Notes: generated by a model not told the origin, from the letters alone. A DNA stretch of 64,000 nt from Flaccisagitta enflata (GCA_965153355.1 OZ231126.1:3596001-3660000), one strand, 5' to 3'; counted from the first letter of the stretch, positions 1-64,000 are shown. Translations and numbers: made by a program.

Positions 1-458
1 CAGAGTGAAAAGCATTTTTCCGCATACTTTCAGATGTTATGAAACTATTTATACCCAATATTGACTCATTTCTATTGGATTAAATGCTTTATGACCTTAG
101 AGTGCAAAAGAAGAGAAATTTGTGAAAAGCAAGTGAAAAATACTGCTAAACTCTTTTACATTTAGTATTTAAGTTGTCTAATAACTTGACCAAATCAATC
201 AAATTTTTGTCTTTGTTCAATAAAATTCCTTAATAAGGTGCTAAAAAAAATCATTTTTTTGCTCATTTAGCTCATTTTGCTCATTTTTCTTCCAATCAAA
301 TATAGATTTTTACTTTTATCCACATTATTACTTGTCCATTTTAGGCCAAAAAAATCGCAATTTGCATGGCGAAGCACGGCTTGAGCCATAGCATTCTGGA
401 TTCAAGACCCCTTGAACTACATTTTGGCATAGGTCGCTCATTGTGCGTCCTTGTGCGA

Positions 459-1947
459 TTTTTTAGTCGCGTGCACGCGACTCTACAACCCGCTCCGTCG
501 GTCGGTCGGTCGGTTGGTCGGTCGGTCGGTCGGTCGGTCCGTAACACTTTGCTTTTTTGCGTCGTTTTTTGTCATTTTGGGTCGTCTGGAGTTATTTTGA
601 ATCATTTTTTTGGTGTTTTTGATAATTATTGGTTGTTTTTGGTCATTTTTTATCATTTTTGGTCATTTTTGTCATTTTAGTCATTTTGGTCATTTTGGTC
701 ATTTTTGATCATTTTTGATCATTTTTGGTCATTTTTGGTCATTTTTGGTCATTTTTGGTCATTTTTGGTCATTTTGGTCAATTTGGTCATTTCGTTCATT
801 TTGGTCATTTTGGTCATTTTGGTCATTTCGGTCAAAATTGGTCATTTTTGGTCATTTTTGGTCATTTTTGGTCATTTTTGGTCATTTTTGGTCATTTTTG
901 GTCATTTTTGGTCATTTTTGGTCATTTTTGGTCATTTTGGTCATTTTGGTCATTTTGGTCATTTTTGGTCATTTTGGTCATTTTGGTCATTTTTGATCAT
1001 TTTTGGTCATTTTTGGTCATTTTGGTCATTTTTTTCATATTATTAGTATATCTAACTATAATTAGTTTGATATATATTATCAAAACTATATAAAATCATA
1101 TATATATATATTGTATTGTATTGTATGCTATGATAACATATTGTATACAATTTCAATGGATATTGTATTGTATTGGTATTGTATTGTATTGTCCCAATAC
1201 TTGAAAGTATTGTATTGGTATTGTATAGTTGACGAAAATGTTATATAGCTCAGGCCTGGGTTTAAGTCTGGTTTAAGTCTGGTTTAAGTCTGGTTTGAGT
1301 CTGGTTTGAGTCTGGTTTGAGTCTGGTTTGAGTCTGGTTTGAGTCTGGTTTGAGTCTGGTTTGAGTCTGGTTTGAGTCTGGTTTGAGTCTGGATTGAGTC
1401 TGGCTTGAGTCTGGTTTAAGTCTGGTTTGAGTCTGGTTTATGTCTGATTGATGTCTGGTTTAGGTCTGGTTTAGGTCTGGTTTTTGTCTGATTCATGTCT
1501 GGTTTGGGTCTGGTTTATGTCTGGTTTAGGTCTGGTTTAGGTCTGGTTAGGTCTGGTTTAAGACTGGTTTAATTCTGGTTTAATTCTGGTTTAATTCTGG
1601 TTTAATTCTGGTTTGAGTCTGGTTTGAGTCTGGTTTGAGTCTGGTTTGAGTCTGGTTTGAGTCTGGTTTGTGTCTGATTTGAGTCTGGTTTGAGTCTGGT
1701 TTGAGCCTGGATTGAGTCTGGTTTGAGTCTGGATTGAGTCTGGATTGAGTCTGGGTTGAGTCTGGTTTGAGTCTGGTTTGAGTCTGGATTGAGTCTGGTT
1801 TGAGTCTGGTTTAGGTCTGGTTTAGGTCTGGTTTGGGTCTGGTTTGGGTCTGGTTTAAGTCTGATTTTTGATAAAAAGATACAAGAAGGAGTCACGTCAG
1901 TTCAGTTATTTTTGTCCTGCACGCGACTTATAGGTGTTGGCCTTGTT
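459..1947 (+). mobile_element. Non-autonomous Helentron/DINE-1-like element (HINE) with central tandem repeats
   Basis: T-run, then AGTCGCGTGCACGCGACT palindrome, GTCG/GTCC microsatellite, (GGTCATTTT[T])n and (GTCTGGTTTGA)n arrays, and 3' end TGCACGCGACTTATAGGTGTTGGCCTTGTT; same family as the array copies at 29-52 kb. Confidence 0.8.
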
Positions 1948-3108
1948 ATATTTATAGGGTAATAAAAGCATGCAAATTAGGTCAAATATGTAGTAATAGT
2001 AGACTAATTTATTAGCGCTAAAGATGTAAAAAATATTGATTTTTTAAATTTTTCCAGACATGTAAACATCAATGAAGGAATCCAATCCAATATTGAAGAT
2101 ATCATGAGCTTTTTGTAATCTTAACAGATAATCAAAAAAAAATCATTGATTTTTCTTGAAATTCAGCATTTTTTGTAGTAATGTCCATTTAGGTCGCCTT
2201 TTCTCACTCTAAAACGCCATAAAACCTGTCATATGGACCGGTAATATATGAACAAATGCTACCATGACCAGTTTACTTAGTTTGAGCCATATAGCAGAGA
2301 TGAAAATTTTCACCCAAATACCAAAGGAGCCATCTAGCGCAAGCCGTGGCTCTTAGTGGGCTGGTTCGTCCGTCATTGAATGAAACATTTGACACCCACT
2401 CTCTTTATCATTTCGCTGTTGTCTTTGTTGTTTTTTTTTGTTTTTTTTGTTTTGTTTTTTTGTTGTTGTCTTTTCGTTGGCAGTGGATCCGAGTAATCCG
2501 GGTAGTAAATCGATTCCAGATTCAAGAACTAAAATATCTCAAATGTCTCAGCTTATTTCTCTCACGTTCTCACGATTCTTTCCCGAATTCTATTTAACAA
2601 TTAACACCCAAAACAAAAACAAATTCTTTTACAACCGGCTCTTACTTTATTACAAGACATAACGGATTAATACTTGCCAAAATGAATAGGATATTGCTAA
2701 ATATTCAAATTGCATGGGTCAATTAAAATGCCGCTGCATCTAAATCGTTGCTAAGACCGGCGAATAATAGAAACAATTCGCTTACTGGCAATTTCGCGCG
2801 TACTGTCTTCTGATTTTCTTAAAGAAGCTTGATTATTTTTCTCAACAAACTAAGAGATCGCGTAAACATGCGTAAACCAAATGAAATTTGTTTTCTTTCT
2901 TATCAACAATGACACCAACTACAATCTGTTATTTTCTAAAATGATCATGAGGGTTGCAATGTAGTTCTTTTAATGTCGAAAAAGCTACAAGGCCCGTATC
3001 ATGAAATATGTCATTTCTTCCACTGGTGTCAATCGATATTTTTTCCCACTGTTCCATGGGTAAGTCTTTGTTCCTTCATTGCGAAAATAATCTTTTGTGA
3101 AGTATGAC

Positions 3109-3372
3109 AGAGAGACAGAGAGAAAGAGAGAGAGAGCGAGAGCTAAAGAGCGAGAGCGAGACAGCAAGAAAGCGTGAGAGCGAGAAAGCATGAGAGCAGG
3201 GGCGTGAGAGCGAGAGAGTGTGAGAGCAAGAGCTAAAACGAGAGAGCAAGAGCAAAAGCAAGAGAGCGAGAGCAAAAGCAAGAAAGCGAGAGCGAGATCG
3301 AGAGAGGGCCAGAGAGCAAGAGAGAGGGCCAGAGAGCAAGAGAGAGGGCCAGAGAGCGAGAGCGAGAGAGCG
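3109..3372. repeat. Degenerate (GA)n/(GAGCAA)n microsatellite
   Basis: Purine-rich simple repeat seen directly. Confidence 0.85.
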
Positions 3373-3879
3373 CACCACTTTTCCTATCATGTCAAGTCTT
3401 TGCTAAATCAAAGTCATTCCTAATCATGACATTTCACGCCTTTTCTGCTTCTACTACTAGTAAATCCTGTCCCTTCAGTCATTTTTGTCATTTGTCATGG
3501 TCTGCTGATGGCAGGGACATTGTCCTTTTCATGGAAAAAGATGACGAAAACGTCCGCCGTGTCATTCTAACACAACACCAAAGCATTAGATTCGCGTGCG
3601 AGCGCGTTTCACCTCTTTTTTGCTCGTTTGAGAAAAAAAAGTTCACAAAAAAATACCATTTTGTCATTGAACGACTTCAGTTTAAAAGTAAATTTGTGGT
3701 AACAGTGAAATATACCTCAGCTCTCAAACGTTATTCAAAATGGGGGATGTAGATAGGTAAATTAACAATATTTTGTGGGGTGGACTTCCGATTCTGGCGA
3801 TTCTGGCGATCAGTTGTACATTTTCCTTGCTGTCTATGTTGACAGGTGTTTTGAAATTCGAATCTAGAAATTTTCCCAC

Positions 3880-4562
3880 CGTGTTCAAGCCAAATTTTTT
3901 TTTCACTATGAACTAGAAACTAGTTGCTGGTAGCGAGCTAGTTTTTGAATTTTCTCCACCAGTAAATGAATGAGCATTGAAATGCAAGGCCTCGAATGCG
4001 TGTGTTTTTAAATTAAAATCAAAGGACTAGTAACTCTACATAAGAGGTTTTGTCCGTCTGTCAGTCAGTTCATAACGCACAAATCAAAAAGTGTGAAAAA
4101 GCAAATTGGAAATGACGCAGGTGTGTGGGAACAGGGAGTGTAGAGGGTAGGGTGTTGTTCGCTACTGCCCACCCACCCGCGACGACATTGTAACCCCGCA
4201 TTTCTTTTTTTTTATGAAAAGTGCTACAAAAAGTAACTTACAAAAAATTTTGAAAAAAAAATGTTTTTTTTTTTTTAAATTGTCTCATAATTCAATTCAA
4301 TACCTCCCCTCTACATTCCCCGCTTTCACACACCCACGGCATTTCCAACATGCTTTTTCACACTTTTCGATTAGCGCGTTATGAACTGACTGATAAGTTG
4401 ACCGACGGACAGACAAAACCTCTCATGTAGAGTTGCTAGTCCGCATTCGAGGCCTTGCATTTCAATGCTCATTCATCAACTGGTGGAGAAAATTCGAAAA
4501 ATAGCTCGCTACCAGCAACTAGTTTCTAGTTCATAGTGAAAAAGAAAATTTGGCTCGAACGC
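3880..4562. repeat. Diverged inverted duplication (arms about 3880-4152 and 4301-4562)
   Basis: TTCACTATGAACTAGAAACTAGTTGCTGGTAGCGAGCTA at about 3902 is reverse-complemented at about 4502-4540; similarity continues inward. Confidence 0.75.
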
Positions 4563-4568
4563 AGTAAG

Positions 4569-4735
4569 AACAAGGCCGGATACACGGCCAATACCAGTCG
4601 CGGACGGGTGGGCAGGGGCGGAAATGCGTGTTTTCCCATTTTTCGACTCGAGCGTGACGGACCAACCAACCAACCAACCAACCGACCGACGGACGGACAA
4701 AGCCTCTTATAGAGTCGCTTGTCCGCGACTAAAAA
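4569..4735 (-). mobile_element. Short HINE (AGTCGCGGAC subTIR family)
   Basis: AACAAGGCCGGATACACGGCC hairpin end, GACG/CCAA microsatellite, AGTCGCTTGTCCGCGACTAAAA end; close copy at 26911-27079. Confidence 0.75.
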
Positions 4736-5349
4736 TTCTAGATTCTCAATTGTCTCAGATAATGAGTTGAATATCATATTCAATAATTACATTATTATCA
4801 TTCTCATTACCGCCAACATTCACCTGACTCCCCTTTCCTTCTTTCAAAACCCCCCTCGCTTCACCCCATTCACTTCCCCCGTCAGTCTCGCCTCCTCCCC
4901 TCCCGCCCCTTCTCTTTTCCCCGTCCACTGTCTAGACTTACACTCGAAAATTTTTCTAGGTCAGTCGGAAGCTCAATTTTTTGCTTGGACCGGCTCAGCA
5001 CTTTCAATACTGCACGTTTCAAATTTCAAGGTTTTGGCTCAAATACTTTAGAAGTTATGAGCATTTGTTTTTTGAAGAAAAAAAAGTGAAAATACAAAAT
5101 TCAAAATTTTGGTAAATGAGATAAACAGAGTTATGTGCATATGCCAAGGTATCTTTCAGGACCAAATTCAAGCAGATTAGTTTTTATGCTAGTCTTGCTA
5201 GAGCTCATGCCGTTACTATCTTCTGACCGGCCGCATTTAAAAGAGTAATTGGAAAATTCACAAGGATTCAGATTCCGGATCTAAGGTCAATCTCTACACT
5301 GTCCCTTCGCTTTCCTAACTCGTCCCTTTGTTTCTTTTTCCCCTTTCAG

Positions 5350-5523
5350 CACCAACTGAAGAAGACTCAGATCTCCGACAAGTCGGGCGTAAGTTCACAA
5401 GACAAGATTCTGGCGACGATCGCGAAAGGAAACGTCAACTTGAAACACGCCGCAGAACCACAAGTCAAAACATGGATGCCCACTAAGGAGGAGATCGAGG
5501 AGGAGAGGAAGCAAATGGCCTGA
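5350..5523 (+). CDS. Terminal exon of a multi-repeat beta-thymosin/WH2 actin-monomer-binding protein (57 aa: HQLKKTQISDKSGVSSQDKILATIAKGNVNLKHAAEPQVKTWMPTKEEIEEERKQMA*)
   Basis: CTAAC branch point, long polypyrimidine tract and TTTCAG acceptor at 5349; two WH2-type motifs (LKKT..DKS and LKHA..K..PTKEEIEEE); TGA at 5521-5523. Upstream exons not found. Confidence 0.8.
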   Translation, partial: HQLKKTQISDKSGVSSQDKILATIAKGNVNLKHAAEPQVKTWMPTKEEIEEERKQMA

Positions 5524-5717
5524 GGAGAGGGGAGAAGGAGGGGGGGGGGAAGAGTGCGGGGTGATTGAGGAGACGAGGAAGTGAATGGTCCGAGGAGCGG
5601 GGAGGAGGAGGGGGGGGAAGTGCGGGGTGATTGAGGAGACGAGGAAGTAAATGGTCCGAGGAGAGGGGAGGAGAGTTTGAGGGTGGCTGGCGAGAGGGAA
5701 AAGTAAGGGCGATAGGG

Positions 5718-6233
5718 TTGCGTGCTTCGCATAGCAAAAAATTGGATTTTTTTCTCGTCCCGCTAACCTAATATGGAGTGAAAAAAAATCATGATGATGA
5801 CCATTTTCCTTTTCTCAAAATTCCTTCATCTTCCGTTTTTGTTTTGACGTTAAAGTTTACTCAAATTTCCCAGAATTCAGCAAAATCCTGTGTAGTCTTG
5901 TTACAAAAGGAACAATTGTTAGCTTTAGAAAATCATGATTTTTGTAAAAATAAATTAAAATATCAGAGCATAAGTTACGTAAGAGCTTGTGAAAAAGCAG
6001 ATTAACAATTCTTTAAAGAGAAGAAATTTTCAAAAGCTATTTTGAAGAAGATCAGCATACTTTTTTATCCCACTGCAATATACAAATTAGGCTCTCAAAA
6101 ACAATTTTCTAAAAAACGGAAGATGAACAACATTTGATGAAATAAAAATAGTAAAAGTCCTTAAATTGGCCATTCCACATTAGGTAAAGAGGATGAAAAG
6201 AAATAAGCAACTTTTGCTATGTGAAGCACCCAA
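5718..6233 (+). mobile_element. Non-autonomous TIR element with 9-bp TSD (Mutator-like)
   Basis: TIR TTG(C/G)GTGCTTC(G/A)CATAGCAAAA; TSD GCGATAGGG at 5709-5717 and 6234-6242; inverted copy at 59717-60231. Confidence 0.8.
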
Positions 6234-9026
6234 GCGATAGGGTGATGGAAACAGGCTTAGGGGAATACGCGGAAGATTACAAACAACGGTGTTAGATGGT
6301 GCAGTAGAAAAGAGATGTGAGAGATGGGAGGCAAAAGCCGGCATCGCGACGCTAAACGGAATGGAGAGAAGTTAACTCCGGGAGGGCAATGACCGCGACA
6401 AAGTATGGAATACCGCCACAAGGCGTATACAGATAGAATAGACCCCCGCCGCGACAAAGTGATGACGCATGGATTATAATGACGACGTGGCGTGTGGCGT
6501 GGTGGCGTATGGGACATCATTACGCAGCGCAGTGGCGTGTACAGAAGATCGTTATGCACTGTGGTGGTTGTTGTGGCGTATGAACGTGGCGTAAGGACGT
6601 GGCGTAAGGACGTGGCGTATGGACGACTATGGCCGTGGCCTCAAATGAAAACCGGAATGGCAGTGAAGGACCGAAGGTGGCGTTGACATCGACTTTGCCG
6701 GCAAAAAAAAACAAACTCGCCGGACGGTCGCGTGTGCCGGCCAGATGGCATGGAGAAGAGGGAGAGAGGGAGGAGAAACAGTAAGAGAGGAAGAGGAAGA
6801 AGAGGAGGAAGAATAAAGAGCTAATAAAACCGAAGGGAGAGGTGGTGTAGCATGAAGAAAGAGAAAGACTAACAAACTACAGGCTGTAGTCCAGCAACAA
6901 CGAGAAGAAAGAAAATAGCGTTTAGAATGTTTGCCTCAATATCAGCCGGCTTATCTTTTTGGTAAGCTTGATAGTTTTTTTTTTTTCGATTTTTACCGCT
7001 AAGAGGAGGTGAAAAAGGAAGAAAATTATTGAAGTGTAAGATAATGACCAATCATTATTTTTGATTGAGCTACTATGTCAAAGTTGAAACTACAGCAAGA
7101 CGCAATGTGAGTTATTTTTCCTATAGGCTTTTTTTTTATTGAACAGTGAAAATTGCATGAAATTCCGTTAGCGCAAACCAATATCCCGTTTGTTCTTGTA
7201 GCTCGTACTTAACCGGCGTTTGCTATTGCTCATGATTAATATCGCGTTGTTGTTCTCACTTGGCTTTACAACTTTTTTTTTGTCCTTCTTTTCCTGTATT
7301 GCTTTTCATGTGGTTTTATAATACAAAAGCGGATTTTCGTAGCGTACTAGTCTGACTACAAAATCTTACAATGCTAATACATATATGATGAAAATGTCTC
7401 TTCAACCGTCTAATGTGAAAAAAACGTCCCGAGAGTCCGCCTTGAATTTGAATACAACACCAAAATACTTAAAAAATTATTTCAAATTGATCCTTTAATA
7501 AGTTTCATTGCCTCCCGTTTCACACATTCTTTTTTTGTGAATATGTGCATGAAAAAAAAACTAAAGAAGGAAAAAAACGCGATAAAAAAAAAAAATTGGC
7601 AGCAGTTTAGAATTTTAAAAAAGGTCAAATTTTCGATCTTAATTATTTTTTTTTTTTTTTCAAGACAATTTTTTTTCTTTTTTTTTTTTTTTTTTTTTGC
7701 AGCGTGATTTTTTTCCTTCTTGTTAATCTCCGCCAAATTTCTTTTAATGACATTGAAGCAGTTCCACCTTGTGTTGAATATATAGAAATTGAATCTCAGC
7801 ATCGAATTGATCAAAAAACCGCCATTTTCATGTTTATCCCTTAAATGTATTTACGTCTTGGTGTTTTTATTTCTCGCTCTGACACTAGACAGTAAGCACT
7901 GAGCTGCCTGCAGCTAATCGAACCAGTCAAGACCTATACACTCTGGAAAACAGACATGCAGTTGGCATATAGGTCACTGAGCAGTGGCAGATAATTGCGA
8001 CGTAGACAAACCAATTTACACAATGGCATAGATAGCGAGGAAACCTATCCTGTACAGACCGTACTGTACTAAAACAAAGTTGCAGTTGAACTGGCAGTTG
8101 TTGTTAATACCTAGTGGTTATCACACGCCAACAGAATTGAGAGCGAGCGGAAGAAAGAGAGGAATAGGGAAAAAGAATGAATTGAGTGAGGTCACGCTAA
8201 CCTATCGCGTCTTGTATCGACTTTACTTTGGATACTTCTTTCCTTTCATCGTTGCATAAGATAGAAACAGCTCTCGAGAGCATAAGATAGAAACAGCTCT
8301 CGAGCTCTCGAGAGCGCGAAGTGACATGACATGACATACGATTCCGCAATGTTGAGTGACACTTTTGTGCAGTACATAGAAAAGGTCTGGCTAGAGGGCA
8401 GGGGGGCTGTCACCCCCATCGAAGAGCGGGAGCCCAGGCCCCAAAGGGATCCGAGATAAGAAAGGAAAAATATTTAAAACTAGTCATCCAAGGATCGCAC
8501 ATGGTCAGCGGTACCCGATGCCCTGCTGGGAGTCAGACGACGAACGTAGCCTTAGATGTTTAAAAGACTTTTTTTAGGGTAACATCATTTTTTACCAAGC
8601 GAATTCGAGATTCTTTGTATTATTCTTCATTTTATACATCGGAAAAATAACTACCAGAAAATTCTTTGGCCAGTTTCTAATCTTTGATTACAAATGGATC
8701 TCGATGATTGTGAGTCATAGTGTTATGGAAAAAGTAGATAAGTGTTGATCAACCATTCTGTGCATCAATTTGGTTGAACAACAAAATGCTCTCTTGATGT
8801 AAGTTATGATGATTGCTGATGAATATTTTTTTTATTCCTTGTTAACATGTTCAACCTTACTTTTTTCCAACTTCTATAGCCGGAAGAATTGATATGACAA
8901 TGGATTCTGCTTAGTTGGACATGAATCTATGGGAATCAAGAAAAAAATCAATTCTTCCGCCATTTTGGATACCCTGCGTACCCCCCCTGGCTGGGAGTGA
9001 TCCAGTTAAGAAATAGAGTGAGAGCA

Positions 9027-9462
9027 GGGCAGCGGCCTTAAAGGGCCGATGTTTTGTAGAACACAGGGGGGAATTTCCCAATGTCCCTCCTTCCATCCCT
9101 CCTGAGGGGGGCATATTTCAGCCTTTAGATGGCTGATTAAGGCCACCAAAGGCATATTTAAGGGCTGGAGGGCAAAATCAAGGCTTAAAGAGCAGATTTG
9201 AGGTTTAAAAGGCTGATTTTATGCTTGGAGGGCTGATTTAAAGTCTGGAGGGCAGATTTGAGGTCTGGAGGGCAGTTTTTTAAGCAGGGGGGGGGTGATT
9301 TAAAGCAAAGATGGCTAATTTAAGGCTTGGAGGGCTAAATTGAGGCTTGGGAGGGGTAATTTTAGGCCTCGATAGTCACCAGAGGGGGATGGACGGAGGA
9401 ACGGACGCTAGGAAATTCCCCTCTGTGTTCTACAGGACATCGGCCTATTGAGGCCGCTGCCC
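9027..9462. mobile_element. MITE-like element with about 50-bp inverted ends and internal ~21-bp tandem repeats
   Basis: GGGCAGCGGCC...GTAGAACACAGGGGGAATTTCC matched by GGAAATTCCCCTCTGTGTTCTAC...GGCCGCTGCCC; related pieces at 9556-9870 and 16426-21767. Confidence 0.65.
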
Positions 9463-9668
9463 AAAAAGGAGGGAACAGGTCGCCCAAGCGCAATATGTGG
9501 TCATAGATACCCGTTGCCCTGCTTTACAGGATTGTGAATTTGAGTGATGGGAAGCAGGGCAGCGGCTCCAAATGGGATGAAGTCCTGTAGACCACAGGGG
9601 ACTTTTGTTCATTCATTCGTTCGTTCGTCCATTCGTTTGTTCATAGGTTTGAGGAATGAAGGGCTAAT

Positions 9669-9855
9669 TTGAGGTCTGAGAGGCCTGATATGAGGTCTGA
9701 GAGGCCTGATATGAGGTGTGAGAGGCCTGATTTGAGGTGCGAGAGGCCTGATTTGAGGTGTCAGAGGCCTGATTCGAGGTGTCAGAGGCCTGATTTGAGG
9801 TGTGAGAGGCCTGATATGAGGTCCAAGAGGTCTGATTTGAGGTCTGAGAGGCCCT
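9669..9855. repeat. 21-bp minisatellite (GAGGCCTGATTTGAGGTGTGA-like)
   Basis: About 9 tandem units. Confidence 0.85.
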
Positions 9856-10087
9856 TTCGAGGCTGAGAGAATTATTTTGGGTAAATGGGCTGAATCAGGG
9901 GGAAAGAGAGGCAGCAGAAAGCAGCCACCACACCAAAAACGTAAAAAAAATTCAAGAGTAATGCTTGGCTCATCCTAACAAGACTCCCAGACAGCAGTGG
10001 TCAGCGGTACCAATCGCTTCTAAGCTAGGACCCCATGCTTGGATGTCGTAGTGGCCACGAAGGAGTGGATGACCTAATTGACCTATA

Positions 10088-10243
10088 CACTTTTTATTTT
10101 TTATAAGAACCTAGTTTATAAGAACATCAAGGCTTGAAATTGCGCTAAAATTAAGAACATCGTAGTTATTTTATTAGTAGCTATCTCTATCTCTTTGGAA
10201 GGCTTCGGCCAAAAAATGACGTTCTTATAAAAAATAAAAAGTG
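10088..10243. mobile_element. Small TA-flanked MITE (Tc1/mariner-like)
   Basis: TIR CACTTTTTATTTTTTATAAGAAC, TA on both sides; absent from the homologous site at about 62780. Confidence 0.75.
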
Positions 10244-10353
10244 TACTTGGTTCAGATTGGAGCAGGATCTGAGCACGGAGCCTGAGATTTGAGCAGAGGC
10301 TGTATGAAAGCAGAGGTTCAAAAAATGACTTAATTTACATTCAAAAGAACGTA

Positions 10354-10605
10354 CAGTCGAGCTTCACTAGAGCGCACCCGCTAATAAGGCATCCCTCGCT
10401 ATTTGGCATGATTTCACTTTTTTGCCTTAGTTTTATTGTTGATGAAAACCCGTCTATAGCGCACCCGCCTACAAGGCAAATTTCACTAGAAGGCATGAAA
10501 AAGTGGTGAGATAGTTTTTTTTTGCTCGCTTAGAAGGCATCAGAAGAAGAAAAAGAAGAAGAAGAAGAAGAAGAAGAAGAAGAAGAAGAAGAAGAAGAAG
10601 AAGAA

Positions 10606-10637
<32 letters not shown>

Positions 10638-11415
10638 AGAAGAGAAAGAAGATGAGGAAGAAGAAGAAAAAGAGGAGGAAGAAGAAGAAGAAGAAGAAGA
10701 AGAAGAAGAAGAAGAAGAAGAAGAAGAAGAAGAAGAAGAAGAAGAAGAAGAAGAAGAAGAAGAAGAAGAGGAAGGAGGAGGAAGAGAAAGATGTGGTTTT
10801 TGAGATGGAAGATTTTGACGACAATATCGATATTGCCCAAGTTTCGATGATGATTCCGATGCATCGCGATGACGATGATTCCGATGCATCGCGATGACGA
10901 TGGTCAAGATGAAGACGGTGCAGAAATCAATAACGATGATGACGATAAGAAAATGGGAGGAATGATGCCGCCCACAACCACCAGTTATTTTTCACTGTCT
11001 TAACTCTTGATATGGAAAAGAAATAAGAAAGATCTTGACGCCACAACATTGGTGGAATCATTGGCCTTGATTTAAGACAAAAAACTTTTCTCTTGTGCTA
11101 TGTTCATCTACCTCCAGTCAATTTTGTCCTTCACTTAGTCAATTTTTGGTTTGTAGGTTCCTCTTTATGTTTGCCAGTATGTCTACACGTGGTTACTTGT
11201 CTATCTCTTTGTTTAGTTTTTTAGTTTTTTTAGTTTTTTTATTATTTTTCCTCCCACATGGCATTGGGTAAATCACTCTGGCAAGAACAACCTGTAAGAA
11301 AGAATCAAGAATCAATGTTAACCATAGCGAAAGTCATGCCCGGCAATAAGGCATCCCGCCTTGAAGGCACAAAATGTGTAGGTCCCTTCAAATGCCTTCT
11401 AGTGAAGCTTAAGTG
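10354..11415. mobile_element. TA-flanked non-autonomous element (Tc1/mariner/pogo-like) containing a (GAA)n tract
   Basis: TA-CAGTCGAGCTTCACTAGA ... TCTAGTGAAGCTTAAGTG-TA imperfect TIRs. Confidence 0.6.
10542..10790. repeat. (GAA)n trinucleotide repeat
   Basis: About 250 bp of nearly pure GAA. Confidence 0.95.
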
Positions 11416-11461
11416 TAGTTCGAAGTGCTCTGTTATTCGTGTTTATGTCCAGCTCGACGCC

Positions 11462-11720
11462 GGCGCGTTTCTAGTGAAGATGAATAACGCGTTTCTCTCT
11501 GTAAAACGCGATAACAGCGTGAACACATATTCACGAATTTCCACTGTCCCATGAGGGAGTGCGCAAAGTGAGTGAGCGAGTCCGTGAGCAAAGCGAGTGA
11601 GTGGAGCAAAGCGGAGCGCTGCAGAGCGAGTGAACAGAGTGAGCAGTGCGAGCGGACGAACGTAGCGAGCGACCGAGTGGCCCGTTAAAAACGCGATTGT
11701 TTCTGACTAGAAACGCCCCC
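11462..11720. mobile_element. Short MITE
   Basis: GGCGCGTTTCTAGT ... ACTAGAAACGCCCC inverted ends; internal GAGCGA repeats. Confidence 0.55.
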
Positions 11721-12002
11721 TTAGTACTTGAGTGGGACAAAGGCAACGGCATCGACAAAGACGTCAAAAATTTTCGGTTATTCTTGTTTTTGTCCAGCTG
11801 TAAGGAATGAAAGCTGTAAAAGCAGCTTGGCGGGACCCTATTAATGCCTTGGAAGAATGTGATTAATATTTTCGTGGAGTAGTCATAGCTCCAGATGGTA
11901 TAGTCTAAATAATCGTCCAGATGGTATAGTCTATATAATCGTCCCGCCGATAACTTCGACCCTGCAGCCGTGAGGGATCAGGTGCAGGCTTGTGGAAAAG
12001 TC

Positions 12003-12415
12003 TTGGCTTCGCAATAGTTAACTTTAACTAGTAAGTTAACTTGTTAAAATTCTGAAAACCCCTAAAGTTAAGTAGGAGAAATTAACTAGTTCAAAAAGTT
12101 AATGATTTATGAGAAAAAATGGGAAAAATCACCCTTCTTTCCTTCAAATAACATGATATTTCGTGACATGAAGAAAAAGTATTTGGGTTGTAACACAGAA
12201 ACATGGAAACTTGAGCATTTTTAGCCTAAAGCAGTAAAATCAATACTGAAATTATTGATAGATTTAAAAAATGTATTAAAATAATTCCAATTTTCTGTAA
12301 ATTCTGCTCTTTATAATGGGAAATTTTTAACTATTTTAGCTAGTTAACTAGTGAAATTTCTTGTTAGTTAACTATTAACTAGTTAATTTGAAAATCTTAA
12401 CTATTGCGACTCCTA
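12003..12415. mobile_element. Degenerate hAT-like MITE
   Basis: TCGCAATAGTTAA ... TTAACTATTGCGACTCCTA inverted ends; TGGAAAA near both flanks; internal TTAACTAG repeats. Confidence 0.55.
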
Positions 12416-12776
12416 TGGAAAACCAGTTGATTTCGTCTCCTTTCCCACGGATCAGCGCCACGGGACAATGACTTGGATTTTTGCAGCCTTAGTTATGCTT
12501 TAGAGCTTGTTTTTAGGTAATCCTTTGATTGTTCTCATTCAAAATATTTGAACATTGGAAACGAGGTAAATGTTCTTCCATAATGCCCAACCCAGCGCCA
12601 GATGCAAATGAGACTCCTGCGACATCCATCCCTGTTGAGAATTTCCAATCTGGAAAACACGTTTTAGAAGCGAATGGCGAATGGCGAAAATGGAGTCATT
12701 GTTGCATTAACACCAGCACGTCAACAATTCCTCTGCAAACTAAATGCCATAACTCGCGATGTCCTCAGAAACTGCA

Positions 12777-13676
12777 CAGGCCTGCATATTCTTGACTTCC
12801 CTCCCCCCGGTGGGGAGGGGGAAATCAAAGAGGGAAAAAAGAGAAAAAAGAAAATTGGGGGAAAATTTAACTTTTGGCAGTACCAAATCATAAATACTGA
12901 TTAGTAAAACACTAAAACATAATTTAACCCTTAAGACAGCGTCCCCTCGAAGACAACATTTGTGTTTCAAAGAGGGTAAAAATTGAAATTATGAATGAAT
13001 GAAAATAGAAAAACAAGTCAATGAGAGTGATTCAGATAGCTCAGACACTATATTTAAAAGAAAAATTTGCATTTATTTTGCAAGAAAAATCAAGTTTAGC
13101 CAACATTACTAAAAAAATTTTTTTGAAAATTTCTACTTTTTTTACTTTTGGTCACTGACAAGGTCCTGGTCTAAATTCTTAATTTGCATAGAAAATGAAA
13201 AAATGAAAAAACAAAGGACATAGTTCTCTTCCCAAATTGATTACAGAGAGAACTATGTTTTTCAAAATGCAAAATTTACCTGTTTATGGCTTTCTTAGAA
13301 TTTAGACCACAGAAAATGAAAAAAAGTGTACAAGCAGAAATTTGCTAAAAAACATCATTTTCCTGCTTGTTTTCATTTGAAATGCATAGTTCAAATTACT
13401 TTTTTGGTCAGAATATGATGATAAGGTATACACCAAGTGTCTTTAGAGACAATTTGTCTACTAAAAGCATTCCAGCTTCATCATTGTCTTGATAATGATG
13501 CAAAAAGTATGGTGAAACACTTAATTTTCCCTCGAAAATTCGCCGTCTTAACTACACTGTTTGACTGCCTTATGGGGAAGAAAATCATAGATTTTTGCAA
13601 CGCGACGCGACACGGGGAAGAAAATCAAAGGCGGGGGGGGGGGGAATCAAAAGCGACTCAAGAATATACACCCCTG
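12777..13676 (+). mobile_element. hAT-like MITE with 8-bp TSD, carrying a nested element
   Basis: CAGGCCTGCATATTCTTGA ... TCAAGAATATACACCCCTG; TSD AAACTGCA at 12769-12776 and 13677-13684; shorter uninterrupted copy at 63685-63999. Confidence 0.85.
12935..13547 (+). mobile_element. 613-bp element with GAC(A/G)GCG termini and 4-bp TSD (Kolobok/Sola-like)
   Basis: TTAA-GACAGCG ... CGCCGTC-TTAA; second copy 60966-61576 flanked by ATAA. Confidence 0.75.
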
Positions 13677-14306
13677 AAACTGCATCAAAGGCAATTGGGA
13701 GGAACTCGAGGTTGAGCTCCAAAGCCTGCTTATTGACCCACGGGAAAAATACAAATGGCTAATATCAATAAAAGTTCCGCCAAATGGGATGGAAAAGCGA
13801 AAATTTCCAAGCTCTTGCCAGTTGCCACAAGGGTCAAGAATGCACTTATGATCCAATTGAGAAACAGACCAACTGGGATGACAAATTTTTCTTTTGATTC
13901 AAAGGAGCTTTGGCTCAAATCTTGGTTGCAATGAGGACGCAATCGAAAATTGTTGTTTGTTTGTTTTTTTTCCCTTTTTTTTTTTTTTTTTGCAAATCTG
14001 CACTGTATCTCCATCATGAAAATATACCACGTGCTTGGTGTTGACGGTTAAAGGATGTTGATCATTGACGACTACGCACTGGTCAGCGTCACTGGTGTAA
14101 AAGAATAACAAATGGGTAAATGATCACTGGGAATGATGGAATGATCCGACGGATAAAGAGCTAACAATGATCGAAGCTATAATTACTCCACGGTAATATT
14201 TATCACATTCTTCCATAGCATCAATAGAGTCCCGCCATGCTGCTTATACAGTTTTTCATCCCCTACACAGCTTGACGCCGCTCTAAGGTAATTAAATTTG
14301 TGCTAA

Positions 14307-14895
14307 CACCCCTGACAAAACTGGGAACATATGTCATAAGGAGTGAAATATTGGCCCCGGCTCTACAAGATTTGAAATAGAAATAGCAAAAATATCATAC
14401 TTTGACATAGTAAAGCAACCGAGAGGAATTGTTCATCGGTAGAAGGGTGAGAAGGTAATAAGTCAGAAATGGCAAATTAGGTTTTTTACTAATTTTCCCC
14501 ACAATACTTTTACATAAAGAAGGTACGTATTTATATTTACAGCTGTTTTTCGTGGTCTGTACCCAGGCCATTTGACTTTGATGGCTGGAGACTTACTACT
14601 TAAATGATTCTAAGGAAATGGGGCCAAGAAAAGGACAGGGGCGACCCTTAAAACTAATAGAATTGTGCTCTAAGTAAATTACTAATAATGGACAAAGTGC
14701 GACCGTCTCTTGTCAGAAAATGATGTTATAATGACTTGAATAGGCTTTAAACCTAGTATTTGAATAATTTTTGACGTAACTTGAATCGAATTTACACCAG
14801 AGTGTGTGGAAATATCCCATAGTGACATTCAAATCATTTTGTCACAGTCAAATGAATGAAACTCAACCTCAGTTCGCCTAATTTTGTCAGGGGTG
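14307..14895. mobile_element. TIR element with CAC termini
   Basis: CACCCCTGACAAAA ... TTTTGTCAGGGGTG; absent from the paralogous segment at about 62960; TSD unclear. Confidence 0.7.
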
Positions 14896-14989
14896 TTCTG
14901 ACCAACTTAGTGGCTTAGGACAACGTTGATAACGACAACGACGAGCATGACTAGGGATTTTATGACATTTAAATTCAAATGCGTTTGCC

Positions 14990-15124
14990 ATTTGTCAGGC
15001 TGTCAGTTGTCAGCTGTCAGCTGTCAGCTGCAATCTTGCAACTCCTTTTGTAAAAAAAAACATTCCTCTCTCAGTTCCCACAAATGAAATATTTTCTTAT
15101 CACGTAGAAAGATGTATATAAAAG
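14990..15124 (+). promoter_or_regulatory. Putative core promoter: tandem CAGCTG E-boxes and TATA box
   Basis: TGTCAGCTGTCAGCTGTCAGCTG at about 15008-15030; TATATAAAAG at 15115-15124, about 100 bp upstream of a strong donor site. Confidence 0.5.
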
Positions 15125-15144
15125 CCCGCAAAATTATTCTCATG

Positions 15145-15221
15145 ATATTGTCTCTGATGAAAAAAGATCTGAAGAAGAAGAACACCAGCTAAATCAAAAT
15201 TAACACAAAAAGGCAAAAAAG
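15145..15221 (+). other. Putative non-coding first exon of the secreted-peptide gene (start approximate)
   Basis: Downstream of the TATA box; ends AAG|GTGAGT; next acceptor TCTTTACAG at 15623; conserved in the paralog at 63518. Confidence 0.5.
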
Positions 15222-15674
15222 GTGAGTTACCATTAACAAGCCTAATACCTAGGGCAACGATGTGTTCCTTTTATGCATTTTTTAAAGTTACAACAGATTA
15301 TTCTTTCCAAGTCTCAAAGTCATTATTTTTAACTCATTTTGAAGCTCAATCCTTTGCTGTGGTATACTTGATATACGTATACTTATAAATATAAAGACAG
15401 AGTCTGGAATAAAATTGTTACGGCCTGTTACGCTGTGGGAAATGTATTTGTTCGTAGAAACATATTAGCACTTTAGTTTTTGCTCACATTGTTTTACTTA
15501 CACAAAGCCTCTAGCTATTTGCAAATTTCAGTATTTTTTTTTCAACAACACTAGAGCCGATGTCCTAAGCTTTCACACATCTTTTGGGACGTTTAATTTT
15601 GTATTTCACTTTCGTCTTTACAGGTTTTGTCTTCTTTTAATATTCTTCCTTCATACTTTTCAAAGCCCGGGAAA

Positions 15675-15739
15675 ATGTTCGACAAGAAATTGGCCGTTGT
15701 GTTGATTTTCCTTCTCGTCTCAGTCATTATGGCTGAAAG
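15675..15739 (+). CDS. Coding exon 1 of putative secreted peptide precursor: signal peptide MFDKKLAVVLIFLLVSVIMAE
   Basis: Acceptor at 15623, AAAATG start, basic n-region plus hydrophobic h-region, donor AAG|GTAAGA (phase 2). Confidence 0.7.
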
Positions 15740-16064
15740 GTAAGATCAACACTAGGGTGGTCGGGGATAAGGGTAAAATCACATTGCATATATGTATCAA
15801 ATTAGAAGGGTTTCCCACATACACAAGGAGAGGTCTGAGTTTGCAATGCGTCGCGAGGAAGAAAATCAAAGGCAGGGGTGGGAATGAAATCAAAAGCCAC
15901 TCAATTATATACACTACTGTTGATTTCACACCCCAACTAGTGAGAAATCCTTCTTTTATTGTGCAAAGGGTCCAAGTATATCAATGTTTGTAATCTGATC
16001 AAATTCCCAACCACCCTGAGGTAATACCAGGGGTGTATAACTGTATATTATTGAGTCGTTTTGA

Positions 16065-16200
16065 TTCTCTGTCTCTCTGTCTTTCTGCCTCCCTCTGTCT
16101 TTCTACCTCTGTCTTTCTGCCTCTCTCTGTCTCTCTCTGTCTTTCTGTCTCTCTCCGTCTCTCTTTGTCTCTCTCTCTCTCTCTCTCTTTCTCTTTCTCT
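16065..16200. repeat. Degenerate (CT)n/(CTGT)n microsatellite
   Basis: Seen directly. Confidence 0.85.
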
Positions 16201-16476
16201 AAATATTTACGACTTTTTTCCTACGGCGATTAGCCGCCTTTATTGGCAGATGAGCTTCACGAGAGCGCGTGCTAAGAGATTGAACAAAATTAAGCCTTTT
16301 TAGGTAAAGCTGCCTTGTAGTCCTTGTACGTATGTAAAAACAACTGAAAAATAGTCGCAAAAGCGTTAGATGGTCAGCGGTACCCGTTGCCCCAGTGTCT
16401 GTGTATGTGAGTGTGATGGTGAGAGGGGCAGTGGCCCCGAAGGAGCCGGTGACCTAAGCTCAGTAAGTTTGGGAGC

Positions 16477-16845
16477 TTGAGGCTGGAATTTGAGCCTTGC
16501 TGCAAGGATTTGAGCCTTCAAGCTGGGATTTAAGCCTCAAAGCTGGAATTTGAAACTAGAGGCTGGAGTTTGAGCCTTAAGGCTGAAATTTGAGCCTCAA
16601 GGCTGGATTTTGAGCCTCGAGGTTGGTATTTGAGCCTTGAGGCTGGAATTTTAGCCTCCAGGCTGGGATTTGAGCCTCGAGGTTGGAGTTTGAGCCTCAA
16701 GGCTGAAATTTTAACCTCAAGGCTGGAATTTGAACCTCAAGGTTGGTATTTGAGCCTTGAGGCTGGAACTATAGCTTCCAGCCTGGAATTTGTGCCTCGA
16801 GGCTGGAATTTGAGCCTCATGGCTGGAGTTTAAACCTTGAGGCTC
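16477..16845. repeat. 21-bp minisatellite (GAGGCTGGAATTTGAGCCTC-like) inside a MITE/HINE-like host (about 16371-21770)
   Basis: About 17 tandem units; host ends resemble 9027-9462. Confidence 0.8.
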
Positions 16846-16920
16846 AGAAGGGGGGGGGGGACAGACGAGGGAGAAGGAGGAGAAGAAAGAGGAGAAATTT
16901 CCCCTATGTGTGAATGCATA

Positions 16921-19548
16921 CCGTCTGAGGAATAAGTCTCTGTAGAGTTTCATAAAAAGGGCGAATCCGGGGACCCCTATGAAGTTGGGTCTTGAAATGT
17001 GCGTAATACCTTGGGGAACACTAATCCAGGCTTGCTTGACCCAATATCAGGTGCGTGTTCGAATGTCTCAAAAAAAAGTGCCCAAAATGGCCGTTTTTGG
17101 CGTTTTTTTGCCTAAAAACCATCTTAAACTTGGAGTAGAGCCATGAAATTTTAAGTGCACATGTATTAGACCCTAATTGTGCTGTATGTAAAAAATTATG
17201 AGTCTGTGAAAATTTTAAGGTACCTAAAATTTGAAAAAACTGCTTTTTCGCGATTTTCTAAATAAAAAAAAAATTCGTTACCCCCCTAAAAGTTGACCGA
17301 TTTGGACAAAATTTTTACTGGAGGTATTTCACATTATGGACTACCTCCATAAAAATCGGAGCACTTGAAGTACCAAAAATTGCCTTCAAAAATCCAAAAT
17401 TCGGGAAAAAAATACCCAAAAATCGTCTTTGGGCCTGAGACATTGCCATGATATGGCAGGCACCTATGAACCATGGGCTGAAATTCCTTTAGGGGACTCT
17501 TGGTGATGCCCAAAAAAAATTTGGTGGCCCTGAGAGCCTTTTTTGGGTGTCAAATAACAATTTAATGAAGACCGTAAAACAAAAAATCGCGAAAATGGCC
17601 AATTTTAGGCCTCTTTTCAACCTGTAACCTAAAAAAAAGTTGAAAAATGGCCCTGAAATTTCAAATGCACATGTATAAGACCCTACTGAAGCTTTTTTGT
17701 AAACAAATTAAAGTTTTTGAAAATTTCATGGTACCTTAATTTTGAAACAAGGCCAACACCTATAAGTGCGAGACTTACAGACAACACCTATAAGTGCGAG
17801 ACTTACAGACAAAGAGTGACTTAGAATGACTTAGAATGACTTTCAATGACTTAGAATGACCTAAAATGACCAAAATTGACTTAAAATGACTAAAAAAACG
17901 AAAAACCAAAAATAACTTAAAATAACTTAAAATGACTTAAAATGACTTAAAATGACTTAGACTGACTCAAAATGACTTAGAATAACTATAAATGACTTAA
18001 AATGACTTAAAATGACCTGAGAGTTGACGTTATAGTACAAAAAAGTAAAGTGTGACGGACCGACGGACGGACGGACCGACAGACCGACGGACGGACCGAC
18101 AAAGCGGGTTGTAGAGTCGCGTGCACGCGACTAAAAACGGCTATTTCGCGATTTTTTAAACAATAAAAATTTTTGTTACCCCCCTAAAAGTTGACCGATT
18201 TTGACAAAATTTTTACTGGAGGTATTTCACATTATTGACTACCTCCATGTAAAATTTCATCAAAATCGGAGCACTTGAAGTACCCAATATTGCCTTCGAA
18301 AATCCAAAATTCTGGGAAAAAAAACCCAAAAATCGTCTTTGGGCCTGAGACATTGCCATGATATGGCAGGCACCTCTGAACCATGGGCTGAAATTCCTTT
18401 AGGGGACTCTTGGTGATGCCCAAAAAAAATTTGGTGACCCTGAGAGCCTTTTTTGGGTGTAAAATAACAATTTATTGAAGACCGTAAAACCAAAAATCGC
18501 GAAAATGGCCAATTTTAGGCCTCTTTTCAACCTGTAACCTAAAAAAAAGTTGAAAAATGGCCCTGAAATTTCAAATGCACATGTATAAGACCCTACTGAA
18601 GCTTTTTTGTAAACAAATAAAAGTTTTTGAAAATTTTATGGTGCCTTAATTTTGAAAAATCGGCTATTTCGCGATTTTTAAAAAGAAAAAAAAAGCTGTT
18701 ACCCCCCTAAAAGTTGACCGATTCAGACAAAATTTTTACTGGAGGTATTTCACATTATGGACTACCTCCATGTAAAATTTCATCAAAATCGGAGCACTTT
18801 AAGTACCCAATATTGCCTCCGAAAATCAAAAATTCTGGAAAAAAAAACCCAAAAATCGTCTTTGGGCCTGAGACATTGCCATGATATGGCAGGCACCTAT
18901 GAACCATGGGCTGAAATTCCTTTAGGGGACTCTTGGTGATGCCCAAAAAAAATTTGGTGACCCTGAGAGCCTTTTTTGGGTGTCAAATAACAATTTATTG
19001 AAGACCGTAAAACCAAAAATCGCGAAAATGGTCAATTTTAGGCCTCTTTTCAACCTGTAACTTAAAAAAAGTTGAAAAATGGCCCTGAAATTTCAAATGC
19101 ACATGTGTAAGATCCTACTGAAGGTTTTTTGTAAACAAATTAAAGTTTTTGAAAATTTTATGGTACCTTAATTTTGAAAAAACGGCTATTTCGCGATTTT
19201 TAAAAAGAAAAAAAAAGCCGTTACCCCCCTAAAAGTTGACCGATTTTGACAAAATTTTTACTGGGGATACTTCATATCATGAATTACCTCCATGTAAAAT
19301 TTCATCAAAATCGGAGCACTTTAAGTACCCAAAACAGCCTTCGAAAATCCAATATTCGCCCAAAAATACCCAAAAAATTGTCTTTGAGCCTGAGATATTG
19401 CCAAAATGTGGCAGGCACCTGTGAACCATGGGCTGAAATTCCTTTAGGGAACTTTTGGTGATGCTCCGAAAAAATTTGGTGACCCTGAAAGCCTTTTTTG
19501 GGTGTCAAATAATGATTGTGAAGTGCAATTACTCACCCTTCTCTCTCA

Positions 19549-19617
<69 letters not shown>

Positions 19618-21734
19618 TTTTCCCAGCTACCCCCCCATTGGTAGCCCTGGCTCTGGTCTTTGATATTGGATTTTCGAAGGAAATTTTGGGTACTTAAAGT
19701 GCTCCGATTTTGATGAAATTTTACATGGAGGTAATTCATGATATGAGGTATCCCCAGTAAAAATTTTTTCAAAATCGGTCAACTTTTAGGGGGGTAACGA
19801 AATTTTTTTTTCGTTTAAAAAATCGCGAAATAGCCGTTTTTTCAAAAGTAAGGTACCATAAAATTTTCAAAAACTTTTATTTGTTTACAAAAAAGCTTCA
19901 GTAGGGTCTTATACATGTGCATTTGAAATTTCAGGGCCATTTTTCAACTTTTTTTTAGGTTAGAGGTTGAAAAGAGGCCTAAAATTGGCCATTTTCGCGA
20001 TTTTTGGTTTTACGGTCTTCAATACATTGTTATTTGACACCCAAAAAAGGCTCTCAGGGTCACCAAATTTTTTTTGGGCATCACCAAGAGTCCCCTAAAG
20101 GAATTTCAGCCCATGGTTCATAGGTGCCTGCCATATCATGGCAATGTCTCAGGCCCAAAGACGATTTTTGGTTTTTTTTTTCCAGAATTTTGGATTTTCG
20201 AAGGCAATATTGGGTACTTCAAGTGATCCGATTTTTATGAAATTTTACATGGAGGTAGTCCATAATGTGAAATACCTCCAGTAAAAATTTTGTCTGAATT
20301 GGTCAACTTTTTGGGGGGTAACAGCTTTTTTTTTCTTTTTAAAAATCGCGAAATAGCCGATTTTTCAAAATTAAGGTACCATAAAACTTTCAAAAACTTT
20401 TATTTGTTTACAAAAAAGCTTCAGTAGGGTCTTATACATGTGCATTTGAAATTTCAGGGCCATTTTTCAACTTTTTTTTAAGTTACAGGTTGAAAAGAGG
20501 CCTAAACTTGGCCATTTTCGCAATTTTTTGTTTTACGGTCTTCAATAAATTGTTATTTGACACCCAAAAAAGGCTCTCAAGGTCACCAAATTTTTTTGGG
20601 GCATCACCAAGAGTCCCCTAAAGGAATTTCAGCCCATGGTTTATAGGTGCCTGCCATATCATGGCAATGTCTCAGGCCCAAAGACAATTTTTGGGTTTTT
20701 TTTTCCAGAATTTTGGATTTTCGAAGGCAATTTTTGGTACTTCAAGTGCTCCGATTTTTATGAAATTTTACATGGAGGTAGTCAATAATGTGAAATACCT
20801 CCAGTAAAAATTTTGTCAAAATCGGTCAATTTTTAGGGGGGTAACGGTTTTTTTTTTCGTTTAAAAAATCGCGAAATAGCCGTTTTTTAAAAATTAAGGT
20901 ACCATAAAATTTTCAAAAACTTTTATTTGTTTACAAAAAAGCTTCAGTAGGGTCTTATACATGTGCATTTGAAATTTCAGGGCCATTTTTCAACTTTTTT
21001 TTAGGTTACAGGTTGAAAAGAGGCCTAAAATTGGCCATTTTCGCGATTTTTTGTTTTACGGTCTTCATTAAATTGTTATTTGACACCCAAAAAAGGCTCT
21101 CAGGGCCACCAAATTTTTTTTGGGCATCACCAAGAGTCCCCTAAAGGAATTTCAGCCCATGGTTTATAGGTGCCTGCCATATCATGGCAATGTCTCAGGC
21201 CCAAAGACGATTTTTGGGTATTTTTTTCCAGAATTTTGGATTTTTGAAGGCAATTTTTGGTACTTCAAGTGCTCCGATTTTGATGAAATTTTACATGGAG
21301 GTAGTCCATAATGTGAAATACCTCCAGTAAAAATTTTGTCCAAATCGGTCAACTTTTAGGGGGGTAACGAAATTTTTTTTTGTTTAGAAAATCGCGAAAA
21401 AGCAGTTTTTTCAAATTTTAGGTACCTTAAAATTTTCACAGCCTCATAATTTTTTACATGCAGCTCAATTAGGGTCTAATACATGTGCATGTAAAATTTC
21501 ATGGCTCTACTCCAAGTTTAAGATGGTTTTTAGGCAAAAAAACGCCAAAAACGGCCATTTTGGGCACTTTTTTTTGAGACATTCGAACACGCACCTGATA
21601 TTGGGTCAAGCAAGCCTGGATTAGTGTTCCCCAAAGTATTACGCACATTTCAAGACCCAACTTCATAGGGGTCCCCGGACTCGCCCTTTTGACCCCTCCA
21701 AACTTTGAGCTAGAAAGTCTTATTCCTCAGACGG
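16921..21734. mobile_element. 4.8-kb foldback-type element: long inverted arms built from ~522-bp tandem units
   Basis: Termini CCGTCTGAGGAATAAG / CTTATTCCTCAGACGG, CATA on both flanks; arms about 16960-19510 and 19665-21690 are reverse complements; central (CT)n spacer. Confidence 0.85.
17746..18136 (-). mobile_element. HINE inserted in the left foldback arm
   Basis: AACAAGGCCAACACCTATAAGT ... (AAATGACTTA)n ... AGTCGCGTGCACGCGACTAAAA; sister units have the empty TTTGAAAAA site. Confidence 0.8.
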
Positions 21735-21861
21735 CATAGGTCATCGGCCCCTTCAGGGCCTCTGCCCAATCATAGATTCACCTTCGAATATTATACTTGA
21801 TTGTCGGCATGGCGTACTATTCCTGCCCTAATAACATTTTTGATTCATTTCTTTTTTCCAG

Positions 21862-21923
21862 ATTTGACGCTCGTCAGGCGAATGTGAATCTGGGGAAAAG
21901 GAGAGCAGAAACTCCAAAACGTG
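21862..21923 (+). CDS. Coding exon 2 of putative peptide precursor: (R)FDARQANVNLGKRRAETPKR(G)
   Basis: TTTCTTTTTTCCAG acceptor; phase 2 matches exon 1; contains a G-K-R-R amidation/cleavage motif; donor weak (GTACTA, or GTGGTA at 21921, both phase 1). Confidence 0.6.
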
Positions 21924-21930
21924 GTACTAC

Positions 21931-22778
21931 TTTTTTAGTCACGTGCACGCGACTCTACAACCCGCTCTGTCCGTCTGACGGTCTGTTGGTCGGCTGGTCG
22001 GTCCATAACTTTTTACTTTTTTTTTTCATCATTATATGTTATTAAAAGCCATTTTCATTCATTTGAAATTATTTAAAGACAGTTAGATTTAGTCTTTTGG
22101 TCTTTTTGTCTTTTAATCTAACAGTTAGCAGGGTCCAGAAATGTATAAAAAGTGTGATCTAATTCTATCCACTTGTCGCAAGACCAATTTTAGGGTGGGG
22201 AATCAGCTCAAATCACCAAAAAAATTCTCTGGTCAAAATTTGGGACGCTACTGCTGCATATCTCAGGTCAGAAGGCCATATTAGGTCAAAATGTGGGAAT
22301 TATGAAAATCTGATTGCAGATTCAGAATCTTTGCAAAAAAAGCAAACAGAAACAGCTCTTCTTCTTTAGATATTCCAACTAGAACATGATTTGATATAAC
22401 TTCAAAGGTCATATTCAAGTCAAATTTGCTCTTTTGTTTGAAATCTTTTTTTTTAAGCACTTGATGATAATTTTGACTGCGTTTCAGATAGAATATCAAA
22501 AAAAGCACATCTTTATGTAGTTTTTTTGCAAGGATTCTGAATCTGCAATCAGATTTTCAAAATTCCAATTTTGAAATTTTAACCATTTATAGCTTTTTGA
22601 CCTAAGATATGCAGCGGTAGCGTCCCAAATCTTGGCCAGAGAATTTTTTCGATGGTCTGAGCTGATTCCCTCTCGTGACAAGTGGATGATATTCGATCAT
22701 ACTTTTTATACATCTCTGGACATTGTTAATCTTATGGCCTTAACAATCGCACGCGGCTGTAAGGTGTTGGCCTTGTTG
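21931..22778 (+). mobile_element. HINE containing a nested palindromic MITE (22129-22725)
   Basis: TTTTTTAGTCACGTGCACGCGACT ... GCACGCGGCTGTAAGGTGTTGGCCTTGTT; inner element GTCCAGAAATGTATAAAAAGT ... ACTTTTTATACATCTCTGGAC. Confidence 0.7.
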
Positions 22779-22860
22779 GTCAAGAAAAAAAATCATATTG
22801 TTCCGCTAAGTAAATCCGTTACTTAAGAGAGAGATCCCTTCCCATTTTCTTTATATTCAG

Positions 22861-22944
22861 GGAATGTGCTTTTGGAGAGACTAACGAAGGGGTTGAATGA
22901 GCTAAAGTTGAAGAGAAGGCAGCACATGGTCATGAACCTTCGCG
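22861..22944 (+). CDS. Coding exon 3 of putative peptide precursor: NVLLERLTKGLNELKLKRRQHMVMNLR
   Basis: CCCATTTTCTTTATATTCAG acceptor, CG|GTATGT donor; phase 1 frame is open and matches exon 2. Confidence 0.6.
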
Positions 22945-23047
22945 GTATGTTAATGGCTTGACCACACAGAAGTTTCACGATGAAAGAATCATTTCTGAGC
23001 TTCAAAAAAACCTCTTTGAAACCTGGTTTTTGATATGCTCATGCATG

Positions 23048-24097
23048 TAGGGGACGCCACGTCCACCACGTCCATGGACGTGGTACAGAGGTACCGATTC
23101 TGTGTAGCATGGAAGCAATGCTACGCGGCAGACAAGCGTCAAAGTGCGGTAGATGTGGCTAAGAAGCAGGGGGGCAGACGCTTAAGCGGGAATCACGGGG
23201 GAGATGGATGGAATGATTGTAATGAGGAAAGAACAGAATGCCAGATTTTCGATTTCGCGCAACTGCTTGCCTCGGTGGATATAATGCTCATTTGCATATT
23301 GCAGCAAATTGTTTTATGCATGCCTCTCAAAGCTCTTAAAACCATAATTGTAGTCGTTCAAAATGTCAAACATTTTCTTTTTTTCTAAGGCCGAGCAAAG
23401 GCCCAATAATTTTGTAATAACAGTGCAAAATGGCGAATCTTTCAAAGAAAGGTTGACTGTCAAACATGATTGCGTTTTGTTCAAAGGGATGTTGAGGATG
23501 AAAAAATTTCTTGACTTTAGTCAAGAAATTTAGAAGTAAAATCTTGCATAGATGGTTAATACTTCTCCATTAGTATGGGTGCGCGTGTGGCCCCAAAACA
23601 TAGCTTGACTCGCTCATGAGCCATGGCCCATGTTCAATTGGTGTCTGAGCCTTTGATGAAAAGGGTTGTTGAGCATTTCAAATAAATAAGGGATGAAGAA
23701 ATTTTATACACAGTTCAGAGCCAATATACGAGCTTGTGAAATTTTCACTGAAAAACGCGGCAGCTTGTACTGAATTTCCTTTGCTACGCGGCAGGCTAGC
23801 AAAATCGGCACCTCTGACGTGGTTTAAGTCGGTCTTGAAAACTAAGTCGGACTTGAATAAGGAGTGATTCCATATTGAAAAATTTGAAATTTTCTTGAAA
23901 AACTGTTTAAAAAGAGAAAAATTGAATTAAGTTTGTTTGAAATATCACAAAAAAGTCTCTGGATAGAAGATGTTTATTCATGAATGATGCAAAAAGTCAA
24001 AAAATTAATATTTTTTCTTAGTTTTTTCCTTTTTTTGAGTAAGTTGGTCTTGATTCTGACTCGGTCATGAAATGCTTAGTGGACGTGAACTCCCCTA
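23048..24097. mobile_element. hAT-like element with nested hAT-like MITE (23086-23816)
   Basis: Outer TAGGGGA..CACGTCCAC inverted ends, TSD CATGCATG/CATCCATG; inner CAGAGGTACCGATT ... AATCGGCACCTCTG, TSD ACGTGGTA/ACGTGGTT. Confidence 0.65.
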
Positions 24098-25317
24098 CAT
24101 CCATGGAAATGCTTAAATACAAGTCAGTCTGTAGGTCCACCCTATCAAGCTTTGTTGCTTTAGCAATCAACCAAAAATGTTTGCCCGCTTGAAACTTGTA
24201 AAACAACAGTTTCCTTGAAGTACCGATATAACATGAATTCTGCGGTACTTACAAGACAAATGTAAATTGCTCGTGCCTCCTATGATAAAGTTTGTTACAA
24301 ACCCTTCGCAATTCTTTTCGTATTTGTTCCAGATCTCAAACCTGGATCTCGAACCTGGAGGGAGCACTTGATGGTCCCGATCAATGCCAGAGGACAGCTC
24401 TAACTATACCCTTCCCCTAAAATGTTTTATATATTTTTCTAAAATGCTCTTAAAATTTTGTTTTAAATAGAAGAAAAATGACACATTTAGTAAAAAGTAT
24501 ATACCTGAGGATTTTTGATAGCGTTTCAAAAAACCATATTTTAGGTATGTATGTGTATGTAATGGAAGCTTACACTATATAAATGTCCGTATTTTTTCAG
24601 ATTTTCTTTAAAGTTCAATGTTTCTTATTTGGATAATTGTATGAGTTTTATATAGGATGAATTGTTGCACACATCATATAATCCTGAGGGCGAGGACAAG
24701 GGCTGCTCCTACAGCGATTGGCAAAGCCGGGACTGTGGCTAATTCTATTTTAGTCAATTCTATTTTAGTTCACTGCACGGACAAGATGAAAATCAAGTTT
24801 AACTTTAACTTGCACAAACTGGATGGCTCTTCCTCGATAACTAATTGCTGATTAAAAATATAACAATAATGAGCCGTGCAGCCACAAATATGTAGAGGTT
24901 CTTTTTGCGGTAAAGATATTTTAAATGAAGAATTTTGACTTAGTAGATTTCGTTAATTTTTGACTTAGTATTTTATCCTCTTTTAACAATTGTAAGTTAA
25001 AACCAATCGCTTTCAATGCGTTTTCAATTAAAAAGACACGTCCAACCCTGCCTAACTGGGCCTAGGGGCATGCGACGGTGATTGAATTCTGGTACTTGAC
25101 TTCTATCACTTCCTTGATAATTCTTTAGCGATTTAATCGAGCCGCCAGAATGTTCAAATGAAAGTTGGTGTAAATACAGTGCGGCGCAAAAAAAGCAGGA
25201 TACAGTAATTGTTGTCTGGTCTTGGAAATACGGGGAAATTCATTACAGGAAGACAAATGAAGTTAAAGAATAAAGAATGTAAACTGATACAAGTAGTAAG
25301 GGGAATCAAAAATTTTA

Positions 25318-25884
25318 GGCTATCATCTAGTATCCGGGATTGAGTAAAACTGTTTTATCAAAGACGCATAATGAAAAAGCTCCATTGAAATTGACATCAA
25401 CCATGATCTAAAACAACTGACGCCACCCCTAACCCTAACCCTAACACCACCCCTAACCCTTACCGCACCCCTAACCTTAACCCTAACCCTTATCCCTAAA
25501 CCTACCCCTAACCCCACCCCTAACCCTTACCGCACCCCTAACCTTAACCCTAACCCTTATCCCTAAACCTACCCCTAACCCCAACCCCACCCCTAAACCT
25601 AACCCAACCCCTAACCCCACCCCCAACCCTACCCCTACCCCTTAACCCTAACCCCAACCCCACTCCTAACCCTAACCCTAACCCTAACCTCACGACTAAC
25701 CCTAACCCTAACCCCACTCCTAACCCTAACACCACCCCTAACCCTAACCCCACCTCTAACCCTAAACATAAACAGCGTAAATTGAACGTCAATAACCTTC
25801 CTCGTGCTCGCCCGAGTCCTACAGAAACAAAAGGCTACTGTCTTCGCCTCTGAAAATCTCAATCCCGGATTCTAGATGATTGCC
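25318..25884. mobile_element. TIR element (GG termini, near-8-bp TSD; Merlin-like) containing telomere-like (CCCTAA)n
   Basis: GGCTATCATCTAGTATCCGGGATTGAG ... CTCAATCCCGGATTCTAGATGATTGCC; flanks AAATTTTA/AAATTGTA; degenerate CCCTAA array 25427-25766. Confidence 0.7.
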
Positions 25885-26060
25885 AAATTGTATATTAAGT
25901 CAGACCAGGATTTACATTGGGGTATCTCTCTATAAGCTATCTATTATACAATTTGTCAAAAAATATGAGCAGGGATCAATTTATGTACAAACTAGACTAA
26001 CTTGTTTTAACGTTAACTGTTTAGAAATTATCGTGCGCTGCATTGTTCTCTTTTTTACAG

Positions 26061-26122
26061 TTAAAAACGGAGGCTTCGATTCCGTTTATTACTACACTTC
26101 GCGGAATCTGCGTCTATGTTGA
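26061..26122 (+). CDS. Candidate terminal exon of the peptide precursor: (V)KNGGFDSVYYYTSRNLRLC*
   Basis: Strong TTGTTCTCTTTTTTACAG acceptor, phase 1 compatible; alternative acceptors exist (for example 24600). Confidence 0.35.
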
Positions 26123-26910
26123 GCAGTGGCAGATAATTGCAACGTAGACAAACCGATTGATAGAATGGCATAGCTAGCGAGAAAACCTGTCCTGTACTAA
26201 AGCACAGTTGTAATTGAACTGACAGTCGTTCCTAATTCCTAGTGGTAATCACAGACGCGTACGCGCCAACAGAATTGAGGGCGATCGGAAGGAAGAAACG
26301 AGCCCGGATACACATCTAACCCAGTCGCGTGCAGGGAAGTGTGGGTAGGCATGAGTATCGATGAATAAGGCCGTATAACGGTATAAGGCCAAGCATTTGA
26401 GCAGAGGCTACACAATGTCGCGGCGGACAGGGGCGGAAATGCGCGTGTAAACTCTTTTCTACACTAGCATCACGGACAGACGGTCAGACGCACAGACAAA
26501 AGCTTTTCCGAAAACGCCCGATGAGATTAAGTAAAAATAAAGAATTGACGGATCGCCAAAGTTGGGCGCGTTGGCGAATAAAAGAGGGAGAGGGAAAAAG
26601 AATGAATTGAGGGAGATCACGCTAACCTATTGCGCCTTGTATCGGCTTTTCTTTGGATATTTCTTTCATATCGTTGCATAAGATAGAAACAGTTCTCGAG
26701 AGCGCGAGAAGTGACATAACCGCTCTCTTGATCTTGTGAGCGCGAAGTGACATCGGCAATTCCGCGGTGTTGAGGGAGACTTTTGTGTGGTAATTAAATA
26801 GTCTGGAACAGGTCTGGACAGACGGGGGCGGTCAACCCCATCTAAGAGGAAAAGAAAACAAGTGAATAAAGGAGAAAAAAAAGGGGAAGTAAAAAGTAAA
26901 AAGAAGAAAG

Positions 26911-27079
26911 AAACAAGGCCGGATACACGGCCAATACCAGTTGCGGACGGGTGGGCAGGGGCGGAAATGCGCGTTTTCACACTTTGTGACTCGTGTTCAC
27001 GGACCAACCAACCAACCGACGGACTCACGGACGGACGGACAAAGCCTCTTATAGAGTTGCGTGTCCGCAACTAAAAAAA
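26911..27079 (-). mobile_element. Short HINE, same family as 4569-4735
   Basis: Same ends and core. Confidence 0.75.
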
Positions 27080-27100
27080 GAAGGAAAAGCGCGCGCACAC

Positions 27101-27146
<46 letters not shown>

Positions 27147-27177
27147 TAAGCCTAAGAGGCAAGACATGGTCATGGTC

Positions 27178-27249
<72 letters not shown>

Positions 27250-27284
27250 AAAGTAAGCCTAAGAGGCAAGACATGGTCATGGTC

Positions 27285-27362
<78 letters not shown>

Positions 27363-27390
27363 TAAGCCTAAGAGGCAAGACATGGTCATG
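27101..27390. repeat. Compound repeat: three copies of AAAAGTAAGCCTAAGAGGCAAGACATGGTCATGG separated by (GA)n
   Basis: Seen directly. Confidence 0.9.
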
Positions 27391-28109
27391 GGCGAAAGCC
27401 TGGCAGGGGCAGTAATACATTGAGGTGTATCAGAATGGCCTCGAGGCATCAGATCGTCTGTGCCGCGGTTTCGGGCACGGGGTGGGTGTGGTAGAACACG
27501 AAAATACCCTTGGGGGGCTTCCCAAAGTCGTCCTGTAAGTACTCCACCTCTTAAAAGCTTGCGAAAATGGCCCCAAAGCTGGTGGTGACCTGTCAACTTC
27601 AATTTTTTTTTCGCCAGCCTGTTTTTGATGAATAAGCACATTTTTGGACTCATTGGGGAGCAAAAACATGTAAGAGGGTAGTGGGGTGGGTGGGTGAGGG
27701 GGGTGCCCCATGGGGTGGGGGCAAGGGGGTCAAATTGGCCAAAATTCAGGTCCTGATGGAGGTGGTCGTAAAAAATGACAAAAATTCAAAATACTAATTT
27801 TTTTGGTCAAATTATGTTGTAACTTAATGGTTTTAGCCAAAAAAACAAATCCAAATTGGAATTTTGGTTGAAAAATGCTGTATTACAGTTGTGGTGGTTG
27901 TTGGTGATTTCAACTTTGAAAGCTCATATTTTTTACACTGTTAGGAGAAAATATTTTTGGCTGGTCGCATTCAAAAAAGCATAAAAAAATCTTTCAGAAT
28001 CTCATGAATTTTGTCTAGTTTACTTCAGAAATGGCGCTACAGTGATGTTTCAAAATACAGTGAATATTATGTTTTTCAGGTGTTTGAACGATCACATTTT
28101 GTTGAGCTG

Positions 28110-28529
28110 TTTTTTAGTCGCGTGCACGCGACTCTGCAACCCGCTCCGTCCGTCCGTCCGTCCGTCCGTCCGTCTGTCCGTAACACTTTGCTTTTTTTTG
28201 TCTTTTTGGGTCGTCTGGAGTTATTTTGAGTCATTTTTTTGTTGTTTTTGGGAATTATTGGTTACTTTTAGTCATTTTTGGTTATTTTTGTTCAGTTTTG
28301 GTCATTTTGGTCATTTTTGGTCATTTTTGATTATTTATGATTATTTTTGGTCACACCTACATACCATTACGATGACCTAAAACACTACTAACAAGGCCAA
28401 GTAGGCCAATAAGGTGCGACGTGTGGATCGTCGAACGAATGCATTACCCGACCAACCGACCAACCGACCAACCAACCAACCGACCAACGGCCACAGCCAG
28501 TTAAAGAGGTGCTTTGTCGCACCTAAAAA
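28110..28529. mobile_element. Truncated HINE (28110-28353, +) followed by a short HINE of the AGGTGCGAC family (28390-28529, -)
   Basis: AGTCGCGTGCACGCGACT start; AACAAGGCCAAGTAGGCC ... AGGTGCTTTGTCGCACCTAAAAA. Confidence 0.65.
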
Positions 28530-28571
28530 GCATCTAAATTACAGTCCCACGGCATGAGTGTTATCATACCT

Positions 28572-31500
28572 ATAAGGGTGTAAACCAGCAGAAATCCCAA
28601 TTTTCCCACTTCAAAAGGATATCACTGTAGCCCAACTAGGAAATCCAATGAGATGTAAAAATTCAAGCTGCTGACTGCTCAAACATTGTTCTTTCACTGA
28701 ACCTTGTCAAATTTGTTCAATCTTTCCATTAACGCCTTCATTTCGACCCAGAAAGTTCACACATACTGAATAACAACCCTCACACCAAAGCTAAAATCTT
28801 GCCTCACAACAATTGCAGGCCCCAAATCTTTTTAACACTATCAACAGAATGGCCACAGACAGCAACTCTTTGAGTTTAAAGGAATTCCACGCGGCCAAAG
28901 TAGAGCAATCTCATTTTATATGTTAAAATCGATAAAAATCAATGTTTTTGCATACTACTGACGTCTCAGAAATGACGCTCTAGTCCCTGTCCAAATCTGT
29001 TTTTGAGCGGGGCCATTTGTTTGAAACCTAAGAGAGGGAGTCACTACAGCTGTTTCAACATGATCTAAGATGTTGAGCGCAACGAATATAGGAAAAAGAG
29101 CAATGATAACTGAGACGTGGGGAAAGGCCTTAGTTTGTTGGGGGCTTTCACTCTTTAAACAGTGTTGAGTAGTAGACTTTATGTCAAAAAATGGAGAAAA
29201 ATGTCATTTTTCAAAACAATATTTCAATTTCTATCATAATCAAGCAATAAATCAAAATAAAATACCTTTAAACAGTTTTTAGTCGCGTGCACGCGACTCT
29301 ACAACCCGCTCCGTCGGTCCGTCGGTCGGTCGGTCCGTCCGTAACACTTTGCTTTTTTTGTCGTTTTTTTGTCATTTTGGGTTGTCTGGAGTTATTTTGA
29401 ATCATTTTTTTGGTGTTTATGAGAATTATTGGTTGTTTTTGGTCATTTTTTATCATTTTTGGTCATTTTTGGTCATTTTGGTCATTTTGGTCATTTTGGT
29501 CATTTTGGTCATTTTTGGTCTTTTTTGATCATTTTTAGTCGTTTTTGGTCATTTTTGGTCATTTTTGGTCATTTTTGGTTATTTTTGGTCATTTTTGGTC
29601 ATTTCGGTCAAGGTTTCGGTCTGCTGGTTTAAGTCTGCTGGTTTAAGTCTGCTGGTTTAAGTCTGCTGGTTTAAGTCTGCTGGTTTAAGTCTGCCGGTCT
29701 AAGTCTGCTGGTTTAAGTCTGCTGGTTTAAGTCTGCTGGTTTAAGTCTGCTGGTTTACGTCTGCTGGTTTACGTCTGCTGGTTTAGGTCTGCTGGTTTAA
29801 GTCTGCTGGTTAAAGTCTGCTGGTTTAAGTCTGCTGGTTTAAGTCTGCTGGTTTAAGTCTGCTGGTTTAAGTTGGCTGGTTTAAGTCTGCTGGTTTACGT
29901 CTGCTGGTTTAAGTCTGCTGGTTTAAGTCTGCTGGTTTAGGTCTGCTGGTTTAGGTCTGCTGGTTTAAGTCTGCTGGTTTAAGTCTGCTGGTTTAAGTCT
30001 GCTAGTTCAAGTCTGCTGGTTTAAGTCTGCTGGTTTAACTCTGCTGGTTTAACTCTGCTGGTTTAAGTCTGCTGGTTTGGGTCTGGTTTGGGTCTGGTTT
30101 AAGTCTGGTTTAAGTCTGGTTTAAGTCTGGTTTAAGTCTGGTTTAAGTCTGGTTTAAGTACGGTTTTAGTCTGGTTTAAGTCTGGTTTAAGTCTGGTTTG
30201 AGTCTGGTTTGAGTCTGGTTAGAGTCTGGTTTGAGTCTGGTTAAAGTCTGGATTGAGTCTGGCTTGAGTCTGGTTTAAGTCTGATTAATGTCTGGTTTAA
30301 GTCTGGTTCATGTCTGATTTATGTCTGGTTTAGGTCTGGTTTAGGTCTGGTTACGGTCTGGTTTTGGTCTGGTTTAATTCTGGTTTGATCCTGGTTTGAG
30401 TCTGGTTTGAGTCTGGTTTGAGTTTGGTTTGAGTCTGGGTTGAGTCTGGTTTGGGTCTGGTGTAAGTCTGATTTTCAATAAAAAGATACAATAAGGAGTC
30501 AGGTCAGTTCAGTTATTTTTGTCCTGCACGCGACTTATAGGTGTTGGCCTTGTTTTAAAAAAATTCATGTCACCTTGCCCCTTATATGGGTGTAAACCAG
30601 CAGAAATCCCAATTTTCCCACTTCAAAAGGATATCACTGTAGCCCAACTAGGAAATCCAATGAGATGTAAAAATTCAAGCTGCTGACTGCTCAAACATTG
30701 TTCTTTCACTGAACCTTGTCAAATTTGTTCAATCTTTCCATTAACGCCTTCATTTCGACCCAGAAAGTTCACACATACTGAATAACAACCCTCACACCAA
30801 AGCTAAAATCTTGCCTCACAACAATTGCAGGCCCCAAATCTTTTTAACACTATCAACAGAATGGCCACAGACAGCAACTCTTTGAGTTTAAAGGAATTCC
30901 ACGCGGCCAAAGTAGAGCAATCTCATTTTATATGTTAAAATCGATAAAAATCAATGTTTTTGCATACTACTGACGTCTCAGAAGTAACGCTCTAGTCCAT
31001 GTCCAAATCTGTTTTTGAGCGGGGCCATTTGTTTTAAACCTAAGAGAGGGAGTCACTAAAGCTGTTTCAACATGATCTAAGATGTTGAGCGCAACGAATA
31101 TAGGAAAAAGAGCAATGATAACTGAGACGTAGGGAAAGGCCTTAGTTTGTTGGGGGCTTTCACTCTTTAAACAGTGTTGAGTAGTTGACTTTATGTCAAA
31201 AAATGGGAAAAAATGTCATTTTTCAAAACAATATTTCAATTTCTATCATAATCAAGCTATAAATCAAAATAAAATACCTTTAAACAGTTTTTAAAAAAAA
31301 AATTCATGTCACCTTGCCCCTTATATGGGTGTAAACCAGCAGAAATCCCAATTTTCACACTTCAAAAGGATATCACTGTAGCCCAACAAGGAAATCCAAT
31401 GAGATGTAAAAATTCAAGCTGCTGAATGCTCAAACATTGTTCTTTCACTGAACCTTGTCAAATTTCTTCAATCTTTCCATTAACGCCTTCATTTGGACCC

Positions 31501-34500
31501 AGAAAGTTCACACATACTGAATAACAACCCTCACACCAAAGCTAAAATCTTGCCTCACAACAATTGCAGGCCCCAAATCTTTTTAACACTATCAATAGAA
31601 TGGCCAGAGACAGCAACTCTATGAGTTTAAAGGAATTCCACGCGGCCAAAGTAGAGCAATCTCATTTTATATGTTAAAATCGATAAAAATCAATGTTTTT
31701 GCATACTACTGACGTCTCAGAAATGACGCTCTAGTCCCTGTCCAAATCTGTTTTTGAGCGGGGCCATTTGTTTGAAACCTAAGAGAGGGAGTCACTACAG
31801 CTGTTTCAACATGATCTAAGATGTTGAGCGCAACGAATATAGGAAAAAGAGCAATGATAACTGAGACGTGGGGAAAGGCCTTAGTTTGTTGGGGGCTTTC
31901 ACTCTTTAAACAGTGTTGAGTAGTAGACTTTATGTCAAAAAATGGAGAAAAATGTCATTTTTCAAAACAATATTTCAATTTCTATCATAATCAAGCAATA
32001 AATCAAAATAAAATACCTTTAAACAGTTTTTAGTCGCGTGCACGCGACTCTACAACCCGCTCCGTCGGTCCGTCGGTCGGTCGGTCCGTCCGTAACACTT
32101 TGCTTTTTTTGTCGTTTTTTTGTCATTTTGGGTTGTCTGGAGTTATTTTGAATCATTTTTTTGGTGTTTATGAGAATTATTGGTTGTTTTTGGTCATTTT
32201 TTATCATTTTTGGTCATTTTTGGTCATTTTGGTCATTTTGGTCATTTTGGTCATTTTGGTCATTTTGGTCATTTTTGGTCTTTTTTGATCATTTTTAGTC
32301 GTTTTTGGTCATTTTTGGTCATTTTTGGTCATTTTTGGTTATTTTTGGTCATTTTTGGTCATTTCGGTCAAGGTTTCGGTCTGCTGGTTTAAGTCTGCTG
32401 GTTTAAGTCTGCTGGTTTAAGTCTGCTGGTTTAAGTCTGCTGGTTTAAGTCTGCCGGTCTAAGTCTGCTGGTTTAAGTCTGCTGGTTTAAGTCTGCTGGT
32501 TTACGTCTGCTGGTTTACGTCTGCTGGTTTAGGTCTGCTGGTTTAAGTCTGCTGGTTTAAGTCTGCTGGTTTAAGTCTGCTGGTTTAAGTCTGCTGGTTT
32601 AAGTCTGCTGGTTTAAGTTGGCTGGTTTACGTCTGCTGGTTTACGTCTGCTGGTTTAAGTCTGCTGGTTTAAGTCTGCTGGTTTAGGTCTGCTGGTTTAG
32701 GTCTGCTGGTTTAAGTCTGCTGGTTTAAGTCTGCTGGTTTAAGTCTGCTGGTTTAAGTCTGCTGGTTTAAGTCTGCTGGTTTAAGTCTGCTGGTTTAACT
32801 CTGCTGGTTTAAGTCTGCTGGTTTAAGTCTGCTGGTTTGGGTCTGGTTTGGGTCTGGTTTAAGTCTGGTTTAAGTCTGGTTTAAGTCTGGTTTAAGTCTG
32901 GTTTAAGTCTGGTTTAAGTACGGTTTTAGTCTGGTTTAAGTCTGGTTTAAGTCTGGTTTGAGTCTGGTTTGAGTCTGGTTAGAGTCTGGTTTGAGTCTGG
33001 TTAAAGTCTGGATTGAGTCTGGCTTGAGTCTGGTTTAAGTCTGATTAATGTCTGGTTTAAGTCTGGTTCATGTCTGATTTATGTCTGGTTTAGGTCTGGT
33101 TTAGGTCTGGTTACGGTCTGGTTTTGGTCTGGTTTAATTCTGGTTTGATCCTGGTTTGAGTCTGGTTTGAGTCTGGTTTGAGTTTGGTTTGAGTCTGGGT
33201 TGAGTCTGGTTTGGGTCTGGTGTAAGTCTGATTTTCAATAAAAAGATACAATAAGGAGTCAGGTCAGTTCAGTTATTTTTGTCCTGCACGCGACTTATAG
33301 GTGTTGGCCTTGTTTTAAAAAAAATTCATGTCACCTTGCCCCTTATATGGGTGTAAACCAGCAGAAATCCCAATTTTCCCACTTCAAAAGGATATCACTG
33401 TAGCCCAACTAGGAAATCCAATGAGATGTAAAAATTCAAGCTGCTGACTACTCAAACATTGTTCTTTCACTGAACCTTGTCAAATTTGTTCAATCTTTCC
33501 ATTAACGCCTTCATTTGGACCCAGAAAGTTCACACATACTGAATAACAACCCTCACACCAAAGCTAAAATCTTGCCTCACAACAATTGCAGGCCCCAAAT
33601 CTTTTTAACACTATCAATAGAATGGCCAGAGACAGCAACTCTATGAGTTTAAAGGAATTCCACGCGGCCAAAGTAGAGCAATCTCATTTTATATGTTAAA
33701 ATCGATAAAAATCAATGTTTTTGCATACTACTGACGTCTCAGAAATGACGCTCTAGTCCCTGTCCAAATCTGTTTTTGAGCGGGGCCATTTGTTTTAAAC
33801 CTAAGAGAGGGAGTCACTACAGCTGTTTCAACATGATCTAAGATGTTGAGCGCAACGAATATAGGAAAAAGAGCAATGATAACTGAGACGTAGGGAAAGG
33901 CCTTAGTTTGTTGGGGGCTTTCACTCTTTAAACAGTGTTGAGTAGTAGACTTTATGTCAAAAAATGGGAAAAAATGTCATTTTTCAAAACAATATTTCAA
34001 TTTCTATCATAATCAAGCAATAAATCAAAATAAAATACCTTTAAACAGTTTTTTTAAAAAAAATTCATGTCACCTTGCCCCTTATATGGGTGTAAACCAG
34101 CAGAAATCCCAATTTTCACACTTCAAAAGGATATCACTGTAGCCCAACTAGGAAATCCAATGAGATGTAAAAATTCAAGCTGCTGAATGCTCAAACATTG
34201 TTCTTTCACTGAACCTTGTCAAATTTCTTCAATCTTTCCATTAACGCCTTCATTTAGACCCAGAAAGTTCACACATACTGAATAACAACCCTCACACCAA
34301 AGCTAAAATCTTGCCTCACAACAATTGCAGGCCCCAAATCTTTTTAACACTATCAATAGAATGGCCAGAGACAGCAACTCTATGAGTTTAAAGGAATTCC
34401 ACGCGGCCAAAGTAGAGCAATCTCATTTTATATGTTAAAATCGATAAAAATCAATGTTTTTGCATACTACTGACGTCTCAGAAATGACGCTCTAGTCCAT

Positions 34501-37500
34501 GTCCAAATCTGTTTTTGAGCGGGGCCATTTGTTTGAAACCTAAGAGAGGGAGTCACTACAGCTGTTTCAACATGATCTAAGATGTTGAGCGCAACGAATA
34601 TAGGAAAAAGAGCAATGATAACTGAGACGTGGGGAAAGGCCTTAGTTTGTTGGGGGCTTTCACTCTTTAAACAGTGTTGAGTAGTAGACTTTATGTCAAA
34701 AAATGGAGAAAAATGTCATTTTTCAAAACAATATTTCAATTTCTATCATAATCAAGCAATAAATCAAAATAAAATACCTTTAAACAGTTTTTAGTCGCGT
34801 GCACGCGACTTCACAACCCGTCGGTCCGTCGGTCGGTCGGTCCGTCCGTAACACTTTGCTTTTTTGTCGTTTTTGTCATTTTGGGTTGTCTGGAGTTATT
34901 TTGAATCATTTTTTGGTTTTATGAGAATTATTGGTTGTTTTTGGTCATTTTTTATCATTTTTGGTCATTTTTGGTCATTTTGGTCATTTTGGTCATTTTG
35001 GTCATTTTGGTCATTTTGGTCATTTTTGGTCTTTTTTGATCATTTTTAGTCGTTTTTGGTCATTTTTGGTCATTTTTGGTCATTTTTGGTTATTTTTGGT
35101 CATTTTTGGTCATTTCGGTCAAGGTTTCGGTCTGCTGGTTTAAGTCTGCTGGTTTAAGTCTGCTGGTTTAAGTCTGCTGGTTTAAGTCTGCCGGTCTAAG
35201 TCTGCTGGTTTAAGTCTGCTGGTTTAAGTCTGCTGGTTTAAGTCTGCTGGTTTACGTCTGCTGGTTTACGTCTGCTGGTTTAGGTCTGCTGGTTTAAGTC
35301 TGCTGGTTAAAGTCTGCTGGTTTAAGTCTGCTGGTTTAAGTCTGCTGGTTTAAGTCTGCTGGTTTGTTGGCTGGTTTACGCCTGCTGGTTTACTCGCTGG
35401 TTTAAGTCTGCTGGTTTAAGTCTGCTGGTTTAGGTCTGCTGGTTTAGGTCTGCTGGTTTAAGTCTGCTGGTTTAAGTCTGCTGGTTTAAGTCTGCTGGTT
35501 TAAGTCTGCTGGTTTAAGTCTGCTGGTTTAAGTCTGCTGGTTTAAGTCTGCTGGTTTAAGTCTGCTGGTTTAAGTCTGCTGGTTTGGGTCTGGTTTGGGT
35601 CTGGTTTAAGTCTGGTTTAAGTCTGGTTTAAGTCTGGTTTAAGTCTGGTTTAAGTCTGGTTTAAGTCTGGTTTAAGTCTGGTTTAAGTCTGGTTTAAGTC
35701 TGGTTTGAGTCTGGTTTGAGTCTGGTTTGAGTCTGGTTTGAGTCTGGTTAAAGTCTGGATTGAGTCTGGCTTGAGTCTGGTTTAAGTCTGGTTAATGTCT
35801 GGTTTAAGTCTGGTTCATGTCTGATTTATGTCTGGTTTAGGTCTGGTTTAGGTCTGGTTACGGTCTGGTTTTGGTCTGGTTTAATTCTGGTTTGATCCTG
35901 GTTTGAGTCTGGTTTGAGTCTGGTTTGAGTTTGGTTTGAGTCTGGGTTGAGTCTGGTTTGGGTCTGGTGTAAGTCTGATTTTCAATAAAAAGATACAATA
36001 AGGAGTCAGGTCAGTTCAGTTATTTTTGTCCTGCACGCGACTTATAGGTGTTGGCCTTGTTTTAAAAAAATTCATGTCACCTTGCCCCTTATATGGGTGT
36101 AAACCAGCAGAAATCCCAATTTTCCCACTTCAAAAGGATATCACTGTAGCCCAACTAGGAAATCCAATGAGATGTAAAAATTCAAGCTGCTGACTGCTCA
36201 AACATTGTTCTTTCACTGAACCTTGTCAAATTTGTTCAATCTTTCCATTAACGCCTTCATTTCGACCCAGAAAGTTCACACATACTGAATAACAACCCTC
36301 ACACCAAAGCTAAAATCTTGCCTCACAACAATTGCAGGCCCCAAATCTTTTTAACACTATCAATAGAATGGCCAGAGACAGCAACTCTATGAGTTTAAAG
36401 GAATTCCACGCGGCCAAAGTAGAGCAATCTCATTTTATATGTTAAAATCGATAAAAATCAATGTTTTTGCATACTACTAACGTTTCAGAAATGACGCTCT
36501 AGTCCCTGTCCAAATCTGTTTTTGAGCGGGGCCATTTGTTTTAAACCTAAGAGAGGGAGTCACTACAGCTGTTTCAACATGATCTAAGATGTTGAGCGCA
36601 ACGAATATAGGAAAAAGAGCAATGATAACTGAGACGTAGGGAAAGGCCTTAGTTTGTTGGGGGCTTTCACTCTTTAAACAGTGTTGAGTAGTAGACTTTA
36701 TGTCAAAAAATGGAGAAAAATGTCATTCAAAAAATTTCATTTTTCAAAACAATCATTTCAATTTCTATCATAATCACTGCAATAAATCAAAATAAAATAC
36801 CTTTAAACAGTTTTTTTTAAAAAATTCATGTCATTTTGCATATGCGTTACATTCAATTTTGCACATGGTTACGTTAAGGAAATAGAATCGAGTTTATTTA
36901 CTGGATATCTGCCGGTTAACGACAAGCTTGGTCATCTGGACTTAAATGCTTCAACTTCCGGTCAAAGTTCCGTCTGCTGCTTAAGTCTGCCTTTTAAGTC
37001 TCCAAGTTTAAGTCCTGATCAACAAATCTGGTTTAACTGCTGGAAAAGTCTCAAGGTCTCCCTTGCTGGTTTCTCTGCTGCTTTCTTTGGTTTCTTTTTT
37101 CTTTTTCTTTCTCGTTTAAGTCTGGTTTAAGTCTGGTTTAAGTATGGTTTAAGTCTGGTTTAGGTCTGGTTTAAGTACGGTTTTAGTCTGGTTTAAGTCT
37201 GGTTTAAGTCTGGTTTGAGTCTGGTTTGAGTCTGGTTAGAGTCTGGTTTGAGTCTGGTTAAAGTCTGGATTGAGTCTGGCTTGAGTCTGGTTTAAGTCTG
37301 ATTAATGTCTGGTTTAAGTCTGGTTCATGTCTGATTTATGTCTGGTTTAGGTCTGGTTTAGGTCTGGTTACGGTCTGGTTTTGGTCTGGTTTAATTCTGG
37401 TTTGATCCTGGTTTGAGTCTGGTTTGAGTCTGGTTTGAGTTTGGTTTGAGTCTGGGTTGAGTCTGGTTTGGGTCTGGTGTAAGTCTGATTTTCAATAAAA

Positions 37501-40500
37501 AGATACAATAAGGAGTCAGGTCAGTTCAGTTATTTTTGTCCTGCACGCGACTTATAGGTGTTGGCCTTGTTTTAAAAAAATTCATGTCACCTTGCCCCTT
37601 ATATGGGTGTAAACCAGCAGAAATCCCAATTTTCCCACTTCAAAAGGATATCACTGTAGCCCAACTAGGAAATCCAATGAGATGTAAAAATTCAAGCTGC
37701 TGACTGCTCAAACATTGTTCTTTCACTGAACCTTGTCAAATTTGTTCAATCTTTCCATTAACGCCTTCATTTCGACCCAGAAAGTTCACACATACTGAAT
37801 AACAACCCTCACACCAAAGCTAAAATCTTGCCTCACAACAATTGCAGGCCCCAAATCTTTTTAACACTATCAACAGAATGGCCACAGACAGCAACTCTTT
37901 GAGTTTAAAGGAATTCCACGCGGCCAAAGTAGAGCAATCTCATTTTATATGTTAAAATCGATAAAAATCAATGTTTTTGCATACTACTGACGTCTCAGAA
38001 ATGACGCTCTAGTCCCTGTCCAAATCTGTTTTTGAGCGGGGCCATTTGTTTGAAACCTAAGAGAGGGAGTCACTAAAGCTGTTTCAACATGATCTAAGAT
38101 GTTGAGCGCAACGAATATAGGAAAAAGAGCAATGATAACTGAGACGTAGGGAAAGGCCTTAGTTTGTTGGGGGCTTTCACTCTTTAAACAGTGTTGAGTA
38201 GTTGACTTTATGTCAAAAAATGGGAAAAAATGTCATTTTTCAAAACAATATTTCAATTTCTATCATAATCAAGCTATAAATCAAAATAAAATACCTTTAA
38301 ACAGTTTTTAAAAAAAATATCATGTCACCTTGCCCCTTATATGGGTGTAAACCAGCAGAAATCCCAATTTTCACACTTCAAAAGGATATCACTGTAGCCC
38401 AACTAGGAAATCCAATGAGATGTAAAAATTCAAGCTGCTGACTGCTCAAACATTGTTCTTTCACTGAACCTTGTCAAATTTGTTCAATCTTTCCATTAAC
38501 GCCTTCATTTCGACCCAGAAAGTTCACACATACTGAATAACAACCCTCACACCAAAGCTAAAATCTTGCCTCACAACAATTGCAGGCCCCAAATCTTTTT
38601 AACACTATCAACAGAATGGCCACAGACAGCAACTCTTTGAGTTTAAAGGAATTCCACGCGGCCAAAGTAGAGCAATCTCATTTTATATGTTAAAATCGAT
38701 AAAAATCAATGTTTTTGCATACTACTGACGTCTCAGAAATGACGCTCTAGTCCCTGTCCAAATCTGTTTTTGAGCGGGGCCATTTGTTTGAAACCTAAGA
38801 GAGGGAGTCACTACAGCTGTTTCAACATGATCTAAGATGTTGAGCGCAACGAATATAGGAAAAAGAGCAATGATAACTGAGACGTGGGGAAAGGCCTTAG
38901 TTTGTTGGGGGCTTTCACTCTTTAAACAGTGTTGAGTAGTAGACTTTATGTCAAAAAATGGAGAAAAATGTCATTTTTCAAAACAATATTTCAATTTCTA
39001 TCATAATCAAGCAATAAATCAAAATAAAATACCTTTAAACAGTTTTTAGTCGCGTGCACGCGACTCTACAACCCGCTCCGTCGGTCCGTCGGTCGTCGGT
39101 CCGTCCGTAACACTTTGCTTTTTGTCGTTTTTTGTCATTTTGGGTTGTCTGGAGTTATTTTGAATCATTTTTTTGGTGTTTTTGAGAATTATTGGTTGTT
39201 TTTGGTCATTTTTTATCATTTTTGGTCATTTTGGTCATTTTGGTCATTTTGGTCATTTTGGTCATTTTGGTCATTTTTGGTCATTTTGGTCATTTTTGGT
39301 CATTTTTGATCATTTTTGGTCATTTTTGGTCATTTTTGGTCATTTTTGGTTATTTTTGGTCATTTTTGGTCATTTGGTCAAGGTTTCGGTCTGCTGGTTT
39401 AAGTCTGCTGGTTTAAGTCTGCTGGTTTAAGTCTGCTGGTTTAAGTCTGCCGGTCTTAAGCTGGTTTAAGTCTGCTGGTTTAAGTCTGCTGGTTTAAGTC
39501 TGGTTTTAAGTCTGCTGGTTTAAGTCTGCTGGTTTAAGTCTGCTGGTTTAAGTCTGCTGGTTTAAGTCTGCTGGTTTAAGTCTGCTGGTTTAAGTCTGCT
39601 GGTTTAAGTCTGCTGGTTTAAGTCTGCTGGTTTAAGTCTGCTGGTTTAAGTCTGCTGGTTTAAGTCTGCTGGTTTAAGTCTGCTGGTTTAGGTCTGCTGG
39701 TTTAGGTCTGCTGGTTTAAGTCTGCTGGTTTAAGTCTGCTGGTTTAAGTCTGCTGGTTTAAGTCTGCTGGTTTAAGTCTGCTGGTTTAAGTCTGCTGGTT
39801 TAAGTCTGCTGGTTTAAGTCTGCTGGTTTAAGTCTGCTGGTTTGGGTCTGGTTTGGGTCTGGTTTAAGTCTGGTTTAAGTCTGGTTTAAGTCTGGTTTAA
39901 GTCTGGTTTAAGTCTGGTTTAAGTACGGTTTTAGTCTGGTTTAAGTCTGGTTTAAGTCTGGTTTGAGTCTGGTTTGAGTCTGGTTTGAGTCTGGTTTGAG
40001 TCTGGTTTAAGTCTGGATTGAGTCTGGCTTGAGTCTGGTTTAAGTCTGGTTTAAGTCTGGTTTAAGTCTGGTTTATGTCTGGTTTATGTCTGGTTTAGGT
40101 CTGGTTTATGTCTGGTTTCGGTCTGGTTTTGGTCTGGTTTAGGTCTGGTTTGATTCTGGTTTGAGTCTGGTTTGAGTCTGGTTTGAGTCTGGTTTGAGTC
40201 TGGTTTGAGTCTGGTTTGGGTCTGGTTTAAGTCTGATTTTCAATAAAAAGATACAATAAGGAGTCAGGTCAGTTCAGTTATTTTTGTCCTGCACGCGACT
40301 TATAGGTGTTGGCCTTGTTTTAAAAAAATTCATGTCACCTTGCCCCTTATATGGGTGTAAACCAGCAGAAATCCCAATTTTCCCACTTCAAAAGGATATC
40401 ACTGTAGCCCAACTAGGAAATCCAATGAGATGTAAAAATTCAAGCTGCTGACTGCTCAAACATTGTTCTTTCACTGAACCTTGTCAAATTTGTTCAATCT

Positions 40501-43500
40501 TTCCATTAACGCCTTCATTTCGACCCAGAAAGTTCACACATACTGAATAACAACCCTCACACCAAAGCTAAAATCTTGCCTCACAACAATTGCAGGCCCC
40601 AAATCTTTTTAACACTATCAACAGAATGGCCACAGACAGCAACTCTTTGAGTTTAAAGGAATTCCACGCGGCCAAAGTAGAGCAATCTCATTTTATATGT
40701 TAAAATCGATAAAAATCAATGTTTTTGCATACTACTGACGTCTCAGAAATGACGCTCTAGTCCCTGTCCAAATCTGTTTTTGAGCGGGGCCATTTGTTTT
40801 AAACCTAAGAGAGGGAGTCACTAAAGCTGTTTCAACATGATCTAAGATGTTGAGCGCAACGAATATAGGAAAAAGAGCAATGATAACTGAGACGTAGGGA
40901 AAGGCCTTAGTTTGTTGGGGGCTTTCACTCTTTAAACAGTGTTGAGTAGTAGACTTTATGTCAAAAAATGGAGAAAAATGTCATTTTTCAAAACAATATT
41001 TCAATTTCTATCATAATCAAGCAATAAATCAAAATAAAATACCTTTAAACAGTTTTTTTAAAAAAAATTCATGTCACCTTGCCCCTTATATGGGTGTAAA
41101 CCAGCAGAAATCCCAATTTTCACACTTCAAAAGGATATCACTGTAGCCCAACAAGGAAATCCAATGAGATGTAAAAATTCAAGCTGCTGACTGCTCAAAC
41201 ATTGTTCTTTCACTGAACCTTGTCAAATTTGTTCAATCTTTCCATTAACGCCTTCATTTCGACCCAGAAAGTTCACACATACTGAATAACAACCCTCACA
41301 CCAAAGCTAAAATCTTGCCTCACAACAATTGCAGGCCCCAAATCTTTTTAACACTATCAACAGAATGGCCACAGACAGCAACTCTTTGAGTTTAAAGGAA
41401 TTCCACGCGGCCAAAGTAGAGCAATCTCATTTTATATGTTAAAATCGATAAAAATCAATGTTTTTGCATACTACTGACGTCTCAGAAATGACGCTCTAGT
41501 CCCTGTCCAAATCTGTTTTTGAGCGGGGCCATTTGTTTGAAACCTAAGAGAGGGAGTCACTACAGCTGTTTCAACATGATCTAAGATGTTGAGCGCAACG
41601 AATATAGGAAAAAGAGCAATGATAACTGAGACGTGGGGAAAGGCCTTAGTTTGTTGGGGGCTTTCACTCTTTAAACAGTGTTGAGTAGTAGACTTTATGT
41701 CAAAAAATGGAGAAAAATGTCATTTTTCAAAACAATATTTCAATTTCTATCATAATCAAGCAATAAATCAAAATAAAATACCTTTAAACAGTTTTTAGTC
41801 GCGTGCACGCGACTCTACAACCATCCGTCGGTCGGTCGGTCGGTCCGTCCGTAACACTTTGCTTTTTGTCGTTTTTGTCGTTTTGGGTTGTCTGGAGTTA
41901 TTTTGAATCATTTTTTGTGTTTATGAGAATTATTGGTTGTTTGGTCATTTTTGGTCATTTTTGGTCATTTTGGTCATTTTGGTCATTTTGGTCATTTTGG
42001 TCATTTTGGTCATTTTTGGTCTTTTTTGATCATTTTTAGTCGTTTTTGGTCATTTTTGGTCATTTTTGGTCATTTTTGGTTATTTTTGGTCATTTTTGGT
42101 CATTTCGGTCAAGGTTTCGGTCTGCTGGTTTAAGTCTGCTGGTTTAAGTCTGCTGGTTTAAGTCTGCTGGTTTAAGTCTGCTGGTTTAAGTCTGCCGGTC
42201 TAAGTCTGCTGGTTTAAGTCTGCTGGTTTAAGTCTGCTGGTTTAAGTCTGCTGGTTTACGTCTGCTGGTTTACGTCTGCTGGTTTAGGTCTGCTGGTTTA
42301 AGTCTGCTGGTTAAAGTCTGCTGGTTTAAGTCTGCTTTTTTAAGTCTGGTTTTTTTTAAGTCTGCTGGTTTATGTTTTTTTGTATGTTTTGGTCATTTAT
42401 GTTTGCTGGTTTAAGTCTGCTGGTTTAAGTCTGCTGGTTTAGGTCTGCTGGTTTAGGTCTGCTGGTTTAAGTCTGCTGGTTTAAGTCTGCTGGTTTAAGT
42501 CTGCTGGTTCAAGTCTGCTGGTTTAAGTCTGCTGGTTTAAGTCTGCTGGTTTAACTCTGCTGGTTTAAGTCTGCTGGTTTAAGTCTGCTGGTTTGGGTCT
42601 GGTTTGGGTCTGGTTTAAGTCTGGTTTAAGTCTGGTTTAAGTCTGGTTTAAGTCTGGTTTAAGTCTGGTTTAAGTACGGTTTTAGTCTGGTTTAAGTCTG
42701 GTTTAAGTCTGGTTTGAGTCTGGTTTGAGTCTGGTTAGAGTCTGGTTTGAGTCTGGTTAAAGTCTGGATTGAGTCTGGCTTGAGTCTGGTTTAAGTCTGA
42801 TTAATGTCTGGTTTAAGTCTGGTTCATGTCTGATTTATGTCTGGTTTAGGTCTGGTTTAGGTCTGGTTACGGTCTGGTTTTGGTCTGGTTTAATTCTGGT
42901 TTGATCCTGGTTTGAGTCTGGTTTGAGTCTGGTTTGAGTTTGGTTTGAGTCTGGGTTGAGTCTGGTTTGGGTCTGGTGTAAGTCTGATTTTCAATAAAAA
43001 GATATAATAAGGAGTCAGGTCAGTTCAGTTATTTTTGTCCTGCACGCGACTTATAGGTGTTGGCCTTGTTTTAAAAAAAATTCATGTCACCTTGCCCCTT
43101 ATATGGGTGTAAACCAGCAGAAATCCCAATTTTCCCACTTCAAAAGGATATCACTGTAGCCCAACTAGGAAATCCAATGAGATGTAAAAATTCAAGCTGC
43201 TGACTGCTCAAACATTGTTCTTTCACTGAACCTTGTCAAATTTGTTCAATCTTTCCATTAACGCCTTCATTTCGACCCAGAAAGTTCACACATACTGAAT
43301 AACAACCCTCACACCAAAGCTTAAATCTTGCCTCACAACAATTGCAGGCCCCAAATCTTTTTAACACTATCAACAGAATGGCCACAGACAGCAACTCTTT
43401 GAGTTTAAAGGAATTCCACGCGGCCAAAGTAGAGCAATCTCATTTTATATGTTAAAATCGATAAAAATCAATGTTTTTGCATACTACTGACGTCTCAGAA

Positions 43501-46500
43501 ATGACGCTCTAGTCCTTGTCCAAATCTGTTTTTGAGCGGGGCCATTTGTTTGAAACCTAAGAGAGGGAGTCACTACAGCTGTTTCAACATGATCTAAGAT
43601 GTTGAGCGCAACGAATATAGGAAAAAGAGCAATGATAACTGAGACGTGGGGAAAGGCCTTAGTTTGTTGGGGGCTTTCACTCTTTAAACAGTGTTGAGTA
43701 GTAGACTTTATGTCAAAAAATGGAGAAAAATGTCATTTTTCAAAACAATATTTCAATTTCTATCATAATCAAGCAATAAATCAAAATAAAATACCTTTAA
43801 ACAGTTTTTAGTCGCGTGCACGCGACTCTACAACCCGCTCCGTCGGTCCGTCGGTCGGTCGGTCCGTCCGTAACACTTTGCTTTTTTTGTCGTTTTTTGT
43901 CATTTTGGGTTGTCTGGAGTTATTTTGAATCATTTTTTTGGTGTTTTTGAGAATTATTGGTTGTTTTTGGTCATTTTTTATCATTTTTGGTCATTTTTGG
44001 TCATTTTGGTCATTTTGGTCATTTTGGTCATTTTGGTCATTTTTGGTCTTTTTTGATCATTTTTAGTCGTTTTTGGTCATTTATGGTCATTTTTGGTTAT
44101 TTTTGGTCATTTTTGGTCATTTCGGTCAAGGTTTCGGTCTGCTGGTTTAAGTCTGCTGGTTTAAGTCTGCTGGTTTAAGTCTGCTGGTTTAAGTCTGCTG
44201 GTTTAAGTCTGCCGGTCTAAGTCTGCTGGTTTAAGTCTGCTGGTTTAAGTCTGCTGGTTTAAGTCTGCTGGTTTACGTCTGCTGGTTTACGTCTGCTGGT
44301 TTAGGTCTGCTGGTTTAAGTCTGCTGGTTAAAGTCTGCTGGTTTAAGTCTGCTGGTTTAAGTCTGCTGGTTTAAGTCTGCTGGTTTAAGTTGGCTGGTTT
44401 ACGTCTGCTGGTTTACGTCTGCTGGTTTAAGTCTGCTGGTTTAAGTCTGCTGGTTTAGGTCTGCTGGTTTAGGTCTGCTGGTTTAAGTCTGCTGGTTTAA
44501 GTCTGCTGGTTTAAGTCTGCTGGTTCAAGTCTGCTGGTTTAAGTCTGCTGGTTTAAGTCTGCTGGTTTAACTCTGCTGGTTTAACTCTGCTGGTTTAAGT
44601 CTGCTGGTTTGGGTCTGGTTTGGGTCTGGTTTAAGTCTGGTTTAAGTCTGGTTTAAGTCTGGTTTAAGTCTGGTTTAGGTCTGGTTTAAGTACGGTTTTA
44701 GTCTGGTTTAAGTCTGGTTTAAGTCTGGTTTGAGTCTGGTTTGAGTCTGGTTAGAGTCTGGTTTGAGTCTGGTTAAAGTCTGGATTGAGTCTGGCTTGAG
44801 TCTGGTTTATGTCTGATTAATGTCTGGTTTAAGTCTGGTTCATGTCTGATTTATGTCTGGTTTAGGTCTGGTTTAGGTCTGGTTACGGTCTGGTTTTGGT
44901 CTGGTTTAATTCTGGTTTGATCCTGGTTTGAGTCTGGTTTGAGTCTGGTTTGAGTTTGGTTTGAGTCTGGGTTGAGTCTGGTTTGGGTCTGGTGTAAGTC
45001 TGATTTTCAATAAAAAGATACAATAAGGAGTCAGGTCAGTTCAGTTATTTTTGTCCTGCACGCGACTTATAGGTGTTGGCCTTGTTTTAAAAAAAATTCA
45101 TGTCACCTTGCCCCTTATATGGGTGTAAACCAGCAGAAATCCCAATTTTCCCACTTCAAAAGGATATCACTGTAGCCCAACTAGGAAATCCAATGAGATG
45201 TAAAAATTCAAGCTGCTGACTGCTCAAACATTGTTCTTTCACTGAACCTTGTCAAATTTGTTCAATCTTTCCATTAACGCCTTCATTTCGACCCAGAAAG
45301 TTCACACATACTGAATAACAACCCTCACACCAAAGCTAAAATCTTGCCTCACAACAATTGCAGGCCCCAAATCTTTTTAACACTATCAACAGAATGGCCA
45401 CAGACAGCAACTCTTTGAGTTTAAAGGAATTCCACGTGGCCAAAGTAGAGCAATCTCATTTTATATGTTAAAATCGATAAAAATCAATGTTTTTGCATAC
45501 TACTGACGTCTCAGAAATGACGCTCTAGTCCCTGTCCAAATCTGTTTTTGAGCGGGGCCATTTGTTTGAAACCTAAGAGAGGGAGTCACTACAGCTGTTT
45601 CAACATGATCTAAGATGTTGAGCGCAACGAATATAGGAAAAAGAGCAATGATAACTGAGACGTGGGGAAAGGCCTTAGTTTGTTGGGGGCTTTCACTCTT
45701 TAAACAGTGTTGAGTAGTAGACTTTATGTCAAAAAATGGAGAAAAATGTCATTTTTCAAAACAATATTTCAATTTCTATCATAATCAAGCAATAAATCAA
45801 AATAAAATACCTTTAAACAGTTTTTAAAAAAAAAAATTCATGTCACCTTGCCCCTTATATGGGTGTAAACCAGCAGAAATCCCAATTTTCACACTTCAAA
45901 AGGATATCACTGTAGCCCAACAAGGAAATCCAATGAGATGTAAAAATTCAAGCTGCTGACTGCTCAAACATTGTTCTTTCACTGAACCTTGTCAAATTTG
46001 TTCAATCTTTCCATTAACGCCTTCATTTCGACCCAGAAAGTTCACACATACTGAATAACAACCCTCACACCAAAGCTAAAATCTTGCCTCACAACAATTG
46101 CAGGCCCCAAATCTTTTTAACACTATCAACAGAATGGCCACAGACAGCAACTCTTTGAGTTTAAAGGAATTCCACGCGGCCAAAGTAGAGCAATCTCATT
46201 TTATATGTTAAAATCGATAAAAATCAATGTTTTTGCATACTACTGACGTCTCAGAAATGACGCTCTAGTCCCTGTCCAAATCTGTTTTTGAGCGGGGCCA
46301 TTTGTTTGAAACCTAAGAGAGGGAGTCACTACAGCTGTTTCAACATGATCTAAGATGTTGAGCGCAACGAATATAGGAAAAAGAGCAATGATAACTGAGA
46401 CGTGGGGAAAGGCCTTAGTTTGTTGGGGGCTTTCACTCTTTAAACAGTGTTGAGTAGTAGACTTTATGTCAAAAAATGGAGAAAAATGTCATTTTTCAAA

Positions 46501-49500
46501 ACAATATTTCAATTTCTATCATAATCAAGCAATAAATCAAAATAAAATACCTTTAAACAGTTTTTAGTCGCGTGCACGCGACTCTACAACCCGCTCCGTC
46601 GGTCCGTCGGTCGGTCGGTCCGTCCGTAACACTTTGCTTTTTTTGTCGTTTTTTTGTCATTTTGGGTTGTCTGGAGTTATTTTGAATCATTTTTTTGGTG
46701 TTTATGAGAATTATTGGTTGTTTTTGGTCATTTTTTATCATTTTTGGTCATTTTTGGTCATTTTGGTCATTTTGGTCATTTTGGTCATTTTGGTCATTTT
46801 TGGTCTTTTTTGATCATTTTTAGTCGTTTTTGGTCATTTTTGGTCATTTTTGGTCATTTTTGGTTATTTTTGGTCATTTTTGGTCATTTCGGTCAAGGTT
46901 TCGGTCTGCTGGTTTAAGTCTGCTGGTTTAAGTCTGCTGGTTTAAGTCTGCTGGTTTAAGTCTGCTGGTTTAAGTCTGCCGGTCTAAGTCTGCTGGTTTA
47001 AGTCTGCTGGTTTAAGTCTGCTGGTTTAAGTCTGCTGGTTTACGTCTGCTGGTTTACGTCTGCTGGTTTAGGTCTGCTGGTTTAAGTCTGCTGGTTAAAG
47101 TCTGCTGGTTTAAGTCTGCTGGTTTAAGTCTGCTGGTTTAAGTCTGCTGGTTTAAGTTGGCTGGTTTACGTCTGCTGGTTTACGTCTGCTGGTTTAAGTC
47201 TGCTGGTTTAAGTCTGCTGGTTTAGGTCTGCTGGTTTAGGTCTGCTGGTTTAAGTCTGCTGGTTTAAGTCTGCTGGTTTAAGTCTGCTGGTTCAAGTCTG
47301 CTGGTTTAAGTCTGCTGGTTTAAGTCTGCTGGTTTAACTCTGCTGGTTTAAGTCTGCTGGTTTAAGTCTGCTGGTTTGGGTCTGGTTTGGGTCTGGTTTA
47401 AGTCTGGTTTAAGTCTGGTTTAAGTATGGTTTAAGTCTGGTTTAGGTCTGGTTTAAGTACGGTTTTAGTCTGGTTTAAGTCTGGTTTAAGTCTGGTTTGA
47501 GTCTGGTTTGAGTCTGGTTAGAGTCTGGTTTGAGTCTGGTTAAAGTCTGGATTGAGTCTGGCTTGAGTCTGGTTTAAGTCTGATTAATGTCTGGTTTAAG
47601 TCTGGTTCATGTCTGATTTATGTCTGGTTTAGGTCTGGTTTAGGTCTGGTTACGGTCTGGTTTTGGTCTGGTTTAATTCTGGTTTGATCCTGGTTTGAGT
47701 CTGGTTTGAGTCTGGTTAGAGTTTGGTTTGAGTCTGGGTTGAGTCTGGTTTGGGTCTGGTGTAAGTCTGATTTTCAATAAAAAGATACAATAAGGAGTCA
47801 GGTCAGTTCAGTTATTTTTGTCCTGCACGCGACTTATAGGTGTTGGCCTTGTTTTAAAAAAAATTCATGTCACCTTGCCCCTTATATGGGTGTAAACCAG
47901 CAGAAATCCCAATTTTCCCACTTCAAAAGGATATCACTGTAGCCCAACTAGGAAATCCAATGAGATGTAAAAATTCAAGCTGCTGACTGCTCAAACATTG
48001 TTCTTTCACTGAACCTTGTCAAATTTGTTCAATCTTTCCATTAACGCCTTCATTTCGACCCAGAAAGTTCACACATACTGAATAACAACCCTCACACCAA
48101 AGCTAAAATCTTGCCTCACAACAATTGCAGGCCCCAAATCTTTTTAACACTATCAACAGAATGGCCACAGACAGCAACTCTTTGAGTTTAAAGGAATTCC
48201 ACGCGGCCAAAGTAGAGCAATCTCATTTTATATGTTAAAATCGATAAAAATCAATGTTTTTGCATACTACTGACGTCTCAGAAATGACGCTCTAGTCCCT
48301 GTCCAAATCTGTTTTTGAGCGGGGCCATTTGTTTGAAACCTAAGAGAGGGAGTCACTACAGCTGTTTCAACATGATCTAAGATGTTGAGCGCGAATATAG
48401 GAAAAAGAGCAATGATAACTGAGACGTGGGGAAAGGCCTTAGTTTGTTGGGGGCTTTCACTCTTTAAACAGTGTTGAGTAGTAGACTTTATGTCAAAAAA
48501 TGGAGAAAAATGTCATTTTTCAAAACAATATTTCAATTTCTATCATAATCAAGCAATAAATCAAAATAAAATACCTTTAAACAGTTTTTTTAAAAAAAAT
48601 TCATGTCACCTTGCCCCTTATATGGGTGTAAACCAGCAGAAATCCCAATTTACCCACTTCAAAAGGATATCACTGTAGCCCAACTAGGAAATCCAATGAG
48701 ATGTAAAAATTCAAGCTGCTGACTGCTCAAACATTGTTCTTTCACTGAACCTTGTCAAATTTGTTCAATCTTTCCATTAACGCCTTCATTTCGACCCAGA
48801 AAGTTCACACATACTGAATAACAACCCTCACACCAAAGCTAAAATCTTGCCTCACAACAATTGCAGGCCCCAAATCTTTTTAACACTATCAACAGAATGG
48901 CCACAGACAGCAACTCTTTGAGTTTAAAGGAATTCCACGCGGCCAAAGTAGAGCAATCTCATTTTATATGTTAAAATCGATAAAAATCAATGTTTTTGCA
49001 TACTACTGACGTCTCAGAAATGACGCTCTAGTCCCTGTCCAAATCTGTTTTTGAGCGGGGCCATTTGTTTGAAACCTAAGAGAGGGAGTCACTACAGCTG
49101 TTTCAACATGATCTAAGATGTTGAGCGCAACGAATATAGGAAAAAGAGCAATGATAACTGAGACGTGGGGAAAGGCCTTAGTTTGTTGGGGGCTTTCACT
49201 CTTTAAACAGTGTTGAGTAGTAGACTTTATGTCAAAAAATGGAGAAAAATGTCATTTTTCAAAACAATATTTCAATTTCTATCATAATCAAGCAATAAAT
49301 CAAAATAAAATACCTTTAAACAGTTTTTAGTCGCGTGCACGCGACTCTACAACCCGCTCCGTCGGTCCGTCGGTCGGTCGGTCCGTCCGTAACACTTTGC
49401 TTTTTTTGTCGTTTTTTTGTCATTTTGGGTTGTCTGGAGTTATTTTGAATCATTTTTTTGGTGTTTATGAGAATTATTGGTTGTTTTTGGTCATTTTTTA

Positions 49501-52500
49501 TCATTTTTGGTCATTTTTGGTCATTTTGGTCATTTTGGTCATTTTGGTCATTTTGGTCATTTTTGGTCTTTTTTGATCATTTTTAGTCGTTTTTGGTCAT
49601 TTATGGTCATTTTTGGTCATTTTTGGTTATTTTTGGTCATTTTTGGTCATTTCGGTCAAGGTTTCGGTCTGCTGGTTTAAGTCTGCTGGTTTAAGTCTGC
49701 TGGTTTAAGTCTGCTGGTTTAAGTCTGCTGGTTTAAGTCTGCTGGTTTAAGTCTGCTGGTTTAAGTCTGCTGGTTTAAGTCTGCTGGTTTAAGTCTGCTG
49801 GTTTACGTCTGCTGGTTTACGTCTGCTGGTTTAGGTCTGCTGGTTTAAGTCTGCTGGTTAAAGTCTGCTGGTTTAAGTCTGCTGGTTTAAGTCTGCTGGT
49901 TTAAGTCTGCTGGTTTAAGTCTGCTGGTTTAAGTCTGCTGGTTTAAGTCTGCTGGTTTACGTCTGCTGGTTTAAGTCTGCTGGTTTAAGTCTGCTGGTTT
50001 AGGTCTGCTGGTTTAGGTCTGCTGGTTTAAGTCTGCTGGTTTAAGTCTGCTGGTTTAAGTCTGCTAGTTCAAGTCTGCTGGTTTAAGTCTGCTGGTTTAA
50101 GTCTGCTGGTTTAACTCTGCTGGTTTAACTCTGCTGGTTTAAGTCTGCTGGTTTGGGTCTGGTTTGGGTCTGGTTTAAGTCTGGTTTAAGTCTGGTTTAA
50201 GTATGGTTTAAGTCTGGTTTAGGTCTGGTTTAAGTACGGTTTTAGTCTGGTTTAAGTCTGGTTTAAGTCTGGTTTGAGTCTGGTTTGAGTCTGGTTTGAG
50301 TCTGGTTTGAGTCTGGTTTAAGTCTGGATTGAGTCTGGCTTGAGTCTGGTTTAAGTCTGGTTAAATGTCTGGTTTAAGTCTGGTTCATGTCTGATTTATG
50401 TCTGGTTTAGGTCTGGTTTAGGTCTGGTTTCGGTCTGGTTTTGGTCTGGTTTAATTCTGGTTTGATTCTGGTTTGAGTCTGGTTTGAGTCTGGTTTGAGT
50501 TTGGTTTGAGTCTGGGTTGAGTCTGGTTTGGGTCTGGTGTAAGTCTGATTTTCAATAAAAAGATACAATAAGGAGTCAGGTCAGTTCAGTTATTTTTGTC
50601 CTGCACGCGACTTATAGGTGTTGGCCTTGTTTTAAAAAAAATTCATGTCACCTTGCCCCTTATATGGGTGTAAACCAGCAGAAATCCCAATTTTCCCACT
50701 TCAAAAGGATATCACTGTAGCCCAACTAGGAAATCCAATGAGATGTAAAAATTCAAGCTGCTGACTGCTCAAACATTGTTCTTTCACTGAACCTTGTCAA
50801 ATTTGTTCAATCTTTCCATTAACGCCTTCATTTCGACCCAGAAAGTTCACACATACTGAATAACAACCCTCACACCAAAGCTAAAATCTTGCCTCACAAC
50901 AATTGCAGGCCCCAAATCTTTTTAACACTATCAACAGAATGGCCACAGACAGCAACTCTTTGAGTTTAAAGGAATTCCACGCGGCCAAAGTAGAGCAATC
51001 TCATTTTATATGTTAAAATTGATAAAAATCAATGTTTTTGCATACTACTGACGTCTCAGAAATGACGCTCTAGTCCCTGTCCAAATCTGTTTTTGAGCGG
51101 GGCCATTTGTTTGAAACCTAAGAGAGGGAGTCACTACAGCTGTTTCAACATGATCTAAGATGTTGAGCGCAACGAATATAGGAAAAAGAGCAATGATAAC
51201 TGAGACGTGGGGAAAGGCCTTAGTTTGTTGGGGGCTTTCACTCTTTAAACAGTGTTGAGTAGTAGACTTTATGTCAAAAAATGGAGAAAAATGTCATTTT
51301 TCAAAACAATATTTCAATTTCTATCATAATCAAGCAATAAATCAAAATAAAATACCTTTAAACAGTTTTTAGTCGCGTGCACGCGACTCTACAACCCGCT
51401 CCGTCGGTCCGTCGGTCGGTCGGTCCGTCCGTAACACTTTGCTTTTTTTGTCGTTTTTTTGTCATTTTGGGTTGTCTGGAGTTATTTTGAATCATTTTTT
51501 TGGTGTTTATGAGAATTATTGGTTGTTTTTGGTCATTTTTTATCATTTTTGGTCATTTTTGGTCATTTTGGTCATTTTGGTCATTTTGGTCATTTTGGTC
51601 ATTTTTGGTCTTTTTTGATCATTTTTAGTCGTTTTTGGTCATTTTTGGTCATTTTTGGTCATTTTTGGTTATTTTTGGTCATTTTTGGTCATTTCGGTCA
51701 AGGTTTCGGTCTGCTGGTTTAAGTCTGCTGGTTTAAGTCTGCTGGTTTAAGTCTGCTGGTTTAAGTCTGCTGGTTTAAGTCTGCCGGTCTAAGTCTGCTG
51801 GTTTAAGTCTGCTGGTTTAAGTCTGCTGGTTTAAGTCTGCTGGTTTACGTCTGCTGGTTTACGTCTGCTGGTTTAGGTCTGCTGGTTTAAGTCTGCTGGT
51901 TAAAGTCTGCTGGTTTAAGTCTGCTGGTTTAAGTCTGCTGGTTTAAGTCTGCTGGTTTAAGTCTGCTGGTTTAAGTTGGCTGGTTTACGTCTGCTGGTTT
52001 ACGTCTGCTGGTTTAAGTCTGCTGGTTTAAGTCTGCTGGTTTAGGTCTGCTGGTTTAGGTCTGCTGGTTTAAGTCTGCTGGTTTAAGTCTGCTGGTTTAA
52101 GTCTGCTAGTTCAAGTCTGCTGGTTTAAGTCTGCTGGTTTAAGTCTGCTGGTTTAACTCTGCTGGTTTAACTCTGCTGGTTTAACTCTGCTGGTTTGGGT
52201 CTGGTTTGGGTCTGGTTTAAGTCTGGTTTAAGTCTGGTTTAAGTATGGTTTAAGTCTGGTTTAGGTCTGGTTTAAGTACGGTTTTAGTCTGGTTTAAGTC
52301 TGGTTTAAGTCTGGTTTGAGTCTGGTTTGAGTCTGGTTAGAGTCTGGTTTGAGTCTGGTTAAAGTCTGGATTGAGTCTGGCTTGAGTCTGGTTTAAGTCT
52401 GATTAATGTCTGGTTTAAGTCTGGTTCATGTCTGATTTATGTCTGGTTTAGGTCTGGTTTAGGTCTGGTTACGGTCTGGTTTTGGTCTGGTTTAATTCTG

Positions 52501-52763
52501 GTTTGATCCTGGTTTGAGTCTGGTTTGAGTCTGGTTTGAGTTTGGTTTGAGTCTGGGTTGAGTCTGGTTTGGGTCTGGTGTAAGTCTGATTTTCAATAAA
52601 AAGATACAATAAGGAGTCAGGTCAGTTCAGTTATTTTTGTCCTGCACGCGACTTATAGGTGTTGGCCTTGTTTTAAAAAAAATTCATGTCACCTTGCCCC
52701 TTATATGGGTGTAAACCAGCAGAAATCCCAATTTTCCCACTTCAAAAGGATATCACTGTAGCC
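28572..52763 (+). repeat. Higher-order tandem array: ~739-bp unit A (17 copies including partial ones) interspersed with ten ~1.3-kb HINE copies (AAH about 2.75 kb, AH about 2.0 kb)
   Basis: HINE starts at 29281, 32032, 34793, (garbled about 36830), 39048, 41797, 43810, 46566, 49329, 51371; empty A-A junctions at about 31290, 34050, 38305, 41055, 45825, 48590; last A resumes at 58807-59335. Confidence 0.92.
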
Positions 52764-52950
52764 CTGAGGCGGATCACCCAATAGGCTTAATAGGCTTAAG
52801 CCTAGGGCCCCGCGCCTCAGGGGGGCCCCGCGCCTCAGGGGGGCCCCGCGCCTGCCCCCCCCCCTTAAAAAAAAGAGAAAAAAGAAACAGGACAGTAACA
52901 AAAGATAATAAGTAAAGAAAAAAGGTAAAGAATAAAGCAAGAGAAGAAGA

Positions 52951-54876
52951 AACAAGGCCGGATACACGGGCCAAGACGGTGCGCCGGGCGTTATTAATTC
53001 TTAGACCTATCTCTAGCTCCATCAGACCTATCCCTAGCTCTATCAGACCTATCCCTAGCTCTATCAGACCTATCCCGAGCTCTATCAGGCCTATCCCGAG
53101 CTCTATCAGTCCTATACCGAGCTCTATCAGACCTATCCCGAGCTCTATCAGACCTATCCCGAGCTCTATAAGACCTATCCCCATACCTATCCGTCCAATC
53201 ACCAGACCTATCTGACCTATCCCCAGCTTGATCAGACCTCAACATAGCTGATTATTTTAGTGAATGAAATGAATTTTAGTGAATGAAATGAATTTTCGTG
53301 AATGAAATGAACAAAATGAGTTTTCAATTGATTTCAAACATTTTCAGCCAATGCAATGAAATGAATGAATTGATTAATTAATTAATTAGGTAATTGATTA
53401 ATTAATTAATTAACTAATCAATTAATTTATTAATTAATTAATCAATTAATTAATTGAATAATCATTTAATGAATGAATGAATGAATGAGTGAAATGAATT
53501 TTAAAGAATGACCTCAACGTAGCTGATTATTTTAGTGAAGAAATGAATTTTAGTAAATGAAATGAATTTTAGTATATGAAATGTATTTCAGTGAATGAAA
53601 TGAACAAAATGAGTTTTTAATTGGTTTCAAACATTTTCAGTGAATGAATGAAATGAATGAATGAATGAAATGAATGAATGAATGAATGAAATGAATGAAT
53701 GAATGAAATGAAATGAATAAAATGAATGAATGAATGAAATGAATGAATGAAATGAATGAATGAAATGAATGAATGAAATGAATGAATGAAATGAATGAAT
53801 GAAATGAATAAATGAATGAATGAAATGAATGATGAATGAAATGAATGAATGAAATGAATGAATGAAATGAATGAATAAAATGAATAAATAGAATGAATGA
53901 ATGAACTGAATGAAATGAAATGAATGAAATGGAGGAATGAAATGAAAGAATGAAATGAAATGAATGAAATGGAGGAATGAAATGAAAGAATGAAATGAAA
54001 GAATGAAATGAATGAATGAAATGAATGAATGAATGAATGAAATGAATGAATGAAATGAATGAATGAATGAATGAATGAATGAAATGAATGAATGAATGAA
54101 TGAATGAATGAATGAATGAAATGAATGAATAAAATCAGTGAATGAAATGAATGAATGAAATGAATGAATGAAATGAATGGATGAAATCAATGAATGAAAT
54201 GAATGATTGAAATGAATGAGTGAAATAAATGAATGAATGAATGGAATGAATGAATTGAATAGAATGAACAAAATGAATGAAATGAATTAAATGAATGAAA
54301 TGAATGAATGAAATATATGAAATGAATGAAATGAATGAATATAAAGAAACAAATGAATGAAATGAATGAATGAAATGAATGAATGAAATGAATGAATGAA
54401 ATGAATGAATGAAATGAATGAAATGAATGAATGAATGAAATGAATGAATGAGTGAAATGAATGAATGAGTGAAATGAATGAATGAAATTAATGAATGAAA
54501 TGAACGAATGAAATGAATGAAATGAATGAAATGAATGATGAATGAATGAATGAATGAAATGAATTTTAGTGAATGAAATGCATTTTAGTGAATGAAACGA
54601 ATTTTAGTGATTGAAATGAATGAAATGAGTTTTCAGCGAGTTTTCATTCGAGCGTGACCGACGTATGGACAGACGGACAGAACCTCTTATAGAGGTGCTA
54701 TGGCGCATCTGGGAATCATTCTAGCATATTTCTGAATCATTTAAAGTGATTTTTGCTTCTTTTTGAGATTTTCAACTCGAGCGTGACCGACCAACTGACC
54801 GACCGACCGACCGACCGACCGACCGACCGACCGACAGACAGAGCTAGTTATAGAGGTGCTATGGCGCACCTAAAAA
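52951..54876 (-). mobile_element. 1.9-kb HINE nested in hAT-like copy 1 (21-bp repeat plus (TGAA/TGAAA)n); also in copy 2 at about 56323-58237
   Basis: AACAAGGCCGGATACACGGGCC ... GGTGCGCC and AGGTGCTATGGCGCACCTAAAAA ends; GACC microsatellite. Confidence 0.75.
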
Positions 54877-55796
54877 TAGGAAAAAAAATGAAGAAAAAAA
54901 AACAGAAAAACGATCAATAAGAATTGTGATCTGCATGAGTGTATTTGATGCTCAATGATGGTAAACAATTGCAGAGGTATTATTCAAAACAGAAACAGGA
55001 AAAAGATCAGTAACAAATATCTTGTATCTTTAAAAGAATAGAAACTATATGTTAAGCTTGAATATGAATAGCATAAATGACATTATTTGCTTTGAAAACT
55101 ACTTTGAGATTTTTAAAGCCAAACAACTTTTTTTTCAGTTCAATCAAAACCAAATGCTGTATTTTGTTTTTTGCTTCATAATTAATTAGACAAAGATTAA
55201 TTAAATCTTTTAAATCAACAAACAGAAATATTGAATATTGTATGACAAATGTAATTGTAGAAATAGGAAAATGATATATATGATGCCAGGGGATCTAAAA
55301 AAGAGATTGGGGGTTCACCTTCCAGTCAAGCCTAAAGACCCGCGCTTTGTTGATCTTCAAGCTGACAGGGGGGGGGCAGATGGGGGTTGGGGGGCCCCGC
55401 GCCCTAGCCAAGCCTAGGGCCCCGCGCATTGTTGATCCGCCTCAGGTAACGTTCCCTCTTAGTAGCAGGTTTTAGAGCTGGAACAAATATGCAAAGAATT
55501 GCTGAGGTTTTGAAACAAACTTTATCATGGGAGGCACAAGCAATTTGTTTTGGCTATTTGTTGTAGCTACCGCAGATTTCATGGTATCGGCACTTAAAAG
55601 GGAGCTGCTGATTGAGTCTCTGAACGATTTTGTTTTTCTTTCAGAATCCTCCGCCAGAGCGAATTTAATTCGAATAGCTTCGGGTCGTAACACATAAAAC
55701 CCAGCCAACCCTTAGCCCTAAAGCTAACCTTGTCCCTAACCTTAACCCTAAAACTATCCCCAACCCTAACCCTAACCCCACCCCTAACCCTAATTT

Positions 55797-56082
55797 AAAC
55801 AAGCCCGACCGGGCAACGATGCGTCCGGACTGTGTCTCTGCGTGTATTGAACATGTGACATATAAGGAGAGACAGATGAACGACTAGACAGATGAAACGA
55901 CAAATTAGAATAGGAGACTCTTACAACATGATTGTCGATCATTTGATCTCACCGTGGCCAAAAACAGTCGAGAAACGCAAGTTTTGCACAGGCGTTACGG
56001 ACGGACGGACCGACGGACCGACGGACGGACCGACGGACAGACCCTCTTATAGAGATGCGTTCCTGACGGACGCATCTAAAAA
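55797..56082 (-). mobile_element. Short HINE (GATGCGTCC subTIR family) within the passenger segment
   Basis: AACAAGCCCGACCGGGC ... GACG repeats ... AGATGCGTTCCTGACGGACGCATCTAAAAA. Confidence 0.65.
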
Positions 56083-59000
56083 CCGCTTAAAAAGTCTTAA
56101 AAACAAAAGATCGACAGATGGTTGTTCAAGTGTACCCTGAGGCGGATCACCCAATAGGCTTAATAGGCTTAAGCCTAGGGCCCCGCGCCTCAGGGGGGCC
56201 CCGCGCCTCAGGGGGGCCCCGCGCCTGCCCCCCCCCTTAAAAAAAAGAGAAAAAAGAAACAGGACAGTAACAAAAGATAATAAGTAAAGAAAAAAGGTAA
56301 AGAATAAAGCAAGAGAAGAAGAAACAAGGCCGGATACACGGGCCAAGACGGTGCGCCGGGCGTTATTAATTCTTAGACCTATCTCTAGCTCCATCAGACC
56401 TATCCCTAGCTCTATCAGACCTATCCCTAGCTCTATCAGACCTATCCCGAGCTCTATCAGGCCTATCCCGAGCTCTATCAGTCCTATACCGAGCTCTATC
56501 AGACCTATCCCGAGCTCTATCAGACCTATCCCGAGCTCTATCAGACCTATCCCCATACCTATCCGTCCAATCACCAGACCTATCTGACCTATCCCCAGCT
56601 TGATCAGACCTCAACATAGCTGATTATTTTAGTGAATGAAATGAATTTTAGTGAATGAAATGAATTTTCGTGAATGAAATGAACAAAATGAGTTTTCAAT
56701 TGATTTCAAACATTTTCAGCCAATGCAATGAAATGAATGAATTGATTAATTAATTAATAATGTAATTGATTAATTAATTAATTAACTAATCAATTAATTT
56801 ATTAATTAATTAATCAATTAATTAATTGAATAATCATTTAATGAATGAATGAATGAATGAGTGAAATGAATTTTAAAGAATGACCTCAACGTAGCTGATT
56901 ATTTTAGTGAAGAAATGAATTTTAGTAAATGAAATGAATTTTAGTATATGAAATGTATTTCAGTGAATGAAATGAACAAAATGAGTTTTTAATTGGTTTC
57001 AAACATTTTCAGTGAATGAATGAAATGAATGAATGAATGAAATGAATGAATGAATGAATGAAATGAATGAATGAATGAAATGAATAAAATGAATGAATGA
57101 ATGAAATGAATGAATGAAATGAATGAATGAAATGAATGAATGAAATGAATGAATGAAATGAATGAATGAAATGAATGAATGAATGAAATGAATGAATGAA
57201 ATGAATGAATGAAATGAATGAATGAAATGAATGAATGAAATGAATGAATGAAATGAATGAATGAAATGAATGAATGAAATGAATGAATGAACTGAATGAA
57301 ATGAAATGAATGAAATGGAGGAATGAAATGAAAGAATGAAATGAAATGAATGAAATGGAGGAATGAAATGAAAGAATGAAATGAAAGAATGAAATGAATG
57401 AATGAAATGAATGAATGAAATGAATGAATGAAATGAATGAATGAAATGAATGAATGAATGAATGAATGAATGAAATGAATGAATGAATGAATGAATGAAT
57501 GAATGAATGAATGAAATGAATGAATAAAATCAGTGAATGAAATGAATGAATGAAATGAATGAATGAAATGAATGGATGAAATCAATGAATGAAATGAATG
57601 ATTGAAATGAATGAGTGAAATAAATGAATGAATGAATGGAATGAATGAATTGAATAGAATGAACGAAATGAATGAAATGAATGAAATGAATGAAATGAAT
57701 GAATGAAATATATGAAATGAATGAAATGAATGAATATAAAGAAACAAATGAATGAAATGAATGAATGAAATGAATGAATGAAATGAATGAATGAATGAAA
57801 TGAATGAAATGAATGAATGAAATGAATGAAATGAATGAATGAGTGAAATGAATGAATGAAATGAACGAATGAAATGAATGAAATGAATGAAATGAATGAT
57901 GAATGAATGAATGAATGAATGAAATGAATTTTAGTGAATGAAATGCATTTTAGTGAATGAAACGAATTTTAGTGATTGAAATGAATGAAATGAGTTTTCA
58001 GCGAGTTTTCATTCGAGCGTGACCGACGTATGGACAGACGGACAGAACCTCTTATAGAGGTGCTATGGCGCATCTGGGAATCATTCTAGCATATTTCTGA
58101 ATCATTTAAAGTGATTTTTGCTTCTTTTTGAGATTTTCAACTCGAGCGTGACCGACCAACTGACCGACCGACCGACCGACCGACTGACCGACCGACAGAC
58201 AGAGCTAGTTATAGAGGTGCTATGGCGCACCTAAAAATAGGAAAAAAAATGAAGAAAAAAAAACAGAAAAACGATCAATAAGAATTGTGATCTGCATGAG
58301 TGTATTTGATGCTCAATGATGGTAAACAATTGCAGAGGTATTATTCAAAACAGAAACAGGAAAAAGATCAGTAACAAATATCTTGTATCTTTAAAAGAAT
58401 AGAAACTATATGTTAAGCTTGAATATGAATAGCATAAATGACATTATTTGCTTTGAAAACTACTTTGAGATTTTTAAAGCCAAACAACTTTTTTTTCAGT
58501 TCAATCAAAACCAAATGCTGTATTTTGTTTTTTGCTTCATAATTAATTAGACAAAGATTAATTAAATCTTTTAAATCAACAAACAGAAATATTGAATATT
58601 GTATGACAAATGTAATTGTAGAAATAGGAAAATGATATATATGATGCCAGGGGATCTAAAAAAGAGATTGGGGGTTCACCTTCCAGTCAAGCCTAAAGAC
58701 CCGCGCTTTGTTGATCTTCAAGCTGACAGGGGGGGGGCAGATGGGGGTTGGGGGGCCCCGCGCCCTAGCCAAGCCTAGGGCCCCGCGCATTGTTGATCCG
58801 CCTCAGCTGTAGCCCAACTAGGAAATCCAATGAGATGTAAAAATTCAAGCTGCTGACTGCTCAAACATTGTTCTTTCACTGAACCTTGTCAAATTTGTTC
58901 AATCTTTCCATTAACGCCTTCATTTCGACCCAGAAAGTTCACACATACTGAATAACAACCCTCACACCAAAGCTAAAATCTTGCCTCACAACAATTGCAG

Positions 59001-59413
59001 GCCCCAAATCTTTTTAACACTATCAACAGAATGGCCACAGACAGCAACTCTTTGAGTTTAAAGGAATTCCACGCGGCCAAAGTAGAGCAATCTCATTTTA
59101 TATGTTAAAATCGATAAAAATCAATGTTTTTGCATACTACTGACGTCTCAGAAATGACGCTCTAGTCCCTGTCCAAATCTGTTTTTGAGTGGGGCCATTT
59201 GTTTGAAACCTAAGAGAGGGAGTCACTACAGCTGTTTCAACATGATCTAAGATGTTGAGCGCAACGAATATAGGAAAAAGAGCAATGATAACTGAGACGT
59301 GGGGAAAGGCCTTAGTTTGTTGGGGGCTTTCACTCATAACATCTTATAATGCTTCAAACTTCTCCTAACAAAGGTTCCCGTTGCCAGGGTGGTCTGATTT
59401 TTTGCCTGGAGCA

Positions 59414-59660
59414 TTTTTTGTCGCGTGCTACGCGACTCTATAATCCACTTTCCGGTCCGTCGGTCCTTCCGAATATCACAAAATCCTTTAAAAGGTGTTT
59501 AAAATGTCTTAAAGACATTTTACAGGATCTGAAGCATCAAAAGCCACTTGTTGGTCAGTTGGTCAATCTTTAATTACGTTAGTCAGTCTGCCTACCTGTC
59601 TGTCTGCCTGACTTTATTTGAAAGTGCCGACGCACGCGACTTAGGTCTAATGACCTTGTT
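59414..59660 (+). mobile_element. Diverged short HINE
   Basis: TTTTTTGTCGCGTGCTACGCGACT ... GCACGCGACTTAGGTCTAATGACCTTGTT. Confidence 0.65.
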
Positions 59661-59716
59661 TCAACAACCCTCCGCTATGGTTACTTGGGTGAAGTCGTGG
59701 GTTAACATTAGGGCGC

Positions 59717-60231
59717 TTGGGTGCTTCACATAGCAAAAGTTGCTTATTTATTTTCATCCTCTTTACTTAAAGTGGAGTGGGCAATTTTAGGACTCTTACC
59801 ATTTTTCTTTTATCAAAAATTATTCATCTTCCATTTTTTAGAAAATTGTTTTTGAGAGTTTAATTTTTATATTGCAGTGGGATAAAAAAGTATGCTGATC
59901 TTCTTTGAATTAGCTTTTGTAAACTTCTGCTGTTTAGAGAATTGTAAACCTGCTTTTTCACAAGCTCTTACGTAGCTTATGCTCTGCTATTTTGATTTAT
60001 TTTTACAAAAATCATGGTTTTCTAAAACTAACAATTGTTCCTTTTGTAACAAGACTACACAGGATTTTGCTGAATTCTGGGAAATCTGAGTAAACTTTAA
60101 GGCCGAAACAAAAACGGAAGATGAAGGAATTTTGAGAAAAGGAAAACGGTCATCTTCATGATTTTTTTCACTCCATATTATGTTAGCAGGACAAGAAGAA
60201 AATCAAATTTTTTGCTATGCGAAGCACGCAA
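59717..60231 (-). mobile_element. Mutator-like TIR element, inverted copy of 5718-6233
   Basis: Same TIRs and internal sequence; 9-bp TSD TTAGGGCGC (59708-59716, 60232-60240). Confidence 0.8.
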
Positions 60232-60564
60232 TTAGGGCGCCTAGAGTGACGTAGTGTAGACAGTCCAATTGATAAGTGCTCAGCTTTCTTCTTTCAGGAC
60301 ATGCACCAGAACTAAGGCAAGGCATAGGCATAAGGTGTATAACTGTTTTTTAAATTCTTTTTTGGTTTTAGTTTTGTTTTTCTCCTTTTCCCCTTTTTCG
60401 CTTCAGCAAATTTCAGAGAAGTAAATTGATCATAGAAAACTAACAATATCAAAAGCAGGAGGGGGGGGAAGGGCAGCAGAGAGCAGCTAGACCAAAACTG
60501 TACCACACCAAAACTGTAAAAAAAAAGCTTAAAAACAACAGTCCTCGACTGTAATCTATTTGGT

Positions 60565-60765
60565 GTCCGACCCGGCTACTCAGTCTGACCCGACTACTCA
60601 GTCAGACCCGGCTACTCAGTCTGACCCAGCTACTGATTGCATACCTTGAAGTCCATGGTGGCATACCTTGCAGCCTATGATGGCATACCTTGAAGTCCAT
60701 GATGGCATACCTTGAAGTCCATGATGGCATTCATTGATGTCCATGAAAGCATACCTTATAATCCA
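60565..60765. repeat. Two adjacent minisatellites (GACCCGGCTACTCAGTCT-like x4; 22-bp GCATACCTTGAAGTCCATGATG x6)
   Basis: Seen directly. Confidence 0.85.
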
Positions 60766-60965
60766 ACAATAAAAAAGATACATAACAAAGAATTTTCAAA
60801 GAGTTTTCAAAAAAATTTTTTCAAAAAAAAAAAAAAATTTTAAAACATAAAAACAATTTCAAGACAAAAAAAATTTCAAAAAAAAAAATTTCAAAAAAAA
60901 AAAATTCTGAAGTCCAGGAAATAATGTTACTAGATACATCATAAATCATACATCATACATCATAA

Positions 60966-61576
60966 GACAGCGTCTCCCCTAAGGCAACATTTGTGTTTCA
61001 AAGAGAGTCAAAATGGAAATTATGAATGAATAGAAAAGGAAAAATAACTGAATGATAGTGATTCAGGTGGCTTAGATATAATATTTAAAAGAAAAAATTG
61101 CATTCATTTAGCAAGAAAAATGAAGTTTAGCCAAAGTTACTAACAAAAGTTTTTTGAAAATTTTTCCTTTTTTCACTTTTGGTCACTGACAGGGGGCTGG
61201 TCTAAATTCTAAATTTGCATAGAAAAAGAAAAAATGAAAAAACAAAAAACATAGTTCTCTTCCCAAATCGATTACAGAGTGAACTATGTTTTTCAAAATG
61301 CAAAATTTCCCTGTGTATGGCTTTCTTAGAATTTAGACCACAGAAAATGAAAAAAAGTGTGAGTAGAAATTTGCTGAAAACCATCATTTTCCTACTTGTT
61401 TCCATATGAATTGCATAGTTCAAATTACTTTTTTTGTCAGAATATGATAATAAGGTATATACCAAGTGTCTTTAGAGACAATTTGTCTACTAAAAGCGTT
61501 CCAGCTCAATCATTGTTGTGATAATGATGCAAAAAGTCTGGTGAAACACTTAATTTTCCTTCGAAAATTCGCCGTC
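60966..61576 (+). mobile_element. Second copy of the GAC..GTC element with 4-bp TSD
   Basis: ATAA-GACAGCG ... CGCCGTC-ATAA; colinear with 12935-13547. Confidence 0.75.
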
Positions 61577-62922
61577 ATAAATACCCTTATATTTTCTTAA
61601 CCAATACTCAGAATTTACTGAAATCTTGCAGGGGAGCTTTAATTGATGCAATGAACCTTTACAACAAGTTTGAACAACATTAGTGAACCTTTACTACCCT
61701 TCCCCTATGTAAATTGCCCAAGTCCAGGAATCAATATTACTAGCAAAATACTCTAATATCTTCTAAACCAATACTCAGAATTATCTGAATTAGAAAGACA
61801 GACCAACGGGACGACGGAGTGATAGTCATGACCTTTCCGATATAAGGGGGACCTTAAGAGATTAGGGAGGAAGCTTTTTGAAAAAAAATCATGATAGAAT
61901 TAGTCTTCGTGCGATCGTGTCATGCCTTTCGTTATTTTTCATGAAGAAATGCTCATTTGCATATTGCCGCGATCTGATTATTAAGTAGAAGACGGACTTA
62001 AAATCACACATAACCCAGACAGCGCTTTTCCGCTCTCGTTAGACACGTCATATCTTCATATCTATCTAAGACATGGCTTTACATATGGATAGAAAAGCGA
62101 ATAAAGAACACGAGGTAACTCCATTAACTCCGATGCCGAAAAGATCAGAATTTCCTATAAATTGATAAATAACAATATAACATTACTTGCAACGCGTTGT
62201 TGGCGTATTGGCGTGTTTTTTCAATATTTGACAGGCGGCCGGAGAGTCGCCTTGCTAGGTAGAGCTGCCCGCCTCGGGTGATGCTCTGTCGTCAAACACA
62301 CATGAGGCTGGGGTTCGTTCAATTATAGTCGTGCTAGGGTGCACGTAAAAACAAAGGGATAGAAAAGCATGTGAGCACGTATTGGCAAGGAACTAACGCC
62401 AACAAACAAAGCTAGAATGTTGTTGAAAGTTGGTACACAGGTTAGTATTGCCCTAAAAATAACACTGACCAAGTTTCATCAACATCTGAGTTGTGGTTCT
62501 CAAGTTTTTTAGGGTTGAGACAAACAACAAACAAACAAACAAACAAACGACTCACTACACGATCAAGGCTATGTTATAGTCCTCGACGTAAACTGATCGT
62601 CGAGGACAGAAACAAACAAGAGTGATGTTGATCTCATCCTAACAAGTCTCCCAAACAGCAGTGGTCAGCGGTACCCATTGCCCCTAAGTTAGGACCCTAT
62701 GCTTGGATGTAGTAGTGAGATCTCACGCGATCACCAGAGGGTCAGCGGCCACGAAGGAATGGATGACCTACGCTCGCCTATGCTTGGTTCGGATTGGAGC
62801 AGGATCTGAGCCTGGAGCCTTAGATTTGAGCAGAGGCTGGGATTTGGGCCTGGAGGCTGGAATTTGCGTGTTCAGGTTGGGATTTGTGACGCCCAAAATT
62901 TTCTGTTGTTCATGTATATGTC

Positions 62923-63673
62923 CAGCTTGACGCCATACTAAGGTAATCAATTTTGTACTACCATTTCTGAAAAACAGTGGCGTAGGACAACGGCGACAAC
63001 GTCGACAACGTATGACGACAACGACGACAACAACGACGAGCATGACTTTGGATTTCTTGACATTTTAATGCATTTCCCATTTGTCAGCTGCCAGCTGCAA
63101 TAATCGTGCAATCCTGCAATAGTTTTTGTTAAAAACTTTCCTCAACAATCCCACAAATAAACAAGGCCGGATACACGGCTACCCCAGTCGCGTGCGGGTG
63201 GGCAGGAGCTGTATTTGAGGTCACTTGATCATTTGGGCAGAAGCAGTGAGGCCAAAGACCGCGAAAACCCCAAAAACGTAAAATGTGATGGACAGACGGA
63301 CCGACGGACGGACCGACGGACGGACCGCCAAAGCGGGCTGTAGAGTCGCGTAGCATGCGACTAAAAATATGTTTTCTTAAAATATTTGCAGAATCACGTA
63401 AAAAGGATGAGTGTAAAAGCCACAAACTTATTCTCATGATATTGTCTTTGATGAAAAATTTTCTGAAGAAGAAGTAGAACACCGGCTAAATCAAAATTAA
63501 CACAAAAAGGCAAAAAAGGTGAGTTAACATCAACAAGCCTGTTACCGAGAGCAACGATGTGTTCCTTTTTCGCATTTTTTTAAGTAACAACAGATTATTC
63601 TTTCCAAGGCTCAAAGTTATTATTTTTAACTCATTTTGAAGCTCAATCCTTTGCTATGGTGTCATTTGATACT
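62923..63673 (+). other. Paralogous copy of the 14268-15370 promoter/first-exon region
   Basis: Colinear similarity including CAGCTG boxes and AAAGGCAAAAAAG|GTGAGT donor (exon end 63518). Confidence 0.7.
63161..63366 (-). mobile_element. HINE inserted in the paralogous promoter
   Basis: AACAAGGCCGGATACACGGC ... AGTCGCGTAGCATGCGACTAAAAA; absent at the homologous site about 15085. Confidence 0.75.
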
Positions 63674-63684
63674 ACACTATTTTA

Positions 63685-63999
63685 CAGGCCTGTATATTAT
63701 TGAGTTTTCCCCCCCCCCCCCCGTGGGGGGGGAAAAAATCAAAGGGTCTGGAGATGGGGAAGGAAACCAAAGGGGGAAAAAAGAGAAAAAAAGAAAATTT
63801 GGGGAAAATATAACTTTTGACAGTACTAAATCATAAAACCCAATTAGTAAAACACAATTTGACACTTTTTAAACCTTAACTACTTAGTTTTATTGCTCTA
63901 TGGGGAAGAAAATCATAGATATAAAAATGCTTCGCGGGGAAGAAAATCAAAGGCAGGGGGGGAAAAAAATCAAAAGCGACTCAATAATATACACCCCTG
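63685..63999 (+). mobile_element. 315-bp hAT-like MITE (uninterrupted relative of 12777-13676)
   Basis: CAGGCCTGTATATTATTGA ... TCAATAATATACACCCCTG; right TSD cut off by the window edge. Confidence 0.75.
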
Positions 64000-64000
64000 C

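Follow-up and report, generated by a model that had tools for sequence, protein, structure and literature searches.

Background

Precursors of amidated neuropeptides and hormones are processed by prohormone convertases, carboxypeptidase E/D, and peptidylglycine alpha-amidating monooxygenase. In the GnRH/AKH/corazonin, SIFamide, and luqin precursors, one amidated peptide lies beside the signal peptide and is followed by an "associated peptide". In the GnRH/AKH/corazonin type, Gln stands right at the signal cleavage site, and an aromatic motif precedes G-K-R. Immune peptides are typically lineage-restricted and duplicated. Large transposon-filled introns are normal in genomes of the kind analyzed here. 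For Pearl-type elements, the published description of their structure (PMC3879986) gives a modular layout of L + core repeats + (ACGG)n + R in bivalve molluscs, and records this layout in insects too.

A multi-exon gene for a precursor of this general kind was predicted in a stretch of 64,000 nucleotides from Flaccisagitta enflata, which is called the window below. The exon chain, scattered among transposons, is probably a true gene that has escaped annotation and would encode a small, basic, secreted peptide of a marine invertebrate.

Anatomy of the candidate gene

Five exon segments were located at the predicted positions, and their borders, read off the sequence, are GT-AG. Splice sites were ranked with a rough weight matrix against all GT (n = 4091) and AG (n = 3800) sites of the window. 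The elements of the model are as follows.

15115..15124, + strand: TATA-like box TATATAAAAG, read from the sequence
15115..15221, + strand: exon 1 (5' UTR); donor AAG/gtgagt, in the top 0.05% of 4091 GT sites
15222..15623, + strand: intron 1, 402 nt, GT..AG borders
15624..15739, + strand: exon 2, with 51 nt of UTR followed by a signal-peptide-like coding part of 21 codons and 2 nt that opens with the ATG at 15675; borders ..acag/G and AAG/gtaaga
15740..21861, + strand: intron 2, 6.1 kb, mainly repeats (self-BLAST)
21862..21923, + strand: exon 3, 62 nt, encoding ..QANVNL-G-K-R-R..; borders ..ccag/A and GTG/gtacta
21924..22860, + strand: intron 3, 937 nt, with a transposon terminus and a foldback (self-BLAST, inverted arms)
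22861..22944, + strand: exon 4, 84 nt; borders ..tcag/G and GCG/gtatgt
26061..26122, + strand: proposed last exon, 62 nt, from ..acag/T to TGA

Joined by their coordinates with a script, the segments form a frame of 90 codons closed by a stop, with phases of 2, 1, and 1 at the coding junctions. The borders, phases, and 90-aa length of the original prediction were thereby reproduced, and its start codon was corrected from 15676 to the ATG at 15675-15677.

The prediction had also described tiny exons lying amid transposons, and 57% of the interval 15222-26060 indeed has another copy within the window, a share to which a foldback element and a telomere-like array, both described below, are additional. 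The exons themselves are of low copy number: exons 2, 3, and 4 do not match a repeat consensus and occur once each within the window, and exon 1 occurs there twice. Neither an annotated protein for the locus nor a spliced protein containing exon 3 or exon 4 was found in the protein library searched, which comprises 5.8 billion protein clusters. As for homologues of single exons in this library, exon 4 has one and exon 3 has none.

The 5' end and its second copy

The predicted TATA box and UTR exon were recovered as a TATA-like box, a top-ranked donor, and an upstream in-frame stop. Transcription would begin just past the box at 15115, probably about 30 nt beyond it near 15145, so that the transcribed exon 1 would be shorter than 15115-15221. 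Because exon 1 contains an in-frame TAA at 15201-15203, the ATG at 15675 is the first of its frame; its -3 base is A. The acceptor of exon 2 belongs to the top 0.16% of the 3800 AG sites and its donor to the top 0.1% of GT sites, and the exon is open in just one frame.

The N-terminus encoded by exon 2 contains K4-K5, a run of 13 uncharged hydrophobic residues, and I-M-A, with the small Ala at -1; hydropathy in a 9-residue window reaches 3.4-3.7 at residues 6-10. Purpose-made heuristics classify this start as signal-peptide-like, in agreement with the signal peptide claimed originally. Signal-peptide-like ATG ORFs number five on the + strand and two on the - strand of the window, compared with 1.2 on a simulated 64-kb strand, and exon-2-grade splice-site pairs around an open frame appeared five times in 60 simulated 64-kb strands. 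At these rates, their coincidence in one 116-nt exon is very improbable, and the 5' end (exons 1-2) is very unlikely to be a product of chance.

In the proposed mechanism, the non-coding exon 1 would be joined to exon 2, the source of the start codon and of a cleavable signal peptide, with cleavage probably after ..I-M-A at residue 20. Exons 3 (21862-21923) and 4 (22861-22944) would come next, beyond introns that non-autonomous transposons would have enlarged, and the product would enter the secretory pathway.

The further copy of exon 1 belongs to a larger duplicated segment about 48 kb downstream.

63380..63671, + strand: duplicate of the promoter-proximal region together with exon 1 and the beginning of intron 1, aligned over 293 nt at 87.7% identity

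Collinear blocks further upstream are also common to both 5' copies. The counterpart of exon 1 lies at 63423-63518 with 91% identity, and the first 150 nt of intron 1 are about 90% identical; the exon is conserved no better than the intron, and divergence is even. The TATA-like box is lost in this 88%-identical copy, which reads GAGTGTAAAAG. The coding exons of the second copy, if any, would lie outside the window.

Exons 3 and 4

Exon 4 has an acceptor ranked within the top 0.4%, a donor within the top 1.5%, and a single open frame. Site pairs of this grade are common (five on the + strand, three on the - strand, and 2.35 on a simulated strand). The stop-to-stop ORF of exon 4 has exactly one match among library proteins of 24-77 aa, designated P0001 (E = 1.8e-7), and none among proteins of 78-2000 aa, where four candidates were compared. 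P0001 is a genomic ORF from a different locus that spans the acceptor tract too. Identity is 22/25 in the exon versus 13/22 upstream (Fisher p = 0.04, or p = 0.006 with gaps counted). The sole indel in the exon removes or adds two whole codons in frame, and P0001 retains the pyrimidine tract and the G/GT border (residues R-G). This comparison supports the interpretation of exon 4 as a low-copy exon conserved elsewhere, with its frame and borders kept.

If exon 2 were joined directly to exon 4, the reading frame would change and run into a stop, so the model needs a middle exon whose length is 3n+2. When single middle exons were enumerated, 113 acceptors gave 192 AG..GT segments that fit the frame. 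The acceptor of exon 3 is in the top 0.9% of AG sites and is the second best of these 113; the best is located on a (TC)38 microsatellite. The donor of exon 3, GTG/gtacta, is weak (top 30% only), and an alternative donor at 21920, 3 nt upstream, likewise keeps the frame. Self-BLAST of the window places exon 3 within a unique island of 193 bp (21738-21930). No candidate homologue of its ORF was seen among library proteins of 27-88 aa, and none was found in viral contigs. G[KR][KR] occurs in the open segments of two of the 113 acceptors; the six-frame rate (0.00095 per residue) predicts about 2.6. At this chance frequency, an amidation signature is selectable by eye.

Several of these observations are what would be expected if exons 1 and 2 were real and the chain downstream mis-assembled, with another middle exon, or several, so that the protein would differ after residue 21 and contain no G-K-R peptide: the weak donor, the missing homologue, the chance-level motif, the 192 single middle exons that fit the frame, and the failure of the proposed last exon described below. 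However, 21862 is the best acceptor that has no microsatellite explanation, the exon sits in an island spared by transposons, and exon 4, which is independently conserved, is open in the frame fed by exon 3, on the same strand and 7 kb downstream. Mis-assembly is considered somewhat unlikely, and exon 3 is plausible as a real exon that would connect exons 2 and 4.

Transposon-filled introns and the 3' end

Repeats, some present as many as 40 times in the window, cover 16065-21737 of intron 2. They include an inverted duplication (16918-17750 and 20883-21737, 94.7% identity), and tandem arrays are also present in this intron. In intron 3, a transposon terminus at 21931/2 lies 7-8 nt beyond the donor of exon 3, and 13 other copies in the window begin at the same base; a foldback element of 605 bp occupies 22125-22729. 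Farther downstream, a telomere-like (CCCTAA)n array is found at 25427-25765; by comparison with the homologous locus behind P0002, another library protein, the array and its flanks (about 540 bp) are an insertion. With their tandem arrays and ACGG-type tetranucleotide microsatellites adjoining conserved end modules, the intronic repeats resemble the bivalve Pearl, DTC84, and Helentron-type non-autonomous elements, a likeness of layout alone, which concerns the introns rather than the gene and is at most a pointer to the host lineage.

The acceptor at 26061 is good (top 0.7% of AG sites). The exon that it would open was compared with P0002 (identity 8/11 in the exon and 57/60 upstream) and P0004 (8/15 in the exon and 25/51 upstream). 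The similarity to P0002 stops near 26093, in the middle of the exon, and a repeat copy begins at 26120, inside it. Since the homologous loci show the upstream "intron" to be no less conserved than the exon and the similarity ends mid-exon, 26061-26122 is not supported as the terminal exon proposed originally, and this exon probably lies outside the gene. Two other endings were considered.

22945..22961, + strand: read-through alternative, G-M-L-M-A and then a stop, with the exon 4 donor unused (read from the sequence)
23795..23799, + strand: alternative terminal acceptor, adding one Gly and then TAG; its sole support is its score of 7.9

The read-through tail is not kept in P0001, which has G-T-stop. 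The acceptor at 23795 has the top score of the four candidates scoring at least 4 in 22945-34000. Neither a credible terminal exon nor a nearby poly(A) signal was found downstream.

The missing 3' end is one reason to consider that the locus may be a decaying duplicate, a pseudogene of a small secreted-peptide family that has lost correct splicing or expression and been swamped by transposons. The repeated 57% of the intronic span, the transposon terminus so close to the weak donor of exon 3, the inserted telomere-like array, and the even divergence of the second 5' copy across exon and intron point the same way. Nevertheless, neither a stop nor a frameshift interrupts the frame across exons 2-4, every core splice dinucleotide is in place, and big transposon-filled introns are usual in such genomes. 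Decay is regarded as unlikely.

The interpretation preferred, tentatively and at somewhat less than an even chance, is a genuine, unannotated gene, either lineage-restricted or a member of a small duplicated family, which would encode a short, secreted, strongly basic peptide precursor.

Predicted peptide and its processing

The putative mature part contains 14 K/R versus 5 D/E in the 50 residues after the signal peptide, with a net charge of about +9. With 14 of 50 residues being K or R, dibasic pairs are expected by composition alone: five adjacent basic pairs are seen after the signal peptide, and about 3.6 are expected. The amidation and dibasic signature put forward in the original prediction is real as sequence, with G-K-R-R, K-R, and K-R-R all present, but G[KR][KR] is no rarer than chance. 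The label "small secreted peptide precursor" is reasonable; a neuropeptide yielding QANVNL-amide is a guess. If the product is a prohormone, cleavage would occur at K-R and K-R-R, and the ..NVNL-Gly peptide would be amidated. No testable rule supports a cut at the single Arg that precedes Gln.

The peptide family had not been recognized by the original prediction, and it matches nothing in Pfam, the literature, or the catalogues. Seven sequences (four exon-bearing ORFs, P0001, P0002, and P0004) gave nothing above the gathering cut-off in Pfam, where three sub-threshold chance matches scored 13-15 bits against cut-offs of 21-25. The peptide motifs had no matches in the full text of 8.4 million papers or in the supplements of five mollusc/spiralian neuropeptide catalogues.

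A more specific version of the neuropeptide reading is speculative and unlikely. According to this version, the locus would belong to a neuropeptide gene family that is orphan and confined to its taxon, comprises two or more members in tandem at a spacing of 48 kb, keeps its tiny exons as unique islands in introns filled with Helentron/pearl-like elements, and releases two short blocked peptides. The first peptide would be pyroGlu-A-N-V-N-L-amide from exon 3. The second, from exon 4, would begin at the Gln after K-R-R and read Q-H-M-(V-M)-N-L-R, which is conserved; a terminal exon contributing Gly followed by a stop codon, the outcome predicted for the acceptor at 23795, would make it a second amidated product.

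The strong charge can also be read differently. The gene may be a real secreted one whose product is not a neuropeptide but a cationic amphipathic host-defence or effector peptide, the basic sites being part of the active peptide. Besides the net charge, the stretch encoded by exon 4 alternates hydrophobic and charged residues, there is no resemblance to known neuropeptide families, and the locus is lineage-restricted and duplicated, as immune peptides are. Against this, Pfam gave no homology to an antimicrobial peptide family either, and a Gly ahead of K-R-R, together with Gln following R and again following K-R-R, is in keeping with prohormone processing. This function is judged quite improbable.

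That there is no gene at all, and that open fragments were picked by eye from T-rich, purine-rich sequence and assembled by chance, is highly doubtful: chance alone yields at least one signal-peptide-like ATG ORF and at least one exon-4-grade site pair per 64 kb, G[KR][KR] is at chance frequency, and the library contains no annotated protein, but it is very improbable that a TATA-like box, a top-0.05% donor, a top-0.16% acceptor 402 nt on, a first in-frame ATG opening a signal-peptide-like ORF, and an in-phase top-0.1% donor would fall together, and exon 4 is conserved at a different locus with its frame and borders.

Comparison with described peptide precursors

If the preferred gene model is correct, its precursor shares the layout of the GnRH/AKH/corazonin, SIFamide, and luqin precursors in having a single short G-K-R-terminated peptide near the N-terminus and a longer C-terminal remainder. 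Unlike them, the candidate peptide does not begin at the likely signal cleavage site, from which its Gln is six residues (E-R-F-D-A-R) away; it has none of their aromatic/Trp motifs, and the remainder has no cysteine pair. Membership in these families was rejected. For the GnRH/AKH/corazonin type in particular, both the position of Gln and the lack of an aromatic residue in Q-A-N-V-N-L depart from the pattern.

Compared with the cationic amphipathic host-defence precursors of marine invertebrates, the predicted protein has no homology to any such family in Pfam and no cysteine framework, whereas the signal peptide, the small size, the strongly positive charge, the lineage restriction, and the duplication are features in common.

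Amidated neuropeptide precursors in general provide the other comparison. The predicted protein has no sequence similarity to any described family, and its motifs are at chance level for its composition; yet, like these precursors, it is short, begins with a signal-peptide-like segment, places Gly in front of K-R-R, contains other K-R and K-R-R sites, and has Gln immediately behind two candidate cleavage sites.

Structure of the Predicted Gene

A spliced gene of five segments had been predicted at 15115–26122 (+), and reading of the sequence located all five, with GT-AG borders throughout. Every GT and AG on the plus strand was scored with a rough weight matrix for donors and acceptors, whose values follow the vertebrate/metazoan consensus, and the ranks below are therefore approximate.

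Segments of the predicted gene, with splice borders and the rank of each site in the window
15115–15221 (+), exon 1: donor AAG/gtgagt, top 0.05% of 4091 GT sites
15624–15739 (+), exon 2: acag/G ... AAG/gtaaga; acceptor top 0.16% of 3800 AG sites, donor top 0.1%
21862–21923 (+), exon 3: ccag/A ... GTG/gtacta; acceptor top 0.9%, donor top 30%
22861–22944 (+), exon 4: tcag/G ... GCG/gtatgt; acceptor top 0.4%, donor top 1.5%
26061–26122 (+), candidate exon 5: acag/T ... TGA; acceptor top 0.7%

Spliced by these coordinates, the segments give the predicted 90 codons followed by a stop. The start codon is an ATG as proposed, but it lies at 15675, one base before the position implied by the numbering of the original prediction. 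A occupies position −3, and because exon 1 contains an in-frame TAA at 15201–15203, the frame has no earlier ATG. The TATA-like TATATAAAAG at 15115–15124 would place the transcript start about 30 nt downstream. The window looks eukaryotic, with a G+C content of 32–46% in 2-kb windows, a TTAGGG-type interstitial array, and no match in Rfam over its whole length. Pfam gave no family for 10 long ORFs of the window and none above the cut-off for the predicted exon products. A scan for bacterial promoters and terminators at the 5′ end of the gene, irrelevant to a eukaryote, returned nothing.

Judged from sequence, the prediction is a reasonable model of a gene that would encode a secreted peptide restricted to its lineage. 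Its status as a neuropeptide gene is not established.

The 5′ End

First-order Markov simulations of the window served as the chance baseline. Site pairs of exon 2 grade around an open frame appeared 5 times in 60 simulated strands. Signal-peptide-like starts were recognized with a heuristic (K/R within residues 2–7, then ten uncharged residues with a mean hydropathy of at least 2.8), which fires five times on the plus strand and twice on the minus strand, several of these being overlapping ATGs, against 1.2 times per simulated strand. Neither feature is rare taken singly. For both to coincide by chance within a single exon of 116 nt would be very unlikely, since a near-perfect donor 402 nt upstream and the TATA-like box are also present. 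Exons 1 and 2 very probably represent a genuine, or recently genuine, gene start of a predicted secretory-pathway protein. Signal-peptide cleavage follows the (−3,−1) rule, under which the putative cut would fall after I-M-A (residue 20).

A second copy at 63380–63671 (87.7% identity) covers the promoter-proximal region together with exon 1 and the initial 150 nt of intron 1, and further collinear blocks lie upstream of it. Exon and intron are equally conserved in this copy, and the TATA-like box is not retained. Its coding exons, if any, would be past the window end.

Exon 4 and Its Homologue

The stop-to-stop ORF containing exon 4 (22827–22958, 44 aa) was compared with 5.8 billion protein clusters. 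None of the four candidates of 78–2000 aa scored, while the range of 24–77 aa yielded a single match, P0001 (E 1.8e-7), a protein of 71 aa from a contig of 859 bp. P0001 derives from ORF calling on genomic DNA, not from a cDNA, and it spans the pyrimidine tract preceding the exon, translated as F-P-F-S-x-Y-S. With P0001 as the tblastn query against the window, the similarity extends further upstream at lower identity and with a 7-codon gap. Identity is 22 of 25 aligned residues in exon 4, where the single indel is two whole codons, versus 13 of 22 upstream (Fisher p = 0.04; 0.006 with gaps counted as mismatches). Both sequences read R-G across the exon 4 donor (G/GT) and diverge thereafter. 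On small numbers and at the protein level, this is how a coding exon would be expected to look when aligned to its counterpart in a paralogue or in a related species. By themselves, site pairs of exon 4 grade are not rare: the window has five on its plus strand and three on its minus strand, and simulated strands average 2.35.

No protein containing the exons of the gene was found in the 5.8 billion clusters, P0001 being a genomic ORF. Two further candidate relatives, each the only one of its contig collection to pass tblastn, were rejected. The first, from metagenome contigs (L001; 282 pattern matches), is the antisense of a prokaryotic gene and shares only L-K-L-K-R-R-Q-H; the second, from genome contigs (L002; 67 pattern matches), has only the intronic D-P-F-P-F-S-L-Y-S in common. 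In viral contigs, exon 4 had 46 pattern matches, exon 3 had 56, and exon 2 had 283, none of which yielded a relative.

Exon 3 and the Amidation Signature

If exon 2 were joined directly to exon 4, the frame would shift and run into a stop, so that an intervening exon of 3n+2 nt is required. The interval 15740–22860 contains 192 frame-keeping AG..GT segments from 113 acceptors, among which the exon 3 acceptor at 21862 scores second best. The best, at 19627, owes its score to a (TC)38 microsatellite immediately upstream. The exon 3 donor is weak by the weight matrix, and an alternative donor 3 nt upstream likewise keeps the frame. Exon 3 sits in a 193-bp stretch (21738–21930) that is unique within the window, flanked on the left by an inverted duplication (94.7%) and on the right by a transposon terminus (21931/2). 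Its ORF retrieved no candidate whatever among proteins of 27–88 aa in the 5.8 billion clusters.

The putative amidation site in exon 3, QANVNL-G-K-R-R, has to be weighed against chance. G[KR][KR] occurs in the open segments of 2 of the 113 frame-compatible acceptors, with about 2.6 expected from the six-frame rate. The 50 residues after the signal peptide include 14 K/R, so dibasic pairs follow from composition; five adjacent basic pairs are observed versus about 3.6 expected by arithmetic. The amidation signature counts as suggestive only through its coincidence with a strong acceptor, which, from the acceptor and motif counts, would be improbable by chance. The chain of exons 2, 3, and 4 as drawn falls somewhat short of an even chance of being correct. 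Given a correct chain, a processed signalling peptide and some other secreted basic peptide would be about equally probable products.

The 3′ End

The last exon of the original prediction, 26061–26122, is not accepted because it is conserved no better than intron, and worse in the close homologue P0002, and straddles the end of homology. The stop-to-stop ORF 25880–26119 (80 aa, the last 20 being exon) was compared with 1.84 billion representatives, and three proteins matched at E ≤ 0.001. P0002 (112 aa) is identical at 57 of 60 residues upstream of the 26061 acceptor and at 8 of 11 within the exon, after which there is no similarity; the homology stops near 26093, mid-way in the proposed exon. 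P0004 (69 aa) is identical at 25 of 51 residues upstream and 8 of 15 in the exon (Fisher p = 1.0), and both proteins have M-L-N where the window sequence differs. A repeat with another copy at 7978–8158 starts at 26120. The 26061 exon does not behave like coding sequence and is unlikely to be correct.

The third protein, P0003 (6841 aa, repetitive), matches weakly, with 4–9 bits per stretch. Membership of exon 5 in a high-copy repeat through this protein was dropped, as P0003 covers only residues 1–27 of the ORF and stops short of the exon. The P0003 unit that weakly resembles 25880–25960 recurs about every 176 residues, at least 21 times in all, and gives the impression of a leucine-rich repeat.

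The N-terminal 41 residues of P0002 match the window at 25209–25331 (37 of 41). P0002 joins this segment to the exon 5 ORF, and thus comes from a homologous locus without 25332–25873. A degenerate telomere-like (CCCTAA)n (TTAGGG-type) interstitial array of about 340 bp occupies 25427–25765; the array and its flanks (25332–25873) are missing at the P0002 locus, where 25209–25331 joins about 25874–26092 directly. The loci or haplotypes differ here by an indel of about 540 bp.

Three candidate alternatives for the 3′ end lie downstream of exon 4, with canonical poly(A) signals 400–1050 nt from their stops.

Candidate alternative 3′ ends
22945 onward (+): read-through past the exon 4 donor, adding G-M-L-M-A and then a stop
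23795 (+): acceptor adding Gly and then a stop; top acceptor score among four downstream candidates
24333 (+): acceptor adding 23 residues, within a repeat

Expression

Six RNA runs are listed for 15100–25099, including one raw-read poly(A) run. The share of sampled words was 0.12–0.14 in four metatranscriptomes from one study and 0.06 in one oligo-dT run, which is no evidence of expression in either case.

Repeats and Surroundings

The exons were described as lying amid transposons, and this holds: 57% of 15222–26060 has at least one other copy within the window. Intron 3 contains a 605-bp foldback. Intron 2 contains an 855-bp inverted duplication (16918–17750/20883–21737, 94.7% identity), a large potential foldback enclosing 3 kb of repeats. 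The transposon terminus at 21931/2 is shared to the base by 13 other copies in the window. This repeat family, found at 21931–22095, 63272–63367, and 12 further places, has a sharp terminus, a short palindrome, and an adjoining ACGG-type microsatellite.

A large array with units of about 2.0–2.8 kb and periodic base composition extends over about 28000–52000. Transposon termini and weak peptide matches recur in it at 29276, 32027, 43805, 46561, 49324, and 51366, with a second set at 29745, 32491, 35242, 42246, 44263, 47030, 49793, and 51835; short tandem repeats are also present, among them a 14-mer in 27 copies at 29619–30000. A long GAA-type trinucleotide repeat at 10417–10770 has ORFs of 128–153 aa in several frames on both strands, which were ruled out as a gene because the sequence is of low complexity. 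Other open segments have weight-matrix scores of at least 6 for acceptor and donor.

Other open segments with high-scoring borders
4886–4959 (+): open segment
27618–27669 (+): open segment
62043–62114 (+): open segment, 1.3 kb upstream of the second exon 1 copy
9380–9456 (−): open segment
55319–55361 (−): open segment
58680–58722 (−): open segment

Comparison with Known Systems

The repeats of the window combine short tandem arrays, ACGG-type microsatellites, and conserved termini. This layout is described for pearl/DTC84/Helentron-type elements of bivalve molluscs and for some insect elements (PMC3879986), and the window family resembles these elements in layout. The resemblance may hint at the host lineage, but as an indication of a bivalve it is no more than a lead.

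The six exon motifs had no exact match in a literature of about 8.4 million papers, and five "-amide" names gave three papers, all irrelevant; a divergent relative could escape such exact-string look-ups. As exact strings, the motifs are likewise absent from the supplements of five neuropeptide catalogues (PMC6425005, PMC4200219, PMC8398477, PMC5996578, and PMC8557429).

If real, this is a short peptide-precursor gene of the kind that ordinary annotation overlooks, with exons of 62–116 nt and kilobases of transposons between them. For marine invertebrates, catalogues of lineage-restricted peptides that serve in signalling or defence are poor, and a confirmed gene would provide both a new family of peptides and an example on which to test gene finders. 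At present the gene model is unconfirmed and its general interest modest, and the underlying ideas (signal peptide, dibasic sites, and amidation) are textbook.

A GnRH/AKH/corazonin-type precursor was ruled out, as the Gln follows the likely signal cleavage site at a distance of six residues and the motifs of this family are absent from the predicted product. In layout, the predicted product corresponds to peptide prohormones in general, which begin with a signal peptide, continue with a short peptide that ends in Gly followed by basic residues, and close with a basic stretch containing additional dibasic sites.
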